Shown here one piece after another: positions 1 through 64,000 of a stretch of DNA of 64,000 bases (its first letter is position 1; each line of letters starts with the position of its first letter). The position numbers and the translations under genes are program-made. Location of the stretch: positions 32,134-96,133 of the forward strand of contig CAZXKC010000005.1 of NCBI GenBank assembly GCA_964641225.1, read 5' to 3'. The notes beneath the pieces were generated by a model that was not told the DNA's origin, did not search any database, and saw only the letters and a list, made by a program, of their open reading frames with translations. This DNA is from an uncultured Candidatus Saccharibacteria bacterium. GTDB lineage: Bacteria > Patescibacteriota > Minisyncoccia > UBA6257 > 1-14-0-10-44-23.

Positions 1-250
1 GAGCAGTAAGAAGCGCAGCAATTTCAGTATTCGCATATACTTTGCATGCGTCACGTGTTACAAAAGCCCCAATATTTTTTGCGTTAAAGTGGTCTTGGTG
101 CGAGTGTGTGATAAAGACCGCATCAATTTTTCCAACAGTATCAATGTTTAAAAATCCCTCGCCGAAGCTCCACGATCCCGGATCAATCAAGATTCGCTTT
201 CCGTTATCCTCAATGAGCAGGCAGGAGTGCAATAGTTTTTGAATTTTCAT
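1..250 (-). CDS. MBL-fold metallo-hydrolase, N-terminal part (gene continues beyond window start)
   Basis: Reverse-strand translation from ATG at 248-250 gives MKIQKLLHSCLLIEDNGKRILIDPGSW...DAVFITHSHQDHF. This is the HxHxDH metallo-beta-lactamase motif. The ORF runs off the window edge. Confidence 0.6.
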   Translation of the reverse strand, partial: MKIQKLLHSCLLIEDNGKRILIDPGSWSFGEGFLNIDTVGKIDAVFITHSHQDHFNAKNIGAFVTRDACKVYANTEIAALLTA

Positions 251-251
251 A

Positions 252-1007
252 CTACGTCAAAATTCGTGGGCCGTCAGCAGTAATCGCAATGGTTTTTTCG
301 AAATGCGCGCCCATGCTGCCATCTTTTGTCCCATAGCTTTCGTCATCGAGCTGGATCATTTCTCCTGTGCCGATTCCGACCATGGGCTCGATAGCAATAA
401 CCATGCCGGCGACAAGCTTTGGGCCCGTCCCCGCCTTGCCTTCGTTCATAACAGACGGCTCTTCGTGTAAATTCTTGCCAACGCCGTGACCGGTTAAGCC
501 TTTGACGACATAGAAACCATTTTTCTTAATAAAGGTGCCAATTGCGTTGCCGATATCGCCTACTGTGTTGCCTACTTTGGCTGCAGCTATACCGAGCTCA
601 AGCGCCTCTTCGGTCACGCTGATCAGTTTATGGATTTCCGGCGTTCCTTTGCCAACTACGACGGTAAAAGCCGAATCAGAGTACCAGCCGTTGATTTTCA
701 CGCCGCCGTCGATTGAGACAACATCTCCGTTTTTAATTTTGTACTTGCTCGGTACGCCGTGGACAACAACATCGTTAACCGATGTGCAGAGTGTGGCCGG
801 ATACGGCTTTGTTGCGCCTTTTGGTTGATACCCTAAAAATGCCGGCTCACCGCCTGCATCAATAATTAATTTTTTTGCCCGTGCATCAAGCTCGAGGAGT
901 GTCATGCCCGGCTTTATTTCTTTTTTCAGTGTGTCTAACACCGAACGCAAAATAGCGCCGGCTCGGGCGATTGTTTCGATTTCTGCTTGAGATTTAATTA
1001 ACGCCAT
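252..1007 (-). CDS. map: Methionine aminopeptidase type I
   Basis: 251-aa ORF with the canonical MetAP-I fold sequence, including GHGVG and the metal-ligand D/H/E residues. The reported end includes the TAG stop. Confidence 0.9.
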   Translation of the reverse strand: MALIKSQAEIETIARAGAILRSVLDTLKKEIKPGMTLLELDARAKKLIIDAGGEPAFLGYQPKGATKPYPATLCTSVNDVVVHGVPSKYKIKNGDVVSIDGGVKINGWYSDSAFTVVVGKGTPEIHKLISVTEEALELGIAAAKVGNTVGDIGNAIGTFIKKNGFYVVKGLTGHGVGKNLHEEPSVMNEGKAGTGPKLVAGMVIAIEPMVGIGTGEMIQLDDESYGTKDGSMGAHFEKTIAITADGPRILT

Positions 1008-1089
1008 TTTTTTTATTTGTCATCCCGAAGCCGAGGGATCTTTTTTCTTAAGGATGAGATGCTTCGGCTTCAGCATGACAGCGGGATCG

Positions 1090-1764
1090 TTATTTCAAAT
1101 GCTTCAAGATTTCAGCAAAAATGACCGGCGGCTTTTGATCGGCATTTATAGTGACAATATTCATTCCTTGTTTTCGCAACTCATCAAGAATTGGGAGCGT
1201 ACGTGTTGTGTATTGTTCGTAACGGGTTTTATACGTTTCAGGATTGTCGTCTTTGCGGACCTTGAGTTCACCCATGCAGATTGGACAATCGGTGACGGGT
1301 GCGTCGCTTAGAATCATCGTTGCGCAGGTATTGCAGGTGCGACGAATTGTGTTGCGACCTGCGGCAATCTCTGGCTTGATATCGAGATAGAACGCGTGGA
1401 CGTTTTCCGGCCCGTATAATTTTTTCAGTGTCGCAACGAGTCCGACGGTAGTTTTATTGCCAAAGGCTTCGTACATCGTGCGCGGTGAGCCTGAATAAAC
1501 GATGCTCATGCCCGCCTTGGCAATTTTCTTCACCTCTTTTTTAAACATCGAAAGAACCCAAGTTGGGCTGTTGAGGATTCCTTTTTCGTTCATCTCGCGC
1601 TCCTTTTTGATACGCGCATTTTCTTGATTTGCCGGATCATACAGAACTTGGCGGATTTGTTTGCCGCTGTCCCAGTGATAAAAGCCTTTGGTCCAGGCAA
1701 GTAAATTTGCCTGCGTGCCCTTGCCGCTACCCGGTGTGCCAAAAATAAAAACTGCTTGTTTCAT
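1090..1764 (-). CDS. adk: Adenylate kinase (long form with Zn-finger LID)
   Basis: N-terminal P-loop GTPGSGKGTQ and a LID region with CNTC...CPIC cysteines; 224 aa. Confidence 0.9.
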   Translation of the reverse strand: MKQAVFIFGTPGSGKGTQANLLAWTKGFYHWDSGKQIRQVLYDPANQENARIKKEREMNEKGILNSPTWVLSMFKKEVKKIAKAGMSIVYSGSPRTMYEAFGNKTTVGLVATLKKLYGPENVHAFYLDIKPEIAAGRNTIRRTCNTCATMILSDAPVTDCPICMGELKVRKDDNPETYKTRYEQYTTRTLPILDELRKQGMNIVTINADQKPPVIFAEILKHLK

Positions 1765-2064
1765 TGTGAATACGCTTAACTAATAATACAAATGGGCTCA
1801 GCAGATGCGCATACGAATAAGAAAAGGATAACAGGTTTCGAGAGGGTTGTAAAAAAGATATTGGGCCGCTCTAGCTATTGCCAGGCGGCCCTTTTTGCTT
1901 TTAAAAATCTTATTTTATCGATTTATAAGTACATTATACACCCGTTCGTGATTCTTGTCAATCCCCTGAAAACAACGTATTTAAGGGCTTTTTGAGGCGC
2001 AAAAGTAGCCCCGCCAGAGGCGGGCAAGCGGGCCTGGCGCAGTAGCGGCGCCCGGAAAGGTTCC

Positions 2065-2106
2065 TTCTAATACGTCTATCGTCCTCTAATACCTCTATTC
2101 CCTCTA
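2065..2106. repeat. Copy 1 of a ~42-nt repeated 3'-UTR element (TTCTAATACgTCTATcgtcCTCTAATACcTCTATTCCCTCTA)
   Basis: Seen directly in the sequence. It has an internal direct repeat TCTAATACNTCTAT and lies at/after the ndh stop codon. The second copy is at 12204-12244. Confidence 0.6.
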
Positions 2107-3390
2107 TCCCAATCTGTCGTTTCTCAAGAAAATCCAAAGTCCATGCAGCCAGTATCTCAAGGCGCGTACCGGTTTAAAGATCGAAAGCAGATAATTAAGC
2201 TCAACGATACCTTTCGTTATCCAGGCAAGAATTCCGGAGAAAATAATTGGTCCAAAACGTGCGATCGCGTATTTGCCACCGACGGGCAAGATATAGGGAT
2301 ACTCTCTCGGGTGGTAGCGCTTCATCTTAACGGTATGAATCAAATCTTGTTCTGCGAGGAGTTCTTGCAAGATGTTGTACGCAACAACTTTGCCTTGCTG
2401 GATGGCCGCGCGGGCAACGCCCGGCGTTGGCCGGCCGGTTTTTTTGTCCATAAATGCGACGGCGTCCCCTATTCCAAAAATTTTTGCGCCTAATTTTAAA
2501 TCCTCTGCCTCTGGCAGACTGACCATCTCTTCGGTTACCATCACGCGATTACCGGTCGGGTCTTTTTTCATGCCAAGCGTGCTCATCAAGTGATTTGGTG
2601 CAACGCCGCCTGTCCAGACTAAGATATCGTACTGAGCGCGTTTTCCGCTTTTTAAAATCACTTCTTTTTCCTCTGCTGATTGAATCAGCTCTCCTGTCAT
2701 TACTCCGACGCCAATGCGCGTGAGGCGGTTTTGCGCGCGCGAAATAATTCCCTTGCTAAACGCAGGAAGGATTGTCTGGCCGCCATCAATTATCGTAACT
2801 GAATCGGTACACTGGCCACGCGCAATGCGCGGGAGTTCTTTGAGTAAATTTTTAATTTCGCAGGCAAGCTCAACTCCGGTCGGGCCGCCTCCACCGATAA
2901 TCACTTTTACTGACGGGCGCTCCTCTTTTTCTACGCGCTGGATAATTTCTTCACGAATGTGCAGTGCATCGACAAATGTTTTAAGCGGCAGCGAGTGCTG
3001 TGCCAGCCCGGGAATATTAAAATAATTAACCTGACTACCAAGTGCGAGTACGAGCCAATCAAACGAAAGTGCTGTGCCGCTTTCAAAACGCAGCTCAGCC
3101 TTCATCGGATCGATCTGCGTAACCGTTGATTGAATAAATTCTATAGGCAGTCCGTCTATGATTTCAGTAATTGGCAGCGCGACAATTCGTTTAAGCTGCG
3201 AATTTGAGGCAATCATGTCTGTCGTCGTGGCAATTTCGTACAGCGTTGGCGTAAATGTGTGATAACTATTTTTATCAATTAAAATAACCTTGTATTGCTC
3301 CGTGAGGTTATTTTTTTTAATCCCCCGGGCGATGCTGCGTGCGGTTTGCAGGCCGCCAAAACCGGCGCCGAGGATGATGATTGATTTCAT
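2104..3390 (-). CDS. ndh: Type II NADH dehydrogenase / FAD-dependent pyridine nucleotide-disulfide oxidoreductase
   Basis: N-terminal GAGFGG dinucleotide-binding motif and a second GGGPTG Rossmann motif; 428 aa, typical NDH-2 architecture. Confidence 0.8.
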   Translation of the reverse strand: MKSIIILGAGFGGLQTARSIARGIKKNNLTEQYKVILIDKNSYHTFTPTLYEIATTTDMIASNSQLKRIVALPITEIIDGLPIEFIQSTVTQIDPMKAELRFESGTALSFDWLVLALGSQVNYFNIPGLAQHSLPLKTFVDALHIREEIIQRVEKEERPSVKVIIGGGGPTGVELACEIKNLLKELPRIARGQCTDSVTIIDGGQTILPAFSKGIISRAQNRLTRIGVGVMTGELIQSAEEKEVILKSGKRAQYDILVWTGGVAPNHLMSTLGMKKDPTGNRVMVTEEMVSLPEAEDLKLGAKIFGIGDAVAFMDKKTGRPTPGVARAAIQQGKVVAYNILQELLAEQDLIHTVKMKRYHPREYPYILPVGGKYAIARFGPIIFSGILAWITKGIVELNYLLSIFKPVRALRYWLHGLWIFLRNDRLG

Positions 3391-3520
3391 GCCCTTTAAT
3401 GTACTATGAGCGCGAATAGCGCACTATATTAAAAAATTGACGGTGTAGTCTGTATTACGATAACGATAGCTCAAGTGTAGCAGACTTTAGAAAAAAGCGC
3501 CGTCTGAATTTCGGCCAGAA

Positions 3521-3966
3521 ATTAGAAAGGGGTCCAGGCAGTGACGCGAGGACCCCTCGGGGGTGCCGCACGCGACTCATCAAGGTTGTGCGATGAGCGG
3601 CGGCGGGGAGAGAAGATTCTGGGTGTGAGGCGCTGTGTTGCGGGCGCAGCGCCTCACGGAGCTAAGTTGCGCGGACCGTCCGCGAACGGAGCTTGTGTGC
3701 AAGGAGGAGCCGCTTGCCTACCCTATGAGAGGAGATCTCGGGAGGTCGGGTGTGCTGCGCACTCCTCCTGCAGGAAACAGAAAGATTCAGGATGTGGGGG
3801 TCTCAGACCGGTCGGACCGCTTTGGGGCACGGCATTGTTGAATTTAGCCCTCGGAGGCCTAGACCAGCCGAGGGTCGGAATTCCAGTGCACTCAGTTTCC
3901 CGCGTGCTGTGCCATCTGCCGTTATACGGAACGATTAGGTCCTTTGTGCGAGACCCCCACGATTTC
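3521..3966. ncRNA. High-GC (~62%) non-coding island with extensive secondary structure; candidate structured RNA of unassigned class
   Basis: No credible ORF; those present are only R/P/G-rich artefacts. Hairpins include GTGAGGCGCTG...CAGCGCCTCAC (11 bp), GGGGTCC...GGACCCC and CCCTCGG...CCGAGGG. The two ends can pair (GGGGGTGCCGCAC / GTGCGAGACCCCC). There are short RNase-P-like strings (GGGGAGAGAAGAUUCUGGG, AACAGAAAG) but no complete P4. Confidence 0.3.
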
Positions 3967-4022
3967 TAAAGATCAGAATATAATTATACGCCTTTTTTAT
4001 AAGGCGTCAAGAAGCGCGATTT

Positions 4023-5159
4023 TTATCGAATTTCCGCGGCAAACTGTTTTTTTGTCTCTTCGATCACTTTATTTTGTAACGGCTCAATTTCTTCAACTTT
4101 GAGGGTTCGATCAGTGCTCCGATAGACGATTCGGTAGGCATAGCTGATTTTGTCCGCTCCGAACTTTTTCTCGTTTTCGTATTTATCAAGCAGTGTCACC
4201 TCTTCGGCCAAATCGCCGACAATGTCGCGGATTAGGTCAAAGTAGTTGTTTGGTACGAATGTCTTTGGTACGACAAACGAGATATCGCGCGTGATCGGCG
4301 GATACTTACTGACTGTTTTAAATTTGTTACCAAGTTTCAGTTGTTTTTTTACGCGTTCGTCAGCCGACCAGAAGAGACGGATGTCGGGCAAATCCATGCT
4401 GATGATTCCAAGTCGCTCGAGACCAAATCCAAAAGCCCAACCATTGTATCCTTCAATACCAAAATTTTTAAGTACTGATTTTTTCGGCATTCCTCCACCC
4501 AAAATTTCTATCCAACGATCCCCGACTTTAACCTCAACTTGCAGTGATGGATCTGTGTATGGAAATGTATCGTCCAAAAAGCGATATTCAACATCTTTGC
4601 CAAATAAATTTTCTACGATTTGCGAAAGGACTTTTTTTAGCTCATCAAGCGGCATAATGCCTTTGCTGTCCGGCTGTAAATACCAGGCACCAAATTGATG
4701 GAAGACATTCATGTGTCGACTGTCGATTTCATCCTTTCGGTATACCTTGCCATAGCAGACAGTGCCAACTGACTCGCCACGCGCAATCCGCTCTTGTATC
4801 TCCGGCTGATTCAAATAGTAATACCACATGACCGTATCATGTGTGCGCAAAATATTTTTTTCATCCACGTAGTAAGTATCAGACTTACTTCGTGCAGGAT
4901 GGTTTGGTGCGAAATCGAACAAGTCAAATGTGATAGAGGTCGGTACAATTTCTGGAATGACAATGTTGTCAAGATTTTTTAAAACATCTGTGGCTCGCGC
5001 CCGAGCAACGATTTCGTAGAGGGGGCTCTCCGGCGTCCGCGACAAATCCGGCATCGCCAAAAAGCGCTTCATGCGCAGGGCTTCGGGGTCGCTGCGACCT
5101 TCCAATACTTTTAACGCCTGTTTCTCTTCCGGTGCGTTTATGATGATTTCTTTGGGCAT
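4023..5159 (-). CDS. pheS: Phenylalanine--tRNA ligase, monomeric mitochondrial-like form (PheS catalytic core fused to C-terminal FDX-ACB anticodon-binding domain)
   Basis: Class II motif 2 (YRKDEIDSRHMNVFHQ) and motif 3 (AFGFGLERL) are present. There is no N-terminal coiled coil. An extra ~100 aa C-terminal has the FDX-ACB signature (DISFVVP...YAYRIVYRSTDRTL). Confidence 0.8.
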   Translation of the reverse strand: MPKEIIINAPEEKQALKVLEGRSDPEALRMKRFLAMPDLSRTPESPLYEIVARARATDVLKNLDNIVIPEIVPTSITFDLFDFAPNHPARSKSDTYYVDEKNILRTHDTVMWYYYLNQPEIQERIARGESVGTVCYGKVYRKDEIDSRHMNVFHQFGAWYLQPDSKGIMPLDELKKVLSQIVENLFGKDVEYRFLDDTFPYTDPSLQVEVKVGDRWIEILGGGMPKKSVLKNFGIEGYNGWAFGFGLERLGIISMDLPDIRLFWSADERVKKQLKLGNKFKTVSKYPPITRDISFVVPKTFVPNNYFDLIRDIVGDLAEEVTLLDKYENEKKFGADKISYAYRIVYRSTDRTLKVEEIEPLQNKVIEETKKQFAAEIR

Positions 5160-5169
5160 AAACTATATC

Positions 5170-5610
5170 TTAGTACCAATCAACTAGTTCAGTAAAGCGG
5201 ACATAAAAACCAAACGGATCAACTACTCTAAAATCTTTTTTATTCCAACGTTTAAGCGTAAGCGGTTGAGCGATTTGCTCGGGCAATAATTTTTCTTTTA
5301 TTGAATTCCAAAATTCTTCAACATCAGAAACGGGGATAGTTATTTCTACCTCATATCCTCTACGAGTACCGACTGGGAAATCTTTAAAGAATGAGTGTTG
5401 CGAAACTTTTTCTTTATCTCCGTAAAAGTTCAGATGCGTTTCGCCCAGGGCGTCAGCTCTTTTTAGAATCATATAACCAAGGTCGCTATTCCCGCCACTC
5501 TGTGGGTCATAGCGTAATTGCGTAAAACCAAATAATCCATAGAAATCACGGGCTTTTTGAAAGTCCGGAACATGAAGTTCCAGAACTAAATTATTGATAA
5601 CTTTATCCAT
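5170..5610 (-). CDS. VOC/glyoxalase-bleomycin resistance family protein
   Basis: 146-aa protein with paired beta-alpha-beta-beta-beta modules typical of the vicinal oxygen chelate fold. The assignment is from similarity only. Confidence 0.6.
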   Translation of the reverse strand: MDKVINNLVLELHVPDFQKARDFYGLFGFTQLRYDPQSGGNSDLGYMILKRADALGETHLNFYGDKEKVSQHSFFKDFPVGTRRGYEVEITIPVSDVEEFWNSIKEKLLPEQIAQPLTLKRWNKKDFRVVDPFGFYVRFTELVDWY

Positions 5611-5683
5611 GGTACCAGTAGTAAGAATCGAACTTACGTCTCGGCCTTATGAAAGCCTCGCTCTACCATTGAGCTATACTGGC
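5610..5683 (-). tRNA. tRNA-Met (anticodon CAT; could instead be the lysidine Ile2 species)
   Basis: Reverse complement folds as a cloverleaf: acceptor GCCAGTA/TACTGGT, D-arm GCTC-AATGGTA-GAGC, anticodon loop TTCATAA, T-arm GTAAG-TTCGATT-CTTAC, 3' CCA encoded. Confidence 0.85.
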
Positions 5684-5805
5684 ATCGCTCGGTTCTTTGT
5701 TTTCTGACAGGACTCACCCTTCGGGATTGCCATAAAACAAAGATCCTCTCTCCTACAATTACAAAAGATATACTACCGATTTTTGAGACTTATTGCAATG
5801 TTTGC

Positions 5806-6300
5806 TTGTGCGGGTGTAGACTGACTATGAACCGGCTGAAGTGGTGGCCGGAAGGAGGTGATCATGGCCTGGTTCGGAGGAGAGGGTTCTGGGGGTGGCT
5901 CCGCCACCTACAGACCTCGGAGGATGTTCGATGCCGGGTTCTCTGGTGCTCGCGGGATCAAGCCAGATCCTCTTCCTGCTGGGACCGGCAAGTCGCTGGT
6001 CGGAAGGGCGCACGTGTCCTACGCCTGCTCTGAAAGGCCCTGGGAGGGGCCGGCCGAGTGGGCTCGTCCCACGACGGTCGGCGACCCGCCCGACTGGCAC
6101 AGTCCGTAGGCAGGTCACTGCAGCGAGGGATGCCGGGCGCGCAACGCGCGCCCGGCACTTCGATTTATCCCCTTTGACGATTCTAGTATTTTGCTTTATA
6201 ATTACAACTTACCGGTCAACTGACAGCGGAGTAGGGAAACGGTATCCCGCCACGCTCATAACGTGGAGATAGGACGTTCGACTCGTCTCTCCGCAACCCT
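5806..6300. ncRNA. High-GC non-coding island with tRNA-like 3' end; candidate structured RNA (intron-containing tRNA or other) of unresolved identity
   Basis: No credible ORF. There is a perfect 11-bp hairpin GCCGGGCGCGC-aac-GCGCGCCCGGC. The 3' end has a T-arm-like GGACG-TTCGACT-CGTCT followed by CTCCGCA-A-CCC, which can pair with 5' TGCGGG at 5809-5814. Confidence 0.25.
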
Positions 6301-6436
6301 GTAGTACAAACTCGACCGCACGCGCTTCGCGCCGGCGTTGTTGTTAGTCAAGCGTTTTCCGAATTACTATCTTTTTACTTAGCTAGCAATTTTCTAGCAT
6401 TGAAAGTCGAGTTTGACTCCGTGGGCGTAGCACTAC

Positions 6437-8977
6437 TTAGCCCCCTTTTTTCCCGAGTAATTTAGCGTATTTTTGGAACTGGTCGCCTTTTTCATTAAAG
6501 TCTTTCCAGAGGCTGTAGCTCGGCGAAGCCGTTGAAAGGAGGCAGATGCTCCCCTGCGGCGTATGTTTATACGCGAACGCAATTGCATCTTTCATTTTTT
6601 CTGTCCGGAAAATGTTTAAGTCGGTTGCTTCTACAAATAATCGATTGCCGGTATCCGGGAACAGTACAATATTTTTGATGCCAGCGACTCTAATTTTTGC
6701 CTCTAGTGTTTTAAAGTCATAGCCGCGATCTTCGCCGCCAAGGAAAATAGTTCCTACGTTTTTCAAAGAACGTAGCGCCATAATTGTTGATTCTGGAGTG
6801 GTCGAAATTGCGTCGTCGTAAAACGTGATGCCTTTAAATGTTCCGACTTTTTCAAGTCTGTGCGGGAGCGGTTTAAAGTTTAGTATTGCTTCTCGAATGA
6901 TTTCATCGGGCACAGAAAGCATTTTGGCGACGGTGACTGCAGCGCGAACATTATTGTAATTATGGACGCCGATTAGTGGCAGCTCGTCTTGGCTGACGGG
7001 AAGCTCGGTCGTAAATGGCACTGTTTTTGACCGCGCCTCTTTCGCCCACTCTACGAGGCGGTGATCTTCAGGGTTAAATACAAATGAGTCGTCGCGACGC
7101 TGGAATTTAATAATGTTCTTTTTAGCCAGATAATACGGCTCCTCTCCTTGATGATACGGCAGATGTTCCGGGAATAAATTTGAAATTACGGCGATGTTTG
7201 GTGAATAGCGGCTGTCGTCAAGCTGGTGGCTCGAAAGTTCTAATACAAAAATTTCCCGTGGATCAACCGAGCGCTTGAGTGCGCCAAGCATTGGTACGCC
7301 GATATTGCCAAGCAGGCTTACTTTTTTGCCGGCTTTTTTGAGAATTGCGTAAATGAGTGAGGAGGTTGTGCTTTTGCCTTTTGTGCCCGTGACACCAATG
7401 GTCAAATTGGAGATTTGTGAGAAAAAAAGATTGGTCGCCGTTGTGTACGGAATACTAACAAAGCGTTTTGGAATACCCGGCGTTTTGATGGCGATATCAA
7501 AGTCGGCCTGCATCTGCAGATAGTTTTTACTACGATTCTGGTCGGCAATTCCAAGTTTGAGTTTTGGGAATTTTTTCCGCATAAATTCCTGCGTCACTTT
7601 TCCTTCTTTGCCGTAGCCAAGAATAAGTGCGGTTTTCATACCCGAAAATCTAAACGGAGCAGGTATCAGAGGTGAATCTTGTGTTTTCATCACTCGAGCA
7701 ATCGTCTCTGGAGTTACGGCTAGCTGGTGTTCAAGCGTTTTAAAGACAATAGTTTTTCCATAAATTTTTCTACTCAAATGCAGTGCAGTCTGTACCTCTT
7801 CAAAGGTTCCCACGCAGTCGAATGGTTTGAGGTTACCCTGCCCTATTAAATCTTTAAAGAGCGGCACGAGTGTTTCATCTTCAAACAAATTTTTTCCAAA
7901 AATTGAGATGAGTTTTTTCTTTGGCAGCCATGGCGCTAGAATCGCAAAGACAAACGCACATTTTGCGCAGACGCCGCACCATTTAGTAGTAGACGGTAGT
8001 GAGTAGTCAGTAGACAGCGGGTTGATTTTTGCGACTGCATTGCAACTACTAAAGGCTGAGAAGTATTTTGGATAGGTGCTGAATAATTTTGCGATCCGCA
8101 ACTCGTAAAATGGTCTCAGAATCGAGAAGTAGGTTATGTTTGGCGTCACAAAATTGCGGATGTATTCCTGAAACAGCGTTTCAAATTCTTGCGACTTACT
8201 CCACTGATGATTAATAATTTCCCCTTTGTATTCTAAATTACCAAAGTTGCTGCTAAATTCGTTGGCAACAATTGTGTAGCGATAATCGTAGAGCGCCGCA
8301 GCAAATACGCCGATCCATGCTAACACTGCAGAAATTGGTATGTGTCCGTTAAAGCTATCGGGGTGTTTTTCGAAAATTTGTGGATCGAGCTCCCGGGAAA
8401 TGATCAGGCTTGGCAATTTGGTCGCCTTCATTACGCTCTGGGCTTGCAGGTTTGGTTTTTGTGTCTCGATTAAGATCGCCGTCGCATCTATTTTTTGCTC
8501 TTTAAGGAGCTCGACGGCAACCAGCGAGTCTTTGCCGCCACCGATGCCGATCAGCGAGCGATTACTGCGTTTAAAATCAACGGATTCCGGGCGATGTTCT
8601 GCCGAGCCTGGGAATAATGCTAGTACGCCCGGCTCAAGGTTGTTGCGATATAAAAATTCGCCCAGACCTTTTCTGTACACGGTGTTCCAAAATATGGCCT
8701 GCTCGGGCGAAATTGGTTGATTAAGTTTGATCTCCGGCGGACAGTAGAGTTTGTAATAGCTGATGCCGATAATCAGGTGTAGTCCCTGTAAAATATTTTC
8801 AAGCAATTGCGGCGGAATATCGGCAGAGATTTTTTGGTTGTATGGAAGCGTCAGTTTTTCGGTGAATATCAGCGGCTGGCGATTTGCAAAATGGATCGTG
8901 TAGTTAAATGAGGCCAGGCGCTTTTCCGGTTCAAATGAATAAAACGTGAATTCAAAAATTGTTGGTTTAAGCGTCAT
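6437..8977 (-). CDS. murD: Bifunctional protein: N-terminal QueC-like PP-loop ATP pyrophosphatase domain with CGxCxxC zinc ribbon, fused to C-terminal MurD-type UDP-N-acetylmuramoyl-L-alanine--glutamate ligase
   Basis: N-terminal half has an SGGxDS-like PP-loop (GIGGGKDS) and WCGVCAKC. C-terminal half has the MurD Rossmann N-domain, Mur ligase P-loop GVTGTKGKSTT and a DDAISTTPES-type C-domain; 846 aa. Confidence 0.8.
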   Translation of the reverse strand: MTLKPTIFEFTFYSFEPEKRLASFNYTIHFANRQPLIFTEKLTLPYNQKISADIPPQLLENILQGLHLIIGISYYKLYCPPEIKLNQPISPEQAIFWNTVYRKGLGEFLYRNNLEPGVLALFPGSAEHRPESVDFKRSNRSLIGIGGGKDSLVAVELLKEQKIDATAILIETQKPNLQAQSVMKATKLPSLIISRELDPQIFEKHPDSFNGHIPISAVLAWIGVFAAALYDYRYTIVANEFSSNFGNLEYKGEIINHQWSKSQEFETLFQEYIRNFVTPNITYFSILRPFYELRIAKLFSTYPKYFSAFSSCNAVAKINPLSTDYSLPSTTKWCGVCAKCAFVFAILAPWLPKKKLISIFGKNLFEDETLVPLFKDLIGQGNLKPFDCVGTFEEVQTALHLSRKIYGKTIVFKTLEHQLAVTPETIARVMKTQDSPLIPAPFRFSGMKTALILGYGKEGKVTQEFMRKKFPKLKLGIADQNRSKNYLQMQADFDIAIKTPGIPKRFVSIPYTTATNLFFSQISNLTIGVTGTKGKSTTSSLIYAILKKAGKKVSLLGNIGVPMLGALKRSVDPREIFVLELSSHQLDDSRYSPNIAVISNLFPEHLPYHQGEEPYYLAKKNIIKFQRRDDSFVFNPEDHRLVEWAKEARSKTVPFTTELPVSQDELPLIGVHNYNNVRAAVTVAKMLSVPDEIIREAILNFKPLPHRLEKVGTFKGITFYDDAISTTPESTIMALRSLKNVGTIFLGGEDRGYDFKTLEAKIRVAGIKNIVLFPDTGNRLFVEATDLNIFRTEKMKDAIAFAYKHTPQGSICLLSTASPSYSLWKDFNEKGDQFQKYAKLLGKKGG

Positions 8978-9064
8978 AGACTATAGACATGATAGCTGAA
9001 AAAGAGTCTATTTTACAATTCCAACCAAAATCGCTATACTAACCAGACCAAATTTAATGGTATT

Positions 9065-9138
9065 GCGGGCGTAGCTCAGTTGGTTAGAGCGTCCCCCTGT
9101 CACGGGGAAGGTCACCGGTTCGAGTCCGGCCGTCCGCG
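9065..9138 (+). tRNA. tRNA-Asp (anticodon GTC)
   Basis: GCGGGCG-TA-GCTC-AGTTGGTTA-GAGC-G-TCCCC-CTGTCAC-GGGGA-AGGTC-ACCGG-TTCGAGT-CCGGC-CGTCCGC-G; canonical cloverleaf. Confidence 0.9.
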
Positions 9139-9154
9139 CAGAGAAATCAAATTT

Positions 9155-9562
9155 ATGAAAATTTATGCCTGCCGATTGTTACCAGGTAAAGATTTCAGAG
9201 ATGAATTATTCCGTATTATTTCTGAACAAAAAATTCAAGCCGGTTTTATAATCACCTGCGTTGGTAGTTTTTCGACGGCGACTTTACGAATGGCTGGTGC
9301 AACTCCAGGCAAGCAAGATATCAGAACAAAAGAAGGTGAATTCGAAGTTGTTTCTGCCGTTGGCACCTTTTCGCAAGATGGTATGCATGTTCATATGGGC
9401 CTTGCTTCTAGGGATGGTGAATTTTTCGGTGGACATTTAAAAAATGGATGCATTATTAATACCACTATGGAGTTGGTTATTGGCGATAGTCCCGATTGGC
9501 ATTTTTCGCTAGAAAAAGATCCTGAAACTGGCTTCGAGGAATTCGCACCTAAAAAACGCTAA
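9155..9562 (+). CDS. PPC/DUF296-family predicted DNA-binding protein
   Basis: The track ORF 9080-9562 overlaps tRNA-Asp. An internal ATG at 9155 (MKIYACRLLPGKDFRDEL...) gives a 135-aa protein with the DUF296 pattern (GEFEVVSAVGT...HVHMGLA...G...GGHL). Confidence 0.55.
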   Translation: MKIYACRLLPGKDFRDELFRIISEQKIQAGFIITCVGSFSTATLRMAGATPGKQDIRTKEGEFEVVSAVGTFSQDGMHVHMGLASRDGEFFGGHLKNGCIINTTMELVIGDSPDWHFSLEKDPETGFEEFAPKKR

Positions 9563-9598
9563 GATTTCCAATATAATTCTTTCTTAATTCACACGTCT

Positions 9599-9868
9599 AT
9601 GGATGCAGTGGCAAAGTCAGAGATTTTTTTCTTTATCACCTCGATTGCAGTTATTTTATTTACTATCGTCGGTGTTATAGTCGCCTTCTATGTAATTAAA
9701 ATAGCGCGCAACGTCAGCGAAATTACTGATCGTGCCAATGAGCAGACGAAGAAGATTTCGCAGGATGTTGATGCGCTCCGGGAAAATGTTAAAGAGGAAG
9801 GTTGGAAGGTTATAAAGCAATTTAAGTTGTTTAAGAATTTGTTTGGTGGCAAGAAAACTAAACGCTAA
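9599..9868 (+). CDS. Small membrane protein, DUF948-like (N-terminal TM helix + coiled coil)
   Basis: 89 aa; hydrophobic segment FFFITSIAVILFTIVGVIVAFYVI followed by a charged helical region. Confidence 0.45.
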   Translation: MDAVAKSEIFFFITSIAVILFTIVGVIVAFYVIKIARNVSEITDRANEQTKKISQDVDALRENVKEEGWKVIKQFKLFKNLFGGKKTKR

Positions 9869-9874
9869 ATTATT

Positions 9875-10243
9875 ATGGCAATGAAAAAAGGAAAAGCAGT
9901 GATGATCGGTGTTGGCGTTGCGGCTGCAGTCGCTGCAGCTGCATATTTTTTGACCGGTGAGCGCGGTGAAGAAAATCGGGCGAAAATTAAGGGCTGGATG
10001 AATGCTGCTAAAAAAGAGGTATTAGGCAAGATTAAAGACGTTAAAGAGCTGACTCAGGAGGGGTATGATGCAATCGTTGACGAGGTGCTTGCCCGCTATG
10101 AGGGTGCTAAAGATGCTATGCCTGAGGAATTGGAGAGTCTTAAGGAGGAGTTAAAAAGTCATTGGAGCAATATTTCCAAGCACCTTTCCGAAGGCGTACC
10201 AAGCGCTAAGAATGCGTCAAAAAAGCGTTCGTCACGAACTTAG
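9875..10243 (+). CDS. YtxH-like family protein
   Basis: 122 aa; N-terminal hydrophobic GVGVAAAVAAAAYFL then an amphipathic K/E-rich helix, typical of YtxH. Confidence 0.5.
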   Translation: MAMKKGKAVMIGVGVAAAVAAAAYFLTGERGEENRAKIKGWMNAAKKEVLGKIKDVKELTQEGYDAIVDEVLARYEGAKDAMPEELESLKEELKSHWSNISKHLSEGVPSAKNASKKRSSRT

Positions 10244-10261
10244 TTTGTATGTATAAAATTC

Positions 10262-10293
10262 AAATCCCCGCCTTTGCGGGGATTTGCTTCTGT
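10262..10293 (+). terminator. Intrinsic terminator hairpin AAATCCCCGC-cttt-GCGGGGATTT followed by a T-rich tail
   Basis: Perfect 10-bp stem directly after the 10243 stop. Confidence 0.5.
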
Positions 10294-10340
10294 TGAAAAC
10301 TCTTGTTGCAGATATCTTACTTAGTGCGTAAAATTACAGT

Positions 10341-10667
10341 ATGAATATGAATCAAAAAAATGAGTGGGATGGTCCAGAGCGTCGTATTGATCAAGAAAAA
10401 CGAGACGATTTTGACTCGCTTATAAGTATGGCCTCTAAGAAGGTTTATTCAATTGAAGAAACCGGTGAGGAGTGGCAATCTGGCGCTACTATGACAACGA
10501 AGTTTGATTTTGAGAATCCGGATTCTCGAGACGAACAAAGAATCGTCGCTGGTAATACTCTTAAGGAATTTGCGCGGAAACACGGACCTGAAAATGTTCG
10601 CTTTGTTAAGGAGGAGGACGGAAAAGTGAGCGTGTATTTTCGAAAAGTTTTTGCTGAAAAACTTTAA
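10341..10667 (+). CDS. Hypothetical protein
   Basis: 108-aa ORF; no recognisable motif. Confidence 0.4.
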   Translation: MNMNQKNEWDGPERRIDQEKRDDFDSLISMASKKVYSIEETGEEWQSGATMTTKFDFENPDSRDEQRIVAGNTLKEFARKHGPENVRFVKEEDGKVSVYFRKVFAEKL

Positions 10668-11890
10668 TTTATAACGTTTAGAGCTTTCCCTACCTTTGCA
10701 AATGCAGCGACCGTGGTGTCGATGTGGGTTTTTGTGTGCGCAGCTGAGAGTTGGACGCGGATACGGGCCTTGCCGAGTGGAACGACCGGGTAGCTAAAGC
10801 TACGGACGTATACTCCTTCATCAAAAAGCTTGCGAGCAAATTCAGCTGAAAGTTTTTCGTCCATGAGCATGACCGGATTAATCGGATGTTTTCCGTCTCC
10901 ACCCATTTTAAAGCCGAGGGCAGTCATTTTTTCCCGAAAACATGTCGTGTTCTCGGCGAGCGTTGCACGGGCTGGTGCGAGTGTCGAGTCGAAGTTTCGG
11001 AGCGTCCACAAAGCCGTGCCGGCAATGACCGGCGCGAGTGCATTTGAGAAGAGTGAGGTGCGGGAGCGTTGACGAAGCCAGTCAATAATTTCTTTGCGGC
11101 CACTCGTAAAGCCTCCAGAAGCACCGCCCAAGGCTTTGCCAAAAGTTGAGGTGATGATGTCTACTCTGCCCATTACATTTTGCGATTCCACACTTCCCCT
11201 GCCCGCTGCGCCAAGAACGCCCGAAGCGTGAGATTCATCTACCATCACGAGTGCCCCATACTTTTGCGCCAGGTCGCAGATCTCTTTTAATTTTGCGGTG
11301 TCGCCGTCCATACTAAACACTCCGTCGGTGGCGATTAGTATGCGACGCGGTCGAGTCGTACCGTCTGATAGTTTCACTTCGGCGCCTTTTGAGGCGGTCT
11401 GCAGCATGGTTTCAAGTTCGGCCATATCTGCATGTTTGAAACGGAATCGTTCTGCTTTACAGAGGCGTACGCCGTCGATAATGCTGGCGTGATTGAGTTC
11501 ATCAGAGAGAATTGCATCCCCTTCGGAAAGAATAGTTTCAAAAAGTCCGGTGTTAGCATCAAAGCAAGAGGTGTACAAAATTGTGTCGTCGGTCTGTAAA
11601 AATTTTGAGACCTCTTTTTCTAATTCTTTATGAACCGTTGTCGTGCCGATAATAAACGGAACTGAAGCGGTTCCGTAGCCGTATGTGTCGAGCGCCTCAT
11701 GCGCAGCTTTACGGATAGCTTCACTTCCGGCCAGGCCGAGGTAGTTGTTGGCGCAAAAGTTAAGAAGCTTTTTGCCGTTTACAATAATCTCCGGGCCCTG
11801 ATAGCCCTCCATTGTGCCTATGTCTTTGTAGGTGCCCGCATCTTTGAGGCTTTGAATATCTTTTTTAAATTGATCTTGTAAGGGATACAT
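10664..11890 (-). CDS. kbl: 2-amino-3-ketobutyrate CoA ligase (glycine C-acetyltransferase), PLP-dependent alpha-oxoamine synthase
   Basis: Near-colinear with E. coli Kbl (NFCANNYLGL, ILYSSCFDAN, ISDALNHASIIDG, ATDGVFSMDG, GTLGKALGGASGG; PLP lysine in TFGKALGG). Start moved to the internal ATG at 11888-11890 (MYPLQDQ...), which matches the Kbl N-terminus. Confidence 0.85.
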   Translation of the reverse strand: MYPLQDQFKKDIQSLKDAGTYKDIGTMEGYQGPEIIVNGKKLLNFCANNYLGLAGSEAIRKAAHEALDTYGYGTASVPFIIGTTTVHKELEKEVSKFLQTDDTILYTSCFDANTGLFETILSEGDAILSDELNHASIIDGVRLCKAERFRFKHADMAELETMLQTASKGAEVKLSDGTTRPRRILIATDGVFSMDGDTAKLKEICDLAQKYGALVMVDESHASGVLGAAGRGSVESQNVMGRVDIITSTFGKALGGASGGFTSGRKEIIDWLRQRSRTSLFSNALAPVIAGTALWTLRNFDSTLAPARATLAENTTCFREKMTALGFKMGGDGKHPINPVMLMDEKLSAEFARKLFDEGVYVRSFSYPVVPLGKARIRVQLSAAHTKTHIDTTVAAFAKVGKALNVIN

Positions 11891-11982
11891 AGATAAAAAT
11901 CGTAACATAGAAGCGTACCTAAAACGAGTGAGAGCCAGGATTCCCGAAGGAATTCTGGCTCTCTTGTGCGGCCTCTTGTTGC

Positions 11983-12174
11983 CTACCATGTTGGTGGCTT
12001 AGGAGGGTCACATGGAATCATTGCGAGCCAGTAGATGAGGGCTATGAAGGGTACGCCGAGACACAGCGCCAGCGCAACCTCCCACAACTCCAATCCCCAC
12101 AACTTTTTCATGGTTTCCTCCGATTGAGATAGTATTCTTAGAATAGCACTCTTTATTATATTTGTCAATAGCAA
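11983..12174 (-). CDS. Small hydrophobic hypothetical peptide (possibly 42 aa from internal start at 12111)
   Basis: ORF between kbl and tdh; the C-terminal 40 aa are strongly hydrophobic (LALCLGVPFIALIYWLAMIP). GC is higher than in the neighbouring genes. Confidence 0.3.
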   Translation of the reverse strand: MLLTNIIKSAILRILSQSEETMKKLWGLELWEVALALCLGVPFIALIYWLAMIPCDPPKPPTW

Positions 12175-12203
12175 AAAAGCTCCTTAAATAAGGGTTTTTA
12201 GAC

Positions 12204-12244
12204 TTCTAATACCTCTATTGGCCTCTAATACTTCTATTCCCTCT
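12204..12244. repeat. Copy 2 of the ~42-nt repeated 3'-UTR element (TTCTAATACcTCTATtggcCTCTAATACtTCTATTCCCTCT)
   Basis: Near-identical to 2065-2106. It overlaps the stop codon of tdh. Confidence 0.6.
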
Positions 12245-13166
12245 TCTTCAGGTTCTTCAGCATCACCTTCGTCATCTTGGCGAGGTCAAATTCGTGTTTC
12301 CAGCCCCAGTCTTTGCGGGCTTGTGCGTCATTAATAGATTTTGGCCAGGAGTCGGCGATTTTTTGGCGGTGGTCGGGTTTATAGGTTACATCTACCGGAA
12401 CTATTTTATTTATTTCCTTTGCGAGTTCGTCGGCACGGAAGCTGATGGCGGCCATGTTGTAGCTCGTGCGGATTTTAATTTTGCTGGGCGGGGCATCCAT
12501 TAATTTGATCGTCCCGCGGATCGCGTCGTCCATATACATCATTGGGAGCACGGTGTCTTTTTTAACAAAACATTCGTATGAGCCTGTTTTGAGGGCTTCA
12601 TGGAAAATTGCGACTGCAAAATCAGTTGTCCCCCCACCCGGCTGTGCCTTCCAGCTAATCAGTCCTGGGTAGCGTACTGAGCGGACATCAACTCCGTATT
12701 TTAAGAAATAGTATTGGCAGAGTAGTTCACCGGCGACTTTAGTTACGCCATAAATTGTGGTCGGCTCAAGAACAGTTTGCTGGGGAGTTTTATTTCGGGG
12801 CGTGGTTGGTCCAAACGCAGCAATTGAGCTTGGCCAAAAGACGCGCATTTTGTATTTTACGGCTAGATCTAGAACAATCTTAAGGCCGTTCATGTTTACC
12901 TCCCACGCTAAATTTGGGTTTGCCTCCCCTGTTGCAGAAAGCAGTGAGACTAAATGAAAGACGGTATCAATGTTATATTTTTTGACGATGTGTTCAAGTG
13001 CGACGGCGTCAGTCATTTCTACAACTTCAACTGTTCCCTTCCAGCCTTTTGGCGGCTCGCGACGATCAAGTGACACGACGTGTAAAACTCCTTTCTTCTT
13101 CTGCAAAGCCGGTACGAGCTCTGAGCCAATTTGTCCGAATGCTCCGGTAACGAGAATATTTTTCAT
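12234..13166 (-). CDS. tdh: L-threonine 3-dehydrogenase, extended-SDR (GalE-like) type
   Basis: TGAFGQIGSEL NAD-binding motif and YGVTK catalytic Tyr-x3-Lys. Start taken at the internal ATG at 13164-13166 (MKNILVTGA...). Confidence 0.75.
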   Translation of the reverse strand: MKNILVTGAFGQIGSELVPALQKKKGVLHVVSLDRREPPKGWKGTVEVVEMTDAVALEHIVKKYNIDTVFHLVSLLSATGEANPNLAWEVNMNGLKIVLDLAVKYKMRVFWPSSIAAFGPTTPRNKTPQQTVLEPTTIYGVTKVAGELLCQYYFLKYGVDVRSVRYPGLISWKAQPGGGTTDFAVAIFHEALKTGSYECFVKKDTVLPMMYMDDAIRGTIKLMDAPPSKIKIRTSYNMAAISFRADELAKEINKIVPVDVTYKPDHRQKIADSWPKSINDAQARKDWGWKHEFDLAKMTKVMLKNLKKRE

Positions 13167-13249
13167 ATCAATAAGTTTATTAAAAATATCATTAACTGAG
13201 TTTATCCACAACAGCTTAATTTATATGGTACACTAATTGGGCAGTAATA

Positions 13250-13440
13250 ATTTATTTCACATTTTTTGGGGAAGCAGGTGGAACTCCTGCACAGTACCGC
13301 TACGGTTATAGTCCGAGCGCCAGAATGTGATTAGTCTCACTGTCTTAATCCTCGAGTAAGGATGCCAGGCGGATTCGGTGCTCTCCCCAGAACCCGAAAC
13401 CGACCACCCCTCTATCTCGAGATGGGTGTTTTTATTTTTT
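13250..13440 (+). promoter_or_regulatory. Structured 5' leader (~190 nt) ending in an intrinsic terminator immediately upstream of the 13451 ORF; candidate riboswitch/attenuator of unassigned class
   Basis: An extended -10-like TGgTACACT lies upstream. The leader has GGGGAAGCAGG...ACGGUUAUAGUCCGAGCGCC...CCCGAAACCGAC motifs and ends in hairpin CACCCCTCTATCTCGAGATGGGTG (13405-13428) plus TTTTTATTTTTT. Confidence 0.35.
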
Positions 13441-13450
13441 ACTTTTAATC

Positions 13451-15718
13451 ATGCCGGAGTTACGACAACCACGATTTGAAGATGAGGGAGCTGCAACAAC
13501 TACTTCAGAGCGGCCTTTTAGTGGTGAAACACTCGAAGAAGAATTGGAGCGCTTAGAGCAGGAGAAAGCGCAAAGAGAATTAGAGGATCGTTTAGAGCAA
13601 GAACGACTTGAAGCAGAAGAACGTGCTGCTGAGGTTGCCGAAGAAGAGGAACGGATTCAGGCGGAAGATATCTCTCTTATCGAAGCGCTTGGTTCGGATA
13701 AGGTTGAAGTTCGATTTGTTGATCCGGCTGATAAGGCAACGTATCCGCAAGCCAGCTCAGATGGACCAAGCCACCAGGATAAGTCTGGGGTTCCCGTAGC
13801 AAGTCTGCCGCAACGTTTTATAGATGGTAAAAGTCAGAATCCAGACGGTACGTTTGTGGTTGATGAGCTCATGCGCTTAGGTAATGCATCGCCTGAGGGT
13901 CTTGCTCGCGCGCAAAAGCATGACAATGATCTCAATACTCTGCAGTATCATATTTCGGAACCCTTCAAGTCATTTAATGGTGATGGAAAAATGTGGAGGA
14001 CGATCACTCGCGTTAATGCTAACGGAGAAGAGGTTGCTCGAAATTATGAGATTGCGCTTCCTAAAAAGGAAGCAGAGGAAGATGATAATGGAGACCTGCT
14101 TCCGGGTGGTACCAGTGAAGGATTAGGAAATGCGCTCGATTCAGAGGACGATGAGGTGGTCGAAGATGGTTTGCTGGATCCTAATTCGGACGGGCTCGAA
14201 TCCTTGTGGGCCGCCCAAATTTCAGAGCTCGAAAAAAGTAAGGCCTTGAAAGATGCAGAGACTCAGCGAGTCACTGCGCTGAATGTTTCGCCTACTTTAA
14301 GTGCTACAGAGCCTAATGTTTCTGTCATAGCTGCGCAGATGCCGGTTTCTGAAATTTTTGCCACTGAGCCAGGCGTTTCGGCGCAGCCTGAGGCTATAAA
14401 GACACCATCGTTATTTACTGAATCCTTCGCCAGCGCACCATCTGCAGTCAATACGACCGAAAATTTTGCTCTAGAAACAGATTCATTCACTCTTGAGGTC
14501 GCAAACCTGTCTACGCCGGAAGATTCTGTTATTTCATCTCTGGAGCATTTTGCCAATACAGAACCAGTTGTTAGTCATGAGGCTGCGCCTGGGGCTATTA
14601 AGGTATCATCTCACGAGCTACCAGTAGCTCGTGGAGCAGTTGATCTTGCAGTTGAGGTATCTGCGACAACGAGTGAAATAATTTCAGAGCCGGTAGCTCT
14701 TGTTCCAGAAATTTTAAGTGAAGAGAGTGTCGCGGAAAATTCAATAGCAACAGATGCAGCTTCAGAGATTAGCAATGAGTTTACGATTAATTTTTCGTCA
14801 GGTGATTTATTTAAGCCTGAAATCGTCCTGGCTGAAACGATGACGAACGGCGCGCAGACGCATACAGAGACATTTGCGCAGCCCGTCTTTGAAACACCGA
14901 CGGTTGAATTTGATGTAGCTCCTGAGGAGGCTATTACAGAATCTGCACCTGTTACAGAGCTTCACGAGGACGCAATGCCCTCCATTGAATCAGCCGCAGA
15001 GGTTGCTTCTATTCTATTTCCTAAAGAAAAATCAGTGCCTGTTGAAGTCGTAGCTGTCGCGCCGGAAATTGCCCCCACTCAAGTTGTAGCTATCCCGGCC
15101 GCACCGAGAGAGGCAATTACGCTGACGTTTAAAAAAGATATCGCGCAACCGACTGTTGCGCGCATAGAAGCAACGAAACCTAAGTCCGTTGAGGTTTTGA
15201 AAGATGAAGTGCCAGCGGCTAAGGCAAAAGAAGTGGTGCCCCCCCCAGCAGAGAAGGCAGAACCAATTCGGCTTGTTCGGAATGAAGCAGCCCCTATTCC
15301 AGTTGCCCGTAAGGCTGAACAGAAACATGTTGATCAATCGCCGAATGTACCTTCGGTAGAGAAATCAGCAGGTAGAATTTTGAAATTTGAAGATGCTGTT
15401 GCTAATAAAGAGCGCCGCTCCCCTTCGCTAACACCTGAAATATTAAAAACACCCGTTCAGAAAATTTCGAATCCGCTTGTACGATCAAAAGTCCCAGAGG
15501 CTGTGCAGCGTCGACAGGAGCGTGAGGAGCTCCCGACTTTTGCTTCTTCAGTTGTTCGGGCTCGAGAGGTTGCGCGAGTTACCCAAGAGGTGCACAATTT
15601 CAAGCCGCGTAGTACGGCTGCTCTGTCTGACATAATCTCACAAGAAACTCGAGAGCGGCGTATTCTAGACATAGAAGACCTACCGGAGGTTGGAATCCGG
15701 ATGCTTCGTCGAGCCTAA
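13451..15718 (+). CDS. Large acidic low-complexity protein (755 aa), function unknown
   Basis: Long uninterrupted ORF in an AT-rich genome, E/A/S/T/V/P-rich with an N-terminal E/R coiled-coil-like region. No signal peptide or TM segment. Confidence 0.55.
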   Translation: MPELRQPRFEDEGAATTTSERPFSGETLEEELERLEQEKAQRELEDRLEQERLEAEERAAEVAEEEERIQAEDISLIEALGSDKVEVRFVDPADKATYPQASSDGPSHQDKSGVPVASLPQRFIDGKSQNPDGTFVVDELMRLGNASPEGLARAQKHDNDLNTLQYHISEPFKSFNGDGKMWRTITRVNANGEEVARNYEIALPKKEAEEDDNGDLLPGGTSEGLGNALDSEDDEVVEDGLLDPNSDGLESLWAAQISELEKSKALKDAETQRVTALNVSPTLSATEPNVSVIAAQMPVSEIFATEPGVSAQPEAIKTPSLFTESFASAPSAVNTTENFALETDSFTLEVANLSTPEDSVISSLEHFANTEPVVSHEAAPGAIKVSSHELPVARGAVDLAVEVSATTSEIISEPVALVPEILSEESVAENSIATDAASEISNEFTINFSSGDLFKPEIVLAETMTNGAQTHTETFAQPVFETPTVEFDVAPEEAITESAPVTELHEDAMPSIESAAEVASILFPKEKSVPVEVVAVAPEIAPTQVVAIPAAPREAITLTFKKDIAQPTVARIEATKPKSVEVLKDEVPAAKAKEVVPPPAEKAEPIRLVRNEAAPIPVARKAEQKHVDQSPNVPSVEKSAGRILKFEDAVANKERRSPSLTPEILKTPVQKISNPLVRSKVPEAVQRRQEREELPTFASSVVRAREVARVTQEVHNFKPRSTAALSDIISQETRERRILDIEDLPEVGIRMLRRA

Positions 15719-15748
15719 TACTGATGTTAAAATACCCTTTTTCACGAC

Positions 15749-17419
15749 ATGGCAACCGATTTCAAAAGAATTGAATATCATAACCTTCGAGCCGAGGCCG
15801 GAAAACTCCCAGCCGTCATTGGCCACACAGAGGAAGTTGAAAGGCTTACGCGCGTTATCAGTCGTCGAATCAATAACAACGCGCTTATTGTCGGTGCCAG
15901 CGGAAGCGGCAAGACAACACTTCTTCGCGGCTGGATTAAACAACTTTGTGCCAACGAGGCATTTGGGCAATTGCAGTTTGTACAATTTGACGCCAGCCAT
16001 CTCCATGATTTAAGTGAGGTTGATGACACGCGGCGTTACCAAGAGGCGTTTGCTACGCTACCGCCTTCTGTTGTCTGCATTGATGGATTTGGTTCTGCTG
16101 CGCAGAATAACGCGGCGCTGATGCAGCGCATTATTCGGCTCTACACAGCATTTTTTAAGAATTCTCAGGTCCGTCTTGTACTCACGCTTTCTCCGAGTGA
16201 GTTTTCCTGGATAGAGCGCGAGTATCCGCAATTTTTGCAATCATTTGAGGTAATTACACTCAAGCAGCAGACGACTATTGAATATATTGCGATGCTGCAG
16301 CACATGCTGCCCCGACTTAATGAAAGTCATAATATTGAAGTGCCTGCCGGTGCACTGCAGGAGCTCGTTGAACTTGTTGAACGGTTTCCAAAATTAGGGA
16401 CACTGCCTCGATCGGCAATTACCCTGCTTGATGAATGTATCGCTGCAGCTGCCGCGTCGGGTTCTAAAACGCTTACTGATGAGCTAGTACAGAACGTAGT
16501 TGCCAGCAAAACTAATATTCCGGTTGCGAAACTGAAACGCAATGAACTCAGCACTGTTCGTAATTTAGAGACAGAACTCAATGAGCGTGTTGTCGGCCAA
16601 GAGGGTGCAATTAAGAAAATTGCTGCCGCACTTCAACGGGCTGCTCTTGGTATGCGTAATCCCAACAAGCCACGGGGTTCCTTCTTAATGCTGGGGCCTT
16701 CGGGAGTTGGTAAAACCGAGACGGCAAAGATGGTTGCAGAAAAAATGTTTGGCAGCGCCGAAAGCTTTATTCGCTTTGATATGAGTGAATTTGCGCAAGA
16801 GCATACTGTGCAGCGTCTGATTGGCGCTCCGGCTGGCTATGTTGGTCATGACGAAGGTGGCGCGCTTACCAATGCACTTCGTGCCCAGCCGCATAGCTTG
16901 ATTTTGCTTGATGAAATTGAAAAGGCGCACCCGAAGGTGTTTGATATTTTCTTGCAGGTACTCGACGATGGCCGTTTGACTTCAGGGCAAAACGAGACGG
17001 TTGATGCGCGTCACGCAATCATTATGATGACCTCAAACATTGCCGTGCCCGGAATTATTTCTGGTATTGAGGCAGGTAGAGATGTTCATAGTGAGCAATT
17101 TATTCAAGAAGAGGTGTTGCCGTCGCTGGCTGATGTATTTCGTCTTGAATTTATCAATCGTTTTGATCACATTCTTGTCTTTAATCCCCTTACGCTGCCG
17201 ACACTCTTAGCGATCGCTCAACTGGAAATCAAAAAGATTGAAAAGCGTTTGGCTAAGCACAATGTAGAATTTCAAATTGATCCGGCGGTGCTTGAGGAGC
17301 GCATAAAGCAACTTGCCGATCCCCGTTTCGGCGCCCGGCCGGTTAAACGATTCATCGAGGAGACGTGTGAGTCATTGCTCGTAAAATCACTTCTCAAAGA
17401 ACATGATATTGCACAGTAA
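15749..17419 (+). CDS. Compact Clp/Hsp100-family AAA+ ATPase (degenerate D1 + canonical ClpA/B D2 domain)
   Basis: D1-like GASGSGKTTLL. D2 matches are LMLGPSGVGKTETAK, the sensor region ...LILLDEIEKAHPKVFDIFLQVLDDGRLT..., and a C-terminal small domain FINRFD...ARPVKRFIEE. No N-domain or M-domain. Confidence 0.8.
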   Translation: MATDFKRIEYHNLRAEAGKLPAVIGHTEEVERLTRVISRRINNNALIVGASGSGKTTLLRGWIKQLCANEAFGQLQFVQFDASHLHDLSEVDDTRRYQEAFATLPPSVVCIDGFGSAAQNNAALMQRIIRLYTAFFKNSQVRLVLTLSPSEFSWIEREYPQFLQSFEVITLKQQTTIEYIAMLQHMLPRLNESHNIEVPAGALQELVELVERFPKLGTLPRSAITLLDECIAAAAASGSKTLTDELVQNVVASKTNIPVAKLKRNELSTVRNLETELNERVVGQEGAIKKIAAALQRAALGMRNPNKPRGSFLMLGPSGVGKTETAKMVAEKMFGSAESFIRFDMSEFAQEHTVQRLIGAPAGYVGHDEGGALTNALRAQPHSLILLDEIEKAHPKVFDIFLQVLDDGRLTSGQNETVDARHAIIMMTSNIAVPGIISGIEAGRDVHSEQFIQEEVLPSLADVFRLEFINRFDHILVFNPLTLPTLLAIAQLEIKKIEKRLAKHNVEFQIDPAVLEERIKQLADPRFGARPVKRFIEETCESLLVKSLLKEHDIAQ

Positions 17420-17735
17420 CGAAAAAGAAAAAATAAATTCGCCGGAGAAGGCAAAGGCTCGAGCTGCGGCAGACGAACGCAGTGAGTCTGGTTTAACGCT
17501 TGCTCAGGTTGAGCGAACGGTCAAAGAACGCGCGGCCATGTTACAAAGTGTTGAGCGCTTTTTACGCGTAAGTACTCGCACAGAATTACGCGAGAAATTA
17601 GAACGTGAACAGAAATTATTGCTTGCACTGGTTGAACGTGAAAAAGAAATGCGTGCACATGCGAAAAAGATGATTCATATTTTGAATAAGGCCTATTTTA
17701 TTCAAAAACCACTTGATATAAGCATCTTCGAATAA
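17403..17735 (+). CDS. Hypothetical coiled-coil protein
   Basis: 110-aa K/E/R-rich ORF overlapping the end of the Clp-like gene by 17 nt. The true start may be further downstream. Confidence 0.35.
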   Translation: MILHSNEKEKINSPEKAKARAAADERSESGLTLAQVERTVKERAAMLQSVERFLRVSTRTELREKLEREQKLLLALVEREKEMRAHAKKMIHILNKAYFIQKPLDISIFE

Positions 17736-17739
17736 CCCT

Positions 17740-19020
17740 ATGTCGTATGTAACTATTGGTATAAATGAATATCGCAGTAAAAAGGTGCCGATTCAGTCGC
17801 GCGAAACTGACCGGCTGCGCCACATGTACATGATCGGTAAAACCGGCGTGGGCAAATCAACCGTGTTTCAAAGTATGTGTTTGCAGGACATCAAGAGTGG
17901 TCAAGGAACCTGCTTTATCGATCCACACGGTGAATCGATTGATTGGTTACTTAAACGTATTCCCGCGGAGCGACTCGAGGACGTCATTTTGTTTGACCCC
18001 AGCGATACTGAGTTCCCTTTTGGGCTTAATTTGCTTGAGGGTCACACCGAGCAGGAGAAAGATTTCCTTGTTTCGGAGTGTATTCAGATTTTTTATAAAT
18101 TATTTGATCCGGAGAAAACCGGTATTATCGGCCCACAATTTGAGCACTGGCTGCGTAATGCCGCTTTGACAGTAATGGCCGGCCCTGAGGGTGGCAGCAT
18201 TATTGAGATTCCAAAATTATTTGTTGATAAGGAATTTGAGATGAGCAAACGCAAGCATTTGACCGATCCTCTCGTGATTGATTTTTGGACAAAGCAGATG
18301 ACCAAGACCTCTGATTTTCACAAGAGTGAAATGCTCAACTATTTTATGAGTAAGTTTGGCCATTTTATGAACAACGCGCTGATGCGCAACATTATTGGTC
18401 AGCATCAGAGCAGTTTTAGTTTTGATGAGGTTATGAGTGGCAAAAAAATATTGCTCGTAAATCTTTCAAAAGGAAAAATTGGCGAGATGAACGCGCATAT
18501 GCTTGGTCTGATTCTTATCTCGAAGCTTCAGGCGGCAATCCTCAAGCGTGCTAATCAACCAAGCGCAGATAGATCTCCGTTCTATTTGTACGTAGATGAG
18601 TTTCAAAATTTTGTCACCGATACCTTTGTCAGTATTTTGAGTGAATCCCGAAAATACGGACTTGGGGCGCATATTACGAATCAATACTTGGCGCAGTTGC
18701 CGGAAAAAATTAAAGACGCGGTGCTCGGCAACGTGGGTACGCTGCTTTCGTTTGAAGTCGGAGCTGAAGATGCCGAATTGTTATCAAAAGAATTCGAGCC
18801 GCTTGAGCCGGCTGATTTTATGGGGCTGCCGCGCTACAACTTTTATATTAAGCTCATGGTCAACGGTAAAACGAGTCCAGCATTTTCTGGTGTGAGCATT
18901 GCTCCGGAGGCTGCTTATGATTCCGGTCTTATGGAACAAAATGTATTCACCCTCAATCGCCTTGCCTTCGGCTCGCCGCGATTACTTGTTGAGCAGCAGA
19001 TAAAGAATCAATTGCAGTAA
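17740..19020 (+). CDS. P-loop NTPase of the DUF87 / TraD-TraG (type IV secretion coupling protein-like) family, soluble form
   Basis: Walker A MIGKTGVGKST, Walker B LYVDEFQNF, and conserved T4CP-like segments (FIDPHGE, FGLNLLEG). No TM helices. Confidence 0.55.
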   Translation: MSYVTIGINEYRSKKVPIQSRETDRLRHMYMIGKTGVGKSTVFQSMCLQDIKSGQGTCFIDPHGESIDWLLKRIPAERLEDVILFDPSDTEFPFGLNLLEGHTEQEKDFLVSECIQIFYKLFDPEKTGIIGPQFEHWLRNAALTVMAGPEGGSIIEIPKLFVDKEFEMSKRKHLTDPLVIDFWTKQMTKTSDFHKSEMLNYFMSKFGHFMNNALMRNIIGQHQSSFSFDEVMSGKKILLVNLSKGKIGEMNAHMLGLILISKLQAAILKRANQPSADRSPFYLYVDEFQNFVTDTFVSILSESRKYGLGAHITNQYLAQLPEKIKDAVLGNVGTLLSFEVGAEDAELLSKEFEPLEPADFMGLPRYNFYIKLMVNGKTSPAFSGVSIAPEAAYDSGLMEQNVFTLNRLAFGSPRLLVEQQIKNQLQ

Positions 19021-19028
19021 GCGACCTC

Positions 19029-20519
19029 CTAAAGAGAAGGATGCTTCTTATGCCAATCAGTTGCCTGCTGATATGCATAACCGACATTGAAAATCTTTTG
19101 TTCACCCCACTGTGGGCCGATGATTTGAAGGCCTACCGGCATTTGTCCTGAAGTACCTTCATCTGCTTTTGCAAAACCACACGGAATTGAAAGTGCTGGA
19201 AGGCCGGCGAGTGAACCGGGAATGTTCAGGCTGTCGGCGATATAACCAAAGAGCGGGTTGGCTGCGGCTGTGCCGATGGTTTGGGCTACGGTTGGTACTG
19301 ACGGACAGGCAAAGACATCTACTTGCTTAAAGACTTCGGCAAATTCGTTAATGATCAGACCGCGGACTTTTTGCGCTTTTTTGTAGTAGGCGTCGTAGTA
19401 GCCTGCTGAAAGTACATACGTTCCCGTCAAAATACGGCGCTTTGCTTCGCGGCCAAAACCTTCGGCTCGGCTTTTTTGATAAACCTCCAGTAAATCGTTT
19501 GCCTCTTTTGAAACGTGGCCATAGCGAATGCCGTCGTAGCGCGCCAAGTTTGAGCTGACCTCGCTCGGACAGATAATTGCGTAGACGAGCGAGCCGTATT
19601 TTGTGTTTGGGAGGTTAACGTCAACAAGTGTTGCGCCTCGTTTTTCCAATTCTTTAATTGCCTCCATCACGCGCTCTTTAACCTCGACGTTTATTCCATC
19701 TATAAAATATTCTTTTGGAATGCCAACTTTAACGCCTTTTAGATCAGCGCTAAGATTTTTTGCGTACTCCCCAACTGGGGCTTTTCCGGTCGTTGAATCC
19801 ATCGGATCCTGACCGGAAAGCGCCTCGGCCGTCAGCGCCAAGTCGTAGACCGAATACGCCACTGTACCGATACTATCGAGCGAGGAGGCCATTGAGATGA
19901 CGCCATAGCGTGAGACGCGACCATAAGTCGGCTTCCAGCCGGAAATACCACAGAGACTTGCCGGTTGGCGAATAGAGCCGCCGGTTTCGGTTGCTAGGGC
20001 CCACGGCGCGATTCCCCCGCCGACTGCAGCGGTTGAGCCTCCTGACGATCCACCAGGAATGCGTGTTGTATCCCATGGGTTTCGCGATGGGCCGTAGGCA
20101 GAGGTTTCGGTTGAGGAGCCGTGCGCAAATTCATCGAGGTTAGTTTTGCCGAGCAACACAGCACCCTGCTCTTTCAATTTTTTAATCGTGGTCGCATCGT
20201 ATGCCGGCAGATATTGGTCGAGAATTTTTGAAGATGCCGTTGTGCGCACACCCTGAGTACAAAACAGATCTTTAGCTGCGTACGGAATTCCGCATAAAAA
20301 TGGAACGGGCCCACTTTTTGCCATCATCGCGTCTGCAGCCGCAGCTTCCTTGAGTGCGACCTCTTCGGTGACGGTGACGAAGCTGTTGAGCTTGCTATCA
20401 AGTCTTTTAATTCGATCCAAAAAATACTTCGTCAGTTCTACAGACGAGACTTGTTTTGTGTCGAGCAACTTACGCAACTCGGAAAGTTCTAAAAATTCGT
20501 AATTCATAAAGCGGCTCAA
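19029..20519 (-). CDS. gatA: Glutamyl-tRNA(Gln) amidotransferase subunit A
   Basis: Amidase signature GGSSGGSTAAVGGG...TETGGSIRQPAS; 496 aa. Confidence 0.9.
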   Translation of the reverse strand: MSRFMNYEFLELSELRKLLDTKQVSSVELTKYFLDRIKRLDSKLNSFVTVTEEVALKEAAAADAMMAKSGPVPFLCGIPYAAKDLFCTQGVRTTASSKILDQYLPAYDATTIKKLKEQGAVLLGKTNLDEFAHGSSTETSAYGPSRNPWDTTRIPGGSSGGSTAAVGGGIAPWALATETGGSIRQPASLCGISGWKPTYGRVSRYGVISMASSLDSIGTVAYSVYDLALTAEALSGQDPMDSTTGKAPVGEYAKNLSADLKGVKVGIPKEYFIDGINVEVKERVMEAIKELEKRGATLVDVNLPNTKYGSLVYAIICPSEVSSNLARYDGIRYGHVSKEANDLLEVYQKSRAEGFGREAKRRILTGTYVLSAGYYDAYYKKAQKVRGLIINEFAEVFKQVDVFACPSVPTVAQTIGTAAANPLFGYIADSLNIPGSLAGLPALSIPCGFAKADEGTSGQMPVGLQIIGPQWGEQKIFNVGYAYQQATDWHKKHPSL

Positions 20520-20815
20520 TCCTTAAAAATCGCTTTTACTTTAAGATAGCCCTTTTCGCTCTCGGGCATAGCATCAATAATCCGATTACGGATATCTTCA
20601 TCGACTACGGCTACTTTGTCGTCACGGATAATATTTTTAAGTCCTGTGACCTGTGAAATATCGGGAAGTCCAGCTGTATCAACCTCCTTGAGTGCATCAA
20701 CGTATTCTAAGATGCGACTGAGGTCTTTTTGTAGGCTCGTTATCTCCTCTGGCTTAAGTTCAATACGTGCCAACTGGGCAAGGTGTTTTACTTCGTTTTC
20801 AGTGATTTCGGACAT
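20516..20815 (-). CDS. gatC: Glutamyl-tRNA(Gln) amidotransferase subunit C
   Basis: 99 aa; overlaps gatA by 4 nt; typical GatC start (VKHLAQLARIEL). Confidence 0.8.
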   Translation of the reverse strand: MSEITENEVKHLAQLARIELKPEEITSLQKDLSRILEYVDALKEVDTAGLPDISQVTGLKNIIRDDKVAVVDEDIRNRIIDAMPESEKGYLKVKAIFKD

Positions 20816-20831
20816 AGAGATAGTATACGGA

Positions 20832-22925
<2,094 letters not shown>

Positions 22926-23027
22926 CTATATATTCTAGCGTTTTCTGAGCGGATAAGCCATTGACTAGAGGGGCGTGAAAATGATACATAAGTACGTGGA
23001 CAAGAGACAAAACCAAGGAGGGTTCTA

Positions 23028-23384
23028 ATGTCCAAGTTTGTCACGCAGTCGGATCAGGAGGTCACGGTTACGGCACGGGTCGGCGAAACGGCGACTCTGC
23101 ATCTGAAGGGCGCCAGAATGACGGCCGCAATCTTGATGATGGCCTCGAACTTTCTTCGAGCCGGGTGCCCCGTGCAGTTGATCGGTCACGGATTTTGGGC
23201 TCCGAACGAAGATCGCGGAGACGAGCGTAGGGGTATTGAGGAGCAGTTCGGCGCGCTGGCTTGCGGCACCGAGGAGTTCTCGGTCACCGCGCGCGGACCT
23301 CAGGCAGGCACCAAGGGGCACCATTACGGCAGCTTCGTCGTGACGCGTCGTGGTGGTAGTTCCCACGAGCGGGAGATGGATTAA
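23028..23384 (+). CDS. High-GC (~64%) small hypothetical protein (118 aa) with strong SD; foreign cassette
   Basis: AAGGAGG lies 6 nt upstream of the ATG. GC is far above the neighbouring genes. A possible TTGACT -35 is at 22961. A terminator follows directly. Confidence 0.5.
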   Translation: MSKFVTQSDQEVTVTARVGETATLHLKGARMTAAILMMASNFLRAGCPVQLIGHGFWAPNEDRGDERRGIEEQFGALACGTEEFSVTARGPQAGTKGHHYGSFVVTRRGGSSHEREMD

Positions 23385-23390
23385 GTACGA

Positions 23391-23434
23391 CCGCGCCTTT
23401 CGGAGTCATTCCGAAGGGCGCGGCTTCTTTTTTT
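23391..23434 (+). terminator. Intrinsic terminator CCGCGCCTTTCGGA-gtcat-TCCGAAGGGCGCGG + CTTCTTTTTTT
   Basis: 13/14-bp stem followed by a T-run immediately after the 23384 stop. Confidence 0.7.
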
Positions 23435-24302
23435 ATACAAGGGAGAAGTACCACCGCGCGAGCACTTCACCATAAAATACGGCTACAAAAAATCCAATTA
23501 CAAGAAATGGACCAAAAGGTACGGCGGCTTTCATAGTGGCGCGCCGACGAGCGATCAAGAGCAGTCCTACCACTGAACCAATTACGAAGGCGGCTGCAAA
23601 GGCAATAATTGAGTCTGGCCAACCAAGAATAAGTGCCAGCGGAATAGCAAGCTTTACATCTCCCATCCCCATCCCCCGTTCTTTTGTTAAGAAGACTATG
23701 CCGCCAAAAATAAGTAGTGCGACTCCTGCTGCAATCAGTGCGCTTATCATTGGAGAATCGGGCGCGCCAAGTGTTGCACCGTAACTACCAAGAAAGCTTT
23801 GATATGGTATAAGTCCAAGAGATTTGATGGTGATCAGAACGATGCCGATTAGGCCGAGTAATATATTAGATTGATCGGGAATCAGTTGAAGTCGTAGATC
23901 GATCGCTGACAGTGTGATGCAGGTGTAGGTAGCTACGAGCCAGAGGCCGATGGTGAGATAAATCCAGATGAGTGAGTGGTCCTGTGACAGTAGCGAAATT
24001 CCTGCCAGATGACGAAATAAAAAGAATGGGAGTATCGCAGTCAGGAGGCCTGTAATTAATTCAATGAGCGGATACTGCCAACGAAGTGGTTTTTTGCAGC
24101 CGCGACAGGCACCGCACTGAATCACAAAGCTAATAATGGGAATTAACTCATACCAGTGCAGCACTTTTTTGCAGTGCATGCAGTGCGATCGCCCTTGTAC
24201 GCGTTTCGTGAAAAAAATAGACTGACCATCTTCGTATCGAAGCGACAGGACATTGATAAAGCTGCCGATTGCAACACCGAAGATAAAAAGAATAGCCCAC
24301 AT
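23433..24302 (-). CDS. pilD: Prepilin peptidase (type IV leader peptidase/N-methyltransferase, A24 family)
   Basis: N-terminal CxxC...CxxC zinc motif (CMHCKK...CGACRGC) and the multi-TM A24 peptidase core with conserved Asp residues. Confidence 0.85.
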   Translation of the reverse strand: MWAILFIFGVAIGSFINVLSLRYEDGQSIFFTKRVQGRSHCMHCKKVLHWYELIPIISFVIQCGACRGCKKPLRWQYPLIELITGLLTAILPFFLFRHLAGISLLSQDHSLIWIYLTIGLWLVATYTCITLSAIDLRLQLIPDQSNILLGLIGIVLITIKSLGLIPYQSFLGSYGATLGAPDSPMISALIAAGVALLIFGGIVFLTKERGMGMGDVKLAIPLALILGWPDSIIAFAAAFVIGSVVGLLLIARRRATMKAAVPFGPFLVIGFFVAVFYGEVLARWYFSLV

Positions 24303-24324
24303 AGCACTTATAATAACGAGTACG

Positions 24325-25395
24325 TCACTTAATCAGCATTCGTAATTCGCTTGGGTTAAGCGAATACAACTCGGCGTTTTCCGGTGTAATCAATTTACGT
24401 TTAACTAAATTTGCCAAGCCACGATTGAGTGTCATCATGCCTTCTTCTGCATTAGTTTCGATGACGACATCGATTTGGTAACCCTTTCGTTCACGGATAA
24501 GATTTCTGATCGCCGAATTAACGATCATGATTTCTGCAACTGGTACGCGCCCACCACCGATTTTTGGAACAAGGCGTTGACTGACGATAGCGACAAGTGT
24601 CGCAGAAAGTTGGCTGATTGCTTGCGTCTGCTGGCCCGACGGGAAGGTATCGATAATACGATCAATAGTTTGGCTGGCTGAATTGGTGTGTAACGTTGAA
24701 AGAACAAGGTGTCCGGTTTCGGCGGCGGTCATTGCGGTACTGATTGACTCTGAGTCGCGCATTTCACCAAGCATGATTACGTCTGGGTCTTGGCGCAGAA
24801 TTGAGCGGAGACCATTTTGAAATGAGGCGGTGTCTGAGCCTACTTCACGTTGAGAAATTACACAGCGGTCTTGAGTAAACTGATACTCAATTGGGTCTTC
24901 GATGGTGATTATATGTTCTGTTCTGGTTTTATTAATCTCATCCATGATTGCTGCAAGCGTAGTTGATTTGCCTTGCCCTGCCGGGCCGACGAGCAACACA
25001 AAGCCTTGCGACAATTTTGCTATATCATGCAAGATGGGCGGAAGATTTAATTCTTCGATTGAGCGAATTTTTGCTGGAATTAAACGAAATGCACCGGCCA
25101 TAAAACCGCGCTGGTAGAATACGTTTGCACGAAAACGAGTGCTATCTCCTTCGTATGTAAATGAGAAGTCCAGCTCTTTATTTGTTTTTAAGCGATAGAG
25201 TTGGTCTGGAGAAAGCAGCGAGGTAATTAATCCTTCGGCAACTTCAGGAGTTACAATAGGCTCTGCTTCAAGCGGTACGAGTGAACCGTCAAGACGAATA
25301 TTTGGTTTTTTCCCTACCGCAATGTGCAAGTCTGACGCATTTTGTTTTGCTGTTGTAGACAGCAATGAGTTCATGTGTTGCTTAAAGTTTTCCAT
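24325..25395 (-). CDS. pilT: Type IV pilus retraction ATPase PilT
   Basis: Walker A LLVGPAGQGKSTT, Asp box, Walker B and His box; PilT length (356 aa). Confidence 0.85.
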   Translation of the reverse strand: MENFKQHMNSLLSTTAKQNASDLHIAVGKKPNIRLDGSLVPLEAEPIVTPEVAEGLITSLLSPDQLYRLKTNKELDFSFTYEGDSTRFRANVFYQRGFMAGAFRLIPAKIRSIEELNLPPILHDIAKLSQGFVLLVGPAGQGKSTTLAAIMDEINKTRTEHIITIEDPIEYQFTQDRCVISQREVGSDTASFQNGLRSILRQDPDVIMLGEMRDSESISTAMTAAETGHLVLSTLHTNSASQTIDRIIDTFPSGQQTQAISQLSATLVAIVSQRLVPKIGGGRVPVAEIMIVNSAIRNLIRERKGYQIDVVIETNAEEGMMTLNRGLANLVKRKLITPENAELYSLNPSELRMLIK

Positions 25396-25527
25396 ACCGG
25401 GCAGTAGAAATGCGAGTTTTTAATTACAGTTTTTAATATATTTTTGGTACACCTTCAAGCAAACCACCACCATAGACTGTTTTTTGAGAAATTACGTTGC
25501 TCGCATTTTCACTGCCCGGCAGGTTCT

Positions 25528-26619
25528 TTACATTAAGTCCTTTATAGCTAAACCAAGTGCGACCGTGAGTGTAGCATTAAGTTCCGGTAAAATAGTGGTT
25601 AGTTCGGGAGGATATGCAACGGTTGTCCCGAGTGCGGTTGCATGTGTTGTTGGCAATTTGAGCTGATCTATCACGTACTGCTCTATGCCTTTGAGTTGCG
25701 ACCCTGCTCCACAGAGCACTACATTAGTAACCTGCTCTCCTGTCGCCGTAGTAAAGGAATTCATTGCCCGTCCTGCTTCAGAAAGTATAGCACCGATAAC
25801 CGGCGCAACGATCGTGGATAACTCATGTCCGCCGGCCGTTGTTGCAATGGTGCTTTGGCGTTTTAATGCCTCTGCCCTGCCAACGCTGATCGCCAAGGCC
25901 TGGGCTACTGTTTGAGTTGCCGAGTCGCTACTAAAGTCGGTCTGGGTAAGCGTATATACGACCCCGTTTTTTGCCACCGTACAGGTGCTGGAGCGACCGC
26001 CGATATCGATAATCAGCGTTGGTTCTTTGGTTGCGAGGGTTACGGCTCGCGCAATACTAATACTTTCAAGCTCAATATCTTTGATGGTGAAGCCGGCTTT
26101 TTTTGCAACATTCGTGTATTCATTAACACGATCTGTTGGGATCGCCATAAACAGAATTTTCTGATGCTTGACTCCGTCTGGATGCATAACCTCACCAACG
26201 TGCACCCATCTGATTGTTGTTTCGGTCATAGGCAACGGCAGGTATGCGCTTGCAGCAGCCATTGCTGCTGCCTCGAGTGCTCGATCTGAGGTGCTGCTGG
26301 TAGGAACATCAATAAGTGCTGTTTGGGCTATAAAAGCAGGTAGTGCGAGGTTTGCCGCAAGAGTTTTAAACTGTGCTTTATTTCGGATTTCTACTAAATA
26401 TGCATATAGATCGTCGCTTAATGGATGTAAGCTGCTCGATTGAAGTGCATTATTTAAGGTGTTTGAGCGATCTGCCAGCTCAAGCATGGCATAATTTGTC
26501 AGAGTGCGAGCGCCTTGCACGTTCGTCACCTCGGCAACTTTAATGCTGACGGTGCCGATATCGATACCTAGGCTTACTGACGAGTTTTTTGATTTCTTAA
26601 ATCTTCCAAAAAGTGACAT
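25528..26619 (-). CDS. pilM: Type IV pilus assembly protein PilM (actin-like ATPase)
   Basis: N-terminal MSLFGRFKKSK...LGIDIGTVSIKVAEV actin-fold phosphate-1 motif. Start moved to the internal ATG at 26617-26619; the track's 72-aa N-extension looks spurious. Confidence 0.8.
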   Translation of the reverse strand: MSLFGRFKKSKNSSVSLGIDIGTVSIKVAEVTNVQGARTLTNYAMLELADRSNTLNNALQSSSLHPLSDDLYAYLVEIRNKAQFKTLAANLALPAFIAQTALIDVPTSSTSDRALEAAAMAAASAYLPLPMTETTIRWVHVGEVMHPDGVKHQKILFMAIPTDRVNEYTNVAKKAGFTIKDIELESISIARAVTLATKEPTLIIDIGGRSSTCTVAKNGVVYTLTQTDFSSDSATQTVAQALAISVGRAEALKRQSTIATTAGGHELSTIVAPVIGAILSEAGRAMNSFTTATGEQVTNVVLCGAGSQLKGIEQYVIDQLKLPTTHATALGTTVAYPPELTTILPELNATLTVALGLAIKDLM

Positions 26620-26641
26620 GATACGATAATACCATATTTGT

Positions 26642-27361
26642 ATGTTGTCTTCGCTGCGAGAACATATACTTAATACTCTGTTTCCTCCTATTTGCATTGC
26701 CTGCAAGAAAGATCTTGCAAAAGATACTGCGGAATCTATTCTGTGTGTTTCATGTATGCATTCAGCCACTATGCAGCCGCAGTTAAACTGTTCTGTGTGT
26801 CGTCGTCGATTGCCGTTTGGCGAGGCTGGCATATTGCCGCGCTCTTTGCGATGTCATCCGAGCGCCTCTCATCTAATTTTTTCAGCATGCTCATATGAAC
26901 ATCCCGTCATACGGGCATTAATTTGGCATTTGAAATTTAAACGACAGACAGAAGCAGCTCAGATTTTAGGAAAATTTCTTGATGCTGCGCTCAGAGAATC
27001 GGGTATAGATCTGACTGACACCCGCGCCGTGCCGCTTCCCCTATCTGCGGCTAGATTACGAGATCGTGGTTTTAACCAAGCGGAATTAATTGCGCGCCAA
27101 TTGCATGCGCCCATCGATCATCTGCTTGTACGCATGAAGCATACACATCCGCAGTCAGAAATTGCACGTTGGGATCAGCGACGTATAAATATTGCAGGTG
27201 TTTTTGCGTTAGTAACGCATGCAGTTATTGATGACCGCGAGATTGTATTAATTGATGACGTCTGGACCTCTGGAGCAACTATGAGTGAGGCTGTGGCTGT
27301 ACTAAAAGAAGGCGGAGCACGTGATGTGCTGGCGATTGTGGTTGCCCGGGCTGGGCAGTGA
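26642..27361 (+). CDS. comF: Competence protein ComF (ComFC, phosphoribosyltransferase-like)
   Basis: N-terminal Cys-rich zinc finger (CIACKK...CVSC...CSVCRRR) and C-terminal PRTase motif VLIDDVWTSGAT. Confidence 0.8.
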   Translation: MLSSLREHILNTLFPPICIACKKDLAKDTAESILCVSCMHSATMQPQLNCSVCRRRLPFGEAGILPRSLRCHPSASHLIFSACSYEHPVIRALIWHLKFKRQTEAAQILGKFLDAALRESGIDLTDTRAVPLPLSAARLRDRGFNQAELIARQLHAPIDHLLVRMKHTHPQSEIARWDQRRINIAGVFALVTHAVIDDREIVLIDDVWTSGATMSEAVAVLKEGGARDVLAIVVARAGQ

Positions 27362-27365
27362 AATC

Positions 27366-30020
27366 CTAGGCCGCCTCTTTTCTAAAGATCAATTTTGTCA
27401 GCTCTACGAGACAGATACTAACTAGGCCAAAGCCTACTACGCCTGCAAGCCAGATTGGCGGAAGGCTGACTGTATTAAAGTATTTTTGAAGGAATGGGAG
27501 GTATACGCCGGCAAGCGTAAGAGTAAAGCCGAATGCAACACTTATCGTTAAGTATAGATTAGAGAATGGGTTGTAGGTAAAAATACTCGCCTTTAGATTT
27601 CTAATTGATCCAAGTACAAAGAGCGTGCAGGTGCCAAGACATGCGTAGATAAAGGTGCTTGTCAGCAGCGGATCAAATCCCATTTTTAGTAATCCGTAGT
27701 AGATACAGAAAAGCAGGAAACTGTTGAGTACTCCGTTGATGCCAATAAGGTACCGCATCTCATTAGTAAACACTCCACGGGCGGATCGGTGATTTTTTCC
27801 ATCAATATTTTTTTCAAATGCCAGCGTAATGCCTGGACCGCTTTCCGTGAGGAAATTAATCCAAAGAATTTGTAGTGCATTGATTGGATTGGCGACACCC
27901 ATCAGGAGCGATCCGCCAATCAGAACGATTTCGTCTAAGATTGTTGATGTAAGATAGACAATTGCTTTTCGCAAATTACTCAAGATGCGCCTACCCTCGG
28001 TTACAGCGGCGACAATTGTTTCGAAGTTATCATCCAAAAGAACTAAATCAGCAACATCTTGGCTGACGTCAGTGCCGCTGCCCATTGCTACGCCAATATT
28101 TGCCTCGCGCAGCGCCGGTGCATCATTGATGCCGTCTCCGGTCATGGCTACGATCTCTCCTTGTTTTTGAAGGAGTTTGACGATGCGTAATTTTGCAGCC
28201 GGACTTACGCGCGCAACGATGCGTAATGTCTTCATCCGTTCAGTAAGGTCTTCGTCGCTGAGTGAATCAAATTCTGATCCGCGCATGCATTCGTTCGGGT
28301 TGGTAAGTATTCCGAGTTCTCGGGCTATAGCTGAAGCGGTTTCCTCGTGATCGCCGGTAACAATTATGACGCGGATGCCCAGTTTTTGAACTTCAGTAAT
28401 CGCCTTTGCGGCTCCGGGCCGCAACGGGTCTTTAAATGAAAGCATTCCCAAAAAACGCAGGCCGGCTAAATGGTCATTGTTTTTAAAATGGAATGAGTCC
28501 GGGTTAGTTATTTCTTTAACTGCAACGCCAATAACGCGCTCACCGCGAGTCGCCATTTCAGAAAGTGCGCTGGTGATTTTTAAGCGTTCAATTTCGTTCA
28601 AGTCAGATAATGTCAGTAAAATATCCGGCGCACCCAAGACAGTTAATACATACGGTTCTTTTGCTTTAAAGCGTGCGTTATACCAATTCGACGGCATTTT
28701 ATATACACTTGCCGAAAATTTATTAAGAGAACTAAACGGAAGAAGATGCAGCGCCTCTTTGCCCGCTTTAACTGTCGGGAAGTGCACGCCCTTACTTGCG
28801 GCCGCCTTGACTAGGGCAACCTCAAGCGGTTTACCGACAAGTTTCCAATTTGAATGATCCTCGCTTGGATTTTCTATAAGTGCATCAACGTTGAGGAGCG
28901 CGGCATGCAGTAAAAATGCCTCCTGGCTAATCGATTCTTTAATAGCCGGCTCTGCTTCAAAAATAGTGATAGCGGCAAGACTCATTTTTGCTTGTGTGAG
29001 CGTGCCGGTTTTGTCGGTCAAAATTACCGAGGTGCTTCCTAGTGTCTCTGCTGCGGTTAAGCGACGGACAATCCCTTTTCGTTTAGAAAGTCGCTGAACG
29101 CCGATTGCCAGAATGACCGTCGTGATAATGGGCAGTCCTTCTGGTACGGCGGCAACTAAGATTGCTACCGCGATTAAAAATGAATCCAGAAGCGGCAGCC
29201 CTCGACTTGCGGCAATAAAGAATAATCCGCCGCTCATCAGTAAAATTCCCGCGCCTGCTTTAAGCGTAAACGTTCGTAATGCCTTCTGTAGAGGAGTTTG
29301 TTCTGTTGCGGCATTTGCCACGGCTTTGGCAATACTGCCGAATTCAGTCGTGTCATCAGTGAGTGTGACAACTGCGTTGCCGACCCCGTCAGTTACCATG
29401 GTTCCTGCAAATGCCATACAGCGCCTGTCGCCCAGCTCCGCATCTTCCGTGACCTGCTGACTATTTTTTTCAACAGGCATTGACTCTCCTGTTAATACTG
29501 CCTGGTCAATTCGCAGGTCATTTGAATGAATGATGCGGACATCCGCCGGAATGCGTTCCCCTTGCGATAATTTAATAATATCGCCCGGTACCAACTCTGT
29601 AGTGTCGATTTCGTGATCTGCTCCATCGCGTAATACACGGATACGACTAGTTATATACGAAGTTAAGTGTTCTAGAGCACGTTCTGCTTTATTTTCTTGA
29701 TAAAAACCTAATCCAGCATTAACAAAAGCAGCCAAAAGAATAAATAATGCATCGTTGTAGTCACCCAGCCCTATGGTAATCACTCCGGCTATAAGTAGGA
29801 CTACGATTAAAGGGCTGGTGAATTGTGATGCGAGAATAGAGATGCGCGTTCGCGGTTTTGATGCGATGAGCGTATTAGGGCCAAGTTGCTCCAGGCGCTT
29901 GCTGGCTTCAGCAGTAGAAAGACCGCGCTCTGTTGTTTTTAATTCGGCGAGTGTTTGCGCAATCGAAAAAGACCAGAATGGTTTTTTTGCATCTACCTTT
30001 GCTGCAGGAAGCGGCGACAT
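27366..30020 (-). CDS. P-type cation-transporting ATPase (Ca2+/Mg2+ type, P2/P3)
   Basis: DKTGTLT phosphorylation site, TGES actuator motif, GDGINDAPAL hinge, about 10 TM segments; 884 aa. Confidence 0.9.
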   Translation of the reverse strand: MSPLPAAKVDAKKPFWSFSIAQTLAELKTTERGLSTAEASKRLEQLGPNTLIASKPRTRISILASQFTSPLIVVLLIAGVITIGLGDYNDALFILLAAFVNAGLGFYQENKAERALEHLTSYITSRIRVLRDGADHEIDTTELVPGDIIKLSQGERIPADVRIIHSNDLRIDQAVLTGESMPVEKNSQQVTEDAELGDRRCMAFAGTMVTDGVGNAVVTLTDDTTEFGSIAKAVANAATEQTPLQKALRTFTLKAGAGILLMSGGLFFIAASRGLPLLDSFLIAVAILVAAVPEGLPIITTVILAIGVQRLSKRKGIVRRLTAAETLGSTSVILTDKTGTLTQAKMSLAAITIFEAEPAIKESISQEAFLLHAALLNVDALIENPSEDHSNWKLVGKPLEVALVKAAASKGVHFPTVKAGKEALHLLPFSSLNKFSASVYKMPSNWYNARFKAKEPYVLTVLGAPDILLTLSDLNEIERLKITSALSEMATRGERVIGVAVKEITNPDSFHFKNNDHLAGLRFLGMLSFKDPLRPGAAKAITEVQKLGIRVIIVTGDHEETASAIARELGILTNPNECMRGSEFDSLSDEDLTERMKTLRIVARVSPAAKLRIVKLLQKQGEIVAMTGDGINDAPALREANIGVAMGSGTDVSQDVADLVLLDDNFETIVAAVTEGRRILSNLRKAIVYLTSTILDEIVLIGGSLLMGVANPINALQILWINFLTESGPGITLAFEKNIDGKNHRSARGVFTNEMRYLIGINGVLNSFLLFCIYYGLLKMGFDPLLTSTFIYACLGTCTLFVLGSIRNLKASIFTYNPFSNLYLTISVAFGFTLTLAGVYLPFLQKYFNTVSLPPIWLAGVVGFGLVSICLVELTKLIFRKEAA

Positions 30021-30204
30021 ATGTGAGCTTACAGTCCGCGCTTCTTAAGCTCTTCGGCGACAATTTTCCGTACCATGTCCTCCATTGCTGATTGAGCGGC
30101 CTTTGCCTGTTCCATCATTTCTTTAATTTCAGCTGGTGACTTACCGGCCATCATCTGCTGTGCAGCTTTTACTTGATCAAAAAATCCCATATGTTTTTAT
30201 TACA

Positions 30205-30729
30205 TTAATTATTAGATGGAAACAGTGTCGGTGTTAGGTACTTTACCACAAGCTCATTAAATTTTTCAATTAACGTATCGGAAATTCGTAGTTCGTTCAT
30301 GCTTTGAAGTGGCGCGGTGATTATGTTACCTTGCTTTGAAATAAAGGGGGCGTGAGAAATTCGAAAATAGGGCTTTTCTGAACAATTTACGAAAACTATA
30401 AGTGTCTCCTGCCAGAGCTCGCCCAATTTGCGCAGTTTTTTAATATCATTTTCGTGACCGTCCGGGTGCCAGCGGAATTTTACGTCAATAAGGTAGGGTT
30501 TTCCTTTGCTGCCAACAACTAAAAAATCCGGAATTGCACGTAGCTTTATACCTATCTCTGGATGACGCTCCAGCATATCCTCAATGGCAAGCGTTTGAGG
30601 TAGGACGCTTTGGTGTCCAATTGGATAGACATCGTTGCCGGATTCCAGCAGTAGATCGGCAACAAGTGACTGGGCCATGCGAGCCTTGAGGTTAGTTTCG
30701 CGCCTATCTTGTTCTTTTGTGCGCTTCAT
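30205..30729 (-). CDS. PD-(D/E)xK nuclease-superfamily protein (restriction endonuclease-like fold), function unknown
   Basis: Motifs in order: AIEDM (E), IPDFLVV (PD), YLIDVKFR (D-x-K); 174 aa. Confidence 0.5.
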   Translation of the reverse strand: MKRTKEQDRRETNLKARMAQSLVADLLLESGNDVYPIGHQSVLPQTLAIEDMLERHPEIGIKLRAIPDFLVVGSKGKPYLIDVKFRWHPDGHENDIKKLRKLGELWQETLIVFVNCSEKPYFRISHAPFISKQGNIITAPLQSMNELRISDTLIEKFNELVVKYLTPTLFPSNN

Positions 30730-30762
30730 ATGGGCAGTTTAACATAAACGCAAAGGGGCCTG

Positions 30763-31278
30763 TTAGGGCCCCGCGTTGCTGTTTGGCGTCTCTACGCCGA
30801 AGATTCGATTCGATATGATGATCAGAAAACTGAGTACCAGTGAGAGTATGGGCGAGGCTACGAGCACCGGCCATGCAATCGCAATTGCTTGTTCTGCGCT
30901 GATCTTCGAAATCACCTCCAGGGAAATTATCAGTGGCACAAACTGAGTCATGACATAGCAGATGTAGTCTGCTGACAAAATCAAAACCATTTTCAGTCGT
31001 CCATCTCGCGTCCTGCAGAGTTGGGCGTATAGACAGAGCGTCTCCCGAATTCTTGACGACCCGTTCTTCTGAAGCTCTACGCCGAATAGCCGAGTGACTG
31101 GCTGACGAAACATGCGGTCATAGATGATGAGCAAGATCCATCCCAAGGCGAGCGAACACAGACTGGTTGCCAGTGCGGTATTGGCGATGATGCCACCGCG
31201 CCAGACATTCCAGACAATCCCTGCCAGTAGCGAAATGATGCAGACCAGCAAGGAGGACAGTATTTGTCTAGCAAGCAC
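30763..31278 (-). CDS. Hypothetical membrane protein (4-5 TM)
   Basis: 171-aa hydrophobic ORF. Confidence 0.45.
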   Translation of the reverse strand: MLARQILSSLLVCIISLLAGIVWNVWRGGIIANTALATSLCSLALGWILLIIYDRMFRQPVTRLFGVELQKNGSSRIRETLCLYAQLCRTRDGRLKMVLILSADYICYVMTQFVPLIISLEVISKISAEQAIAIAWPVLVASPILSLVLSFLIIISNRIFGVETPNSNAGP

Positions 31279-31449
31279 GTTCTACCCTGCTTTCTGTGTA
31301 GGGTCCTTAAAAAAACGAAAGGCACCACAAGGCGCCTAAATCAATACTAGCAAAAAAAGTTAACAAAATCAATTGGAGTTCAAAAATGAGTTAGGACCCT
31401 CTTACGCGGGGTCCCTTTACGGCTCCTTGTGGGAGCGGTGCTGCGACGA

Positions 31450-31791
31450 CTACTCGCTCGCCGGCGCCTCGAGAGGCGGTATCGGACCGTCGTAGTCGGT
31501 CACCGTGAACTCGACGTAGGCGCTGGTCTTCGGATCGCTCGTGACGCAGAGCATGTGCCCCTTCGTGGTGATGGTCAGCACGTAGTCGAATGATGTGCCG
31601 TTCCCCTGGGCCTTGACGGACTGGATCCGGGAAGTCCGACCCGGTCCGGTGTTGTCGGGAATGGATTCCACCGTCAATTCGGCATCTCCTCCAGCCAGGA
31701 GGATCTTGCCCTGCACACGGACCGCTCGCGTATTTGCCGCGAAGATCGGGTGCTTCTGGGCACCGGGAGGTATCAGGAAACAGTGCTGCAT
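31450..31791 (-). CDS. High-GC (~62%) small hypothetical protein (113 aa); foreign cassette
   Basis: ATG at 31789-31791 (MQHCFLIPPG...) is preceded by AAGGAG. The track's 31848 GTG start reads through the SD. A TTGCAA-17/18-TATAAT promoter lies at 31902-31931 (minus strand). A terminator hairpin GGGACCCCGCG...GGGTCC + T-run lies downstream (31385-31420). Confidence 0.5.
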   Translation of the reverse strand: MQHCFLIPPGAQKHPIFAANTRAVRVQGKILLAGGDAELTVESIPDNTGPGRTSRIQSVKAQGNGTSFDYVLTITTKGHMLCVTSDPKTSAYVEFTVTDYDGPIPPLEAPASE

Positions 31792-31972
31792 CGCACACAA
31801 CTCCTTCTGTTCCACGATTTCTAGCCTCCTAGAATATATGTGAAGCACGAATGTGCTTACTTTTTACATACACAAAATAAGCCAGATTTAAGTGGATACA
31901 TATTATAAACATATTTTAAAATTATTTGCAATAAATCGAGTTCTTAAGCTCCTGATACGAGAATTCTTTCTA

Positions 31973-32045
31973 GGTGGACCTGGGGAGAATCGGACTCCCC
32001 CCTCCTCCTTGCAAAGGAGGCGTTCTACCACTGAACTACAGGCCC
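31973..32045 (-). tRNA. tRNA-Cys (anticodon GCA)
   Basis: Reverse complement: GGGCCTG-TA-GTTC-AGTGGTA-GAAC-G-CCTCC-TTTGCAAG... with T-arm GGGAG-TCCGATT-CTCCC, acceptor CAGGTCC, discriminator A, CC. Confidence 0.85.
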
Positions 32046-32082
32046 GGGATAAAGAAAACAATAAACTAAAAACGATAAACAA

Positions 32083-32997
32083 TCAAGATTGAATTGTTTT
32101 AAAATATTCTAGGGTTGCTTCTAAGGTGCGGTCGGCTCCGAGACGAATACAGGTGTGTTTTTCGCATAACTTTTTAAGCGTTTCGTGATCATGGTCAAAT
32201 AAAAATTGCCAACGTGTCGGATCAACGAGTGTCAGTGCTGCAAATGGGCCGTATTCAGGAAGTTCATTTTTCAGATTATTTACTGCGCATAGCGCATGAT
32301 ATGCCTGCTCACGCGGTAATTCGTAGTGCGTGCATTTATCGCCGGAAGTTAATATAAAAAGGTTACCAATCGCCTGTGGTGTAAGAGTTGAACACTGCGC
32401 TTGCGGGAACGGGAATAACCGTTCTCCGTCAGTTAATACTATATCCCGCGAAAGAATTTCCGCACCCAATTCTTTCTGTAATGCGCGTATAAGCATATTT
32501 GTATCTTCTGTTGATATTCCGGCGACTACATGGGCCTGCGGGCCACCGAGTTTGAATGCAGTTGCCGATAGCGCCGTTACGTTCCAGCGGAGTGCTAACT
32601 GCATACAAATGAGATTTCGGATGAATGTATTTACTTTTTCAAATGCCGCTGTATTGTTCGGTCGGTGAAATAAACGGACAGTGCTACTAATGCCAATTTC
32701 GCAATACCAGGGAGCGCTAAGCGTAATTCGCGTTTCAAATTCTCCTTCTAAGATATAGACGGTGTTGTTTTGTCCGTCCCATCCAATTCCCCTTCCAAGA
32801 GTTTGCGGTGTATAGGCTTGATTTTTGTTTTTTGAAAATTGTTCTGAGGTTGTCACTGAAACAGTAATATCACTGGCCTCTGCGGTTAGCCTTTCGAAAC
32901 CAATAAAATAGTTTTGAGCTGCCTGCTGATACGCGGCATCGTGACTTGTAATAGATAGGCTAATTCCGTGAACTAAATATTTCTGTATTTTCGACAT
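32083..32997 (-). CDS. Hypothetical protein (304 aa)
   Basis: ORF only; no confident motif. Confidence 0.45.
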   Translation of the reverse strand: MSKIQKYLVHGISLSITSHDAAYQQAAQNYFIGFERLTAEASDITVSVTTSEQFSKNKNQAYTPQTLGRGIGWDGQNNTVYILEGEFETRITLSAPWYCEIGISSTVRLFHRPNNTAAFEKVNTFIRNLICMQLALRWNVTALSATAFKLGGPQAHVVAGISTEDTNMLIRALQKELGAEILSRDIVLTDGERLFPFPQAQCSTLTPQAIGNLFILTSGDKCTHYELPREQAYHALCAVNNLKNELPEYGPFAALTLVDPTRWQFLFDHDHETLKKLCEKHTCIRLGADRTLEATLEYFKTIQS

Positions 32998-33058
32998 TCT
33001 TTTAAATTCAAAGTCGTTTGATAGAACTGGTAAAATCGGCTAGTCTTTAGCATATCAG

Positions 33059-34513
33059 ATGGCAAGCAAATTAAAATCGTTTTTCCTCGAAAATACCTCC
33101 TTACGTCAAACTGTATTTAAAAATACGTTTTGGCTTTCGGCAGCACAGGTCATCAGCCGTATCATTCGAGCGGCCATCATTATATATGCCGCCAGGCTGC
33201 TCGGGGCATCAGACTATGGTGTGTTCTCGTATGCTTTGAGTTTAGTTGGATTTTTCACCATCTTTGCCGACCTTGGCCTAACGTGGCTTCTTACGCGTGA
33301 AGCATCAAAGCCAGAACAATTGCCTACAAGCTATCTACTCGCAGCGCTCTTTCTTAAGTTACTACTTGTACTTATAAGTATGGCGCTGCTCGTTTTTGTT
33401 GCTCCGTTATTTATTACTATACCGGGTACCGCATTATTATTGCCGATCGCCGCGTTTGTAATGGCGTTTGATAGCTTAAGGATTTTTTTCTTTTCGCTTA
33501 CTCGTGCCCGACAGATAATGCAAACAGAAGCCTTTATTACCATACTCACCAATACTGCAATCGCTATTTTCGCTTTGATTGGTCTCGCAAGTGCTCCATC
33601 GAGTAAGGCTTTGATGTTTGCATATGCGCTCGGGACCGCAATTGGGTTTTTGATCGCTGCAATTTTTATCGGCAAAGAATTTATACGCGCACCCGGCGTT
33701 TCAAGGAGTTTATTTGTTACTTTACTGCGAAATGCATGGCCGTTCGCACTTATGGGTATTCTTGCCGGTGTAATGGTTAATATGGATACACTGATGCTCG
33801 GGTGGTTTATGGGCAGCCGTGAGGTGGGGCTTTATGGTGCAGCGCAACGACCCATTCTATTACTTTACGCAGTCCCAACTTTTTTCTCTACAAGCTTATT
33901 CCCTCTGTTTGCAAAGTATGCATACAACAATGCAGAGAAATTCAGGCGCATACTAGAAACAAGTTTAACCTTTTGTATTGCTGCTGTTTTACCGATCGTT
34001 GTTGGCGGAGTTATAGTTGCGCGCGAGCTAACTCTTCTGATCTATGGCCCTCAATTTTCTGAGGCGGCCGTTGCTTTTCGCATCCTACTTTTAACACTGC
34101 CAGCAATTTTTACTATTTTTATAGTTAGCGATGCGATTGTTTCCTATAACGGTCAGAAGAAATTTTTTATTTACAATTCACTGGGAGCCTTAAGCGACAT
34201 TATTCTTAACCTCATTCTTATTCCTAAGTTTGGCATCATGGGTGCTGCACTTTCTACGGTAGCTACTCAAATCATCACCGGGATTATTCTTTGGCGGCTA
34301 CTCAAGCGCCATATACCCTTCTCTGTGCTGCCGCGGCTGAATAAGATATTTGTAGCAACATTTATAATGGGAATTGCTGTATACGCACTATCGCTTACCG
34401 GCATTTCTGTTGTTTTTATAGTGATTGCAAGTTGCATTCTCTATGCAGGACTCCTATTTATCTTAAAAGAACCCCTTATAGGGGAGGTTAAGGCGGTGTT
34501 TAAGCGAGGTTAA
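33059..34513 (+). CDS. wzx: Oligosaccharide flippase (Wzx, MOP superfamily)
   Basis: 484 aa, about 12-14 TM helices, conserved polysaccharide-biosynthesis-protein N-terminal pattern (NTxWLxxAQVISRxxRAAIIIYAARLLG). Confidence 0.8.
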   Translation: MASKLKSFFLENTSLRQTVFKNTFWLSAAQVISRIIRAAIIIYAARLLGASDYGVFSYALSLVGFFTIFADLGLTWLLTREASKPEQLPTSYLLAALFLKLLLVLISMALLVFVAPLFITIPGTALLLPIAAFVMAFDSLRIFFFSLTRARQIMQTEAFITILTNTAIAIFALIGLASAPSSKALMFAYALGTAIGFLIAAIFIGKEFIRAPGVSRSLFVTLLRNAWPFALMGILAGVMVNMDTLMLGWFMGSREVGLYGAAQRPILLLYAVPTFFSTSLFPLFAKYAYNNAEKFRRILETSLTFCIAAVLPIVVGGVIVARELTLLIYGPQFSEAAVAFRILLLTLPAIFTIFIVSDAIVSYNGQKKFFIYNSLGALSDIILNLILIPKFGIMGAALSTVATQIITGIILWRLLKRHIPFSVLPRLNKIFVATFIMGIAVYALSLTGISVVFIVIASCILYAGLLFILKEPLIGEVKAVFKRG

Positions 34514-34517
34514 TGCC

Positions 34518-35615
34518 ATGAAGATTGTTTTTATTTTTAATTCTCTGACCGCTGAGTTTGGCGCCGATCTTTTAACCGCATTTCCAAAAACAGATGAGGT
34601 TATTTTTATTTCTCTACTTGAGAATGGGCCGTCAATAGCTACATTAACAGAACATAGGATTAAGGTTTTTAACCTTAACGGATTTCATGGGTATTCTAAA
34701 AGTTCTCGATTGCGTGGGTTGAGATTGCTATTGCGACTACCGAAACTTGTACGACAGGTACGGGATATTTTAAAAATAATTTCACCTGAAGTAGTGCATA
34801 CAAATTTTTGGCTTTCGGATATCGTAGGTATTCTTGCAGCACGTAATCTTGTTGTAAAAATTTTTTCTACTCAACATGATGAAGTGAGCGTGCCTCTTTT
34901 TATACGTGTTCTCAAAATGCGCCTGTTGCGTCGTGTAACCAAAGTTGTTGCAATTTCAAATTCCGTTGCTAACTTTACTCAACATTATTTTTCTGTTCCT
35001 GCATCTAAAGTTGTCGTCATTAAAAATGGAATAAAAATTGACTCATTTGCTTCTGCTATCCGCCCGGAAAATGAGTGGCAGCCGATCCTTGGAATCGTTG
35101 CTCGCCTCGAATTAATTAAAGGGCATGAATATTTATTTCGTGCGCTCGCCTTGCTTAAAAAGCAAGGTGTCGTTTTGCCACGCTTAGAAATTGTCGGTCA
35201 GGGTTCGCAAGGAAAATTTCTTAGAACTCTTGCAGTGGAGCTAGACATTATTTCTTCGATTGTTTTTTGCGGTTATAATGCGAATATTATCGCCGAATTA
35301 CGCAAGATAGATATCCTTATACAGCCTTCCGTATCTGAAGGTTTAGGTATTAGTATTATCGAAGGCCTTGCGAGTCAAAAGCTTATTATCGGTAGTGATG
35401 TAGGTGGCATTCCGGAACTCATTAAAAATCATCAAACGGGTTTGCTTATCGAGCCCGCAAACTTTGAGAGTTTAGCGAATGCCCTTGTATGGGCAATTAC
35501 TCATCGCGCCGATGCTTTGAAGCTGGCCTCTAACGGACACCGGTGGCTACTTGAGAATAAAAATATGTTTGATATCCATTCGACGGCTATGGCATACCGT
35601 AAACTTTATGAATAA
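34518..35615 (+). CDS. Glycosyltransferase family 4
   Basis: C-terminal GT4 nucleotide-sugar binding motif EGLGISIIEGLASQKLIIGSDVGGIPELI. Confidence 0.85.
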   Translation: MKIVFIFNSLTAEFGADLLTAFPKTDEVIFISLLENGPSIATLTEHRIKVFNLNGFHGYSKSSRLRGLRLLLRLPKLVRQVRDILKIISPEVVHTNFWLSDIVGILAARNLVVKIFSTQHDEVSVPLFIRVLKMRLLRRVTKVVAISNSVANFTQHYFSVPASKVVVIKNGIKIDSFASAIRPENEWQPILGIVARLELIKGHEYLFRALALLKKQGVVLPRLEIVGQGSQGKFLRTLAVELDIISSIVFCGYNANIIAELRKIDILIQPSVSEGLGISIIEGLASQKLIIGSDVGGIPELIKNHQTGLLIEPANFESLANALVWAITHRADALKLASNGHRWLLENKNMFDIHSTAMAYRKLYE

Positions 35616-36876
35616 AAAAGTACTTTTTGTTTCTTCATATGCGCCTCCTGCGATCGGAGGGCCTAATAATCTTTACTGTCTTTTGCGCGACACTACGCCA
35701 AATGAACTTGATTACACTATTCTGACAAGCTTCTACAACATCGACGCATTGTCTGCGAAAGTTGGCAACTGGTTGCCAGGAGATTATGCATTTTACGATA
35801 AGCCGTCTGCAACAAAACAGCAGGCGCAAAACCCTTTAGCTACAAAAGACGGACAGTTAGGACGTAGTGCTATTAGGAAACTAAAACACCTCATGAAGCG
35901 GACGGCATTTATTGCTACGCTTGCGGGCATTCCGGTCATTTTTTCGCAAATTCTGGCTATCTATCGTGCCGGTAAAAAAGTGTCCAATGCAAGAGGTAGC
36001 GAAATTATTATGGCATTTTCTGATTACGGACCGGCCGTCCTCGGTAGCTATTTCTTACATAAGAAAACCAAGATACCGCTTTATCTTTTTATGTTTGATA
36101 TCTATTACGGCAATCATTTTCCTTTTCCTGGCGGATTGCTTTCGCGTATTTTCGAACCCAAGCTTTTCCGGACAGCAGAAAAGATCGTGGTTACTAATGA
36201 GGGAACTAAAGAATTTTACGTAAAGAGATACGGCGCACAGATTGCTGATAAGATTTTTGTAATTCATAACGCGGCATTCGGCGGAGCATACCGAGAACTC
36301 CAAGCACCATACAATCCGAAGCCTCCTTATACTATTCTTTTTACGGGACGTATTGGTTGGCCTCAGATTGGCGCACTAAAAAATTTCGTTAAAGCAATTG
36401 AGCTAATGGATGACTCGAATATTAGACTTAAATTTTACTGTCCGAACCCGAAAGAATATGTGCAACGCATGGGTCTTGCAAGTCCGAAAATCGAGTGGTC
36501 AGTGGCCGCGCCGAAAGATATACCGGCGATCCAGAGTAAGGCAGATATCCTTTTCCTTCCTCTTTCTTGGGGTACCAAGGGCCAAATGATTATTGATACT
36601 GCTACTCCGGGGAAGTTGACTGACTATCTTGCTGCTGGTAGGCCGATTCTGATCCACGCTCCTGCGAGCTCCACGCTTGTTGCGTATGCTAAAAAACGGC
36701 AGTTTGCTCGCGTTGTTGACGATGAAAACATTGAGCACCTCCAAGTCGCCATCAGGGACATTTTAAGTGATGTCCCGCAGAGTCAAAAATTTATCAATAA
36801 TGCCCTAAAGACGTTCGATGAAAATCATGAAGCTGGTACTAATGCTCGGAAATTCCTTACGCTTTTTAAGCGTTAG
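35608..36876 (+). CDS. Glycosyltransferase-like protein (GT4/GT-B fold, divergent)
   Basis: Start taken at the ATG at 35608 (MNKKVLFVSSYAPP), overlapping the upstream stop (ATGAATAA). GT-B-like C-terminal domain. Confidence 0.55.
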   Translation: MNKKVLFVSSYAPPAIGGPNNLYCLLRDTTPNELDYTILTSFYNIDALSAKVGNWLPGDYAFYDKPSATKQQAQNPLATKDGQLGRSAIRKLKHLMKRTAFIATLAGIPVIFSQILAIYRAGKKVSNARGSEIIMAFSDYGPAVLGSYFLHKKTKIPLYLFMFDIYYGNHFPFPGGLLSRIFEPKLFRTAEKIVVTNEGTKEFYVKRYGAQIADKIFVIHNAAFGGAYRELQAPYNPKPPYTILFTGRIGWPQIGALKNFVKAIELMDDSNIRLKFYCPNPKEYVQRMGLASPKIEWSVAAPKDIPAIQSKADILFLPLSWGTKGQMIIDTATPGKLTDYLAAGRPILIHAPASSTLVAYAKKRQFARVVDDENIEHLQVAIRDILSDVPQSQKFINNALKTFDENHEAGTNARKFLTLFKR

Positions 36877-38107
36877 GCTGCGCTAAAGAATCAAGAATAC
36901 GTGCAAATTTTTTTCCGTATGTTTTAGCGCTGAATTGTTCTATTTCCCCCTGGTTTGGGGATACGTGCAAACCAGAGTCAACGTATTGTGCATAATACTG
37001 TTCAATTGCCTTTTTGATACCTGAAATATCGTCGGGAGAGACAACAATACCCGTGTTTGTTAAACGAATTGCATCGGCGGAGGCTCCCTTAGCAGGAGTA
37101 ATACCCAGAATCGGTTTTTTTGTTAGAAAATATTCTACAAGTTTGCCAGGAAGAAAAATACTTTCTTCTTTCTCCGGCGCGTCAATAAGCAATAAAATGT
37201 CTGCGGTGAAAATTTCTCGCAGCGCCTCTTGTCGAGGTAAGCCATCAATTAACGTAATACTAGATTCTAATCGATATGTAGAAATCAATTCTTTGAATTT
37301 TCCGATTGGACCAACGAATCTTACCGCGACTTTTGTCTCAAGATCTTTTCTTTCATCAAGAAGTAAGCGTAGGGCCTTCAAAAATGGCTCAGGAGAACGT
37401 AGTCCATACAAGCTTCCCGTATAGGTTATAGTCATCTTGTTCTTATTCTCAGCGTTTCGCAGAGGAGCGCTTTCTCTTTGCAGTTGAGCAAATTCTTCCG
37501 GATCATATGAGTTCGGCATAGTAACGAACTTATTCTGAAAGTTATACTTTTTCATGGCCAGTGATTTTGTCTGGTCGGTGGTGAGGATAATTTTATCTGC
37601 CTTTTCTAGTATCTTTTGCTCGACGCGCTCATTTATTTTTTTAATAAATGGATTTTTGAATGTGATATATGGATTCTGTGTCCACAGATCCCCGAATAAC
37701 AACACGGAAGGTAATTGCGCGTATTTATTAATACGCAGTAGTGCGAGATGTGAGCTTATAGGATTCGAGCGTGATACAATTACATCAAATTTTTCATATT
37801 TCAAGGCTTTTCTTGCGGCCCGAGACGCAAAAGTCACCCAGCCTATCTCTGGGTCTGGTATTAATTTGAGACGACTTAAGCCTCGAAATAAAAGATTAGT
37901 AATAGTCCGGGTTCTATGTACTTGAGTGTTTTTTGGAATTCGTTCGGAGGTCTCCGTATCACTATTAAATCCGCGAATTTTTTCCGCGCAAATCACAGTC
38001 ACCTCCCAGCCAAAATCTGACAAATATTTAACTGAATTCAGCGCCATTGTACTTTCAATTGACCGGATGGGCGGAAAAAAGTAAGAAATAAAGAGCAGTT
38101 TCTTCAT
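36866..38107 (-). CDS. Glycosyltransferase family 4 (WbuB-like)
   Basis: N-terminal LLFISYFFPP and GT-B architecture; 413 aa. Confidence 0.75.
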   Translation of the reverse strand: MKKLLFISYFFPPIRSIESTMALNSVKYLSDFGWEVTVICAEKIRGFNSDTETSERIPKNTQVHRTRTITNLLFRGLSRLKLIPDPEIGWVTFASRAARKALKYEKFDVIVSRSNPISSHLALLRINKYAQLPSVLLFGDLWTQNPYITFKNPFIKKINERVEQKILEKADKIILTTDQTKSLAMKKYNFQNKFVTMPNSYDPEEFAQLQRESAPLRNAENKNKMTITYTGSLYGLRSPEPFLKALRLLLDERKDLETKVAVRFVGPIGKFKELISTYRLESSITLIDGLPRQEALREIFTADILLLIDAPEKEESIFLPGKLVEYFLTKKPILGITPAKGASADAIRLTNTGIVVSPDDISGIKKAIEQYYAQYVDSGLHVSPNQGEIEQFSAKTYGKKFARILDSLAQPNA

Positions 38108-38115
38108 GATGGTAT

Positions 38116-39189
38116 CTACAGCTCTTTTGTGAGAATATCGATGATGCGTGCAGCGGTCTTCCCGTCTCCAAAAGGATTATGCCAGTTTTTCTTTATTTGA
38201 AGCATTTTCTTCGTAGAACTTACAATTTTTTTGGCAGTTGCGCCGGCTAATATATTTGAGCCTACTGCTAATGTTTCGGGGCGCTCTGTATTATCACGCA
38301 ACGTAACGCAGGGCACGCGCAAGATGCATGCTTCTTCTTGTATTCCGCCGGAATCCGTAAGAACTAATTCGGCGTGAGATTCAAGCCAAAGAAACTCAAG
38401 ATAACCAACCGGGTCAATAAATTCTACGCCCTTGGGCAAGGGCAAAGAAAATGTTCGTATTCTATCTTTAGTCCGAGGGTGCAACGGGCAAAGTATCCTC
38501 ATATTGTATTCTTTACTAACTGCTTCTAACCCCGCAAGAATGCCGCTGAGCCGTTTTTTATTATCAACATTTTCGGCTCTATGAAATGTTGCTAAAAAAT
38601 AAGTTTTTTTAAAAGTTCCTTTGTGTTTTGAAAGTGGTAGATTTTGGTGCACCGCATCTACAATCGTGTTACCGACAACAAATATTGAATCGAGCGGCAT
38701 CCCCTCCTTTTTTAAGATATTTTTTGCTCCTTGTGTTGGCGTAAATAGAAAATCAGAGCAGTGGTCTGTCAAGATTCTATTTCTTTCTTCGGGCATTTCA
38801 TTAAAATAAGACCGTAGTCCTGCCTCTACGTGTCCTATTTTAATATTCAGTCGCGATGCCGCTAGAGCGCCCGCTAGCACAGTATTAGTATCGCCTTCAA
38901 CCAACACCACGGTCGGTTTTTCTTTTTTTAAAATTTTCTCGAGACCAATAAGCATTGCGGCGCTTCCCTCTGCTGGAGTTCCTCCATTCGCATGGAGATT
39001 ATATTTGGGACGCGGCAGCTTGAGTTCAGAAAAGAAAATTTTATCCAAATTTGCTGAATAATGCTGATTTGTATGAACAATAAAAAAACGTAATTGTCTT
39101 CGCTGGCATTCTCTGATGACCGGCGACATTTTAATAATTTCCGGTCTCGTTCCGACGACGATGCAAATTTTTATGTTAGCGTGCTTCAT
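38116..39189 (-). CDS. wecB: UDP-N-acetylglucosamine 2-epimerase (non-hydrolysing)
   Basis: IVVGTRPEIIKMSPV, VLVEGDTNTVLAGALAA, DSGGIQEEA; 357 aa. Confidence 0.85.
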   Translation of the reverse strand: MKHANIKICIVVGTRPEIIKMSPVIRECQRRQLRFFIVHTNQHYSANLDKIFFSELKLPRPKYNLHANGGTPAEGSAAMLIGLEKILKKEKPTVVLVEGDTNTVLAGALAASRLNIKIGHVEAGLRSYFNEMPEERNRILTDHCSDFLFTPTQGAKNILKKEGMPLDSIFVVGNTIVDAVHQNLPLSKHKGTFKKTYFLATFHRAENVDNKKRLSGILAGLEAVSKEYNMRILCPLHPRTKDRIRTFSLPLPKGVEFIDPVGYLEFLWLESHAELVLTDSGGIQEEACILRVPCVTLRDNTERPETLAVGSNILAGATAKKIVSSTKKMLQIKKNWHNPFGDGKTAARIIDILTKEL

Positions 39190-39197
39190 ACGAAAGG

Positions 39198-40370
39198 TTA
39201 CCCACGAAAGAATAGGTCTTTTTTGCTTTTATTGCCAATATCCTCTTGTATGAGTAGATCAATAAAGAACTTTGCCGCCCAATTAGGGTAAGAGAAAGGA
39301 AGATACGATCCCCAGATAGGAAAACTACCGGCGATTGCTCCTCGGATATTCTCGCTCTTAGCGCTACTGTTTTGATGATTTTTTAAGAAATCAACAACGC
39401 TCTTACTGTTGCGGTTATAGTTTCCTTCTGGATATAGCTGGCTAAGTTCGCGCCACACAAGCGCTGTTTGCGCCAGGCCCGTAAGACACATGGATGTTCC
39501 TGCTGCTGCCCAATCAGCGGCATAGACATCAAAAAGCATTTTTTTATCATGCAGCTCTGATAATTTATCAGCGGTTTTTTTCGCCGCTAATATATATTTT
39601 TCTTCTTTAAAGATGCGCCCACCCTCCAGTAAACCTTGGACTGTATATGCTATGGTGTGTAGGCCTGATTTTTTATCAGCAAAAAATCCACTATTCTCAA
39701 ACCAGCCGTTTTCTTTCTGTTGTCCTAACACCCATTCTAAATTTTTAACAGCGTAATTTTTGTATGTTATATCGCTAGTCAGCAAATATGTTTCTGCTAA
39801 TGCCCATGCGACTCGCGAATAATATGTGTGCGGAAGATTGCCAAATGCATGAATAATCCAAGAACCATCGGATTCTTGAATTGAGCATAACCAATCACTT
39901 GCTTTTTTGAGAGCTCGGAGATATTCCGCTTGTTCAGTAAATTTATATAGGCCTATAAGCCCGAATATAATCTGCCCAGTATCGAAAACATACGGCGTTT
40001 TTGTTTTAAGACCCGGGAAAGAACCATCGGTTGCCTGCAAAGCTAAAAGCCACTGCCCAGATTTTGTGCAGGCTTCGATAATTTCATCCTTTCGATATTC
40101 AGTGTATCGCGAGACATTAAGCAGCGTCGAGATAAGATAGCCGGTTGTTTCGGGGTACGGGGCATCCCAACCTCTTTTTAATGAATACGAAGCAGAAAAA
40201 CCCTTTTTACCCGTAGCCGCAAACGATCTCAAGAGCCAATCAATACTTGCGCTTAATATCTGTTCACCATTTTGAGTAGCTGCTTTATTTTTATTGCCTA
40301 ACACCCACAGCCATTCATAGATGCTCTGAGGGGTAAACATGTGTCGCAGTAAAGATAATCCACGTTCCAT
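39198..40370 (-). CDS. Alpha/alpha-toroid repeat protein with QW-like motifs (squalene cyclase/prenyltransferase-like fold), function unknown
   Basis: Repeated Q-x2-D/N-G-S-W/F motifs (QATDGSFP, QESDGSWI, QKENGWFE); 390 aa. Confidence 0.45.
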   Translation of the reverse strand: MERGLSLLRHMFTPQSIYEWLWVLGNKNKAATQNGEQILSASIDWLLRSFAATGKKGFSASYSLKRGWDAPYPETTGYLISTLLNVSRYTEYRKDEIIEACTKSGQWLLALQATDGSFPGLKTKTPYVFDTGQIIFGLIGLYKFTEQAEYLRALKKASDWLCSIQESDGSWIIHAFGNLPHTYYSRVAWALAETYLLTSDITYKNYAVKNLEWVLGQQKENGWFENSGFFADKKSGLHTIAYTVQGLLEGGRIFKEEKYILAAKKTADKLSELHDKKMLFDVYAADWAAAGTSMCLTGLAQTALVWRELSQLYPEGNYNRNSKSVVDFLKNHQNSSAKSENIRGAIAGSFPIWGSYLPFSYPNWAAKFFIDLLIQEDIGNKSKKDLFFRG

Positions 40371-40371
40371 A

Positions 40372-41115
40372 TCATTTAGTAGCAGACCAAACCACGTAAA
40401 AATCTAAAAATGGAAATACCGTATGCAGCACCAAAGAAACAAAGCTGTGTAAGCCGAGTAAGAATTTTTTAAGAAAAGAACGTTTTTTGATATCTGGTTG
40501 AAAACGCAAAAAAGTGATTTTGGAAGTTGAAAAGTGCCTTTTTAAAGCTGCATTTAACTGCCACGGGATAAAATATTTTTCTTTGAAGGGAAAATCTCTT
40601 GGATACATCCATCTATTTGTTAGCTCATTAAATTTTTTCCACAGATACGTGGGAATAAAATACACGTGATGCAATGAAAGGATATTTTTATCTATTAACA
40701 CGAAAGTTCCTCGTTTTTTTAAGACTCTAGCCATTTCCCTTAGAGCTGATTCTGCGTCGGGAATATGCTCCAGCACTTCAATGCAAAGTACATAATCGAA
40801 GTAATCATCGGTAAATGGTAAAGAGGCTGCATCCGCTTGTATAAACTGGATGTCTTTATTAATCACTTTAGCTTCGCGTACCAATTCACTGGCTGGCTCA
40901 ACTCCGACGACTTCAAATCCCTTATCTTCTAATTTACGCGTAAATGATCCTCTTCCGCATCCTACATCTAATATTTTTTTGTTTTTATTAGGTTCTCCAA
41001 GAAATTCTAAAACTTTTTTTAATTCAAAATTAGAATCATCTATGGATGAGGTTACGGCCCGAAGACCCTCGGGCGCATTAAATCGTTCAATTATTTTATT
41101 TTTTAACTCCTCCAT
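40372..41115 (-). CDS. Class I SAM-dependent methyltransferase
   Basis: Motif I ILDVGCGRGSF, followed by motif II/III spacing. Confidence 0.8.
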   Translation of the reverse strand: MEELKNKIIERFNAPEGLRAVTSSIDDSNFELKKVLEFLGEPNKNKKILDVGCGRGSFTRKLEDKGFEVVGVEPASELVREAKVINKDIQFIQADAASLPFTDDYFDYVLCIEVLEHIPDAESALREMARVLKKRGTFVLIDKNILSLHHVYFIPTYLWKKFNELTNRWMYPRDFPFKEKYFIPWQLNAALKRHFSTSKITFLRFQPDIKKRSFLKKFLLGLHSFVSLVLHTVFPFLDFYVVWSATK

Positions 41116-41121
41116 ACCAGA

Positions 41122-41892
41122 CTATGGTATTTGCAAAAACTGATTTACCCGATCTTTAGGATTAAAAAAGTTAGGATCTAAACTGTTCATATCAGTCCAC
41201 TTCCAATTTTTTTTCGGCACGCGCCAGTCCTCACCAAATAGTGCCACAAGATATTCTTCTGCCGGCGTAGGAACGGGAAACTGCATTCCATAAAACGTTA
41301 ATGGCGTAAGATGTTCTACTAGCCGTTTTGGGATCATCAGCGCGTATTCAGCCTGCCCAAGGCCATAGCAAATTCCGAAAAACATCCGCCGAAGGGTTGG
41401 CATCATAAATCGTGGAATGCTGTGATATAGGGCTTTTTCGAAAGGATGGATGCCGTGGTGATAACTGCCATACAGCATTCTGTCGGCAATGCGATAAAAA
41501 TGCTTTGCCATGAATTCAAGTTTTGGTTTACTTCGTAGACAAAAAGGTGACCAGATTTTATCGCCCGCTGTACGGTAAAACATTATAGAAACAGCTAAAT
41601 TCTCTTTTTCCATCCCGAGATATGCCGCGAAGTCGGTCACATCGATTCTCCACCCTTCTTGCGCAAGCTCACGAAGTACCCTGAAGACTTTTGGGGCCTC
41701 TTCTAGCGTAGTTGAAAAATCAACGTCGTTATCCCACGCTATAACTTTACCTTCACGCACAGCCCCCAGAAGTGTGCCGGTCTCTAGCCAATAACGGACG
41801 CCGTGTCTCTCTAGCGCCTCCTTTACCATTTTCATATATGGGACCCAGCTTTCATCGCCGGCCCCCTTCCCGATGATATTGTTTTGACTCAT
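41122..41892 (-). CDS. licD: LicD-family (fukutin-like) phosphotransferase
   Basis: YWLETGTLLGAVREGKVIAWDNDVDF matches the LicD nucleotidyltransferase-fold signature (LxxGTLLGAVR...D.D.D). Confidence 0.8.
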   Translation of the reverse strand: MSQNNIIGKGAGDESWVPYMKMVKEALERHGVRYWLETGTLLGAVREGKVIAWDNDVDFSTTLEEAPKVFRVLRELAQEGWRIDVTDFAAYLGMEKENLAVSIMFYRTAGDKIWSPFCLRSKPKLEFMAKHFYRIADRMLYGSYHHGIHPFEKALYHSIPRFMMPTLRRMFFGICYGLGQAEYALMIPKRLVEHLTPLTFYGMQFPVPTPAEEYLVALFGEDWRVPKKNWKWTDMNSLDPNFFNPKDRVNQFLQIP

Positions 41893-41900
41893 GAATCTGT

Positions 41901-42551
41901 TTAAGTAAACTTGCTGTCAATAATGCGGCCTGCGATTTCAGCAATATACTCTGGATTTTTTGCAATGGCTGTTTCTTCCGCCAGACAGATGTAGTCTCCA
42001 CCTAATTGTTTTGTTGCGATAACATCGTGCACCTCTGAAAGTGCCGGCTCATTATTGCTTCCATGAAGCATGCTAATCAGAAACTCTGAGGCGACAATAA
42101 CTTTTTTCCCATTACGATGAGCTGCTTCTATGATTTTTTTTACGGCATGTGGAACATTTACGATCCCGATTGCGGTGGCTAAGTCGCGACGATCAATTAA
42201 AAGTATGTCGGCCGCTTTAGCAATCTCCTCGATGTTGTTGTAACCCTCAAGCGTTTCAATCTTGGCGCAGGTGGGATAATCGTAAATTAAGTCTTTGGCA
42301 GAAGCTACATAGCTAATTGCGATATAGCTTATGCCTATTTCTTTCGCAAAATCAACAAGTTCTTTATCAGAGTAGTTGTTGGTTCTCATTTTTCTGCGAC
42401 CATGCGGGATATCAAGCAGCGTCAAGATATGCCTGTAGGGCTGCAAATTCCCCTTTATTTGATACATCGTACCAAAAGCTCCATTCGCTCGTGCGATGGC
42501 AATATTTTTTAAAAAAGGTGTCAGGGGGCTTATTGTTGCTGCAATTTCCAT
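41901..42551 (-). CDS. Truncated pyruvate-kinase-like barrel domain protein (PEP-utilising), 216 aa
   Basis: ILLIDRRDLATAIGIVNVPHAVKKIIEAAHRNGKKVIVASEFLISM parallels the PK motif MVARGDLG.E....V...QK.MI..C...GKPVI.ATQMLESM. It lacks the PK N- and C-terminal domains. Confidence 0.45.
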   Translation of the reverse strand: MEIAATISPLTPFLKNIAIARANGAFGTMYQIKGNLQPYRHILTLLDIPHGRRKMRTNNYSDKELVDFAKEIGISYIAISYVASAKDLIYDYPTCAKIETLEGYNNIEEIAKAADILLIDRRDLATAIGIVNVPHAVKKIIEAAHRNGKKVIVASEFLISMLHGSNNEPALSEVHDVIATKQLGGDYICLAEETAIAKNPEYIAEIAGRIIDSKFT

Positions 42552-43000
42552 ATATGTTCGATTATTTTACTGGTTGATGTGACATCGTGATAATCCAAAA
42601 CTTTTGCTATTCCTCCCCAGGCCTTAACAACTTCTGCCCCTGGTGGATTCTTTCCTTTTTCCCAGCCTGCGCCCGGTCCCTTAACTAGTTTATGCGGTTT
42701 TATTTTTAATAAATTTTTGTTCGGCTGAAATTCGTCTTGAAATATTACTTCATCAACAAATCCAATATTGCCAACGACAGCGGCCCTATGGGCCTGAGGG
42801 ATAATAGGCTTGCGCTTAAATTTTGTCGCAACTTCATCTGTATAAATGCCAACAATCAACTTATCACCGAGTTTCTTTGCCTCCTTTAAAAGTTGCAAGT
42901 GGCCAACGTGAAATAAGTCAAATACTCCATACGTGTAGACAACCACTGGCCCTATTTTTTTAGCTTTCTTAACGGCCGAAATGCGCTTGGTTTTTTTCAT
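42530..43000 (-). CDS. Cytidylyltransferase, TagD/glycerol-3-phosphate cytidylyltransferase-like (HxGH nucleotidyltransferase)
   Basis: TYGVFDLFHVGHLQLL is the HIGH motif of class I-like nucleotidyltransferases; 156 aa. Confidence 0.8.
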   Translation of the reverse strand: MKKTKRISAVKKAKKIGPVVVYTYGVFDLFHVGHLQLLKEAKKLGDKLIVGIYTDEVATKFKRKPIIPQAHRAAVVGNIGFVDEVIFQDEFQPNKNLLKIKPHKLVKGPGAGWEKGKNPPGAEVVKAWGGIAKVLDYHDVTSTSKIIEHIWKLQQQ

Positions 43001-43074
43001 AAAGTAAGAGAAAACCTGAATCCAGGTAAGGTCTTTACTATAACTAAAAAAATACTCAAATGCAAATCAGAAAA

Positions 43075-44292
43075 CTAAGCAAGTTCGCCGTAGGCTTGTC
43101 GCACAGCCTTACTGTCTCTAAGCGTTTCGTAATTACGAGAAGTTTTAAAGTAATCGCTCTTTATTTTTTCCATGAGATCATCGAAAACACGCTGACTTGG
43201 ACTGCCTCCTTCAGGATTGAGTATCGTTCTGTCCCATGTCGTTGACATATCCCAAGCCTCTTTCATCTTGTTATAAAGCGTTCCCTCGCCCTCCTGCCCT
43301 TCAAGCACGGTTGCTTTAGCCCAGATAGTCTCAGGGCGCTCGGTGCTTCGGCGAGCTATCACCGTTGGCGTACCAACAATAAGTCCCTCCTCCTGTACCG
43401 TTCCACTGTCTGAAACAATAAGTCGCGCTTCTTTCTCGAGTCGTAGGAAGTCAAAAAAACCAAGCGGCTTTGTTTTAGTAAATGTATCGCTATTAAGTAT
43501 GCTCATGAGCCCAAATTTCTCGATATTTGCTACCGTACGCGGCATCATAGGAAAAACTATCGTCATTTTCTTTTCTTGAGCAAATTTTACAATATCAGTT
43601 AACTTATTTTTCAATATTTCCGCATTCGAAATATTCTCTTCGCGATGAAGACCCATGAGGATGAATTTTTTACTTTCTAGTTTAAGATCCTTAAGGACAC
43701 CTGAGGCATCTACGCGAGGCATCCACTGCTCTACCGCATCCATGATAATATTTCCGATGCAAAGTACTCGGAAATCCGCTATGCCTTCGGCGACTAGTAG
43801 CTCCTTATATCGTGGTAGATAGCTATAGAGTGCGTCAGAAAGATGATCAATCACAATTCGACATTTTTCCTCCGGCATTCGCCAATCGAAACTGCGTCCT
43901 CCTGCCTCAAGATGGATAACTGGGATACCGTACCGCGCAACAATTACCGATGAAAGGACGGTATTTGTGTCTCCGAGATACATTACAGCATCAGGTTTTA
44001 CTTTTTCCAGCATATCGTATACGCGTTCATCGAGAAGGGCTGTCTGCAAAGCATAATTGCTTGCTCCTCGTTCTTTTAACGTTAGTCCTATACCCAAGTC
44101 AATATCTGGTTTGCGAATATTAAGGTCTTTTATAAAATTTCCAAATAGTTCCGGATCATAATGCTGTCCGGAATGAACAAGAATATGTTCGATAGTATCC
44201 TTACCTTTTTCATCTAACAGCTCAATAAGCTTAAACATTCGTATATAGTCTGGGCGAATTCCTAATAAGGTCACTAACTTGAATTTTTTCAT
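43075..44292 (-). CDS. UDP-N-acetylglucosamine 2-epimerase family protein (second copy, NeuC/WecB-like)
   Basis: LGIRPDYIRM, YLGDTNTVLSSVIVA, DSGTVQEEG; 405 aa. Confidence 0.75.
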   Translation of the reverse strand: MKKFKLVTLLGIRPDYIRMFKLIELLDEKGKDTIEHILVHSGQHYDPELFGNFIKDLNIRKPDIDLGIGLTLKERGASNYALQTALLDERVYDMLEKVKPDAVMYLGDTNTVLSSVIVARYGIPVIHLEAGGRSFDWRMPEEKCRIVIDHLSDALYSYLPRYKELLVAEGIADFRVLCIGNIIMDAVEQWMPRVDASGVLKDLKLESKKFILMGLHREENISNAEILKNKLTDIVKFAQEKKMTIVFPMMPRTVANIEKFGLMSILNSDTFTKTKPLGFFDFLRLEKEARLIVSDSGTVQEEGLIVGTPTVIARRSTERPETIWAKATVLEGQEGEGTLYNKMKEAWDMSTTWDRTILNPEGGSPSQRVFDDLMEKIKSDYFKTSRNYETLRDSKAVRQAYGELA

Positions 44293-44339
44293 TACTTAAG
44301 CATCGCAAGAATGGTCTTTGCGCGCAAGGCAGCAATCTA

Positions 44340-44368
44340 TTGACAAAAGAGTGTTTCGGAGGTATAAT
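44340..44368 (+). promoter_or_regulatory. Consensus sigma70 promoter TTGACA-17nt-TATAAT driving the high-GC DUF218-like gene; 10-bp palindrome TTGCGCGCAA immediately upstream
   Basis: Exact -35 (44340-44345) and -10 (44363-44368) hexamers with a 17-nt spacer. AGGAGGG RBS sits 7 nt before the ATG at 44448. Confidence 0.55.
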
Positions 44369-44447
44369 ACTATCCTCTACGGAAGCTGCGATACTGATCG
44401 CATGCATGACCCGTGGAAAGAGAAAATAGGTAGCAGGAGGGTGCGGA

Positions 44448-45137
44448 ATGCCGATTGGACCGGACATCAACAAAGACCCCGACCCGCGTGACGCAGGGGC
44501 CGAGGTCATGGCGTACTGCATGTGGCCGGACAAGATCCGGAGCATGCGCCTACAGCCCGACGTCATCGTCGTCTACACGGGCGACGGGCGTCGGCTCGCC
44601 ACCGCCGCCATCCGCCGCGCTCGGGAGTACCCGAACATCCCCGTCTTCATCGTCGGGCCCGACAGCCTGATGGCGAGCGAGCTGGACGGCCAGATGAACG
44701 CCGAACACCTCAAGGCCGAGATGGTGGGGCATGGAATCGCGGCCGGCCGGATCATCACCGATTCGAGCCCGCAGAGCATCTACACCCACGGCCAGGCCAA
44801 CCAGGCGGCCGTGCGCTTCCGGGAGGAAACCTGGGCCACCATGCTGCTGATCACCAGTCAGCACCATGCGTACCGGGCGTTCATGATCACCCTGGGCGTC
44901 TTCAGCCGGGAAGGCCTGGCCGACCGGGTCGTCATCGTGCCAGACTCCGTCTACGAATTCGGTTTCGGCGAGCACCCGGCGGAATGGAGCGAGGAGTGGC
45001 GACGCCACACTCCCTGGGTCTGTCTCGTTCGGGACGGGATTCCAAAGGTCAGAAGCGGGCAGGAGAAGCACCCGCAGAACTTCGCGCAGAGCGACGTCGC
45101 ACAGCAGTACGTCAGACGCATCACCGCCAAGCTGTAA
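44448..45137 (+). CDS. High-GC (~65%) DUF218/YdcF-like family protein; foreign cassette
   Basis: 229 aa. The conserved DUF218 core is (V)IVVYTGDG...IPVFIVGPDS. It is followed by terminator AAGAGGAGCGG...CCGCTCCTCTT + TTTTTT (45148-45212). Confidence 0.55.
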   Translation: MPIGPDINKDPDPRDAGAEVMAYCMWPDKIRSMRLQPDVIVVYTGDGRRLATAAIRRAREYPNIPVFIVGPDSLMASELDGQMNAEHLKAEMVGHGIAAGRIITDSSPQSIYTHGQANQAAVRFREETWATMLLITSQHHAYRAFMITLGVFSREGLADRVVIVPDSVYEFGFGEHPAEWSEEWRRHTPWVCLVRDGIPKVRSGQEKHPQNFAQSDVAQQYVRRITAKL

Positions 45138-45224
45138 CAGGGGTATGCGTCGGATGGCAGCACAAGAGGAGCGGAAAGTTACGTGAAGTTTACACGTACG
45201 CCGCTCCTCTTGCCTTTTTAATAA

Positions 45225-45253
45225 TTGACTTTTGTTTTTAATAATGCTATAAT
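45225..45253 (+). promoter_or_regulatory. Second consensus-type promoter TTGACT-17nt-TATAAT upstream of the HIT-like ORF
   Basis: -35 at 45225-45230, -10 at 45248-45253. Confidence 0.5.
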
Positions 45254-45441
45254 AGCACTCCGTCAAGTAGATCAGGATTTCCTATTTCACTAACAAGGGA
45301 GATTGTCTCATCGGCACGAAATGGACGTATCGTACGCCTGCCACTCAGGCGGCCTACGACGCAGCACGAGCCTCCGGCACACCGGGAACCGATCCGTTCG
45401 GTGACTGGGCGGAGAGATCCCTCCGATCATTCACCTACTGG

Positions 45442-45681
45442 GTGATCGTCCCGAACAAGTACCCGATGGACGAGATCGCCGCGACGAACCACCTCTTGAT
45501 CCCGAAGCGACCATTCTCGACCGAGGACGAGATGACGCCGGAGGAGCAGCAGGAACTGCGTGAGATCAAGCAGGTGCTGGCCCACGAGCGCGAGTACGAC
45601 TTCATCCTCGAGAACTTTCCCGTCCGACGATCGGTGATGCTGCGGTGGCACCTGCACCTAGTGACCGCCAAGGACACCTGA
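45442..45681 (+). CDS. High-GC HIT-like (histidine-triad-like) domain protein; 5' boundary uncertain (reading frame is open back to 45271 without an ATG/GTG)
   Basis: NHLLIPKRPFSTEDEMTPEEQQEL resembles the HIT xHxLVIPKxH...L..EE region. C-terminal RWHLHLV resembles a degenerate HxHxHxx triad. The track start is GTG at 45442. Confidence 0.4.
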   Translation: MIVPNKYPMDEIAATNHLLIPKRPFSTEDEMTPEEQQELREIKQVLAHEREYDFILENFPVRRSVMLRWHLHLVTAKDT

Positions 45682-45732
45682 TCGCTTCCAGCGAGTTCGC
45701 GCCCCGACCGCAAGGTCGGGGCGCCTTCTCTT

Positions 45733-46611
45733 TTAAAGCGCCTCAATCATTTCTAAGAACGAGGGTACCTCGAGTTTGGTATTAAGATCTTTGACAGTAG
45801 AGAGAACACGGTTTAGTTTTGGTTCGTCATCTTTTTTAATTTCACACGTAATATTGAATTTCTTGGCAAAAACCTGAAGCATTTCGTACTTTGAAACAGT
45901 TGTTGAAAATACATGATAGAGTCCAGACTTTGGATATTTTCCTGGCTCAGACATTATTTTATCGCATACATTGCCAAATTCTTTGGTTGTAATACCGTTC
46001 CAAAAATGATTTGTGTATCCAGTGATTGTTTTGCCGTCCTGCTGCAAAAACCAATCTAATAATCCGGTATGACCCGCTAGTTCGCGCCCAATAATCGAAG
46101 TCCGAATAGTCAGGCACTCGGTCGGCTCGCCTAGACTCTTGGAGAGACCGTAAATATCAACAGGGGTCTTAGGAGAATTTTCGTTGTAAGGGAAACCCGT
46201 CTTGCCGTCAAAGGCGCAATCAGTTGTAATATGGATCAATTTGGAGCCCAGCTCGCGGGCAAGCACATGAGGCAAAGCACCGTTAATAAAAAACGTTAAG
46301 GCTGGGTCTTTAAGCGAAAAAGGAATGGTTACCCCGAGGGCGTTAATAGCGTAATCAAATTCGCCTACAGTTTTAAAAAAGTTTTTTAAATATTCACTTG
46401 GAGATCCTTTCTTTTCAAGAAATTCTTTGTAGAGTATCTCCGCATCAAACGTCGCTACCTTCGCGTTCTGCGCAGTGCCGTATGTATCAGTTAAGAGTTT
46501 TACTTTGCCTTGATCGCGTATAGCCAAAATGAGCTCATATCGGTCTTTAAGCACGCCATATACTGCGCTGCCAAGCATTCCCGTGGCACCAAATAATAGA
46601 ACTTTCTTCAT
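45733..46611 (-). CDS. NAD(P)-dependent sugar-nucleotide reductase, RmlD (dTDP-4-dehydrorhamnose reductase)-like
   Basis: MKKVLLFGATGMLGS Rossmann start, YGLSK catalytic motif, about 290 aa. Start taken at the internal ATG (46611). Confidence 0.65.
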   Translation of the reverse strand: MKKVLLFGATGMLGSAVYGVLKDRYELILAIRDQGKVKLLTDTYGTAQNAKVATFDAEILYKEFLEKKGSPSEYLKNFFKTVGEFDYAINALGVTIPFSLKDPALTFFINGALPHVLARELGSKLIHITTDCAFDGKTGFPYNENSPKTPVDIYGLSKSLGEPTECLTIRTSIIGRELAGHTGLLDWFLQQDGKTITGYTNHFWNGITTKEFGNVCDKIMSEPGKYPKSGLYHVFSTTVSKYEMLQVFAKKFNITCEIKKDDEPKLNRVLSTVKDLNTKLEVPSFLEMIEAL

Positions 46612-46613
46612 AT

Positions 46614-47039
46614 TTATTCTTCTAGTTTCCAATGGTTCATACCCCAGTAGTCATGAGGAAATCGGAAGTCATCATTTTTCGAATCGACAATCGTTGCTGT
46701 TGAAAAAAACAAAATTTTTGTTTGCGGGGTAATCGATCGGGTCCCGTTCGCATAGCCGCCGGGAATATGGAGAATCGAGGGCTCGTCGCTATCTAAAATA
46801 AAACGCTGCACTTTGTTTTTTGGGTTCGGTTTTTTTGCGTTGTCAACTGCTACGACACAGACTATCGCTTTACCGTGTGGCACGTACACAAATTTTTCCT
46901 CTTTCATGTGTCCATGAAATGCGCGAATTTCGTTTGAGTCTATATTTTCTATGATATAGAAACGTTTGACGCCCGAGAAATCAAATTCGTTAATGAATCC
47001 GACGCTACCTCGATGATCTTTTGCAAGGCCCCCCTTCAT
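46614..47039 (-). CDS. Cupin sugar 3,4-ketoisomerase, FdtA/QdtA (WxcM C-terminal domain)-like
   Basis: DHRGSVGFINEFDFSGVKRFYIIEN...HGH matches the FdtA family. Start trimmed to the ATG at 47039 to remove overlap with the upstream gene. Confidence 0.6.
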   Translation of the reverse strand: MKGGLAKDHRGSVGFINEFDFSGVKRFYIIENIDSNEIRAFHGHMKEEKFVYVPHGKAIVCVVAVDNAKKPNPKNKVQRFILDSDEPSILHIPGGYANGTRSITPQTKILFFSTATIVDSKNDDFRFPHDYWGMNHWKLEE

Positions 47040-47070
47040 GTGTCGGGGCAGTCTCTTTACCGAGGGCTTT

Positions 47071-48021
47071 TTAGCGGAGCGTTCCATTTTTTTCAAGGCC
47101 CTTAAGGAATTTATCATTGAAAAATATAGCCTCATCACTATAGCGAAGTCGGCCCGAGGTCACTACATCTTTAATCTGGTTAGCGCCATCGGTTATACTG
47201 TATGTTTTTTCAAACTTTAGCAGTCCGGCTTTTTGCGCTTTTGCGTTAGAAACCCGATAGTTGCGTTGGTCTTCGAATTGCATATCTACATACGTTATCT
47301 TTGCTCCAGTAAGGTCGGCTACTTCTTTTCCTAAGTCGCGCATCTGATAATTCTTGTACGATATGTTAAATACTCCTCGTTCTTTGCTTTCGAGAGCATT
47401 TATCAAAGCTTCAGCAACATTTCTGACGTGCACAAGTGGTCTCCATTGCTCACCGCCAAAAACAGACAAGCTGCCTTTTTGGATAGCATTAGCGGTCATA
47501 TAGTTAACAACTAAATCCATGCGAATACGCGAATAGGTGTCACTGACGCCATACACCGTGCCAAGACGAATACTCAGGGCATTTTTACCGTCTAAAGCCT
47601 TTTCGCCGGCCACCTTAGTTATTGCATAGAGAGAAAGCGGATTGGGCGCAGCATCTTCAGTTAATTCGCCGTTGTTTTTACCGTAGACAGAGCAGGTCGA
47701 GGTAAATACGATACGGCCGTCAAAGTTTTTTGCGAGCCACTCGATTGGTTTCTGATTTATGGCTACCGTAAGCTCCGGATTAACCTGACAGGCTCCGTCG
47801 CCGACCAGAGCAGCAAGCCAGATAACGTGTGTATAGTTAGGTAAAATTTTCTTCAGCTTTTCGGTATCTCGAATATCTCCATTGATAAAATCTACCGGTT
47901 TAAGGTATTGGTGTTCATAAACCAAATTATCATAGACCGTGAAAGGAACATTCCGCTTAGTCAAAATATCTGTTACTGCTCCGCCGATATAGCCTGCTCC
48001 GCCAACAATAAGGACTTTCAT
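47071..48021 (-). CDS. NAD-dependent epimerase/dehydratase (extended SDR)
   Basis: MKVLIVGGAGYIGG Rossmann motif, YAITK catalytic YxxxK. Start taken at the internal ATG at 48021. Confidence 0.8.
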   Translation of the reverse strand: MKVLIVGGAGYIGGAVTDILTKRNVPFTVYDNLVYEHQYLKPVDFINGDIRDTEKLKKILPNYTHVIWLAALVGDGACQVNPELTVAINQKPIEWLAKNFDGRIVFTSTCSVYGKNNGELTEDAAPNPLSLYAITKVAGEKALDGKNALSIRLGTVYGVSDTYSRIRMDLVVNYMTANAIQKGSLSVFGGEQWRPLVHVRNVAEALINALESKERGVFNISYKNYQMRDLGKEVADLTGAKITYVDMQFEDQRNYRVSNAKAQKAGLLKFEKTYSITDGANQIKDVVTSGRLRYSDEAIFFNDKFLKGLEKNGTLR

Positions 48022-48052
48022 GTATCTTATAATACTGGGTTTTGGCACGAAA

Positions 48053-49324
48053 TCAAACCGAATCATTTAATAGACTCCAACCCTTCGATAACACAAAGCG
48101 CAGCCAATACCCTGCTCCGAGAGAGGTTACAATTGCGATTAGTACGAGAACAGCAAAGAATGTTTCATTAATAATCCCAAGGTCAAATGCAACAGTAGCA
48201 AGCACAATACCTGGTCCCCCGCGAGCATTCATCGCGACACCCAGGTTGAAACTTGAACGCCAATCCTGCCCTGCTAATTTCGCCGCGATCACTGTCCCTA
48301 AAGTCTTCATGAGTACGGCCAGGGCCAAGAAACCTAAGAAAAACATCAGGTCAAAATGATGAATTAGGTCAAGTTTTAGGCCAACTACTGCAAAATATAT
48401 AGGAATGAAAAATCCAAGACCAATCTCTTTTATGTGTACTTTTACGCTAGTAATTTTTTCATTTGATGTCATCCCCACCACTATGCCTGCTAAAAACGCG
48501 CCAAAAATAATGTTAATGCTTAAAATGCTCGCAATTGCGGCAAACAGAAAGCACATAAAAAGAACATAGCCTGTTGCCGAAGATTTTATCAGTAAATTGA
48601 AACGTGATTTATTGACCCAATCAAAAAGTTTCGGTAACACCAATAAGGCAATCGCAAAAAACGCCAATGTGAGCAGTACCTTTGAAGCAATGGTTGAAAC
48701 AGAAATAGCTTGGCCGCCCGCCAAAGCAGTTGCAATGGCAAGAGCGACCCACAGCAGAACATCTTCGATGGTTGCCGTTGCCAAAACAATTTTCGCAAAG
48801 CGGGTATGTATTATGCCAAGATCTATGAATATCTTAGAAATTACCGGGATTGAAGTTACTGCAATCGCAATTGCGATTACAATAGTGAATGAAAGAACTG
48901 TTCCTTTTGCTCCCATGTATGAGGAAAAATCATACAACTTAGGAATAAACCATCCTACGACAAAAGGAATGATAGTTGCGCCGAGTAAAATTGCGCCAAT
49001 AAGTTTTTTGTCGGCTTTATTGATTGATCGTTGGATCTCAAATCCGGATATGAACATCAACAAAATCAATCCAATCCAATAAATAGTCGCAATCAGTTGC
49101 CCTTCTGAGGAAAACGCCTGGAATATCCATGTATACGCTGCCGGAAATAAGAATCCGAGCACGGTTGGCCCTAGTACAAGCCCGCCAATAATTTCTCCGA
49201 TAACTTTAGGAATACCAAATAGCCGCTGAAAAAGATACCCGAAACCATGAGCAGAGGCAAGAAGCAGGACTAGCGCAAAAAATACCCGTGTGAGTTCGAA
49301 TTCGCTCAAAGTAATACCAGGCAT
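48053..49324 (-). CDS. Cation:proton antiporter (CPA family Na+/H+ or K+/H+ exchanger)
   Basis: 423 aa, about 12 TM, N-terminal GEIIGGLVLGP motif typical of KefB/NhaP-type exchangers. Confidence 0.8.
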   Translation of the reverse strand: MPGITLSEFELTRVFFALVLLLASAHGFGYLFQRLFGIPKVIGEIIGGLVLGPTVLGFLFPAAYTWIFQAFSSEGQLIATIYWIGLILLMFISGFEIQRSINKADKKLIGAILLGATIIPFVVGWFIPKLYDFSSYMGAKGTVLSFTIVIAIAIAVTSIPVISKIFIDLGIIHTRFAKIVLATATIEDVLLWVALAIATALAGGQAISVSTIASKVLLTLAFFAIALLVLPKLFDWVNKSRFNLLIKSSATGYVLFMCFLFAAIASILSINIIFGAFLAGIVVGMTSNEKITSVKVHIKEIGLGFFIPIYFAVVGLKLDLIHHFDLMFFLGFLALAVLMKTLGTVIAAKLAGQDWRSSFNLGVAMNARGGPGIVLATVAFDLGIINETFFAVLVLIAIVTSLGAGYWLRFVLSKGWSLLNDSV

Positions 49325-49333
49325 AGTTTTTAC

Positions 49334-49744
49334 CTAGCGCCAGGCGGCCAGAATGAATCCAGAAATGACAAGGGCTACTAAATAGTACCCGCTGTTGAGC
49401 CAGAAAAGCTTCATTGATTTGCGTTCATAGAGAACCATATTGATCATGGTGCAGGCGATGAAACCAAGCCAGATCGTTGCTCCCAAAAGCGCACCGCACC
49501 AGACCGTAAATTCAGGCGCAGCGGACGCGGCCGAGATAAACATTGCAAATACAATATTCATCACTAAGGCGCTCAGGCCGCCCCACATCATCGCCTTCAT
49601 ACCCTCTTTCTTGCTGCCACCATCCATACTTTGGCCAGAGAGCGCCATCCAAGTTTTCCCAAATAATGGTCCGTACCATGCCCATCCAAGGAAGTGCATT
49701 ACTAATGCTGCTACTATAACTGCCCACCAATTAAGGATCATCAT
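49334..49744 (-). CDS. DUF1761-like membrane protein
   Basis: 136 aa, 4 TM; assigned from the overall pattern only. Confidence 0.4.
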   Translation of the reverse strand: MMILNWWAVIVAALVMHFLGWAWYGPLFGKTWMALSGQSMDGGSKKEGMKAMMWGGLSALVMNIVFAMFISAASAAPEFTVWCGALLGATIWLGFIACTMINMVLYERKSMKLFWLNSGYYLVALVISGFILAAWR

Positions 49745-49923
49745 GAATTTTAAAAATAAATTTAATTACTTTTGATTATACACTTTTTATTTAGTCTTTC
49801 CAGTTCCACCATTTTAACTTTTGCGGATTTTTATTGCGCAGCTGTTCAATGTGAATAATCCCAAGCCGATTAAGATCGCCGGCGATAATTTTACCAACTC
49901 CCGGAATAATCTCTAATTCACTT

Positions 49924-50556
49924 TTACTCCTCATCGCTATAGTCAACTAGCTTGTCGATAGGACTTGGGATTAAATAGAGCAGCGGCACGATCAAATAGA
50001 TCACCTTGGCTATCCACGGACTAATAAAGGAAAAAATAATTGCAATGATATAGATGCTTGGTGCAAGTAAGATTGCTTTGCGGCCCAGTGAAATAAGTGC
50101 CGGACTCAGAGTCGGACTAACAAGCCGGTGATGCGCTGATGCGTAATACCACAAGAGCGCAAAGATAAGACCTGTTAACGCCAAAACAGCGCCGTAGACG
50201 GCTAATGCAGTAGGCTCGTCGCGGTATTCACCGATAAGCGCTGCAACGAATGGAATTGTGGAAATAAACATCAGAAGCAGCGTGTTGAGGAACAATAAGA
50301 TTCTGTCGGAGCGTTTTATGTAGTGAAACATAATATGATGCCCTATCCAGAAAATGCCGATGACGGCAAAGCTCACAACGTATGCATGGATTTTGGGCCA
50401 AAGCATCCACAGGGCCTGCCAAAGATCTCCACCGTGTTCAATTGCCGGAACTTTTACCTCAAGAATAAGCAAGGTGATCGCAACCGCAAAAACTCCGTCA
50501 CTAAAGGCTTCAATGCGATTAGTTGAAAGACCGCGTTGTTTACGCACTGCTTCCAT
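49924..50556 (-). CDS. TMEM175/DUF1211 family potassium channel-like membrane protein
   Basis: Signature RIEAFSDGVFAVAITLLILE at the N-terminus (RxxxFSDGVFAxAxTLL). Confidence 0.7.
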   Translation of the reverse strand: MEAVRKQRGLSTNRIEAFSDGVFAVAITLLILEVKVPAIEHGGDLWQALWMLWPKIHAYVVSFAVIGIFWIGHHIMFHYIKRSDRILLFLNTLLLMFISTIPFVAALIGEYRDEPTALAVYGAVLALTGLIFALLWYYASAHHRLVSPTLSPALISLGRKAILLAPSIYIIAIIFSFISPWIAKVIYLIVPLLYLIPSPIDKLVDYSDEE

Positions 50557-50557
50557 A

Positions 50558-51145
50558 TTATTTTCCAGCGTTTTCAGTCGTTACGTCTACAAGATTTCCA
50601 GCAACAATCTTTCCGTAAAATGATTTACCAATCGTTGGTTTTGCAGAAAAAGGTTCCTCCGCCTTCCGATCGGCATAATTAGCTATCAGTAAACCATCTC
50701 GAATCTCAACTGTTTGAGGCGCGATTCGGTCGCCAATGAAAATTGCGTTTGTACCCATATAACCGCTGCCGACATTTATAGCCGCAGCAACATAATAAAA
50801 AGTGCCGGTGCCACCTGGATTTACCTGGAGCATAACAGCAGCGTCCATATCACCATCCTTATCTAAATCCCCGACTGTTGGCGTGCCGAAAAGTTTAGCG
50901 GTAATTTCTGGTGCTTGGCCCGCTGAATCTATTTCACCCTGCTGCGTCGCTACTCCGTTTGTCAGCGTAAACGCAGTGCCATCAATTATGTAGCGCGCGT
51001 TTTCCGGGCTTGCTGGTGCAACTATTTTTCCTGTGTCATCGGGCTTTGGCGGAGCCACAGTTTGCGTTGTTTTTCCGGGAGCCAAGATAATTACTAAAAC
51101 GACTACGGCTGCGAGAATCGCGATACCCCACAATAATTTTTTCAT
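50558..51145 (-). CDS. Secreted/lipoprotein-like hypothetical protein with FG-GAP-like DxDxDG segment
   Basis: N-terminal signal/TM MKKLLWGIAILAAVVVLVIILA; DLDKDGDMD calcium-binding-like motif. Confidence 0.45.
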   Translation of the reverse strand: MKKLLWGIAILAAVVVLVIILAPGKTTQTVAPPKPDDTGKIVAPASPENARYIIDGTAFTLTNGVATQQGEIDSAGQAPEITAKLFGTPTVGDLDKDGDMDAAVMLQVNPGGTGTFYYVAAAINVGSGYMGTNAIFIGDRIAPQTVEIRDGLLIANYADRKAEEPFSAKPTIGKSFYGKIVAGNLVDVTTENAGK

Positions 51146-51170
51146 TTTTTTAATTTATTAATTTATGTTG

Positions 51171-51255
51171 CGGTGAGGGCGAGATTCGAACTCGCGGATC
51201 CTTTCGGATCACACGCTTTCCAAGCGTGCGCACTAGACCACTATGCGACCCCACC
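51171..51255 (-). tRNA. tRNA-Ser (anticodon GGA), long variable arm
   Basis: Reverse complement: GGTGGGG...anticodon stem-loop CACGC-TTGGAAA-GCGTG, variable arm TGATCCGAAAGGATC, T-arm GCGAG-TTCGAAT-CTCGC, acceptor CCTCACC + G. Confidence 0.85.
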
Positions 51256-51338
51256 AACGTACGCATAGCTTATCGCAAACTTCGCTTCATGGCAAAATGT
51301 AACGTAAGTTCGAACCTATACGTTATTCTTATACTACT

Positions 51339-51968
51339 ATGAATACTAAAAATATTTTAATCAGCATTGCTGTTATTCTTACGCTTTTTGGAATCTACCA
51401 GTTTTCCAACAGGCAAAAGTCCGTAATTCCTACGATAAGCACAGAAGAGCCGACAAATTTCTCGAAACTTGGTTTTTTGTCTTTTCCTACTGCTAAGGAC
51501 AGGGGTCAGGATACTATTTATTTTTCTTACGTAAGCTCTTTGGGGGCTCCGACTACGACTATGGAGCTTTCACTTGATAGTCAAAGCGTCTGCGCAGGCC
51601 GGACAGGCGCATTACCGTGCATGGCGATGAGCATCCAATTTAGTCTTGCTTTTAGCGGCAAGAAAGCAATTGTTGAAGGAATTGATAAAGGAGCACGGCT
51701 GACCGTACGCAACTTGCGTGTACTTGATGAGCTTTCTACAGATTTTGTGCCCGAAATTGGTCGCGTGTATATCCCTTGGATGCAAGCCCGCAATATGATG
51801 GCGCAGTGCCAAATTTCAAAAGTAATGCAAGCTCACACCTTGGACATCAAAATGATAACAAAGGATAATCAAACGCTCTATGCACTGGAGCCTGTCCTTG
51901 ATGAGGTGTTCAAAACACTCCAAGAATACGAACCAACCTGCGGTCCGGTTATATTGGGGACTGAATAA
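51339..51968 (+). CDS. Secreted hypothetical protein (signal peptide)
   Basis: MNTKNILISIAVILTLFGIYQFS N-terminal hydrophobic segment; 209 aa. Confidence 0.45.
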   Translation: MNTKNILISIAVILTLFGIYQFSNRQKSVIPTISTEEPTNFSKLGFLSFPTAKDRGQDTIYFSYVSSLGAPTTTMELSLDSQSVCAGRTGALPCMAMSIQFSLAFSGKKAIVEGIDKGARLTVRNLRVLDELSTDFVPEIGRVYIPWMQARNMMAQCQISKVMQAHTLDIKMITKDNQTLYALEPVLDEVFKTLQEYEPTCGPVILGTE

Positions 51969-51969
51969 G

Positions 51970-52674
51970 CTAAGGATGAATCAACGTTCCACTGGCCTGC
52001 GCACCACTAATCATTGCATGCAGATTTGGCAGGTCTGTACCGCTGGCAATCAAAACACTTAGCTTCAATTCACGGGCCTCTTTAGCGGCAATTGGATCAA
52101 ATGGTGCATTCATCCCGGGCTTCCACTGACTTGGAATAATTTTTACATATGCTTCCCAGGAAAGATCAGCGAATTTTGTAGCATCGGGGTTTGTTCGCGG
52201 GTCTGCAGAATAGACAAAATCCGCTGTTCCGAGATTAATAATTGCCGCGGCTCCATAGTGGGCGGCTAACAACACCGCATCGTGATCCGAAGAGCGCCCA
52301 GGGATATAACCCGAACCCACAACTACGGGCATAGTAACTTTTGGCGGCGCGGTTGGATTTTCAATGATCTCCGGATGTGCAATATCAGAGATTGAGGCGC
52401 GGAGTAATTGGGCATTAATTCGAGTACTGGCAATTCCTACCCAATCAAGATCATCACTCGTCGGCTTACCAATCGCCGAGGCGGCGTCTTGATATATTCT
52501 GCAAATCTTTCCGCCACCGGTAACAATCACAAAACGATACCCCTGCGAAACATATGTACGAATTTCAGCAGTGAATGTTTTCAAGTATTCAATATCTAAA
52601 CCATTAACGGTGGAAAAATTAGATCCGCCAAGAGAGATAATAATTGGTTTACTTTTATCAAAGGTATAGTTCAT
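51970..52674 (-). CDS. pyrH: UMP kinase, archaeal-type amino-acid-kinase family
   Basis: IISLGGS, VIVTGGGKICRIY, AAHYGAAAIINLGTADFVYSADP and PFDPIAAKEA motifs align with archaeal-type UMPK. Confidence 0.65.
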   Translation of the reverse strand: MNYTFDKSKPIIISLGGSNFSTVNGLDIEYLKTFTAEIRTYVSQGYRFVIVTGGGKICRIYQDAASAIGKPTSDDLDWVGIASTRINAQLLRASISDIAHPEIIENPTAPPKVTMPVVVGSGYIPGRSSDHDAVLLAAHYGAAAIINLGTADFVYSADPRTNPDATKFADLSWEAYVKIIPSQWKPGMNAPFDPIAAKEARELKLSVLIASGTDLPNLHAMISGAQASGTLIHP

Positions 52675-52675
52675 A

Positions 52676-52993
52676 TTAATAGGTTTTTGGCCAAAATATA
52701 AAGAATGCTGCCATCGTAATGGCTAAAATTATAAAGAAAGTTGCTAAAATCATAACTTCTCGTTTTGATTTTGCGGGGCGACTCTTAAACTCACCGGACA
52801 GCTCTATAGGCTGAGCAAATCGGCCAATAAAAACAAATGCTATGACAATTGAAACGAGCGGATAATAAGGACGACGACCTGATGTGAGTATCCCGGCGGT
52901 ATCAAAAAAATAAGCAGCTAAAAGCACTATAAAAGCTATAGCTAACAGCCAACGAGCGATCTTTATGAGTTGAGGCAACTTTAGCCCAGTCAT
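52676..52993 (-). CDS. Small hypothetical membrane protein (3 TM)
   Basis: 105-aa hydrophobic ORF. Confidence 0.4.
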   Translation of the reverse strand: MTGLKLPQLIKIARWLLAIAFIVLLAAYFFDTAGILTSGRRPYYPLVSIVIAFVFIGRFAQPIELSGEFKSRPAKSKREVMILATFFIILAITMAAFFIFWPKTY

Positions 52994-53041
52994 AGTGACA
53001 GTATAACAAAACCGTAGCTTTACGCTACGGTTTTGTTATAC

Positions 53042-54676
53042 CTACATCATTCCTCCCATGCCGCCCATACTTGGTCCTGCAGGAACTTCAGCTTTTGGAA
53101 TTTCGGTTACCGCGGCACCAATCATCAAGTAGTTACTGGCTACTGAAAGCGCACTCGTAAATGCAGTTTTAGTAACTTTAAGCGGATCGATAATGCCGGC
53201 ACTCTTTAGGTCGCCAATCTCGTTAGTGATTGCATTAAATCCAGACCAGGACTGTTCATTTCTGCGCGTACGAAGCTTAGCCATAATACCCGTCGCAGAC
53301 TCACCGCTATTTGTTGTGATAGCCACGATAGGAGCCTCTAGGGCGCGCATAAGGATCGTATGAGCCGCCTTTGCCACATCACTGCCATTTGCCTGTTTAA
53401 GGTGCAATGTAACGTTAAACAAGGCAATACCGCCACCTGGGACAATTCCCTCCTCCATGGCTGCTCGAGTGGCCGCTACGGCGTCCTCAACACGTTGCTT
53501 GAGCTCTTTTTGCGCACTTTCGGTTGGGGCACCGACTTTAATAACGGCAACACCGCCCGAGAGCTTTCCGAGGCGCTCCTGCAACTTTTCTTTATCATAA
53601 CTTGATTCGGTCTTTTTAACCTGCGCTTTGAGTTCAGCAACCCGTGCGTCAATCACTTTTCGATCACCTTTTCCTCCCACAACCGTTGCGTTGTCTTTGG
53701 TTGCAACAACACGGTGAGCACGACCAAGCTGCTCAAGTGTTACGTTTTCGAGTTTCTTACCAAGTTCATCAGTAATAAATTCTGCGCCGGTGACGATTGC
53801 AATATCATTTAGTGTTGCCTTCTTGCTGTCACCAAAACCCGGTGCTTTGATAGCCAAAACATTAAATGTACCGCGCAACTTGTTGACGATAAGCGTTGTG
53901 AGCGCCTCGCCATCAACGTCATCGGCGATAATAACCATATCCTTCTTGCCGCTTTCAATTATTTTCTCCAGCGTCGGCAAAATTTCTTTAATTGAAGAGA
54001 TTTTCTTGTCGGTTACCAAAATATAGGGATCCTCAAGCGCGGCCTCCATACGCTGTGCATCGGTGATCATATATTGACTGATAAAACCCTTATCAAATTG
54101 CATACCCTCAACTAAATCGTAGGAGTTTGCGATCGTGTTTGCGTCTTCGATCGTGACAACACCCTCTTTGCCGACTTTACTCATTACTTCGGCAATTAAT
54201 TTGCCAATTTCTCGATCTTTAGCAGAAAGCGTGGCCACCTCTTCAACTTTTTTATTGTCGTTGATAAGTTCTCGCTGACTTTCCAGGTTTTTGATAACTT
54301 TTTCAGCGCCTGCTTTAAGTTCCTCAGCAAGTTGAATGACATTGAATCCTTTTTCGTGGATGGCCTTTTCGCCCTCCTCGATCATCGCGTGTGCCAAAAC
54401 AACAGAGGTGGTTGTACCATCACCAACGTTATCATTGGTTTTATCTGCCGCCTGCTTAATAAAATCAGCACCAAGATTTTCAAATTTATCCTCAAGTTCG
54501 ATTTCTTTTGCGACAGTGACGCCATCAAACGTAACCATCGGCGCACCATAACCTTTTTCAATAACTACCGCGCGGCCGCGTGGCCCAAGCGTCATTTTGA
54601 CCGCTTCAGCGAGTTTATCAATACCTTTCTTAATAGAAGCGCGCGCCTCTTCGTTAAATCGAATGTTCTTTGCCAT
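53042..54676 (-). CDS. groL: Chaperonin GroEL
   Basis: 544 aa, canonical GroEL sequence throughout (AVKAPGFGDRRKA-like region, C-terminal GGM repeats MGGMGGMM). Confidence 0.95.
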
Positions 54677-54677
54677 A

Positions 54678-54965
54678 TTAGTTCAGTATTGCTAGTACAT
54701 CGTCTTCATCTCCGACCAGATATTTTTTACCTTCAATTTCAATTTCATCGGGGCCGTATTTTTTGAACAACACAGAATCACCTACCTTAGCGGTCATAGC
54801 TACAAGCTTACCGTCAACTATTTTGCCGGGACCTGTGGCAATAACTTTGCCGATCATCGGCTTTTCATTGGCGCTAGAATCAGGCAGCACAATGCCGCTT
54901 TTTGTGGTTTTTTCTGCGCTGATCGGTTCAATGAATAACCGGTTAGAAAGAGGTTTAAAATTCAT
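54678..54965 (-). CDS. groS: Co-chaperonin GroES
   Basis: 95 aa; MNFKPLSNRLFIEP...mobile-loop region; immediately upstream of groEL. Confidence 0.9.
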   Translation of the reverse strand: MNFKPLSNRLFIEPISAEKTTKSGIVLPDSSANEKPMIGKVIATGPGKIVDGKLVAMTAKVGDSVLFKKYGPDEIEIEGKKYLVGDEDDVLAILN

Positions 54966-55043
54966 ACATTTTTAAATAAAAATTAAACTACTTTAATAAA
55001 GTAGTAGGATTATAATCGATTTTTCAGGGATGTCAATTTGAAA

Positions 55044-55523
55044 TTATGTATGCCCGAACAGCTTTAGCAACTTGAGCAGGTCATACCTGCTGACAATGCC
55101 GACTAGTTTCTTATTTTCATCAACAACGGGTACGGGGTTAATCCGGTGGTGCTGATTAAATATGGCGAGGGCCGCTTCAAAGTTTTCATCATACCTAAGC
55201 GTAAGCGGCTCTTTCTCCATAACATCAGAAACTTTAAGAGCGGCTGTTTTTCTTACTTGGTCGCTTAGAAATTGTAATTCGCTTGGTTCTATATTCGGAT
55301 TTTTAGAAACCTTCTCGAGTGTTGGTACGTGCAATAGCGACTCCGAGGCAATCAAGTTATATTGAGTGACCAAACCGACAAGCTCGCCTTTTTCGTTAAG
55401 TACCGGTAATCCGTTAAAGTGTTTTTCGCTGAGAATTTTAAAAACGTCTAAAATACTCGCCTCAGGCGTAGTCGATATTACATCCCCTGTCATAATGTCG
55501 CGGACTAGGGTTACGGGATCCAT
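55044..55523 (-). CDS. CBS-pair domain protein
   Basis: Two tandem CBS motifs (VRDIMTGDVISTTPE..., VSDVMEKEPLTLR...). Confidence 0.75.
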   Translation of the reverse strand: MDPVTLVRDIMTGDVISTTPEASILDVFKILSEKHFNGLPVLNEKGELVGLVTQYNLIASESLLHVPTLEKVSKNPNIEPSELQFLSDQVRKTAALKVSDVMEKEPLTLRYDENFEAALAIFNQHHRINPVPVVDENKKLVGIVSRYDLLKLLKLFGHT

Positions 55524-55574
55524 TATAGGAACTATAACACCCTCTTGCCGGCAAACAGATGGGGATAACTATAC

Positions 55575-56534
55575 CTACCCCGGATCACGCAAAGATCCTA
55601 TGAGGTGATTGTGGTGCAAATATTCGTAAATACTCAGAAGAGCCTTTACCGCGTCGCCTGCCGAGATATTGTTCTGCTTGTAGAGCACGTCAGAAACGTC
55701 GCCCGCGGCCCAAATGCCCTGCTGCGAGCTTATCTGAGTTTTATGATCGACAATAATTTCTCCGATTGGATTAAGGCTCACGAGCCCTTTAACAAAATCA
55801 GAGTTTGGGAGCGATCCAATTTCAACAAAAAACCCTTGGATTGCTAATTCTTTGGTTTCTCCCGAAACTTTGTCTTGATAGCGAACTCCCGTAACAGTTT
55901 TCTCTCCAAGTATCTCTTGGCTGACTGCGTTATACAAAATAGTAACCTTCGGATGACTTTTTATCTTTTCTTGAGTGACCGCATCACCCTTCATCTCAGT
56001 GCTGCGAACAAGTAGATAAATCTTGTTCGCATACGGAATTGAATCAACAACAGCTTCAAGGGCTGCGTTGCCAGCACCAACGATGGCTACGTCTTTACCC
56101 TTAAACAGCGGCGCATCGCACGTCGAACAAAACACAACGCCCTTGCCATCTAAACGATCCTCGCCCGGGATTCCGAGTCGGCGGCGCCTGCTTCCGCTGG
56201 TTGCCAAAATTGTTTTGGCCTCAAACGTTTTGCCGGTGTTGGTCGTAACTAAAAAATGACCTTTTGGTGGGCCACCGTCTATTTTTGTTACCGAAACTAC
56301 TCTTTGCCCATCGATAATCTCAATGCCATGAGCACGAACGTGCTCTTCTAGGTCCTGAGCAAGCTTAAGCCCTGAGATGGCTTTTGTGCCTACCCAGTTG
56401 TAAATTTCATTTGAAACAATTGACTGGCCGCCAAATGTTTCAGTAACAAGGGCGGTTTTAATTTGCTTACGGCCGGCATATACACCGGCAGCAACCGCTG
56501 CGGGTCCGCCTCCTATAATGAGGAGCTCATACAT
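55575..56534 (-). CDS. trxB: Thioredoxin-disulfide reductase
   Basis: FAD motif LIIGGGPAAVAAGVYA, redox-active CSTCD (CxxC), NADPH motif VAIVGAGNAALE. Confidence 0.85.
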   Translation of the reverse strand: MYELLIIGGGPAAVAAGVYAGRKQIKTALVTETFGGQSIVSNEIYNWVGTKAISGLKLAQDLEEHVRAHGIEIIDGQRVVSVTKIDGGPPKGHFLVTTNTGKTFEAKTILATSGSRRRRLGIPGEDRLDGKGVVFCSTCDAPLFKGKDVAIVGAGNAALEAVVDSIPYANKIYLLVRSTEMKGDAVTQEKIKSHPKVTILYNAVSQEILGEKTVTGVRYQDKVSGETKELAIQGFFVEIGSLPNSDFVKGLVSLNPIGEIIVDHKTQISSQQGIWAAGDVSDVLYKQNNISAGDAVKALLSIYEYLHHNHLIGSLRDPG

Positions 56535-56542
56535 ATACGGAG

Positions 56543-56773
56543 CTAAACGAGCGCCTCGTCGACCTCCTTTTTATTAAAACCGACTAAAATAGTCCCCCCG
56601 ATATCAAGAACGGGCACTCCGAGCTGGCCACTCTTTGCAACCATTTCGTCGCGGGCAGCGTCATCTTCGGCAACATTTACCTCGGTGTACGCAATATTTT
56701 TACTCGTGAAATATTCTTTTGCCATTTTGCAATACACGCAGGTCGGAGTTGAATAAATTTTGATTGTTTTCAT
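56543..56773 (-). CDS. Glutaredoxin/NrdH-like small redoxin
   Basis: 76 aa, CVYC active site near the N-terminus, GVPVL...G motif. Confidence 0.75.
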   Translation of the reverse strand: MKTIKIYSTPTCVYCKMAKEYFTSKNIAYTEVNVAEDDAARDEMVAKSGQLGVPVLDIGGTILVGFNKKEVDEALV

Positions 56774-56916
56774 ACTACAAATTGATTATTTTTTGATACT
56801 CGAAAAGTATACCCCCACACCAAAAAATTTACTATAGCAATCTAAAATGCTGGAAATATAATGCTTTGGTGTGGGGGTATAGCACGCGTGTCAAGTGCCA
56901 AATCTATCTAGGTAAA

Positions 56917-57609
56917 CTACTGCGCAATTTTTGCAAGCTCCTCGTCAATCACCTGTTTAAAGGTCTCGTATGGATACGCTCCAGCAATAAATACTCCGTT
57001 AATAAAGCTTCCCGGAGTTCCTTCAATACCGGCCGCAGCACCATCCTGCTGATCTTTAGCGATCTCGGCGGCAGTGGCCGGGTCGTTCGTACAGTCTGCG
57101 AACTTTTTAAGATCAAGATTAAAGGTTTCTGCGAGCTGAGTAAAGTCGAGCTTCGCTAACTCTGACTGTTTTGCAAAGAGTGCGTCGTGATATTGCCAAT
57201 ATTTACCCTGTACTCCTGCACACTGCGCAGCTTTTGCAGCAGGAAGAGCACTTGGGTGTATATTTGTCAGCGGAAAATCACGGAAGGCCATCTTTATCTT
57301 TCCGGTATCAACATATTCTGTGCGCAACTTTGATTCAACCTCAGTAAATTGCTGTTCACAAAATGGACACTGATAATCTCCAAAAATAATTACGGTTACT
57401 GGCGCGGTAACATCACCAAGCACGGCATCATCATCAACGGTCGGTGCGATCGCGACCTGAGCAGCACCCGTGGCAGCTGCATTAAAAAACGGTTTACCGC
57501 TTGGTTTGTACATGACCGCGCCTGCAACCAAAACTCCGGCAACAATAATACTAACCGGAATCATAAAAACATTTGACTTTGAACTTTTCCCTGCTGTTTC
57601 GTGATCCAT
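56917..57609 (-). CDS. DsbA-family thiol:disulfide oxidoreductase (membrane-anchored)
   Basis: N-terminal TM helix; thioredoxin-fold CPFC active site (YQCPFCEQ). Confidence 0.75.
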   Translation of the reverse strand: MDHETAGKSSKSNVFMIPVSIIVAGVLVAGAVMYKPSGKPFFNAAATGAAQVAIAPTVDDDAVLGDVTAPVTVIIFGDYQCPFCEQQFTEVESKLRTEYVDTGKIKMAFRDFPLTNIHPSALPAAKAAQCAGVQGKYWQYHDALFAKQSELAKLDFTQLAETFNLDLKKFADCTNDPATAAEIAKDQQDGAAAGIEGTPGSFINGVFIAGAYPYETFKQVIDEELAKIAQ

Positions 57610-57693
57610 AATGTAATTTGAATTAAATGCCTATAACGACTATACTACTATAGATATGCGTTCTAGCAAATTAGACTAGAACGCTATTTTAAT

Positions 57694-59136
57694 ATGAAGT
57701 CTTCAATAAAAGAACATCAGAGCAGTGCTGCTGCTTTTTTGTTACATGGCGGGGCACGATCCCTCCTGCTAGTTATCGGCGATAGTATTTCCTACTATGC
57801 TGCTCTTATTTTAACGCTTGTCGTGCGCTATGGCGCTGAAAGTTTTCATGGCGATGTTTTTTTCGTTCATCGCTATGCATTCACGATCGGGTTAGTCATC
57901 TGGCTGACTGTGTTTTACATCGGCGGATTATATGACCGACAGATTGTCGTACGAAGCCTCCTTGATCGTCGATTTTTTTCCCTTGTTGCGATTGGAGGGA
58001 TTGTTTTGATCGTGATGTTTTATTTCTCAACCTCTCTGGGAATTACGCCGAAGATTACCTTATTTATTTTTATTGGCATGTATGCCGTGATTGGGTATGC
58101 ATGGCGCATGACCTGCAACTCCGTAATTCGCTCAGCAGCCGGCCGCGGATCTATTCGACTGATGATTATTGGATCTTCAGTTGCAGCCGATGAAGTCGTA
58201 ACTGCTATAGAAACTAACACCTCATTTGGATACACCCTTGCACATTGGCTTAAAGATGGCTTACAGGCATACGCAGATCCAAGCAGTTTTTTAGAAAAAG
58301 TAAGGCAACACCAGATCGATGTAATCGTAATCCCGCAAAACTTAGAACATGACCCGGGCGCAGTTCGTATTCTTTACTCTGCGCTGATGAGCGGAACATC
58401 AATCGTAACGTTACCTGATTTTTATGAACGAATTTTTGAAAAAGTATCACTTTCAATTCTAGACGAGACGTGGCTCATTCGAAATTTGGCCGATAGACGA
58501 CCGCGTTACCGAGTCATACGACGCATCGCAGAGCCCATAGTAGGAGCCTTGGTCTTGGCTATAGCAAGTCCGCTACTCGTCTTTGCTGCAGCACTCATCT
58601 GGCTTACCTCGCGAGGGTCTATATTGTACCGTCAAACACGAGTTGGTTATGATGGAAAAAAATTCACGCTCTACAAGTTTAGAAGCATGTACGCTCATAA
58701 GGAAAAAAATCCTGATGCGGACCAAAGCTCTCCGACCTGGTCTTCGGGCTCACATGATCCGCGCATAACACCAATTGGAAGATTTTTACGAGCAACCCAT
58801 ATTGATGAGTTGCCTCAGTTTATCAACATTGTTCGCGGAGAGATGTCATTTGTCGGACCGCGTCCGGAACGACCTGAATTTACCGTTGACCTAGAAAATC
58901 AAATTCCCTATTACACATTGCGATATTTAGTCCGGCCAGGAATTGCGGGGTGGGCTCAGCTGAATTATCCCTACGGTGCAAGCACTAGCGACGCATATCA
59001 AAAACTCCAGTATGATATTTACTACATCAAGCGCAGATCAGTGTGGCTCGATGCAACTATCATTCTTAAAACTATTAAGCGGATTTTTGTGCCCGCAGAA
59101 CATCCGCACAGCACCGAGGCTCGCCGCTATGGGTAA
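57694..59136 (+). CDS. Undecaprenyl-phosphate sugar phosphotransferase (WbaP/WcaJ-type initiating glycosyltransferase)
   Basis: N-terminal TM block plus C-terminal bacterial sugar transferase domain (LYRQTRVGYDGKKFTLYKFRSM...DELPQFINIVRGEMSFVGPRPERPEF). Confidence 0.85.
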   Translation: MKSSIKEHQSSAAAFLLHGGARSLLLVIGDSISYYAALILTLVVRYGAESFHGDVFFVHRYAFTIGLVIWLTVFYIGGLYDRQIVVRSLLDRRFFSLVAIGGIVLIVMFYFSTSLGITPKITLFIFIGMYAVIGYAWRMTCNSVIRSAAGRGSIRLMIIGSSVAADEVVTAIETNTSFGYTLAHWLKDGLQAYADPSSFLEKVRQHQIDVIVIPQNLEHDPGAVRILYSALMSGTSIVTLPDFYERIFEKVSLSILDETWLIRNLADRRPRYRVIRRIAEPIVGALVLAIASPLLVFAAALIWLTSRGSILYRQTRVGYDGKKFTLYKFRSMYAHKEKNPDADQSSPTWSSGSHDPRITPIGRFLRATHIDELPQFINIVRGEMSFVGPRPERPEFTVDLENQIPYYTLRYLVRPGIAGWAQLNYPYGASTSDAYQKLQYDIYYIKRRSVWLDATIILKTIKRIFVPAEHPHSTEARRYG

Positions 59137-60040
59137 AAAAATAATCGTAACAGGTGGAGCTGGATTTATAGGCTCGCATATCGTCGATGCATATATTGCC
59201 GCTGGTCATTCGGTGGCAATTATTGATAATCTTTCCACGGGATCAAAAGCTAACCTTAACCCAAAGGCGCGATTTTATGAGGCAGACATTCTTGACGCTC
59301 AAGAACTCAACCGGATATTCGCCCTAGAGAAGCCAGAAGTTGTAAATCATCAGGCAGCCATTACATCAGTCCTGCATTCGGATGTTGCCAAGGTCAATGA
59401 AGAAGGAACAGCGGCAGTCTTAGTAGCCGCAGCTCCATATATAAAAAAGTTTATTTTTGCCTCCAGTGGAGGAGCCCTTAATGCGAATCCAAAAAAAATA
59501 CCGACCACTGAAGATGAGACGCCAACACCGATTTCGGAATATGGCCGTTCGAAATTAGCCGGCGAAAACTTCGTAAAAGAAGCGGCGAAAAAATACAATT
59601 TTTTGTACACTATTTTACGGCCCTCAAATGTCTATGGTCCTCGCCAAAACTCTCACGGCGAAGGCGGAATTGTAGCCATCTTCACGCATCTCGCGTTAGA
59701 GAATAAACAACCGACTATATATCAGAAAGACGCCACACGTGATTATGTCTATGTCAGCGATGTTGCGCGAGCAAACCTACTTGTACTCGATGATACTCGT
59801 AACGAAACATACAATCTAGCAACAGCAATCGAAACGCCAAATCAAGCTGTATTCGAAAAAGTTGCCGCTGTGTTTAACTGGAATCAAAGACCTATCTATA
59901 AAAACGCGCGCCCTGGAGAGGTCTTTCGCAGTTGCCTGTCCCCCGTCAAGGCCGCAGATATGCTTACATGGCAACCCGCAGTTCCCTTCTTGAAGGGAAT
60001 AACGCTCATCAAGTCGCACCTACATGATACGCATGCTTAA
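59129..60040 (+). CDS. NAD-dependent epimerase/dehydratase (UDP-sugar 4-epimerase-like)
   Basis: Start at ATG 59129 (MGKKIIVTGGAGFIGSH), overlapping the upstream stop (ATGGGTAA). YGRSK catalytic motif. Confidence 0.8.
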   Translation: MGKKIIVTGGAGFIGSHIVDAYIAAGHSVAIIDNLSTGSKANLNPKARFYEADILDAQELNRIFALEKPEVVNHQAAITSVLHSDVAKVNEEGTAAVLVAAAPYIKKFIFASSGGALNANPKKIPTTEDETPTPISEYGRSKLAGENFVKEAAKKYNFLYTILRPSNVYGPRQNSHGEGGIVAIFTHLALENKQPTIYQKDATRDYVYVSDVARANLLVLDDTRNETYNLATAIETPNQAVFEKVAAVFNWNQRPIYKNARPGEVFRSCLSPVKAADMLTWQPAVPFLKGITLIKSHLHDTHA

Positions 60041-61499
60041 AAACCTCCTGTTTGGCAATAGAACAACTGGTCAGACGCTACTTAAAAATACCTCGTGGCT
60101 TTTTATTGGTGAAATTTTCGGTAGACTGATTCGCTTTTGGATTGTTGTCTACGCTGCTCGTGTTTTAGGCGCGGCTGAATACGGTATTTTTTCATACGCT
60201 CTAACTATTGCCGCTTTTGCGACTATTTTTGCCGATATCGGCATTTCAGCATTATTAACGCGAGAAACCAGTAAGCACCCTGAGCTGCGTCAGCGCTATT
60301 TCAACTCAATGCTTGCGGCAAAATTCTTACTTATAGTACTGGTCGCCATAGGCATATACACAATTACACCTCTCATTACCAACCTATCTGGCGCACTTAC
60401 CCTTATCCCGCTGGTGATCGCAATGTTTACGTTTGATAGTTTGCGAGAATTTGGTTTTGGTATGCACCGAAGCCTGGAAAAAATGGAGCTTGAGGCAATT
60501 ACGAAAATTGTCATGAATGCACTGATAACCGGCCTTGGCTTTGCGGCGCTATATTATGAAAAAAGCGCCGGTTCGCTTTCCCTTGGGTATGCCGTCGGAG
60601 CTGCAGTAGGCTGCATTATCACCGCATGGCTCCTTCGAAAATTCATTCGAGGCCTTGCACAGGGCGTAGACATACGCCTGATCTGGCCCATGCTTAAGTT
60701 AGCCTGGCCGCTGGGCCTGTTGCAGCTTCTTGGCGCGATCATGATTAATACCGATATGGTCTTGCTCGGCTGGTGGCGGTCTCCGGTTGAGTTAGGATAC
60801 TACGGAGCGGCTCAAAAAATTATTTTATTGTTATACGTTGCACCTGCACTGTTAGCCTCGGCAGTGTTCCCTGTGTTTTCGCGTCTTGCCCATGTCGCGA
60901 ATGATCGCTTCCGATCACTATTTGAAAAAAGTATTGCCGCCGCGGAATTACTGGCTATGCCTATGGCGGTCGGTGGAATTGTGCTTGCACCTCAAATCAT
61001 AGATTTGCTATTTGGCGCTGAATATAGACCGGGCAGCACAACACTTGGCTTACTCATGTTCACCTTGATTATTGTTTTTCCGAGCACAATCTTTTCAAAT
61101 GCCTTATTTGCATACAATAAACAAAGCCGATTTATGTGGTACGTCGGCCTTGGAGTGATTTCTAATGTTATTCTTGACATACTTTTAATTCCTTCATATG
61201 GCATCGAAGGATCGGCAATTGCAACGATTATCTCTCAAATTTTGGCAAATATTTTTATATGGCGCGAAATGAAAAAAACAAATACCTTTACCCTTGCCCC
61301 GCACCTTCTACGCATTATTCCCGCAAGCATCGGCATGGGGATCAGCGCGTACCTATTGGCGCTCACTGAAATCCCAACATTAATGGTGATCGCTTGTGCC
61401 GCTATTGTTTACGTTGGAATCCTTGTGATACTCAAAGAACCTTTTTTAAGAGATCTGCGCACTATCCTGAGACCCGATCCTGCCACGCCGAACGCATAA
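60024..61499 (+). CDS. wzx: Oligosaccharide flippase (Wzx, MOP superfamily), second copy
   Basis: 491 aa, multi-TM, same N-terminal family pattern as the 33059 gene (NTSWLFIGEIFGRLIRFWIVVYAARVLG). Confidence 0.8.
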   Translation: MIRMLKNLLFGNRTTGQTLLKNTSWLFIGEIFGRLIRFWIVVYAARVLGAAEYGIFSYALTIAAFATIFADIGISALLTRETSKHPELRQRYFNSMLAAKFLLIVLVAIGIYTITPLITNLSGALTLIPLVIAMFTFDSLREFGFGMHRSLEKMELEAITKIVMNALITGLGFAALYYEKSAGSLSLGYAVGAAVGCIITAWLLRKFIRGLAQGVDIRLIWPMLKLAWPLGLLQLLGAIMINTDMVLLGWWRSPVELGYYGAAQKIILLLYVAPALLASAVFPVFSRLAHVANDRFRSLFEKSIAAAELLAMPMAVGGIVLAPQIIDLLFGAEYRPGSTTLGLLMFTLIIVFPSTIFSNALFAYNKQSRFMWYVGLGVISNVILDILLIPSYGIEGSAIATIISQILANIFIWREMKKTNTFTLAPHLLRIIPASIGMGISAYLLALTEIPTLMVIACAAIVYVGILVILKEPFLRDLRTILRPDPATPNA

Positions 61500-62805
61500 C
61501 CGCCATATACCGGGCCGCCATAGTCGCCTGCGTACATTCGCTTAACGCATATACACGTGGTTGATATGTTGGCAAATGTGTCAGAAAATCTGAAAGCGCT
61601 GAATTAAAATCAGTCGCATCTTGAAATGTTAATCCGCATCCTTTAGGTATCTCCTGCGCACCTGCCTGAGGCTTCCAGCAAAGCGTTGGCGCATTCGCCA
61701 TCCAGGCTTTTTTCAGAGCCAGGCTGCTAGTATCCTGACCGGCCATATACACAACAGCTCGCGCAGTACGAAGTAATTGCTCATATTTTTTAGAGTCAAA
61801 ACTTCCGTCTTTTGAGACAACGATTGAAACCTGATGCTGCCATAACGAAGTCATGACGTCGTGAAACAGCGCCTCGGGCACATTGCGTGCATAGACAACA
61901 ATATCCCCTTTTGTTTTGTCCGCACTACTCACTCCGACATCAGCCGCTCCGATAGGTACAACCTCTGCCCGATTAAAATATTGATCTTCTTTCGATAAAG
62001 CTTCTTTAACCCACTGCGTAGCGACAACAAATCGATTCACTGCGCCGTTCTCAAGTAAGATGCGATCACTTGACGCAGGATAGCCAATTTCAGGACCGGC
62101 AATAATAGTTCCGACAAAACCTTTTTGTTTTTGCAAAAGTGCATATTTTAAAGCATCGGCGCTGCCAATAACGCAGACCGTAGACGACATCTCTGACTCC
62201 GCTGGATCACGCTCAACTCGAATACCACTTTGCGAGAGACCATCAACCAAAAGCTCTGCGATTTCTGTAGCGTGCCTTGAAACCTCTTCTTTTCCGGAAG
62301 ATCGCGGAGTTTTAGTAAGAATAGTAATTGTTTCGCTCGTTGGCTCAATAAGCGCCCATGGTTTTCGGATAAAGCGTCGTATATATCCAAAAAAAATAGT
62401 ATCGAGCAGCGAAACTTTTTTCTTTCCCAGGCTTTTTACGATAATGCACGGGACACCGAGTCGTTTAGCAAATAAACCGTCGTAATAATACGAGTCTCCT
62501 ATCACGACAACTGGCTTTTCCGTGCGTCCTAAAAATTCGCGCAGCGAGGCATCGACATGCGGCTTTTGCTTATTGCGCTGAACAAATTCAAGACCTGATG
62601 TTGTCGCAATCGACTGAGCAATAACGCTATTACTGCATATATATATCTGATTACCCTGCGCTGCCAATTTTTGTATTGCTGCCCGGGAGGCAGGGTCGAT
62701 CTCGACAGCACCCTGCGGTGCAATAGTTCCCTCAAGATCAAGTAGAATAAGGCTATCTTTTAATGCTGACAGATTAAGGTCGCGAAAATATATATCGTGC
62801 TCCAT
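61462..62805 (-). CDS. Two-domain protein: N-terminal HAD-like hydrolase (DxDGT-type LLDLEGTI) fused to a glycosyltransferase-like C-terminal domain
   Basis: HAD motif I LILLDLEGTI and motif III region VVVIGDSYYYD. The C-terminal half has a GT-B-like pattern; 447 aa. Confidence 0.5.
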   Translation of the reverse strand: MEHDIYFRDLNLSALKDSLILLDLEGTIAPQGAVEIDPASRAAIQKLAAQGNQIYICSNSVIAQSIATTSGLEFVQRNKQKPHVDASLREFLGRTEKPVVVIGDSYYYDGLFAKRLGVPCIIVKSLGKKKVSLLDTIFFGYIRRFIRKPWALIEPTSETITILTKTPRSSGKEEVSRHATEIAELLVDGLSQSGIRVERDPAESEMSSTVCVIGSADALKYALLQKQKGFVGTIIAGPEIGYPASSDRILLENGAVNRFVVATQWVKEALSKEDQYFNRAEVVPIGAADVGVSSADKTKGDIVVYARNVPEALFHDVMTSLWQHQVSIVVSKDGSFDSKKYEQLLRTARAVVYMAGQDTSSLALKKAWMANAPTLCWKPQAGAQEIPKGCGLTFQDATDFNSALSDFLTHLPTYQPRVYALSECTQATMAARYMAVMRSAWQDRVSG

Positions 62806-62810
62806 AGCTA

Positions 62811-64000
62811 TTAAAGCCCGGTAATACCAACTGACTCAAATATCTCTTTAAGCTGAGGCCAATTCGTAGATTGTTTTACCTCCGGAGCCATCTCTAATAA
62901 CTTTAAGAATATATCTCGTGCTTCGTCGCGCTTACCCATATAATAACTAACCAATCCATATTTAAGAAGATATTCTTTATTGGTCGGTTCGAGCTCAGAT
63001 GCGCGTTTAAAGAAAGCATAAGCTTTTTCATATTGCTCGGCATCGCCAAAGATACCGCCAAGCATTGCATACTCAAAGGCGGGTCCAGGCGCACGGCCTA
63101 ATTCAATCGCCCTACTAAATTCAGCTAACGCCTCGCCTCCTGTACTAAATCGCACAAGCATCAGCGCATAATTCCAATGTGATTCTGGTGAAAGCGGATC
63201 GAGCGCTATCGCCGCACGCATGTCTTCAAAGGCGCCGTTTTTGTCTCCTTGTAACACCTTAGCCTTTGCCCGAACAAACAACGTCTGCTGGCGATTCGGC
63301 GAAATCATCTCTGCCTTTGCAATATCTTCATCGATTCCAACTAAATACTTGGGATTAATACGATAAAATACGGTTCGCGCGTCGGCAATAGAAATTCGTA
63401 GGAAGTAATTTTGAGGTTCATTTTGTGCACTCGCCTCCGCGTCCGCTAGTGCACGCTCCAAAAATTGGACTGCATTAGGAAGCGTCACCTGCTGAACCTG
63501 CGAGGCAATTGATGTGAGCAAATCCTGAGATAATAATATCTTGAATGGATAATAAAGATCGTTTGCTCGCTCATAGGCTGCGATGGCCTCGGGCGCCCTA
63601 TCCTGAACCATATTGTTAAGCATTTGATAGTGCGCAAGATTACCTCGCAACACAGAAATATGTGCGGTGGCCAATACAAGACAGACCGGCACAGATAATC
63701 CGGCCGCCACCAAAGCCATTCTATTTGATTTAGCAGATAGATGACTCTGCTCAATCTTAGATGAAAAACATACCACCGCAGCTAAGCCAATAAATAAATT
63801 TAGATATGTACCGAATGTATCGAACAAGAATAAGCTCTGGACAATGTATGCGATAAAGGCAGCGCGGGCAAAGACACGATATTGATGTTCAGCAGTCACG
63901 CCTTCAATGCGCCGCCAGACAACATATAAAAGCCATAGATATGCAGCAAAACCGAGAACGCCTGTGGTTGCTAAGATTTCTAGCGGTACGTTGTGTGGCT
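62811..64000 (-). CDS. O-antigen ligase/polymerase-like membrane protein with C-terminal TPR repeats (5' end beyond window)
   Basis: The reading frame stays open upstream of the track start (GTG 63899) to the window edge, through hydrophobic TM segments (LGFAAYLWLLYVVW...). The C-terminal region carries 4-5 TPR repeats. Confidence 0.6.
   Translation of the reverse strand, partial: PHNVPLEILATTGVLGFAAYLWLLYVVWRRIEGVTAEHQYRVFARAAFIAYIVQSLFLFDTFGTYLNLFIGLAAVVCFSSKIEQSHLSAKSNRMALVAAGLSVPVCLVLATAHISVLRGNLAHYQMLNNMVQDRAPEAIAAYERANDLYYPFKILLSQDLLTSIASQVQQVTLPNAVQFLERALADAEASAQNEPQNYFLRISIADARTVFYRINPKYLVGIDEDIAKAEMISPNRQQTLFVRAKAKVLQGDKNGAFEDMRAAIALDPLSPESHWNYALMLVRFSTGGEALAEFSRAIELGRAPGPAFEYAMLGGIFGDAEQYEKAYAFFKRASELEPTNKEYLLKYGLVSYYMGKRDEARDIFLKLLEMAPEVKQSTNWPQLKEIFESVGITGL

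Follow-up and report, generated by a model that had tools for sequence, protein, structure and literature searches.

In the trp leader of Bacillus, termination is controlled by TRAP, a ring-shaped multimer whose sites consist of 9–11 (G/U)AG triplets separated by 2–3-nt spacers (a period of 5–6), which lie within the 5′ leader and overlap the antiterminator. HutP, a hexamer that acts on the Bacillus hut operon, requires UAG triplets in two groups of three, spaced by 4 nt and placed ahead of the genes under its control. On DNA, ribbon-helix-helix-type arrays are represented by ParR-parC, the omega heptads, MetJ boxes and MraZ repeats; direct-repeat operator arrays overlap or closely flank the promoter that they regulate, and keep their phasing. 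CRISPR arrays have repeats of 23–50 nt with unique spacers of similar length, and CsrA/RsmA sites are GGA motifs in hairpin loops. To our knowledge, next to nothing is known of how CPR bacteria regulate their genes. TIGR-Tas arrays, which have 36-nt units, two 8–9-nt spacers, box C/D-like edge and loop repeats and an adjacent gene for a Nop-domain Tas protein, have been reported in parasitic bacteria including Patescibacteria (PMC12045711).

Here we describe a repeat array that is present in two copies within a 64-kb stretch of DNA (the window, by which we mean the whole stretch that was analysed). The flanking proteins assign it to the CPR/Patescibacteria, with Yanofskybacteria, Microgenomates and Harrisonbacteria as the nearest named relatives. 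Each copy consists of five TAGAGG-like hexamers on the minus strand, with start-to-start steps of 9, 9, 10 and 9 nt (three spacers of 3 nt and one of 4 nt), and spans 43 nt.

The array resembles a TRAP tract in its short UAG/GAG repeats, its short variable spacers and its unstructured RNA beside an intrinsic terminator, but it is composed of five hexamers (five UAG triplets) at 9–10-nt steps and is located in a 3′ UTR; no antiterminator/terminator alternative of the TRAP kind is predicted, and there is no TRAP gene among the approximately 55 ORFs of the window. With the HutP sites it shares UAG repeats, fixed short spacers, single-stranded RNA and a potential for terminator control, whereas its UAGs are 9–10 nt apart (6–7 nt between triplets), the full hexamer is conserved, and the array lies 3′ of the gene. 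Direct-repeat operators and centromeres are similar in having short direct repeats near a promoter, a spacing of about one helical turn or shorter, and conserved cores with free spacers; here, however, the distance between array and promoter varies by 100 nt, the 10-nt step moves, and a cognate regulator gene is not nearby. There is also a parallel with “mobile promoter” segments and minisatellites, in that a segment of about 100 nt with a terminator and promoter is found at two gene ends and has a 9-nt tandem repeat inside it, but the cross-species conservation is specific to the hexamer, and the position relative to the stop codon and hairpin is fixed. TIGR arrays likewise alternate conserved and variable segments with a short period, but the present array has five hexamers with variable parts of 3–4 nt. 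A TIGR-Tas array was ruled out on the basis of this 6-nt core with its 3–4-nt spacer and of the absence of a Nop-domain Tas gene among the approximately 55 window ORFs.

Two arrays at the stop codons of ndh and tdh

The preliminary description of this DNA reported a duplicated element at 2065–2106 and 12204–12244. Both copies are indeed present, with an internal tandem structure, and go far beyond what is expected by chance. They are identical at 38 of 42 nt (90%; regions 2064–2105 and 12203–12244), and form the longest two-copy repeat family (D6) within the window. Copy 2 is unchanged in two independent Logan assemblies (L022/L023), and is therefore not an assembly artefact. The motif TCTAATACNTCTAT, with up to two mismatches, has 7 matches against 1.4 expected, a number that was reached in none of 100 shuffles. 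Its four exact matches are the tandem 14-nt half-sites noted previously. These sites do exist, but a 14-nt half-site with a period of 19 is two hexamers plus a spacer and is valid only inside the window genome; the true repeat unit is the hexamer. As RNA, the repeat may be written (UAGAGGNNN)5 or (UAGAGGUAU)5, with five UAGAGG-type sites, and its composition is approximately 75% purine with 2–3 C per 43 nt. No further chain of at least three hexamers occurs in the window. The window and related loci together (208 kb) contain one more hexamer chain, which is a chance match within a coding region. The features of both loci are listed in Table 1.

Table 1. Features of the two array loci, in window coordinates.
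Feature	Position	Strand	Basis or remark
Array copy 1	2064–2106	-	TAGAGG gaa TAGAGG tat TAGAGG acga TAGACG tat TAGAAG
Array copy 2	12203–12245	-	AAGAGG gaa TAGAAG tat TAGAGG ccaa TAGAGG tat TAGAAG
ndh, NDH-2-like pyridine nucleotide-disulphide oxidoreductase, 428 aa	2104–3390	-	PF07992 (Pyr_redox_2), 1e-36
Two hairpins in a GC-rich stretch that begins 8 nt past copy 1	1999–2055	-	Folding
A/T-rich spacer (TCAAAAAGCCCTTAAATA...)	1962–1998	-	Gap-free alignment to the spacer after copy 2; orthologue in relative A
Sigma-70 promoter TTGACA-17-TATAAT, 12/12	1933–1961	-	Consensus match
Strong hairpin + T6	1851–1891	-	Fold z = -5.7
adk (adenylate kinase), next gene after cassette 1	1090–1764	-	
map	252–1007		After adk
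tdh, epimerase-family, L-threonine-dehydrogenase-like, 310 aa	12234–13166	-	Pfam; ATG start as in P0001
Weak hairpin + T6 (CCCTTATTTAAGGAGCTTTTTT), starting 8 nt past copy 2	12173–12194	-	Folding
Sigma-70 promoter TTGACA-17-TATTCT, 10/12, TG extension	12140–12168	-	
42-aa hydrophobic ORF (MKKLWGLELWEV...DPPKPPTW), cargo of cassette 2	11983–12111	-	
Strong terminator hairpin (15-bp arms) + T-run, closing cassette 2	11920–11963	-	Fold z = -4.8
kbl, glycine C-acetyltransferase	10664–11890	-	NCBIfam 564 bits, cutoff 460

The minus strand is the coding strand of the genes that adjoin both arrays. In copy 1, the TAG of the first hexamer is the stop codon of ndh (2104–2106). In copy 2, the first hexamer provides the K-R codons of tdh and the TAG of the second hexamer is the tdh stop (12234–12236); relative to the TAG stop, the array starts at 0 nt or −9 nt. 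Counting the two arrays of relative A (see below), the start lies at the stop codon in four cases out of four. The placement at the stop codon or 3′ UTR of two minus-strand dehydrogenase-type genes, as originally claimed, is thus correct, with both TAG stops lying inside the arrays. The gene assignments also hold. Pfam identifies the ndh product as an NDH-2-like Pyr_redox_2 protein, and tdh encodes an epimerase-family enzyme that is conserved beside a confirmed glycine C-acetyltransferase gene. The tdh product is very probably an SDR-type threonine dehydrogenase, because in relatives the gene overlaps with the confirmed kbl.

The gap between the array and the first terminator-type hairpin is 8 nt in all three intact arrays (the two window copies and the ndh array of relative A, described below). 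For both genes, the array constitutes the entire untranslated stretch from the stop codon to this hairpin, up to the 8-nt linker. A chance duplication, in the sense of two copies without a positional pattern, had also been considered; the pattern found is strict and is kept in a second species.

Three other accounts of this position were tried and rejected. A general stop-codon context was ruled out, since the array is missing from all 17 other TAG-ended genes of the window. It is not a protein-coding repeat: ndh and tdh end in different hexamers and frames, which excludes a C-terminal peptide common to both products. A read-through or frameshift product was ruled out because the extension is not kept between the two organisms, relative A being open in frame past the stop and the window closed after 2 codons.

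Shared layout of the two loci

The order downstream of both arrays, on the same strand, is an 8-nt linker, one or more hairpins, an A/T-rich spacer, a promoter, and a short unit closed by a hairpin; adk-map at locus 1 and kbl at locus 2 come only after this cassette. From the array to the −35 element the two loci align without gaps, provided that the GC hairpins behind copy 1 (60-odd nt) are excluded. The similarity is greatest in the array itself (38/42), is 14/18 in the next 18 nt, which are the first 18 nt of the A/T-rich spacers, and fades beyond, such that the spacers as a whole are identical at 21 of 34 positions.

At locus 1, the second hairpin after the array (2028–2008) is followed by a T-rich tail and is terminator-like. 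The GC-rich stretch that contains it is partly orthologous to that of relative A and is missing from the copy 2 locus. The unit that lies past the promoter and is closed by the T6 hairpin is approximately 80 nt long and has no ORF, and the start of adk lies 87 nt beyond this hairpin. At locus 2, the hairpin after the array (core CCCTTATTTAAGG, with a T6 tail) is weak, and its orthologue in relatives A and E is a better terminator. The cargo ORF is preceded by a GGAGG ribosome-binding site at 12117–12121. It has no homologues among 5.8 billion proteins, and Pfam gives no match either for this ORF or for the 191-aa cargo ORF of relative A. We note that the 42-aa ORF could encode a small membrane protein, a toxin-like peptide or a leader peptide.

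The distance from the array to the −35 element is 34, 102 and 133 nt in the three intact arrays. No array accompanies the six other strong promoters of the window, the one before groESL among them, which rules out a general promoter-upstream element. The 10 kb between the two copies contains housekeeping genes and tRNAs, and neither terminal inverted repeats nor target-site duplications were found around either cassette; an island bounded by direct copies was ruled out on these grounds. Among the approximately 55 ORFs of the window there is no recombinase or transposase and no gene for an RNA-binding regulator.

Searches in sequence collections and comparison with known families

A genome scan for the half-site pair across 185,579 species representatives, a set from which the source genome is absent, returned only (TATTAGANG)n minisatellites or coding repeats. 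These minisatellites are perfect 9-nt repeats with a very wide range of bacterial and archaeal hosts, among them Erwinia, Xenorhabdus, Calothrix and Nitrososphaeraceae. They have no relation to the array, and can mislead pattern searches that rely on motifs of short period. In the JGI metagenomes, two anchored patterns designed to exclude satellites gave 0 matches and 2 chance matches respectively, and in viral contigs the 67 matches of the hexamer pattern were perfect 9-nt repeats, either coding or satellite, with nothing array-like among them. Phage and plasmid collections contain no similarity to either cassette, and an origin from these sources was ruled out on this basis. Rfam 15 gave nothing at either copy at the gathering score, nor in the locus of relative A at E ≤ 1.

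Several known element types were compared with the array, some of which had been put forward in the preliminary description. A REP-like repeat does not fit: a palindrome is absent, the RNA and DNA are unstructured (z about 0), and REP/BIME elements were ruled out by the lack of an inverted repeat, with folds of −0.6 and −4.6 kcal/mol (z of +0.2 and −0.6); as to copy number, two copies in 64 kb were observed. The suggestion of a miniature mobile element finds neither terminal inverted repeats nor target-site duplications, and matches in no collection; there are two syntenic loci in 64 kb. A MITE was likewise rejected, because both loci are syntenic in relative A rather than at non-homologous sites, and the same architecture was found in no collection. 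For the proposed sRNA target, complementary RNA is not above chance level; the candidate antisense partner at 10013–10026 (an 11-nt complement) is within chance when all array 11-mers are counted. A CRISPR array was excluded by the period, which here is 9–10 nt, and a CsrA/RsmA-binding RNA by the occurrence of GGA in some units only and by the unstructured array. The array fits no described family.

The array in related genomes

Three genomes share the gene order tdh-X-kbl ... murL-pheS-like-ndh-adk-map, so that the loci can be compared site by site. Relative A (GCA_964549935.1) is the sole related genome with the array. Its ndh is 72% identical to that of the window, and its TAG stop opens the sequence TAGAGG acga TAGAGG tac TAGAGG gat TAGAGG taa TAGAAG, of 43 nt. 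This is followed by 8 nt, a strong terminator hairpin, GC hairpins, a TTGACA-17-TATAAT promoter, a stretch of approximately 500 nt, a terminator, and adk. In the tdh array of relative A the spacers are in the same order as in the window (gaa, tat, acga, tat), but a 20-nt GC hairpin interrupts this array, in which two hexamers have decayed. Past the array come a terminator and promoter as in the window, and then a 191-aa GC-rich ORF.

At ndh, relative C (66% identity) has the stop context TTG GGA TAG A as in the window, without the array. Relative B (64%) has a TGA stop and a 113-nt spacer, and relative D (63%) a TAA stop and a 48-nt spacer, in both cases with neither array nor promoter. A further ndh relative (68%; JGI sample 3300071358) has a 582-nt spacer between ndh and adk. 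At tdh, there are two lineages without the insertion, in which tdh and kbl overlap; one of these ends in ...CAT GAA TAG. In relative E, tdh has a TAA stop followed by 57 unrelated nt and then by the terminator-promoter module (CCCgTATTTCAGGG...CTTTTTTGG...TTGACAAAA) with other cargo, without an array. The tdh/kbl junction of relative B contains an IS256-type transposase.

These comparisons bear on whether the array is a relic of recombination or part of a mobile cassette, in which small cassettes integrating at the 3′ ends of genes would bring a new stop codon with them, and the hexamers at the cassette edge would serve as arm-type or transposase-binding sites. At both loci the array is at the upstream edge of inserted DNA, the cargo is different in each genome (an 80-nt unit, an RNA-like stretch of about 500 nt, a 42-aa ORF and a 191-aa GC-rich ORF), and there are IS fragments at the tdh/kbl junction in relatives B and E. 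However, the other end of the cassette has neither an inverted nor a direct repeat, the window has no recombinase or transposase among its approximately 55 ORFs, and phage and plasmid similarity is lacking. Moreover, the loci are syntenic rather than dispersed, and relative E carries module and cargo without the array, which shows that the array is not needed for insertion. We consider this origin quite improbable.

We note separately that the tdh/kbl junction is an insertion hot spot (window 11890–12234; L029 6981–7900; L034 255–1637; L107 1813–2696; L024 ~6923). Depending on the lineage it contains an overlap, the 42-aa ORF cassette, the 191-aa ORF, an IS256-type transposase, or a 132-aa ORF with an IS1595-like zinc-ribbon transposase fragment. 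The 20-nt GC hairpin, CCTGCCTGCCGGTAGGCAGG, is identical in the decayed tdh array of relative A (L029 6983–7002) and past the ndh stop of relative B (L034 11301–11320; duplicates in L030–L032 and L035), and is missing from the window. It has the look of a minute hairpin family of the clade, mobile or REP-like. Other GC hairpins are clustered directly after the arrays. The stretch of approximately 500 nt in relative A (L032 11495–12010, plus strand) is GC-rich (55%), has no ORF, folds with z = −3.0 and has no match in Rfam; at the same place relative C has another GC-rich, structured-looking stretch (L105 1620–1868).

Evidence for constraint on the hexamers

The identity at four-fold synonymous sites between the window and relative A is 34% in ndh, 52% in tdh and 58% in adk, and the value for ndh indicates that neutral sites are saturated between the two. 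Aligned collinearly, the two ndh arrays are identical at 21 of 43 positions. They consist of the same two units (18 and 19 nt) in opposite order, and after swapping the units, an alignment that was picked after inspection of the data, the identity is 39 of 43. Unit A (TAGAGGgaaTAGAGGtat) matches A′ (TAGAGGgatTAGAGGtaa) at 16 of 18 positions, unit B (TAGAGGacgaTAGAcGtat) matches B′ (TAGAGGacgaTAGAGGtac) at 17 of 19, and TAGAAG is the final hexamer of the ndh array in both species. The differences between species amount to 3/13 nt in the spacers and 1/30 nt in the hexamers (p = 0.075), statistics that come from few independent arrays, at two loci in two species. As a test for a plain minisatellite, the period was found to be 9 with one 10-nt step, and within the arrays 3/60 hexamer positions and 5/18 spacer positions are off consensus (p = 0.014, a small sample). 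All 15 hexamers of the three intact arrays are within one mismatch of TAGAGG, and the hexamer consensus, the five units, the 43-nt length and the 8 nt to the hairpin are kept in both species.

This comparison provides moderate evidence for selection on the hexamers, since their consensus and number, the length of the array and the 8-nt gap are kept at ndh, while the interrupted tdh array has decayed. The loss of two hexamers from the interrupted tdh array of relative A shows the rate of decay when an array is unmaintained. It also means that the function of the array, if any, is dispensable at that locus.

The same observations can be read without any function. The array would then be a decayed 9-nt minisatellite, generated by slippage at the tdh stop context (GAATAGA) and carried to the end of ndh by intergenic duplication via microhomology (GGATAGA), with gene conversion and unit turnover keeping the copies alike. 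Satellites of the 9-nt TAGAGG type are common in unrelated genomes, and native GAATAG and GGATAGA stop contexts occur in array-less relatives. Units have been swapped between species, one array has decayed, the copies within a genome are more alike than orthologues, and there are only two loci, 10 kb apart, in a tiny clade. What speaks against it is that synonymous sites are saturated, and yet 15 of 15 hexamers have at most one mismatch with a consensus that is the same in both species. Concerted evolution in the absence of selection should homogenise the spacers too and let the consensus drift. The 43-nt length and 8-nt distance to the hairpin have been kept as well. We regard an array without function as a genuine possibility, though a doubtful one.

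The window organism and relative A are found together in the same samples. Their adk genes (window 1090–1764, L032 12073–12750) are 91.5% identical in amino acid sequence and 58% at four-fold sites, compared to 72% and 34% for the adjacent ndh, which suggests either later recombination between co-occurring lineages or strong codon constraint. Given the co-occurrence and the unusually similar adk, part of the conservation could reflect later exchange.

History of the loci

The comparison between genomes allows the order of events to be inferred. The overlap of tdh and kbl was the ancestral state, and a terminator-promoter module with variable cargo then entered between the two genes. The array arose between the tdh stop and the older terminator, in an ancestor common to the window organism and relative A. 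A copy of the array-terminator-promoter module subsequently reached the native TAGA stop context of ndh, some 10 kb distant. Thereafter, units were swapped and turned over, hairpins were inserted, and one array decayed, whereas five hexamers and 43 nt were retained in the others. The two window copies have stayed, or been made, alike (38/42). An alternative in which the KKRE* end of tdh is native, and copy 1 is a plain copy of tdh codons, is weakened because the only relative with that end also carries the array; the native part is GAATAG alone. On this history, the locus documents the stepwise splitting of a compact, translationally coupled tdh-kbl operon.

Possible function in DNA or RNA

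The orientation of the array to transcription is always the same. It keeps its distance to the upstream gene and to the terminator, but not to the promoter. The 10-nt step (the 4-nt spacer) is placed differently in the two species, and helical phasing is thus lost. The array is unpaired in predicted folds (z about 0), with the exception that the CCUCU of hairpin 2 pairs with one hexamer in a single MFE fold and not in the centroid. No alternative antiterminator pairing of the array was consistent across the four loci.

One function that would operate at the level of DNA is an operator or upstream site, at which a cooperative protein that binds direct repeats (ribbon-helix-helix, MraZ/AbrB-like or OmpR/PhoB-like) would regulate or insulate the downstream promoter, with the five hexamers spaced about one per helical turn. 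Both window arrays and the ndh array of relative A are upstream of consensus promoters in the same orientation, a hexamer with a 3–4-nt spacer is like known operator arrays, and the hexamers are conserved while the spacers are free. Nevertheless, the distance to the −35 element varies (34, 102 or 133 nt) and there are hairpins in between, and with a mean period of 9.25 bp and a 10-bp step that moves, the sites are unphased. The promoters match the consensus at 12/12 and 10/12 positions and are not overlapped by the sites; being at or near consensus, they should have no need of an activator. In addition, other strong promoters have no array, and relative E has the promoter module without one. 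An operator therefore seems unlikely.

A role in the transcript is favoured by the combination of gene-fixed position, lost phasing, strong promoters, the array-less module in relative E, and unpaired RNA. Our best reading is that the array is a protein-binding 3′-UTR element, which was among the original proposals. More specifically, we assign a probability of about one in three to an unstructured 3′-UTR platform, whose five UAGAGG sites would be bound by a multimeric RNA-binding factor acting on the adjacent terminator or 3′ end. The array would work in the transcript as an unstructured, purine-rich, C-poor 3′ UTR, and its sites would be occupied by the factor in the manner of TRAP or HutP; a less likely occupant would be the 30S subunit, via the GAGG cores. 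When bound 8 nt before the terminator stem, the factor could set the efficiency of hairpin formation or the stability of the 3′ end, and the outcome would be to tune the levels of ndh and tdh mRNA and the read-through to adk-map and kbl. Neither a binding factor nor an alternative antiterminator was found, so the effect on termination or 3′-end stability is one that we infer. Further observations go against the platform: the hairpin after copy 2 is weak in the window genome, one orthologous array has decayed, and the array is limited to two loci in 64 kb and to two species.

It is conceivable, although this is a speculative extension, that the array represents the first 3′-UTR protein-binding repeat platform in CPR/Patescibacteria, in which a factor on five stop-anchored UAGAGG sites governs a terminator 8 nt downstream. 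If true, it would constitute a post-transcriptional switch in regulator-poor bacteria, co-controlling two NAD-linked dehydrogenase genes together with read-through to the neighbouring operons. A conserved, stop-anchored array near terminators would be a concrete, testable cis-element in CPR, and could serve as bait for a binding factor. Its general importance is probably small, because the array is seen only at two loci and in two closely related, uncultured species.

Other features of the window

The window contains several further features of note. An AdoCbl-II (B12) riboswitch at 13257–13330 on the plus strand (56 bits, with a gathering score of 36.5) precedes an ORF of 755 aa at 13451–15718 on the same strand. 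This ORF has no Pfam or NCBIfam match, and may encode a B12-related transporter or binding protein that has gone unrecognised.

On the minus strand, 4023–5159 encodes a single-chain PheRS-like protein of 378 aa, consisting of a class II core and an FDX-ACB anticodon-binding domain. Its top NCBIfam matches are to “PheS-related mystery ligase SrmL” and to mitochondrial-type PheRS, both under the cutoff, and relatives A, B and D conserve the gene at this position. Between this pheS-like gene and ndh there is a gene-poor gap of approximately 630 nt (3391–4022, minus strand), behind an 11/12 consensus promoter at 4010. A similar gap is present in relatives (L032 9361–10001); it has no match in Rfam and may hold a non-coding RNA.

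Follow-up and report, generated by a model that had tools for sequence, protein, structure and literature searches.

The question raised by this locus is whether a GC-rich stretch of 446 nt, intergenic between the stop codon of pheS on one side and the start codon of ndh on the other (positions 3521–3966), encodes an RNA, and if so, of which kind. The stretch, hereafter the island, is part of a 64-kb sequence that was analyzed as a whole (the window). The first-pass annotation had described an island of approximately 62% GC at this position, and we calculated 61.2% (G 35.4%, C 25.8% on the + strand), with a peak of 0.64 in 200-nt windows, against 45.3% for the whole window. This is above the GC content of the genome's own tRNAs (0.46–0.57), which argues for a foreign origin rather than a native function. 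The full pheS-ndh spacer measures 632 nt, compared to a median intergenic gap of 84 nt (a crude estimate). The neighboring features are:

2104–3390, − strand: ndh-like gene, 428 aa, Pyr_redox_2 domain
3391–3514, − strand: AT-rich spacer from the island to the ndh start codon, best promoter match 8/12
4023–4025, − strand: pheS stop codon
4023–5159, − strand: PheS-type gene (monomeric-type PheRS), 378 aa, tRNA-synt_2d and FDX-ACB domains

The PheS-type protein is 75–76% identical to PheS of Paceibacterota and Parcubacteria MAGs, with 81–86% identity to the closest PheS proteins in a large collection, and the window belongs to a Paceibacterota-like genome of the Patescibacteria (CPR). Positions 3461–5637 (2177 bases) recur with 100% identity in a Logan assembly that was made independently from SRR14271332. 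As two assemblies agree, the junctions of the island are real and do not reflect a chimera of contig CAZXKC010000005.1.

The signals for expression at the island point to the − strand, which is also the strand of pheS and ndh; neither a promoter nor a terminator was found at the island on the + strand. The following elements were identified:

3983–4010 (read 4010–3983), − strand: sigma-70-type promoter TTGACG-16-TATAAT, 11/12 consensus, pointing into the island
3988–4007, − strand: pheS terminator-like hairpin ACGCCUU/AAGGCGU followed by AUAAUUAUAUUCU, −10 kcal/mol, z −3.2
3957–3978, − strand: 5' leader motif, palindrome UUCUGA/UUAGAA and the 12-mer TAGAAATCGTGG (3968–3957)
3515–3558, − strand: island terminator-like element, 9-bp GC-rich hairpin GAGGGGUCC...GGACCCCUU (3558–3527) followed by the U-rich UUUCUAAUUUCU, −20.2 kcal/mol

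The start of transcription from this promoter is predicted near 3976. Sites with at least 11/12 matches to the sigma-70 consensus are rare, with six in the 64-kb window versus 1.7 expected, and all six are intergenic and aimed at a downstream gene or RNA unit (the other five belong to adk, tRNA-Met, two GC-rich cassette genes and a sixth intergenic site). The pheS terminator-like hairpin sits within the spacer of the island promoter, and as the two overlap in AT-rich DNA, the promoter could be fortuitous. The terminator-like element at the far end has a loop of 14 nt and an interrupted U-tract, and was missed by a consensus terminator scan, as its loop exceeds 8 nt. The island thus has its own putative promoter and terminator on a single strand, as an independent sRNA or ncRNA gene would, both of them consensus matches only. 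Together, these signals argue against an inert sequence.

The island is also predicted to be strongly folded. The main helices are:

3527–3535/3550–3558: helix of the terminator-like hairpin
3575–3582/3591–3598, − strand: hairpin 3575–3598, 8 bp, two terminal pairs G-U on this strand only
3625–3635/3647–3657, − strand: hairpin of 11 perfect Watson-Crick pairs, extended to 16 pairs on the + strand via G-U
3659–3694, − strand: nested hairpin AGCU...CGCGGA-CGG-UCCGCG...AGCU, 3670–3675/3679–3684 inside 3660–3663/3690–3693
3698–3772, − strand: domain closed by the 12-bp helix 3698–3710/3761–3772, UGCAGGAGGAG(U)/(G)CUCCUCCUUGCA
3794–3960, − strand: domain closed by the perfect 11-bp long-range helix 3794–3804/3950–3960, GUGGGGGUCUC/GAGACCCCCAC
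3840–3883: nested hairpin, 3848–3854/3868–3874 inside 3840–3844/3879–3883
3616–3628, + strand: internal quasi-palindromic motif, copy 1, AAGATTCTGGGTGTGAGG (starting at 3613), able to pair with copy 2
3785–3797, + strand: internal quasi-palindromic motif, copy 2, AAGATTCAGGATGTGGGG (starting at 3782)

The minimum free energy (MFE) z-score of 3515–3975 is −3.66 on the + strand and −7.55 on the − strand, and shuffles of 3521–3966 gave −5.0 and −6.3, far beyond the scores of the five other high-GC islands of the window (only −0.4 to −2.7); GC content thus does not account for the excess of structure. The many long perfect stems of the first-pass annotation were thus borne out (helices of 11 and 12 bp, z about −5 to −7.5), as was its observation that the two ends can pair, which they do in the + fold (3559–3609 with 3897–3958) as well as in the − fold (3794–3804 with 3950–3960). 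In both the MFE and the centroid structure of the − strand, domain 3794–3960 contains nested helices, hairpin 3840–3883 among them. Thermodynamics leave the choice of strand ambiguous: the + strand is G-rich and some of its helices are lengthened by G-U pairs, such that hairpin 3625–3657 reaches −28.2 kcal/mol on the + and −22.5 kcal/mol on the − strand (z about −4.5 to −5), whereas hairpin 3575–3598 is better on the − strand (−13.4 versus −11.8 kcal/mol). No GNRA or UNCG tetraloops occur in the island folds. The repeat of the internal motif is weak (z about 2), and its search pattern was derived after the copies had been seen.

The explanation that we favor, while giving it slightly less than an even chance, is an orphan structured non-coding transcript of approximately 460 nt, read from the − strand of a recently acquired GC-rich cassette. 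Transcription would start near 3976, at the near-consensus promoter just past the pheS terminator, cross approximately 440 nt of densely paired non-coding sequence and mostly end at the hairpin and U-tract 3558–3515, with any read-through entering ndh. The product would be a lineage-specific structured RNA of approximately 460 nt and not a housekeeping ribozyme; its likeliest role would be that of a regulatory or decoy RNA, or that of a simple passenger, which would be transcribed and would also act as an insulator between pheS and ndh. That the island is transcribed, from this strand and between these ends, and that it has any function, we only infer from the sequence. By analogy, this explanation is supported by other GC-rich islands of the window, which carry promoter- or terminator-like signals in matching orientation. 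Besides the reservations on the promoter, the terminator and the GC content given above, three observations weigh against it. Without a homologue there is no covariation and no sign of selection; the long, near-perfect helices that lack GNRA or UNCG tetraloops look more like young DNA palindromes than like an evolved RNA; and the G-rich + strand (G 35%, C 26%), which gains G-U-extended helices, fits a + strand RNA better.

The main rival explanation, to which we assign a smaller but still appreciable probability, holds that the island is inert DNA left over from the horizontal acquisition of GC-rich sequence, such as a palindromic intergenic stretch from a GC-rich donor that has not yet drifted to the AT-rich composition of the host, and that any transcription is incidental. 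Its composition (61% GC in a window of 45%) is in line with this, as are the near-perfect stems devoid of typical RNA loop motifs and the presence in the window of several other GC-rich insertions that have not been ameliorated:

5800–6165: fifth other GC-rich island, non-coding by periodicity and weakly structured
23028–23384, + strand: island 3, small orphan gene with a called terminator
31453–31791 (read 31791–31453), − strand: island 4, 113-aa gene with a 10/12 promoter
44448–45137, + strand: island 5, DUF218 gene with a promoter (12/12 and 11/12 for islands 5 and 6)
45313–45681, + strand: island 6, small orphan gene with a promoter and a called terminator

The genes of islands 3–6 show a GC3 close to 0.8 or a distinct period-3 signal and have few relatives or none, and their promoter- and terminator-like signals, where present, match the orientation of the genes. 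Several small insertions in this genome have thus retained a GC-rich composition of foreign type. The island of interest shows no significant DNA or protein similarity to any of the other GC-rich islands; an internal motif that it has in common with island 2 was defined post hoc, is not significant and was discarded.

Comparison with relatives shows that the element is absent from all of them. No match to the island was obtained in 80 PheS loci from GTDB genomes (blastn and nhmmer) or in 9 closer loci, and nothing similar in sequence or structure in 96 related loci. A covariance model of 3790–3966 found only itself in the window and 1.3 Mb of related loci. Blastn searches of phages and plasmids gave nothing, nor did degenerate DNA probes designed on the island ORF when run against IMG/VR and JGI metagenomes, and a search of the literature on structured intergenic RNAs of CPR bacteria was equally empty. 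In the nearest relatives the gene order PheS-ndh-adk-map is kept, with a PheS-ndh spacer that differs per lineage:

L084 and L087: 37 nt after PheS
L086: about 220 nt after PheS
L082 (= L089): 391 nt, of which about 200 nt form a promoter-to-terminator unit; ndh inverted in L082
L083 and L085: about 650 nt, with 85% identity between the two loci; ndh inverted in L083
L094 and L096: different tails again after PheS

None of these spacers resembles the island, and those of more distant relatives are mostly shorter than 100 nt. As the corresponding spacer of relatives measures 37 nt or holds unrelated sequence, the island is best regarded as an insert. The first spacer unit of L083 and L085 has 90 consensus pairs, of which none is broken, with 11 one-sided and 2 compensatory changes, and fits a real lineage-specific RNA. 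It was also considered as a diverged orthologue of the island, and rejected: an nhmmer profile of it matches those two loci only and not the window. The island is, on present sequences, a one-genome orphan; with no homologue in the collections searched, it stays a single-sequence candidate.

Its absence from the relatives and from every collection searched is as expected of an inert remnant. Of the three observations that the first-pass annotation had itself named as evidence against its structured RNA (a missing Rfam match, a lack of transcription and a lack of conservation in relatives), we made the first and the last. On the other hand, the other foreign islands come nowhere near its folding z-scores, its two ends are marked precisely, on a single strand, by a rare near-consensus promoter and a terminator-like hairpin, and none of the collections searched yielded a donor sequence.

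If the preferred ~460-nt transcript were not an independent unit, it could be the long structured 5' leader or attenuator of the ndh mRNA, with the promoter at 4010–3983 serving ndh and the hairpin 3558–3527 acting as a conditional terminator. In the stretch that separates the island from the ndh ATG (3390), promoter matches do not exceed 8/12, and since ndh lacks a good promoter of its own, read-through from the island into ndh is possible; the two share a strand, and the terminator-like hairpin lies approximately 125 nt upstream of the ndh start codon. We nevertheless consider a leader doubtful. The ndh genes of relatives do without the island (their spacers are 37–220 nt, or ndh is inverted), no riboswitch or T-box model matches the island, no obvious antiterminator alternative was identified and, at approximately 590 nt, the leader would be unusually long.

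Palindromic intergenic repeats and MITEs, such as REP/BIME, ERIC, Correia and RPE, are multicopy elements of 30–200 bp. Like these, the island is intergenic, with near-perfect hairpins, ends that resemble inverted repeats and a presence that varies among relatives, so that a non-autonomous mobile element (MITE-like, or a cluster of palindromic repeats) inserted between pheS and ndh could be envisaged. Imperfect terminal inverted repeats (TTAGAAA..GGGGTC, 3522–3534 and the complement 3950–3970) can be discerned, the island is an insertion with respect to the relatives, and the pheS-ndh spacer is a variable hot spot. Unlike the known repeats, however, it is a single copy of 446 bp in the available sequence: there is one copy in 64 kb, and searches of 1.3 Mb of related loci (blastn, nhmmer, covariance model) revealed no other. 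The inverted repeats are broken by an indel of 4–5 nt, no clear target-site duplication is visible and no transposase is encoded nearby. A mobile element is therefore improbable.

The first-pass annotation had called the island ORF-free. Taken literally this does not hold, as a 142-aa ORF with a GTG start spans it on the + strand (3541–3969); its non-coding character was supported by our analysis, and the ORF was judged spurious. An orphan protein-coding gene would be in keeping with the small orphan genes in the other GC-rich islands, with the extent of the ORF, which covers the island and was called by a gene caller on the Logan contig, and with a weak GAAAGGGG 9 nt upstream of the GTG. The length of the ORF is ordinary for the composition, since a stop-free frame as long arose in 12.7% of dinucleotide shuffles (P = 0.13). 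A period-3 signal is absent from the island (P = 0.43), whereas it is present in each of six genes tested (ndh, pheS and four in other GC-rich islands; P ≤ 0.013). The GC content over the three codon positions is flat (0.65/0.59/0.59), compared to a GC3 of 0.79–0.87 in foreign-looking genes of the window. The translation is rich in Arg, Gly and Cys, contains no Pfam domain and, in searches against 5.8 billion clustered proteins and against 1.84 billion representatives, matched only itself (its own Logan record). Considering also the missing + strand promoter and terminator, a protein product is very unlikely, and we treat the island as non-coding.

The first-pass annotation had left the island unassigned and proposed that it might be a large housekeeping ncRNA (RNase P RNA, tmRNA, or a CPR-type intron or insertion), for which it suggested a comparison with the Rfam models. 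At the gathering score, the Rfam 15 matches in the window were an AdoCbl-II riboswitch and five tRNAs, with none inside the island; unassigned it therefore stays. At E ≤ 10 with permissive filters, a 661-nt query (3380–4040) returned only a match to the terminator-like hairpin and noise. That match was to BjrC68, an unrelated sRNA model, at 18.6 bits (gathering threshold 39), and covers only the terminator hairpin on the − strand. GOLLD, ROOL, HEARO, OLE and raiA were not among the matches at E ≤ 10, and neither were any of the housekeeping families. Like the island, these five are large and highly structured, do not code for protein and form units of their own, possibly on mobile or acquired DNA, but they are defined by wide conservation, while the island matches no model and is not conserved. 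A group I or group II intron or a CPR rRNA insertion was dismissed for lack of an Rfam match and of a D5-like core, and as the site is intergenic; the island interrupts no rRNA or tRNA gene.

For tmRNA (RF00023 and permuted forms), the size class and the high degree of structure agree with the island. ARAGORN found no tmRNA in the window, only the five tRNAs, and motif scans that allowed mismatches detected no tmRNA 5' end, T-box sequence or group II D5 core; the T-loop GGUUCGAnUCC was absent from the island region with up to 2 mismatches. A tmRNA was accordingly rejected, as tRNA-like domain, T-loop, tag reading frame and Rfam match are all missing. Bacterial RNase P RNA (RF00010, RF00011) resembles the island in length (about 350–450 nt), in a G-rich strand, in its many helices and in its pairable ends. 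In 10 of 35 circular CPR genomes, lowered thresholds were needed to detect the RNase P RNA (Lui et al., 2021, PMC8172020). Because the RNase P RNAs of CPR bacteria are diverged, we also scanned for the diagnostic motifs with mismatches. CR-I (GAGGAAAGUCC), CR-V (ACAGAAnnnGGCUUA) and CR-IV were absent from both strands of 3401–4050 with 2–3 mismatches allowed, which agrees with the first-pass annotation, where neither a complete P4 pair nor a tRNA-like end could be made out. A P4-like pair, GAGAGAAG-AUUCUGGGU / ACAGAAAG-AUUCAGGAU, was rejected on account of the wrong topology, the missing S-domain and the lack of a model score. RNase P RNA of type A or B was thus rejected as well: there is no covariance-model match, CR motifs are lacking, the order of helices is wrong and the element is not conserved in relatives.

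An extremely diverged housekeeping RNA on the + strand, such as an aberrant CPR RNase P RNA, could draw on the G-richness of that strand, on purine tracts (GAGAGAAG, ACAGAAAG) before a possible long-range helix 3616–3624/3785–3793 that superficially look like CR-I and CR-V flanking P4, and on the escape of CPR RNase P RNAs from default thresholds (PMC8172020), but is scarcely credible given that neither RNaseP_bact_a nor RNaseP_bact_b matched the 661-nt query at E ≤ 10, that the CR motifs and a + strand promoter are missing, that two extra hairpin domains follow the would-be 3' strand of P4 in place of an S-domain, and that an essential RNA should be recognizable in close relatives, which lack the element at the locus (where the spacer is 37 nt or unrelated) and in its flanks. 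The housekeeping assignment thus found no support in Rfam, ARAGORN, motif scans or conservation.

The preferred explanation, an orphan − strand RNA, can be extended to a wider one, which we regard as a long shot: the island would be the founder of a new class of structured RNAs of approximately 450 nt, on small GC-rich cassettes that enter Paceibacterota spacers and share the leader TAGAAATCGTGG, and the spacer downstream of PheS would be a landing pad for lineage-specific RNA genes. The 12-mer, which would be among the first bases of the predicted transcript, recurs exactly at 31823–31812 (− strand), in the 5' UTR of the gene in island 4, with ATATTCT upstream at both sites. Since a 490-nt query is expected to share roughly 3.7 stretches of 12 nt with the window by chance, the shared leader position is only suggestive. 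An extended form of the motif gave only chance matches in relatives and in viral and metagenome contigs, including a eukaryote-like repeat in L100. In favor of the wider explanation, the same spot in relatives holds other promoter-to-terminator non-coding units, one of them with compensatory changes.

Screens of GC-rich intergenic regions (GC-IGRs) for structured ncRNAs have been described (Stav et al., 2019, PMC6429828; Brewer et al., 2021, PMC8632094; Narunsky et al., 2024, PMC11109978). As a long, GC-rich, non-coding and strongly folded IGR in an AT-richer genome, the island carries exactly the signature by which these screens select; unlike it, their candidates become motifs through covariation among homologues, of which the island has none in the collections searched. 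The main value of the present analysis is negative and practical: in CPR genomes, an island that is rich in GC and hairpins and poor in ORFs should be called rnpB or ssrA only if a model match or conservation supports it. The several GC-rich insertions of this window are mostly small orphan genes. The non-coding RNA repertoire of CPR bacteria is almost unexplored, and if the island is transcribed and functional, it would represent a rare large, lineage-specific structured RNA in these organisms and would indicate that reduced genomes still acquire and express small foreign cassettes.

The PheRS of the window (4023-5159 (-)) is a single chain of 378 aa, in which the class II catalytic core is accompanied by a C-terminal FDX-ACB anticodon-binding domain; mitochondrial PheRS is built in this way. 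Similar proteins (E<=1e-100) number more than 5000, and those among them that are named by source all come from Patescibacteria MAGs. In the 846-aa ORF at 6437-8977 (-), Mur ligase domains are confined to the C-terminal half (residues 529-815), and the counterpart at the corresponding position in relatives is a 443-aa MurD-like protein. The ORF could represent a fusion, or could have been called over-long. An AdoCbl-II riboswitch, of a class also present at the loci of two relatives (L082 and L009), was identified upstream of a 755-aa ORF (13451-15718):

13257-13330 (+), AdoCbl-II riboswitch, 56 bits

A second GC-rich island (5800-6165, GC 0.61-0.69) is flanked by two tRNA genes:

5610-5683 (-), tRNA-Met
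6226-6295 (+), tRNA-Met

This island is non-coding by the period-3 test (P=0.69). Immediately 5' of the ATG at 5864 lies AAGGAGGTGATC, a perfect Shine-Dalgarno-like stretch of 12 nt, and a homologue search with the 81-aa ORF of the island found none. A 12-bp terminator hairpin (6131-6157) lies at its end, folding of the island is weak (z ~ -2.5), and Rfam gave no match to it.

In this genome of 45% GC, four small genes of the window have a GC3 of 0.79-0.87 or a clear three-base periodicity:

23028-23384 (+), small GC-rich gene
31453-31791 (-), small GC-rich gene
44448-45137 (+), small GC-rich gene
45313-45681 (+), small GC-rich gene

A Pfam domain was present in only one of the four (DUF218), and signals resembling promoters and terminators accompany several of them, in the orientation of the gene. 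These genes look like recent horizontal acquisitions.

The transcribed 5' edges of two different GC-rich islands carry an identical 12-mer in the same relative orientation, each copy preceded by ATATTCT at 6-7 nt:

3957-3968 (-), exact 12-mer TAGAAATCGTGG
31812-31823 (-), exact 12-mer TAGAAATCGTGG

The 12-mer may be a leader or operator common to the two islands, or may reflect chance. The extended junction motif matched a metagenome contig (L100) with two copies of ATTAGAAATCGTGGT (2746-2760 and 2981-2996, ~235 nt apart) in DNA that is AT-rich and eukaryote-like; this repeat is unrelated, and the match is due to chance.

The spacer downstream of PheS, which holds the main GC-rich island (3521-3966) in the window, contains several non-coding units at the PheS loci of relatives (L082, L083, L085 and L089):

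L083 2975-3295 and L085 4535-4850, PheS strand, structured RNA candidate of ~270 nt
near L083 3340-3590, second unit (~170-200 nt), promoter TTGACA..TATATT at one end and terminator at the other
L082 9141-9531, identical to L089 2669-2987, non-coding promoter-to-terminator unit of ~200 nt

The ~270-nt candidate, carried by relatives with a PheS of 84% identity, combines an extended -10 promoter with a strong terminator, and its 90 predicted pairs include 2 compensatory changes and 0 broken pairs. The second L083 unit is closed by the stem GGGAGTGAGG/CCTCACTCCC; Rfam matched neither of these two units. The L082/L089 unit, unrelated to the others in the spacer, has the promoter TTGACT..TAATACT, the closing stem GGGGTGGG/CCCACACCCC and a terminator consisting of GCGCCCAGCGCGC followed by a T-run.

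In L082 (9532-10827) and L083 (3599-4936) the ndh-like gene has the opposite orientation to PheS, but it is co-directional with PheS in the window (2104-3390) and in two further relatives (L084 and L086). Because its orientation varies in this manner, the spacer between PheS and ndh is a rearrangement hot spot.

What the first reader, a model, noticed from the sequence alone, without database searches (positions are those of the whole stretch)
4023..5159. Mitochondrial-type monomeric phenylalanyl-tRNA synthetase in a bacterium
Bacterial PheRS is normally an (alpha-beta)2 heterotetramer, with the anticodon-binding FDX-ACB (B8) domain on PheT. Here the PheS catalytic core lacks the N-terminal coiled coil and carries the FDX-ACB domain at its own C-terminus, exactly as in mitochondrial FARS2. 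No pheT is adjacent, though pheS-pheT are usually in one operon. This implies a streamlined single-chain PheRS.
Basis: partly seen in the sequence, partly recalled or inferred. Interest (0 to 1): 0.6.

Follow-up and report, generated by a model that had tools for sequence, protein, structure and literature searches.

The report
Single-chain phenylalanyl-tRNA synthetase in Patescibacteria
This ultra-small (CPR/Patescibacteria) bacterium, like at least 582 related species, encodes a one-piece phenylalanyl-tRNA synthetase built like the mitochondrial enzyme, and it probably replaces the four-subunit, proofreading enzyme that bacteria are assumed always to have.

Summary
ORF 4023-5159(-) encodes 378 aa: a PheS-type class II core (PF01409, E 4e-47) without the PheS N-terminal coiled coil, then a C-terminal FDX-ACB anticodon-binding domain (PF03147, E 6e-23). 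The closest solved structure is human mitochondrial PheRS. No pheS or pheT lies in the 64-kb window.

The gene belongs to a tightly conserved Patescibacteria clade (63-87% identity, at least 582 species-representative genomes). This clade is not a FARS2 transfer. It falls in a separate bacterial wing of the fused family and scores below the curated cut-offs for pheS_mito, SrmL and pheS.

Catalytic residues, Phe-pocket residues and all four G34-contacting residues are conserved. Three clade-specific changes line the amino-acid pocket (D108, W112, G157).

Sole-PheRS status is indirect. In a public table of 178 CPR genomes, 25 have FDX-ACB but no PheT B5 domain, and 24 of those also lack the PheS N-domain (p = 8e-8). 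A canonical-pheST relative lacks the fused gene. Neighbours are housekeeping genes.

No whole-genome pheT scan was possible. No paper describing this was found. Verdict: a real new bacterial variant of the monomeric PheRS, of moderately high interest.

The parts
4023..5159 (-). Complete gene for the single-chain PheRS (378 aa plus stop codon)
   Evidence: ORF listing, Pfam, PDB sequence search, AF2 model and fold search.
4956..5159 (-). Short N-terminal helical region (aa 1-68) that stands in place of the PheS coiled coil
   Evidence: No PF02912 hit. The model shows helices at residues 10-21, 25-35 and 46-55. R29, P37-L39, R41 and P46-L47 are invariant in 40 relatives.
4341..4955 (-). Class IIc catalytic domain (aa 69-273). 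It carries motif 2 R141 (4737-4739), motif 3 R249 (4413-4415) and Phe-pocket residues F199, Y201, T202 and A242.
   Evidence: PF01409, 161 bits. These residues are invariant in 40 relatives, apart from one of 40 at A242. Codon coordinates were checked.
4824..4838 (-). Clade-specific pocket residues D108 (4836-4838) and W112 (4824-4826). They correspond to human mtPheRS Thr120 and Gln124.
   Evidence: D108 and W112 are invariant in 40/40 relatives. Other family members have T/M at 108 and Q/E at 112. Gln124 H-bonds the meta-OH of m-Tyr in the human enzyme (PMC3275996).
4689..4691 (-). G157, replacing the motif-2-strand Glu/Asp (human Glu159, E. coli 'FHQMEG')
   Evidence: Gly in 40/40 of the tight clade. 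In a 103-member comparison set 98 have Glu/Asp, and E. coli PheS has Glu.
4311..4340 (-). Inter-domain linker (aa 274-283)
   Evidence: It lies between the two Pfam envelopes and is a coil in the model.
4026..4310 (-). FDX-ACB anticodon-binding domain (aa 284-378) with the G34-recognition tetrad: D325 (4185-4187), Y327 (4179-4181), S339 (4143-4145) and R378 (4026-4028)
   Evidence: PF03147, 81.5 bits. The tetrad corresponds to human Asp364/Phe366/Ser375/Arg414 (PMC7540514). D, S and R are invariant and position 327 is Y/F in 40 relatives.
5170..5610 (-). Co-directional upstream ORF (146 aa, weak glyoxalase-like), 10 nt from the PheRS start. It is a probable operon partner and is not conserved next to the gene in relatives.
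   Evidence: Pfam Glyoxalase at 20.3 bits, just below the 20.6-bit cut-off. Sequence read.
5610..5683 (-). tRNA-Met (CAT) directly upstream on the same strand. Its CCA end abuts the ATG of the upstream ORF.
   Evidence: ARAGORN and Rfam; sequence.

Best explanation
The gene encodes the organism's housekeeping phenylalanyl-tRNA synthetase as one polypeptide.

How it most likely works:
- The class IIc catalytic domain activates Phe with ATP and transfers it to tRNA-Phe.
- The C-terminal FDX-ACB domain reads G34 of the GAA anticodon, as the B8 domain of PheT does in ordinary bacteria and as the same domain does in mitochondrial FARS2.
- There is no beta subunit, so there is no B3/B4 editing site.
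- The enzyme most likely works as a monomer that swings from a closed to an open form on tRNA binding, as the human mitochondrial enzyme does.

In this Patescibacteria clade it has replaced the (alpha-beta)2 enzyme.

The pocket is remodelled. The carboxylate normally on the motif-2 strand (Glu/Asp) is gone (G157) and an Asp appears at 108. A Trp (W112) replaces the Gln that, with that Glu, H-bonds the hydroxyl of meta-tyrosine in the human enzyme. I infer that this makes the pocket less welcoming to hydroxylated analogues and so partly compensates for lost proofreading.

Shown: the architecture, the residue conservation, the clade distribution and the predicted fold. Inferred: sole-PheRS status, monomeric state, lack of editing, and the role of the pocket changes.
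For: Architecture and fold.

Catalytic competence:
- Motif 2 Arg (R141), motif 3 Arg (R249), H149, Q155, F199 and T202 (E. coli T251) are invariant in 40 relatives; A242 (E. coli A294) is Ala in 39 of 40.
- The four residues that contact G34 in the human enzyme are kept. D325, S339 and R378 are invariant and position 327 is Y/F (residue roles from PMC7540514).

Constraint:
- Identity is 63-76% across 81 related loci.
- The protein is more conserved than GatA in 7/7 loci and than LigA in 4/4 loci that share those genes with the window.

Housekeeping neighbourhood in relatives: gyrB (46 loci), the CCA-adding enzyme (18), a second class II aaRS (17), plus tsf and rpsB.

Sole-copy evidence:
- There is exactly one PheS-like hit per locus and no PheT in 1.15 Mb of 80 loci plus the window.
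- In the anvi'o training table of 178 public CPR genomes, 25 have FDX-ACB without the PheT-specific B5 domain.
- Of those 25, 24 also lack the PheS N-terminal domain, against 31 of 85 genomes that have both B5 and FDX-ACB (Fisher p = 7.7e-8).
- That class has its own marker profile, so it is a lineage and not random incompleteness.
- Conversely, the Paceibacteria genome PMX_810 has adjacent canonical pheS-pheT and only one PF01409 and one PF03147 domain in its whole annotation, so it has no fused gene.
Against: No complete genome of the clade could be scanned for pheT; the tools give only +/-10 kb around a gene.

The census uses anonymised draft genomes and HMMs that miss divergent CPR domains. 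B5 appears without FDX-ACB in 31 genomes.

The protein scores below every curated NCBIfam cut-off, and its top hit is the 'mystery ligase' SrmL. NCBI annotates the whole clade as 'hypothetical protein'.

Close relatives in Oligoflexia and in a Bacteroidota-like contig sit among accessory genes and are probably paralogues.

Loss of the otherwise near-universal motif-2 Glu/Asp could mean altered chemistry.

No tRNA-Phe gene is in the window. There is no biochemistry.
Confidence: 0.75

Rival explanations
1. It is an accessory PheS-related paralogue, SrmL-like or otherwise non-canonical. It would do something other than bulk tRNA-Phe charging, while a canonical pheS-pheT pair sits elsewhere in the genome.
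For: The top NCBIfam hit is NF051887 'PheS-related mystery ligase SrmL' at 224 bits. Clade-1 relatives in Oligoflexia (P0124) and in a Bacteroidota-like contig (P0126, which even lacks FDX-ACB) lie among accessory genes. Some Paceibacteria do have canonical pheST. The motif-2 Glu/Asp is lost.
Against: The SrmL score is below its cut-off of 300. A true SrmL (P0242, 375.8 bits) has lost the G34 tetrad (Ile, Asn, no C-terminal Arg) and has His for F199, whereas this clade keeps all of them. The domain census shows a CPR class with FDX-ACB but neither B5 nor the PheS N-domain. Conservation exceeds that of GatA and LigA. The genome with canonical pheST lacks the fused gene.
Confidence: 0.13
2. It is the only PheRS but is not a self-sufficient monomer. 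It would need a trans-acting partner, such as the free-standing PheT-B2-like tRNA-binding protein, or it would act as a dimer.
For: In 2 of 80 related loci a 128-169-aa stop-to-stop reading frame consisting of a tRNA_bind domain lies directly upstream of the gene (L086 4935-5318, L067 9484-9990). Its best NCBIfam match is the B2 region of PheT. This is a conserved family of 566 proteins in Patescibacteria. Class II synthetases are normally dimers.
Against: Adjacency occurs in only 2 of 80 loci and not in this window. Human mtPheRS works alone as a monomer (PMC3275996). Free-standing tRNA_bind proteins are common in bacteria. The model matches the monomeric closed form.
Confidence: 0.12
3. It is a recent horizontal acquisition of a eukaryotic or giant-virus FARS2 gene, and so a true member of the mitochondrial family.
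For: The best PDB and fold matches are human FARS2. Large DNA viruses carry FARS2-type genes: 39 IMG/VR contigs including giant-virus MAGs. Some Paceibacteria live with eukaryotes (my own knowledge).
Against: In NJ trees the clade groups with other bacterial proteins (code-25 Patescibacteria, Oligoflexia). It is separated from the eukaryote/virus wing with 83/100 (full length) and 91/100 (catalytic domain, five outgroups) bootstrap support. It scores below the pheS_mito cut-off, whereas every tested member of the other wing passes it. It lacks the FARS2 insertion.
Confidence: 0.04
4. The remodelled pocket (D108, W112, G157, Y201) has changed the amino-acid specificity, so that the enzyme charges tRNA-Phe, or another G34 tRNA, with something other than Phe.
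For: Three pocket-lining positions differ from nearly all other family members and are fixed in 40/40 relatives.
Against: The residues that set ring size (E. coli T251 and A294 equivalents) and the aromatic pocket residue F199 are kept. The D108/G157 pair looks like a relocation of the same carboxylate, not a loss. A proteome needs Phe-tRNA-Phe and no other candidate enzyme was seen.
Confidence: 0.05

Closest known systems
Mitochondrial monomeric PheRS (FARS2 / yeast MSF1; PheRS-M; NCBIfam TIGR00469 pheS_mito; PDB 3CMQ, 3TUP)
   Same: Both are single chains with no N-terminal coiled coil, a class IIc catalytic core, a linker and an FDX-ACB domain, with no beta subunit or editing domain. Identity to the human enzyme is 31-32% and TM 0.76-0.79 over both domains. 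The G34 tetrad and the Phe-pocket core are shared. The fusion has a common origin: all fused proteins are monophyletic against five canonical PheS in 100/100 replicates.
   Different: This one is bacterial and has no targeting peptide. It is 378 aa against 415 aa for the mature human chain and lacks the roughly 30-residue insertion between motifs 2 and 3. It scores 217.5 bits against a cut-off of 258.35. It lies in a separate clade. It has Gly for Glu159, Trp for Gln124, Asp for Thr120 and FPY for FPF.
SrmL, 'PheS-related mystery ligase' (NCBIfam NF051887)
   Same: It is the highest-scoring NCBIfam model for this protein (224 bits), with the same two-domain layout. A true member (P0242) branches near the bacterial wing.
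   Different: The score is below the cut-off of 300. True SrmL has lost the aromatic, Ser and C-terminal Arg residues of the G34 tetrad, the HPAR motif and F199, and this protein keeps them all. SrmL's function is unknown.
Canonical bacterial PheRS (PheS TIGR00468 plus PheT TIGR00472), (alpha-beta)2
   Same: It has the same catalytic domain family (about 30% identity to E. coli PheS, TM 0.8 on the core). Its anticodon-binding domain is homologous to B8 of PheT (73 bits to the last 108 positions of pheT_bact).
   Different: Here there is no coiled coil, none of B1-B7 and no B3/B4 editing site, and the B8 domain is fused to the alpha chain. The pheS model scores 138 bits against a cut-off of 237.
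FARS2-type PheRS genes of giant viruses and huge phages
   Same: They have the same two-domain, roughly 340-360-aa compact layout and are encoded outside eukaryotic nuclei.
   Different: The members tested with NCBIfam pass the pheS_mito cut-off and fall in the eukaryote/virus wing, not the Patescibacteria wing. An exception is the 635-kb phage protein, which pairs with SrmL next to the bacterial wing.

Membership tests
Monomeric mitochondrial-type PheRS (PheRS-M / FARS2, TIGR00469) | Single chain: class IIc catalytic core without the PheS N-terminal coiled coil | tested here: met
   PF01409 covers residues 69-273, there is no PF02912 hit, and the pheS model is matched only from position 96.
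Monomeric mitochondrial-type PheRS (PheRS-M / FARS2, TIGR00469) | C-terminal FDX-ACB (B8-like) anticodon-binding domain on the same chain, with G34-contacting residues | tested here: met
   PF03147 covers residues 284-378 at full length. D325, Y327, S339 and R378 correspond to human D364, F366, S375 and R414.
Monomeric mitochondrial-type PheRS (PheRS-M / FARS2, TIGR00469) | Score at or above the curated family cut-off (258.35 bits) | tested here: not met
   The score is 217.5 bits. The 55%-identical relative P0121 passes at 264.3 bits.
Monomeric mitochondrial-type PheRS (PheRS-M / FARS2, TIGR00469) | Phylogenetic position inside the FARS2 clade | tested here: not met
   It falls in a separate bacterial clade, with 83/100 and 91/100 NJ bootstrap support. 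It shares one origin of the fusion with FARS2 (100/100). The root inside the fused family is unresolved.
Monomeric mitochondrial-type PheRS (PheRS-M / FARS2, TIGR00469) | No beta subunit or editing domain in the same genetic system | tested here: inconclusive
   None was found in the window or in 1.15 Mb of 80 related loci. The census of 178 CPR genomes supports a class with only the fused gene. No whole genome was scanned.
Monomeric mitochondrial-type PheRS (PheRS-M / FARS2, TIGR00469) | Monomeric quaternary structure and Phe-tRNA-Phe synthesis | not testable with these tools
   The only evidence is a single-chain model that resembles the closed monomer 3CMQ.
SrmL (NF051887) | Score at or above the cut-off of 300 bits | tested here: not met
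   The score is 224.4 bits. A true member, P0242, scores 375.8 bits.
SrmL (NF051887) | Family-specific sequence signature (as seen in member P0242) | tested here: not met
   P0242 has H for F199, I for the stacking aromatic, N for Ser and no C-terminal Arg. This protein keeps the PheRS residues at all of these positions.
Bacterial PheS alpha subunit (TIGR00468) | N-terminal coiled-coil domain, score at or above 237.45 bits, and partnership with PheT | tested here: not met
   The score is 138.4 bits, there is no N-terminal domain, and no pheT lies within 64 kb.

The most novel reading that the evidence does not exclude
A large radiation of free-living or episymbiotic bacteria has discarded the heterotetrameric, proofreading PheRS. 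The radiation comprises the Kaiser-/Giovannoni-/Nomura-/Harrison-/Doudnabacteria group, a related lineage and code-25 Patescibacteria. These organisms would run translation on a monomeric, editing-free enzyme.

Their pocket would have been re-engineered to exclude tyrosine and meta-tyrosine without editing, through the carboxylate moved from 157 to 108 and Trp in place of the m-Tyr-binding Gln.

All fused PheRS share one origin and the bacterial wing is not nested in eukaryotes. The monomeric architecture of mitochondrial FARS2 would therefore have arisen in bacteria, or their viruses, and been imported by eukaryotes. It would not have been invented by domain loss in the early mitochondrion.
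Probability: 0.25. Interest if true: 0.8.

Novelty: new variant of a known kind. Interest (0 to 1): 0.6.

Why it matters
PheRS is the textbook case of an obligate (alpha-beta)2 synthetase in bacteria. [quoted passage not shown]

A bacterial lineage of hundreds of species that lives on the monomer would have several consequences:
- It would show that the beta subunit and its Tyr/m-Tyr editing are dispensable in a cellular, non-organellar translation system.
- It would give a compact natural scaffold (378 aa) with an altered pocket for studying editing-free specificity.
- It would reopen the origin of FARS2.
- It would expose an annotation blind spot. NCBI names the clade 'hypothetical protein'. 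JGI calls it PheS alpha and calls a B2-only protein PheT beta, so KEGG-style reconstructions would look normal.
- pheS and pheT HMMs are, to my knowledge, used as phylogenomic and completeness markers. If so, this clade will systematically appear to lack them.

Tried and rejected
1. Direct search for pheT in a complete genome of the clade. This was not possible, because the tools return at most +/-10 kb around a named protein. I also could not obtain a Patescibacteria PheT seed. The B2-like ORF used as a seed returned only about 140-aa stand-alone proteins. The phage and plasmid collections gave only Proteobacteria and Firmicutes PheS/PheT.

2. Supplementary gene tables. Two papers gave nothing and the Vampirococcus supplements hold no PheRS entries. 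Only PMX_810, a canonical genome, was usable.

3. Literature. 'PheRS' with 'Patescibacteria' returned 0 papers. 'Candidate phyla radiation' with 'phenylalanyl-tRNA synthetase' returned 4 papers; the two I read were irrelevant and the other two were judged from their titles only. 'SrmL' returned none, and 'PheRS-M' returned no paper that mentions bacteria.

4. The idea that the GC-rich segment just downstream of the gene is a linked RNA element. I rejected this as a linkage, because a GC island follows the gene in only 4 of 81 loci.

5. The tight-clade patterns find nothing in IMG/VR.

6. An rplT/rpmI/ihfA neighbourhood as a route to pheST. These genes are not in the window.

7. An RNase P P4 motif in the window. 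There was no match.

8. Rooting inside the fused family. This is unresolved: the split 'clade 1 plus outgroup' appears in only 32/100 replicates. The trees are neighbour-joining only, because no maximum-likelihood program was available.

Full report
**Observation.** The ORF at 4023..5159 on the minus strand is real and intact: ATG start, 378 aa.
- Pfam finds the PheRS class II core (PF01409) at residues 69-273 (161 bits, E 4e-47). It also finds a full-length FDX-ACB domain (PF03147) at residues 284-378 (81.5 bits, E 6e-23).
- There is no PheS N-terminal domain. The pheS model is matched only from position 96 of 324.
- The best PDB sequences are human mitochondrial PheRS (E about 1e-56), against about 1e-28 for bacterial PheS.
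- An AlphaFold2 model built on 40 relatives is confident (pLDDT 92.3, pTM 0.87). It superposes over both domains on the closed human enzyme (3CMQ/5MGH, TM 0.76-0.79, 31-32% identity). The fit to the open tRNA-bound form 3TUP is poorer (TM 0.59).
- E. coli PheS and PheT, searched against every six-frame ORF of the window, hit only this gene. None of the large ORFs is a PheT.

**Whose gene is it.**
- The 120 nearest proteins are all 349-398 aa with the same two domains, at 68-100% identity. Where named, they come from Patescibacteria: Paceibacterota, Kaiser-, Giovannoni-, Nomura- and Liptonbacteria, and Minisyncoccia.
- NCBI calls them 'hypothetical protein' and JGI calls them 'PheRS alpha chain'.
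These include complete chromosomes of 808-829 kb. Submitter names add Harrison-, Vogel-, Zambryski-, Colwell- and Doudnabacteria.
- The exhaustive search of 50%-identity representatives shows how compact the clade is. Apart from fragmentary entries, only one outside representative exceeds 50% identity (P0121, 55%). Only 200 representatives of the whole fused family reach E < 1e-30.

**Relation to known families.**
- The protein scores below all curated NCBIfam cut-offs: SrmL 224 against 300, pheS_mito 217.5 against 258.35, and pheS 138 against 237.
- Neighbour-joining trees give two wings.
- One wing holds eukaryotic FARS2 plus compact 340-380-aa proteins. All tested members pass the pheS_mito cut-off. 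Those whose contexts I examined lie on large virus-like contigs. Relatives occur on 39 IMG/VR contigs, including giant-virus MAGs and contigs of 200-540 kb.
- The other wing (83/100 on the full length; 91/100 on the catalytic domain) holds the remaining bacterial proteins.
- Its Patescibacteria members are the tight clade (100/100) and P0121 (99/100 and 96/100 with the tight clade), which shares PheRS-cca synteny with the clade. A pair from code-25 Patescibacteria also belongs here. Their contig L009 has in-frame TGA at conserved Gly positions.
- It also holds an Oligoflexia protein and a Bacteroidota-like protein without FDX-ACB. Both of these sit among accessory genes.
- With five canonical PheS as outgroups, all fused proteins are monophyletic (100/100). 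The fusion therefore arose once. The root inside the fused family is unresolved.
- A true SrmL (P0242, 375.8 bits) branches near the bacterial wing, paired with a protein from the 635-kb phage LR745206.1.
- The gene is thus neither a recent FARS2 import nor an SrmL. It is a distinct bacterial subfamily of the same architecture.

**Is it a working PheRS?**
- Across 40 clade members these residues are invariant: the motif 2 and motif 3 arginines (R141, R249), H149, Q155, the aromatic pocket residue F199, and the equivalent of E. coli T251 (T202). The equivalent of E. coli A294 (A242) is Ala in 39 of 40.
- The four residues that hold G34 of tRNA-Phe in the human enzyme are Asp364, Phe366, Ser375 and Arg414. 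Asp364Gly abolishes activity (PMC7540514). They correspond to D325, Y327 (Tyr as in Thermus, per that paper), S339 and the C-terminal R378. D, S and R are invariant, and position 327 is Y/F.
- SrmL, by contrast, has Ile, Asn and no Arg at the last three of these positions.
- Three changes are fixed in the tight clade. G157 replaces the Glu/Asp of 'FHQxE/DG' (98 of 103 in the comparison set, and E. coli). D108 replaces Thr. W112 replaces the Gln of 'TSxxQ'; W112 is shared by most of the bacterial wing.
- In human mtPheRS the equivalent Gln124 and Glu159 are the two residues that H-bond the meta-hydroxyl of m-Tyr (PMC3275996).
- I read D108/G157 as a relocation of the pocket carboxylate. I read W112 as removal of an H-bond partner for hydroxylated analogues. 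That would be a plausible compensation for the missing editing site. This is inference only.

**Is it the only PheRS?** Direct proof was out of reach, but five indirect lines agree.
1. The anvi'o CPR training table (supplement of PMC8672522) lists domain presence for public CPR genomes. In the first 178 rows (tallied), 25 genomes have FDX-ACB but no B5, a domain found only in PheT.
   - Of those 25, 24 also lack the PheS N-terminal domain, against 31 of 85 genomes that have both B5 and FDX-ACB (Fisher p = 7.7e-8).
   - B5 and FDX-ACB lie on one protein in canonical PheT, so incompleteness cannot separate them.
   - The class also has its own profile in part 2 of the table: enolase 19% against 77%, PNPase 50% against 12%, and RbfA 88% against 51%.
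2. The Paceibacteria genome PMX_810 has adjacent canonical pheT-pheS. It has just one PF03147 and one PF01409 domain in its whole annotation, so the two systems look mutually exclusive.
3. In 1.15 Mb around the gene in 80 species there is one PheS-like hit per locus and no PheT.
4. Neighbours in relatives are housekeeping genes: gyrB, cca, tsf, rpsB and another aaRS. In the window, adk and map lie nearby.
5. The protein is more conserved than GatA (7/7 loci) and LigA (4/4 loci) between the same genomes.

I put the sole, housekeeping PheRS reading at about 0.75.

**Prior knowledge.** Reviews describe the monomer as mitochondrial and unique (PMC3275996). The AARS Online and NAR family definitions list PheRS-M without mentioning bacteria. 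A CPR paper notes only that many CPR PheT lack the B2 domain (PMC5370408). No paper in the library links PheRS with Patescibacteria. Databases hold the sequences, but they are unnamed or misnamed.

**Limits.**
- The trees are neighbour-joining only.
- The census genomes are anonymised drafts.
- No tRNA-Phe gene was examined and there is no biochemistry.
- Submitter taxon names are unreliable; for example, many MAGs are labelled 'uncultured Candidatus Saccharibacteria'.

Noticed in passing
window 3492-4010 (minus strand): This looks like an independent transcription unit just downstream of the PheRS stop. It has a near-consensus sigma-70 promoter (TTGACG-16-TATAAT, 11/12) at 4010-3983, then about 480 nt at 58-68% GC in a 45% GC genome, ending in GGCGCUUUUUU. 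The fold z-score is -6.13 with dinucleotide shuffles. It has no Rfam family even at E <= 1, and its 142-aa ORF has no Pfam hit. It is a candidate unknown structured RNA. The position is not conserved in relatives (4 of 81 loci).
   Followed up: partly
window 5790-6160, between tRNA-Met 5610-5683(-) and tRNA-Met 6226-6295(+): This is a second GC-rich segment (57-78% GC, about 370 nt). It ends in a 12-bp GC hairpin at 6131-6157 and has no Rfam or Pfam match. Its fold z-score is about -2.5 to -2.8 (mononucleotide shuffles). An 11/12 promoter at 6174-6202 precedes the downstream tRNA-Met.
   Followed up: partly
window 13257-13330 (+) and 13451-15718 (+): An AdoCbl-II riboswitch (56 bits, above the gathering score) lies directly upstream of a 755-aa ORF. 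That ORF has no hit at all in Pfam, NCBIfam or PDB sequences. It is an orphan, probably B12-regulated protein.
   Followed up: partly
window 6437-8977 (-): This 846-aa protein is a fusion. Its N-terminal half is a MurL-like UDP-MurNAc-L-Ala-L-Glu epimerase (NF041275, 315 bits, below its cut-off of 700). Its C-terminal half is MurD (TIGR01087, 239 bits, above cut-off).
   Followed up: partly
L067 9484-9990 and L086 4935-5318 (related genomes); proteins P0288-P0407: A free-standing tRNA_bind protein lies directly upstream of the single-chain PheRS in 2 of 80 related loci. The two reading frames are 128-169 aa stop-to-stop. The domain's best NCBIfam match is the B2 domain of PheT (108 bits). It belongs to a conserved Patescibacteria family of mostly 134-145-aa proteins (566 homologues). 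JGI labels that family 'PheRS beta chain', which could make these genomes look as if they have pheT.
   Followed up: partly
L098-L136 (IMG/VR), L008, L091, L093 (LR745206.1): Compact FARS2-type single-chain PheRS genes (about 340-360 aa) occur on 39 IMG/VR viral contigs. These include giant-virus MAGs and contigs of 200-540 kb. Others lie on a 340-kb contig with phage-like genes and on a published 635-kb phage genome.
   Followed up: partly
L009 8001-9371: A 456-aa homologue lies on a 32% GC contig with 13 in-frame TGA codons, several at conserved Gly positions (genetic code 25, Gracilibacteria/Absconditabacteria type). It sits next to an F-type ATP synthase operon. The single-chain PheRS therefore also occurs in recoded Patescibacteria.
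   Followed up: partly
window 44448-45137 (+): A DUF218-domain gene has about 65% GC in a roughly 45% GC genome, and two overlapping long ORFs lie in other frames. It is possibly a horizontally acquired gene. A further GC-rich stretch follows from about 45300.
   Followed up: no
window 252-1764 (-): Methionine aminopeptidase (map) and an adenylate kinase-like gene (adk) lie about 2.3 kb from the PheRS gene. This pair often lies at the tail of the ribosomal-protein spc operon (my own knowledge). It fits a housekeeping neighbourhood.
   Followed up: no

Follow-up and report, generated by a model that had tools for sequence, protein, structure and literature searches.

A single gene of an uncultured Candidatus Saccharibacteria bacterium (GCA_964641225.1) encodes, with a probability that we put at roughly 85%, a bifunctional enzyme of peptidoglycan precursor synthesis in which a MurL-type epimerase is fused to a MurD2-type ligase. 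The gene lies within the window, i.e., the whole stretch of 64,000 nt that was analysed (contig CAZXKC010000005.1, positions 32,134 to 96,133 of the forward strand). The MurL/MurD2 pathway has been described in Xanthomonas, where L-Glu is added to the cell-wall precursor and is then flipped to the D-form with ATP. The present gene is a fused variant of this known pathway and belongs to a clade that the reviews of it do not name. The known MurL proteins come from Pseudomonadota or Actinomycetota, whereas the one described here, with its predicted epimerase activity, is from the Patescibacteria, and searches of the literature found nothing relevant on MurL in that group. The gene, its two modules and the sequence just upstream are laid out as follows:

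6437..8977, minus strand: whole fused gene murL–murD2, 846 aa plus stop, ATG start
7640..8977, minus strand: N-terminal MurL module, residues 1–446
6437..7639, minus strand: C-terminal MurD2-type Mur ligase module with three Mur ligase domains, residues 447–846, plus stop
8989..9018, minus strand: weak sigma-70-like promoter match just upstream of the ATG (TTGTAA, 18 nt, TATCAT), a match to the consensus only

That a PP-loop domain is fused to MurD had been claimed in an earlier note on this DNA, with an N-terminal extension of about 430 aa, and the fusion was borne out: the list of open reading frames and the translation give one uninterrupted ORF in which the MurD Rossmann domain begins at M447 (MKTALILGYG), so that the extension measures 446 aa. 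That the ORF is continuous is not due to faulty assembly, because the best 120 homologues listed from a set of 5.8 billion proteins (clusters at 90% identity, independent sources) are all full length, at 811–881 aa, and because the same uninterrupted fusion is seen in 50 of the 80 best species loci, which form essentially one clade. Some related genomes have split murL and murD2 genes that overlap by 4 nt, and a one-base error could fuse such a pair into a long ORF; the chance that two separate genes were united in this manner by assembly or a frameshift is nevertheless negligible given those homologues and the AF2 model of the 846-aa protein (pLDDT 93.5, pTM 0.90), in which the junction of the two modules is well ordered (pLDDT 95–96).

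The evidence for the first module begins with its homology to MurL. Residues 7–401 align with positions 9–392 of the 447 of the NCBIfam MurL model (E 6.4e-94), and the score of 315 bits is far under the equivalog cutoff of 700 bits, as is to be expected of a model built for Xanthomonadales, so that orthology is deduced rather than certified. In the comparison with MurD2–MurL pairs that the earlier note had called for, the N-terminal domain is a full-length homologue of the characterised Xanthomonas MurL, with 35% identity to that of X. sacchari over 419 columns. Both have the same PP-loop, the same five Cys and the motifs NHQWSK and KPF[D/E]CVG, and both are encoded directly upstream of a MurD2-type ligase; they differ in that the Xanthomonas MurL is a separate protein of 451 aa, while the one here is covalently joined to MurD2 by in-frame fusion. 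In reviews of the pathway MurL is described as having no known conserved domains. The best fold matches of the module are QueC (176 of 195 residues aligned) and Cap9, the QueC-like protein of type IV CBASS (166 of 181), at 13–16% identity. The link to QueC rests on structure comparison because hhalign of the MurL alignment to E. coli QueC aligned the PP-loop alone (probability 11%), and Pfam QueC has no match in the query at E up to 1; membership in QueC proper, the preQ0 synthase, was rejected on these two results. MurL is larger than QueC and Cap9 by two domains, one N-terminal of ~125 aa and one C-terminal and helical of ~100 aa, and the outcome of its reaction is epimerisation, not the formation of an amide or a nitrile. 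Within the module, four elements are of particular concern:

8525..8542, minus strand: PP-loop GGGKDS, residues 146–151, predicted to bind the ATP alpha/beta-phosphates for adenylation
8195..8212, minus strand: NHQWSK, residues 256–261, an invariant motif of the MurL family
7958..8044, minus strand: C312, C334, C337 and C340 (SSCN ... CGVCAKC), a predicted QueC-type zinc site
7808..7828, minus strand: KPFDCVG, residues 384–390, with the fifth invariant Cys, Cys388, a candidate catalytic base or thioester nucleophile

The loop is of the SGGxDS type that defines the PP-loop ATP pyrophosphatase superfamily and was present as the earlier note had it, except that Gly takes the place of the first Ser of the classic motif; Ser occupies that position in 9 of 80 relatives. 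The loop lies at the end of the first strand of a Rossmann-like fold. A PDB profile search aligned it with the PP-loops of TtuA, MnmA, NadE and GuaA, and it is kept in 79–80 of the 80 best related loci as well as in Xanthomonas MurL. None of these 80 loci lacks G148, S151 or any of the four Cys C312, C334, C337 and C340. This conservation is not due to chance, and these residues were absent from the patterns that collected the loci; the four Cys are also kept in Xanthomonas MurL. NHQWSK and KPFDCVG served as search patterns, and their conservation across the collected loci is therefore by construction; outside that collection, NHQWSK is common to the Xanthomonas and Pseudonocardia homologues, in which KPF[D/E]CVG is kept as well. 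As to the zinc ribbon that the earlier note had likened to that of QueC, its CGxCxxC motif was found as CGVCAKC at residues 334–340, with a fourth Cys at 312, while the metal is a prediction from this likeness: as in QueC, the four conserved Cys are likely to coordinate zinc in a structural role. They could instead carry a [4Fe-4S] cluster like that of TtuA/LarE, but this was judged less likely, on account of the four ligand Cys as in QueC and of the reported requirements of recombinant Xanthomonas MurL, which are ATP and Mg2+ only (PMC5808125).

The second module is a Mur ligase in which the residues around the incoming amino acid resemble those of MurD2. The positions that matter are these:

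7367..7387, minus strand: Mur ligase ATP P-loop GTKGKST, residues 531–537, aligned with E. coli GSNGKST including K115
7163..7168, minus strand: E604–H605, where Glu replaces Asp182 of E. coli MurD and corresponds to X. oryzae MurD2 E197, the first L-Glu determinant
6806..6808, minus strand: I724 (motif ISTTP), which replaces Lys319 of E. coli MurD
6725..6727, minus strand: R751, which replaces Lys348 of E. coli MurD and corresponds to MurD2 R358, the second L-Glu determinant
6515..6523, minus strand: P819–S820–Y821, which replace E. coli A414–S415–L416 and correspond to MurD2 P433 and F435

Pfam finds Mur_ligase_M and Mur_ligase_C in the query, the ligase module matches the MurD structure 3lk7 in the PDB (E 2e-50), and TIGR01087 murD matches residues 464–838 at 238.8 bits, above its cutoff of 211.95. 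Because the module exceeds this cutoff, the NCBI and JGI pipelines label most of the listed homologues D-glutamate ligase; PF26298 and PF26299 are assigned to all of them in precomputed domain tables. With canonical MurD (TIGR01087; PDB 1uag, 3lk7, 4buc) the module shares the fold and the residues that bind ATP, Mg and UDP-MurNAc-L-Ala, the catalytic and substrate-binding K535, N558, E580, H605, K619 and T726 all being kept, and it differs from it around the incoming amino acid by D182E, K319I, K348R and A414P and by its fusion to an epimerase, of which a D-Glu ligase has no need. Mutagenesis had shown that the L-Glu specificity of Xanthomonas MurD2 is set by E197 and R358, and that the substitution K319T makes E. 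coli MurD accept L-Glu (PMC8788868); canonical MurD has Lys at the K319 position in E. coli, S. agalactiae and T. maritima alike. The sequence NLFPEHL around E604 is identical in X. sacchari MurD2, the motifs ISTTP and PS[Y/F] are likewise common to both, and Arg is found at the position of R751 in 77 of 77 related loci. A streptococcal MurD that uses D-Glu also has Arg in place of K348, so that no single pocket residue is decisive. The Xanthomonas MurD2 is, like the query, a three-domain Mur ligase, but it carries an insertion in the N-terminal domain that is missing here, where the ligase makes up the C-terminal half of the fused protein, and overall identity between the two is 32%, equal to that between the query and E. 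coli MurD. Since Glu, Ile and Arg stand where canonical MurD has Asp182, Lys319 and Lys348, the module should, as judged from its residues, not be filed as a D-Glu ligase.

The opposite reading, that this is a canonical MurD adding D-Glu supplied by a murI elsewhere, with the MurL-like domain drifted in role or regulatory, could appeal to the TIGR01087 match and the pipeline names, to the existence of MurI in some CPR bacteria, and to a view of the genome that spans 64 kb. It is improbable, since E604, R751 and I724 agree with MurD2 and not with the canonical MurD of E. coli and T. maritima, since the pairing of murL with murD2 is kept in 78 of 80 loci, and since neither the PP-loop nor the five Cys nor the remaining MurL motifs vary across the 80 loci (those of the two search patterns by construction), which points to selection on catalysis. 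The supply of D-Glu was also followed directly. MurI, a glutamate racemase and the usual source of D-Glu, has the same physiological end, since it provides the D-Glu found at the second position of the stem peptide, but it is unrelated in fold and works reversibly on free glutamate, with no cofactor or ATP. MurL–MurD2 would act on the glutamate once it has been ligated, and ATP would make the reaction run in one direction. The 64-kb window contains no MurI homologue or other glutamate racemase, no D-amino-acid aminotransferase and no second murD, and the flanks of the 80 best related loci (at most 10 kb) contain no MurI homologue. The source genome may lack murI, or may carry it, or a second murD, beyond these 64 kb. 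To judge by the title of a reference in PMC11974145, an active glutamate racemase occurs in the CPR bacterium Ca. Saccharimonas aalborgensis.

With a predicted L-Glu ligase and a predicted MurL in one chain, the reaction sequence can be outlined on the pattern of the Xanthomonas enzymes, from which the ligation of L-Glu, the dependence on ATP and Mg, the formation of AMP and the one-way epimerisation are taken. The MurD2 module would join L-Glu, not D-Glu, to UDP-MurNAc-L-Ala, with ATP converted to ADP and Pi, and the product may be channelled to the MurL module. There, the QueC-like PP-loop core would adenylate the alpha-carboxylate of the glutamate and render the alpha-proton acidic, whereupon a conserved residue, for which Cys388 of KPFDCVG is the best candidate, would invert the centre, either as a base or via a thioester. 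In this way D-Glu would enter the cell wall with neither a glutamate racemase nor a pool of free D-Glu being needed. The conservation of the PP-loop and the QueC-like fold fit the AMP formation reported for MurL, for which ATP and Mg are the sole listed needs of the recombinant Xanthomonas enzyme (PMC5808125). The MurD2/MurL route of L-Glu to D-Glu epimerisation that the earlier note had favoured thus gains from both the MurL homology and the E604/R751 signature, and its second suggestion, amidation, loses. Under the latter, a PP-loop amidating enzyme fused to MurD would let ammonia attack the adenylated alpha-carboxylate and yield iso-glutamine, as MurT/GatD does, at the stage of the nucleotide precursor, and indeed the structurally similar QueC, NAD synthetase, asparagine synthetase and nitrile synthetase couple adenylation to an attack by ammonia. 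This is very unlikely here: the domain is homologous over its full length to a reported epimerase, the query has no match to the MurT model, no glutaminase that could act as a GatD partner is found in the gene or adjoining it, and the L-Glu signature of the ligase makes sense only if an epimerase follows.

A profile search of genome contigs showed that at least 596 GTDB species genomes, mostly of Patescibacteria, encode a relative. Among the best 80 of these loci, almost all patescibacterial, 28 carry a separate murD2 immediately after murL, in addition to the 50 fused ones. The order of murL before murD is the same in X. sacchari, in the 28 split loci and in the fused gene with its N-terminal MurL, and the fusion arose from such an adjacent, often overlapping, pair as is seen in Xanthomonas and other Patescibacteria. 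In this window, the gene stands alone between tRNA-Asp (9065–9139, plus strand) and tRNA-Met (6226–6295, plus strand), outside any mur/dcw cluster, and the window is rich in genes for glycan synthesis. On plasmids of Pseudonocardia, MurL homologues stand alone, with no adjacent MurD2. These three observations would suit an enzyme pair whose substrate is not the peptidoglycan precursor but another glycopeptide or polymer, for instance a capsule precursor or a secondary wall polymer. Such a role is highly improbable in view of the UDP-MurNAc-binding and catalytic MurD residues that are kept, and of the related genomes in which the gene lies 0.03–2.3 kb from murC (seven loci), near murE (two) or near murF (one), no other murD being present in those clusters.

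The peptidoglycan reading, a MurL fused to a MurD2, has consequences beyond this gene. MurL–MurD2, often as a fusion, is common in the ultra-small Patescibacteria (CPR), which make up a large share of bacterial diversity, and where metabolic reconstructions of these bacteria report a "missing murI", the gap may be only apparent. The natural single-chain form of both enzymes is handy for structural and biochemical work and for pathway-specific inhibitors, and the QueC-like PP-loop fold together with the conserved Cys offers a concrete, testable mechanism for an AMP-forming one-way epimerisation. More tentatively, and with odds somewhat below even, the fused MurL–MurD2 could be the sole route to wall D-Glu in a large clade of Patescibacteria, with no racemase or free D-Glu pool and with inversion via Cys388, possibly through an acyl-thioester; if true, this would add a form of ATP-driven stereoinversion for which there is so far no structural description.

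The window carries a single open reading frame that joins a putative MurL epimerase to a MurD2-type Mur ligase in one chain, with the following features.

6437..8977, minus strand: fused open reading frame, single, 846 aa
Residues 146-151, N-terminal extension: PP-loop GGGKDS
Residues 334-340, N-terminal extension: CGVCAKC
Residues 312 and 388, N-terminal extension: further cysteines

The sole Pfam matches in the product are the Mur ligase middle and C-terminal domains (residues 529-815), and the NCBIfam murD model TIGR01087 matches residues 464-838 at 238.8 bits (cutoff 211.95). The Rossmann domain of MurD starts at M447, i.e., the N-terminal extension comprises 446 aa. The earlier note had correctly described such an extension, with a PP-loop and a CGxCxxC motif, fused to MurD; the PP-loop, which it called SGGxDS-type, is present, but its first residue is Gly and not Ser.

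The extension was matched over residues 7-401 (E 6.4e-94, 315 bits) by NCBIfam NF041275 'MurL_Xanthmoales', the model for UDP-N-acetyl-alpha-D-muramoyl-L-alanyl-L-glutamate epimerase; the score is under the model's equivalog cutoff of 700, a value chosen for Xanthomonadales. In PLSDB, tblastn yielded a Xanthomonas sacchari record in which an annotated murL is followed by 'murD' with a 20-nt overlap. This MurL is 35% identical to the query domain over 419 aligned columns, and common to both are IGGGKDSLV, GHIP, NHQWSK, SSCN, WCGVCxKCxFVF and KPF[D/E]CVG. In X. oryzae, where the two enzymes are the pair XOO_1319/XOO_1320, MurD2 joins UDP-MurNAc-L-Ala and L-Glu, and MurL, described as being without known conserved domains, turns the terminal L-Glu into D-Glu in a one-way reaction that requires ATP and Mg2+ and releases AMP (PMC5808125; PMC8788868). 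Two roles had been proposed for the N-terminal domain, epimerisation by the MurD2/MurL route or amidation. The NF041275 match, the identity to X. sacchari MurL and the MurD2-type residues of the ligase part favour the former, and amidation is unlikely; we give the assignment as MurL-MurD2 a probability of about 0.85.

A profile from 31 homologues of the MurL part, searched against PDB sequences, retrieved almost exclusively PP-loop ATP pyrophosphatases, among them TtuA (E 2.4e-4), MnmA, NAD synthetase and GMP synthase, each aligning at the PP-loop. The AlphaFold2 model obtained from the same profile was confident (pLDDT 93.3, pTM 0.92), and a Foldseek comparison with the PDB placed QueC (2pg3, E 2.3e-5) at the top, followed by the QueC-like Cap9 and B. 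subtilis QueC. Both searches bear out the proposal of a QueC-like carboxylate-adenylating PP-loop domain, a fold that provides a structural reason for the formation of AMP by MurL. C312, C334, C337 and C340 are invariant in all 80 of the best related loci and are predicted to make up a zinc site of the QueC type. C388, a fifth invariant cysteine within the most conserved motif of the family, is a candidate catalytic base or thioester nucleophile.

When the ligase part was aligned with E. coli MurD, the general catalytic residues were found to be conserved (K535, N558, E580, H605, K619 and T726), and those surrounding the incoming amino acid to be altered, as follows.

E. coli MurD D182: query E604
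E. coli MurD K348: query R751
E. coli MurD A414: query P819
E. coli MurD L416: query Y821
E. coli MurD K319: query I724

The D182, K348, A414 and L416 positions also differ in X. oryzae MurD2 (E197, R358, P433 and F435), whose double mutant E197D/R358K shows a complete switch to D-Glu, and E. coli MurD with K319T accepts L-Glu (PMC8788868). At the K319 position the canonical MurDs of E. coli, S. agalactiae and T. maritima have Lys, whereas the query has Ile. The local motifs NLFPEHL, ISTTP, DRG and PS[F/Y] are common to X. sacchari MurD2 and the query. Since streptococcal D-Glu ligases, like the query, have Arg at the K348 position, it is the residues in combination, and no single one of them, that support the MurD2 call.

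The earlier note had named murI together with a second canonical murD as refuting evidence. No MurI homologue was found among all open reading frames of the 64-kb window using phmmer with E. coli MurI, and the same search with E. coli MurD returned the fusion as the sole homologue. MurI was also absent from the flanks of the 80 related loci. Pfam scans of 58 window open reading frames detected neither an Asp/Glu racemase nor a fold-type-IV aminotransferase, the only aminotransferase-fold gene among them being a glycine C-acetyltransferase (10664-11989). Glutamate racemase activity is reported for Ca. Saccharimonas aalborgensis, according to a reference cited in PMC11974145; CPR bacteria are not uniform as to this enzyme.

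The best-supported reading is that ligation by MurD2 precedes adenylation by MurL, the activity of the query itself being predicted. The MurD2 module would add L-Glu, converting ATP to ADP, and the MurL module would adenylate the new terminal alpha-carboxylate, converting ATP to AMP. The AlphaFold2 model of the full-length protein is confident throughout (pLDDT 93.5, pTM 0.90; pLDDT 95-96 at the junction). The predicted shape, one compact body and not two flexibly tethered domains, is compatible with direct hand-over (channelling) of the intermediate between the modules.

Among 8000 candidates scored from a set of 5.8 billion proteins, 1366 matched at E <= 1e-10, and each of the best 120 is a full-length fusion (811-881 aa), with Moranbacteria, Buchananbacteria, Staskawiczbacteria, Pacebacteria, Parcubacteria or Patescibacteria as named sources. 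Among 1.84 billion representatives at 50% identity, a profile search gave 3295 MurL-domain clusters at E <= 1e-3 (1529 of them at E <= 1e-30), the top 150 including both standalone (~450 aa) and fused (~800-900 aa) forms. With one genome scanned per GTDB species, at least 596 loci were found, the best 80 of which are almost all from Patescibacteria: the two genes are fused in 50, stand directly one after the other as separate genes (murL first) in 28, and are cut by contig ends in two. Overlaps occur in 18 of the 27 measurable split pairs, nine of them by 4 nt; a one-base change would suffice for the fusion of such a pair. In a neighbour-joining tree of the MurL domain, which is rough and sampled with a bias towards the query's relatives, the fused forms make up one large clade, with the query inside, and a small second one, which gives a minimum of two fusion events from a split state at the root.

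A standalone MurL homologue was also observed on three Pseudonocardia plasmids (P. alni pPaSha1, 4959-6359, locus L085, and plasmid hits H1 and H2). It shows 30-31% identity to the query and 37.5% to Xanthomonas MurL, retains the PP-loop, all five Cys and KPFECVG, and is annotated as hypothetical. Its neighbour is a large WD40-repeat gene, there is no MurD2 close by, and the protein may act as a MurL-type epimerase on a different substrate.

Several other features of the window were recorded. An AdoCbl-II (cobalamin) riboswitch (13257-13330, plus strand, 56 bits) lies directly upstream of an open reading frame (13451-15718, plus strand) for a 755-aa acidic, low-complexity protein rich in Ala, Glu, Ser, Pro and Val, which does not belong to the genes usually under B12 control and drew no match from Pfam, NCBIfam or PDB sequences. 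At ~44400-45300 the GC content is 0.53 (~0.42 in the flanks) and long open reading frames overlap on both strands (44448-45137 and 44522-45241, plus; 44550-45266, minus); the one of these three that was scanned had no Pfam or NCBIfam match, the segment had no Rfam match at the gathering threshold, and it could be non-coding or foreign. A 378-aa single-chain PheS-like protein (4023-5159, minus strand), with a class II core and an FDX-ACB domain, has similar scores, under both cutoffs, with the 'PheS-related mystery ligase SrmL' and mitochondrial-type PheRS models. Two glycan-synthesis clusters (33059-48066 and 57694-61499) encode two Wzx/MurJ-like flippases, several GT4 glycosyltransferases, two UDP-GlcNAc 2-epimerases, LicD, a cytidylyltransferase, a methyltransferase, several NAD-dependent sugar epimerases/dehydratases, an initiating sugar transferase and a short 216-aa pyruvate-kinase-barrel protein (41901-42551). 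A type IV pilus gene set (23433-26832, minus strand; PilD-like prepilin peptidase, T2SSE-family ATPase, PilM), a TraG/VirD4-like coupling protein (17740-19020) and a ClpB-like AAA protein (15749-17419) are also present.

The MurL/MurD2 pathway itself is already known (reviews PMC5808125, PMC8788868); no mention was found in the searchable literature of the single-chain architecture, of its wide occurrence in Patescibacteria or of the QueC-like PP-loop fold of MurL. The MurL domain is already recognised on fused proteins by NCBIfam, by one JGI product name and by precomputed PF26298/PF26299 assignments. Most of the best 120 homologues are labelled 'D-glutamate ligase', and one JGI entry bears the MurL epimerase name. 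The L-Glu signature residues cast doubt on the substrate name given to homologues in public annotation (P0017, P0018, P0023, P0026 and others), which is probably a systematic error.

In the window, the fused gene is a lone gene flanked by those for tRNA-Met and tRNA-Asp, with only a weak promoter-like match 5' of it. In related genomes, its orthologue is located 0.03-2.3 kb from other mur genes, as follows.

murC near the orthologue: seven loci (L008, L032, L033, L034, L037, L050, L054)
murE near the orthologue: L037, L003
murF near the orthologue: L074

None of the extra Mur ligases near the orthologue in these loci is a second murD. This neighbourhood ties the fused gene to the synthesis of peptidoglycan precursors, a pathway in which it appears to provide the MurD step.
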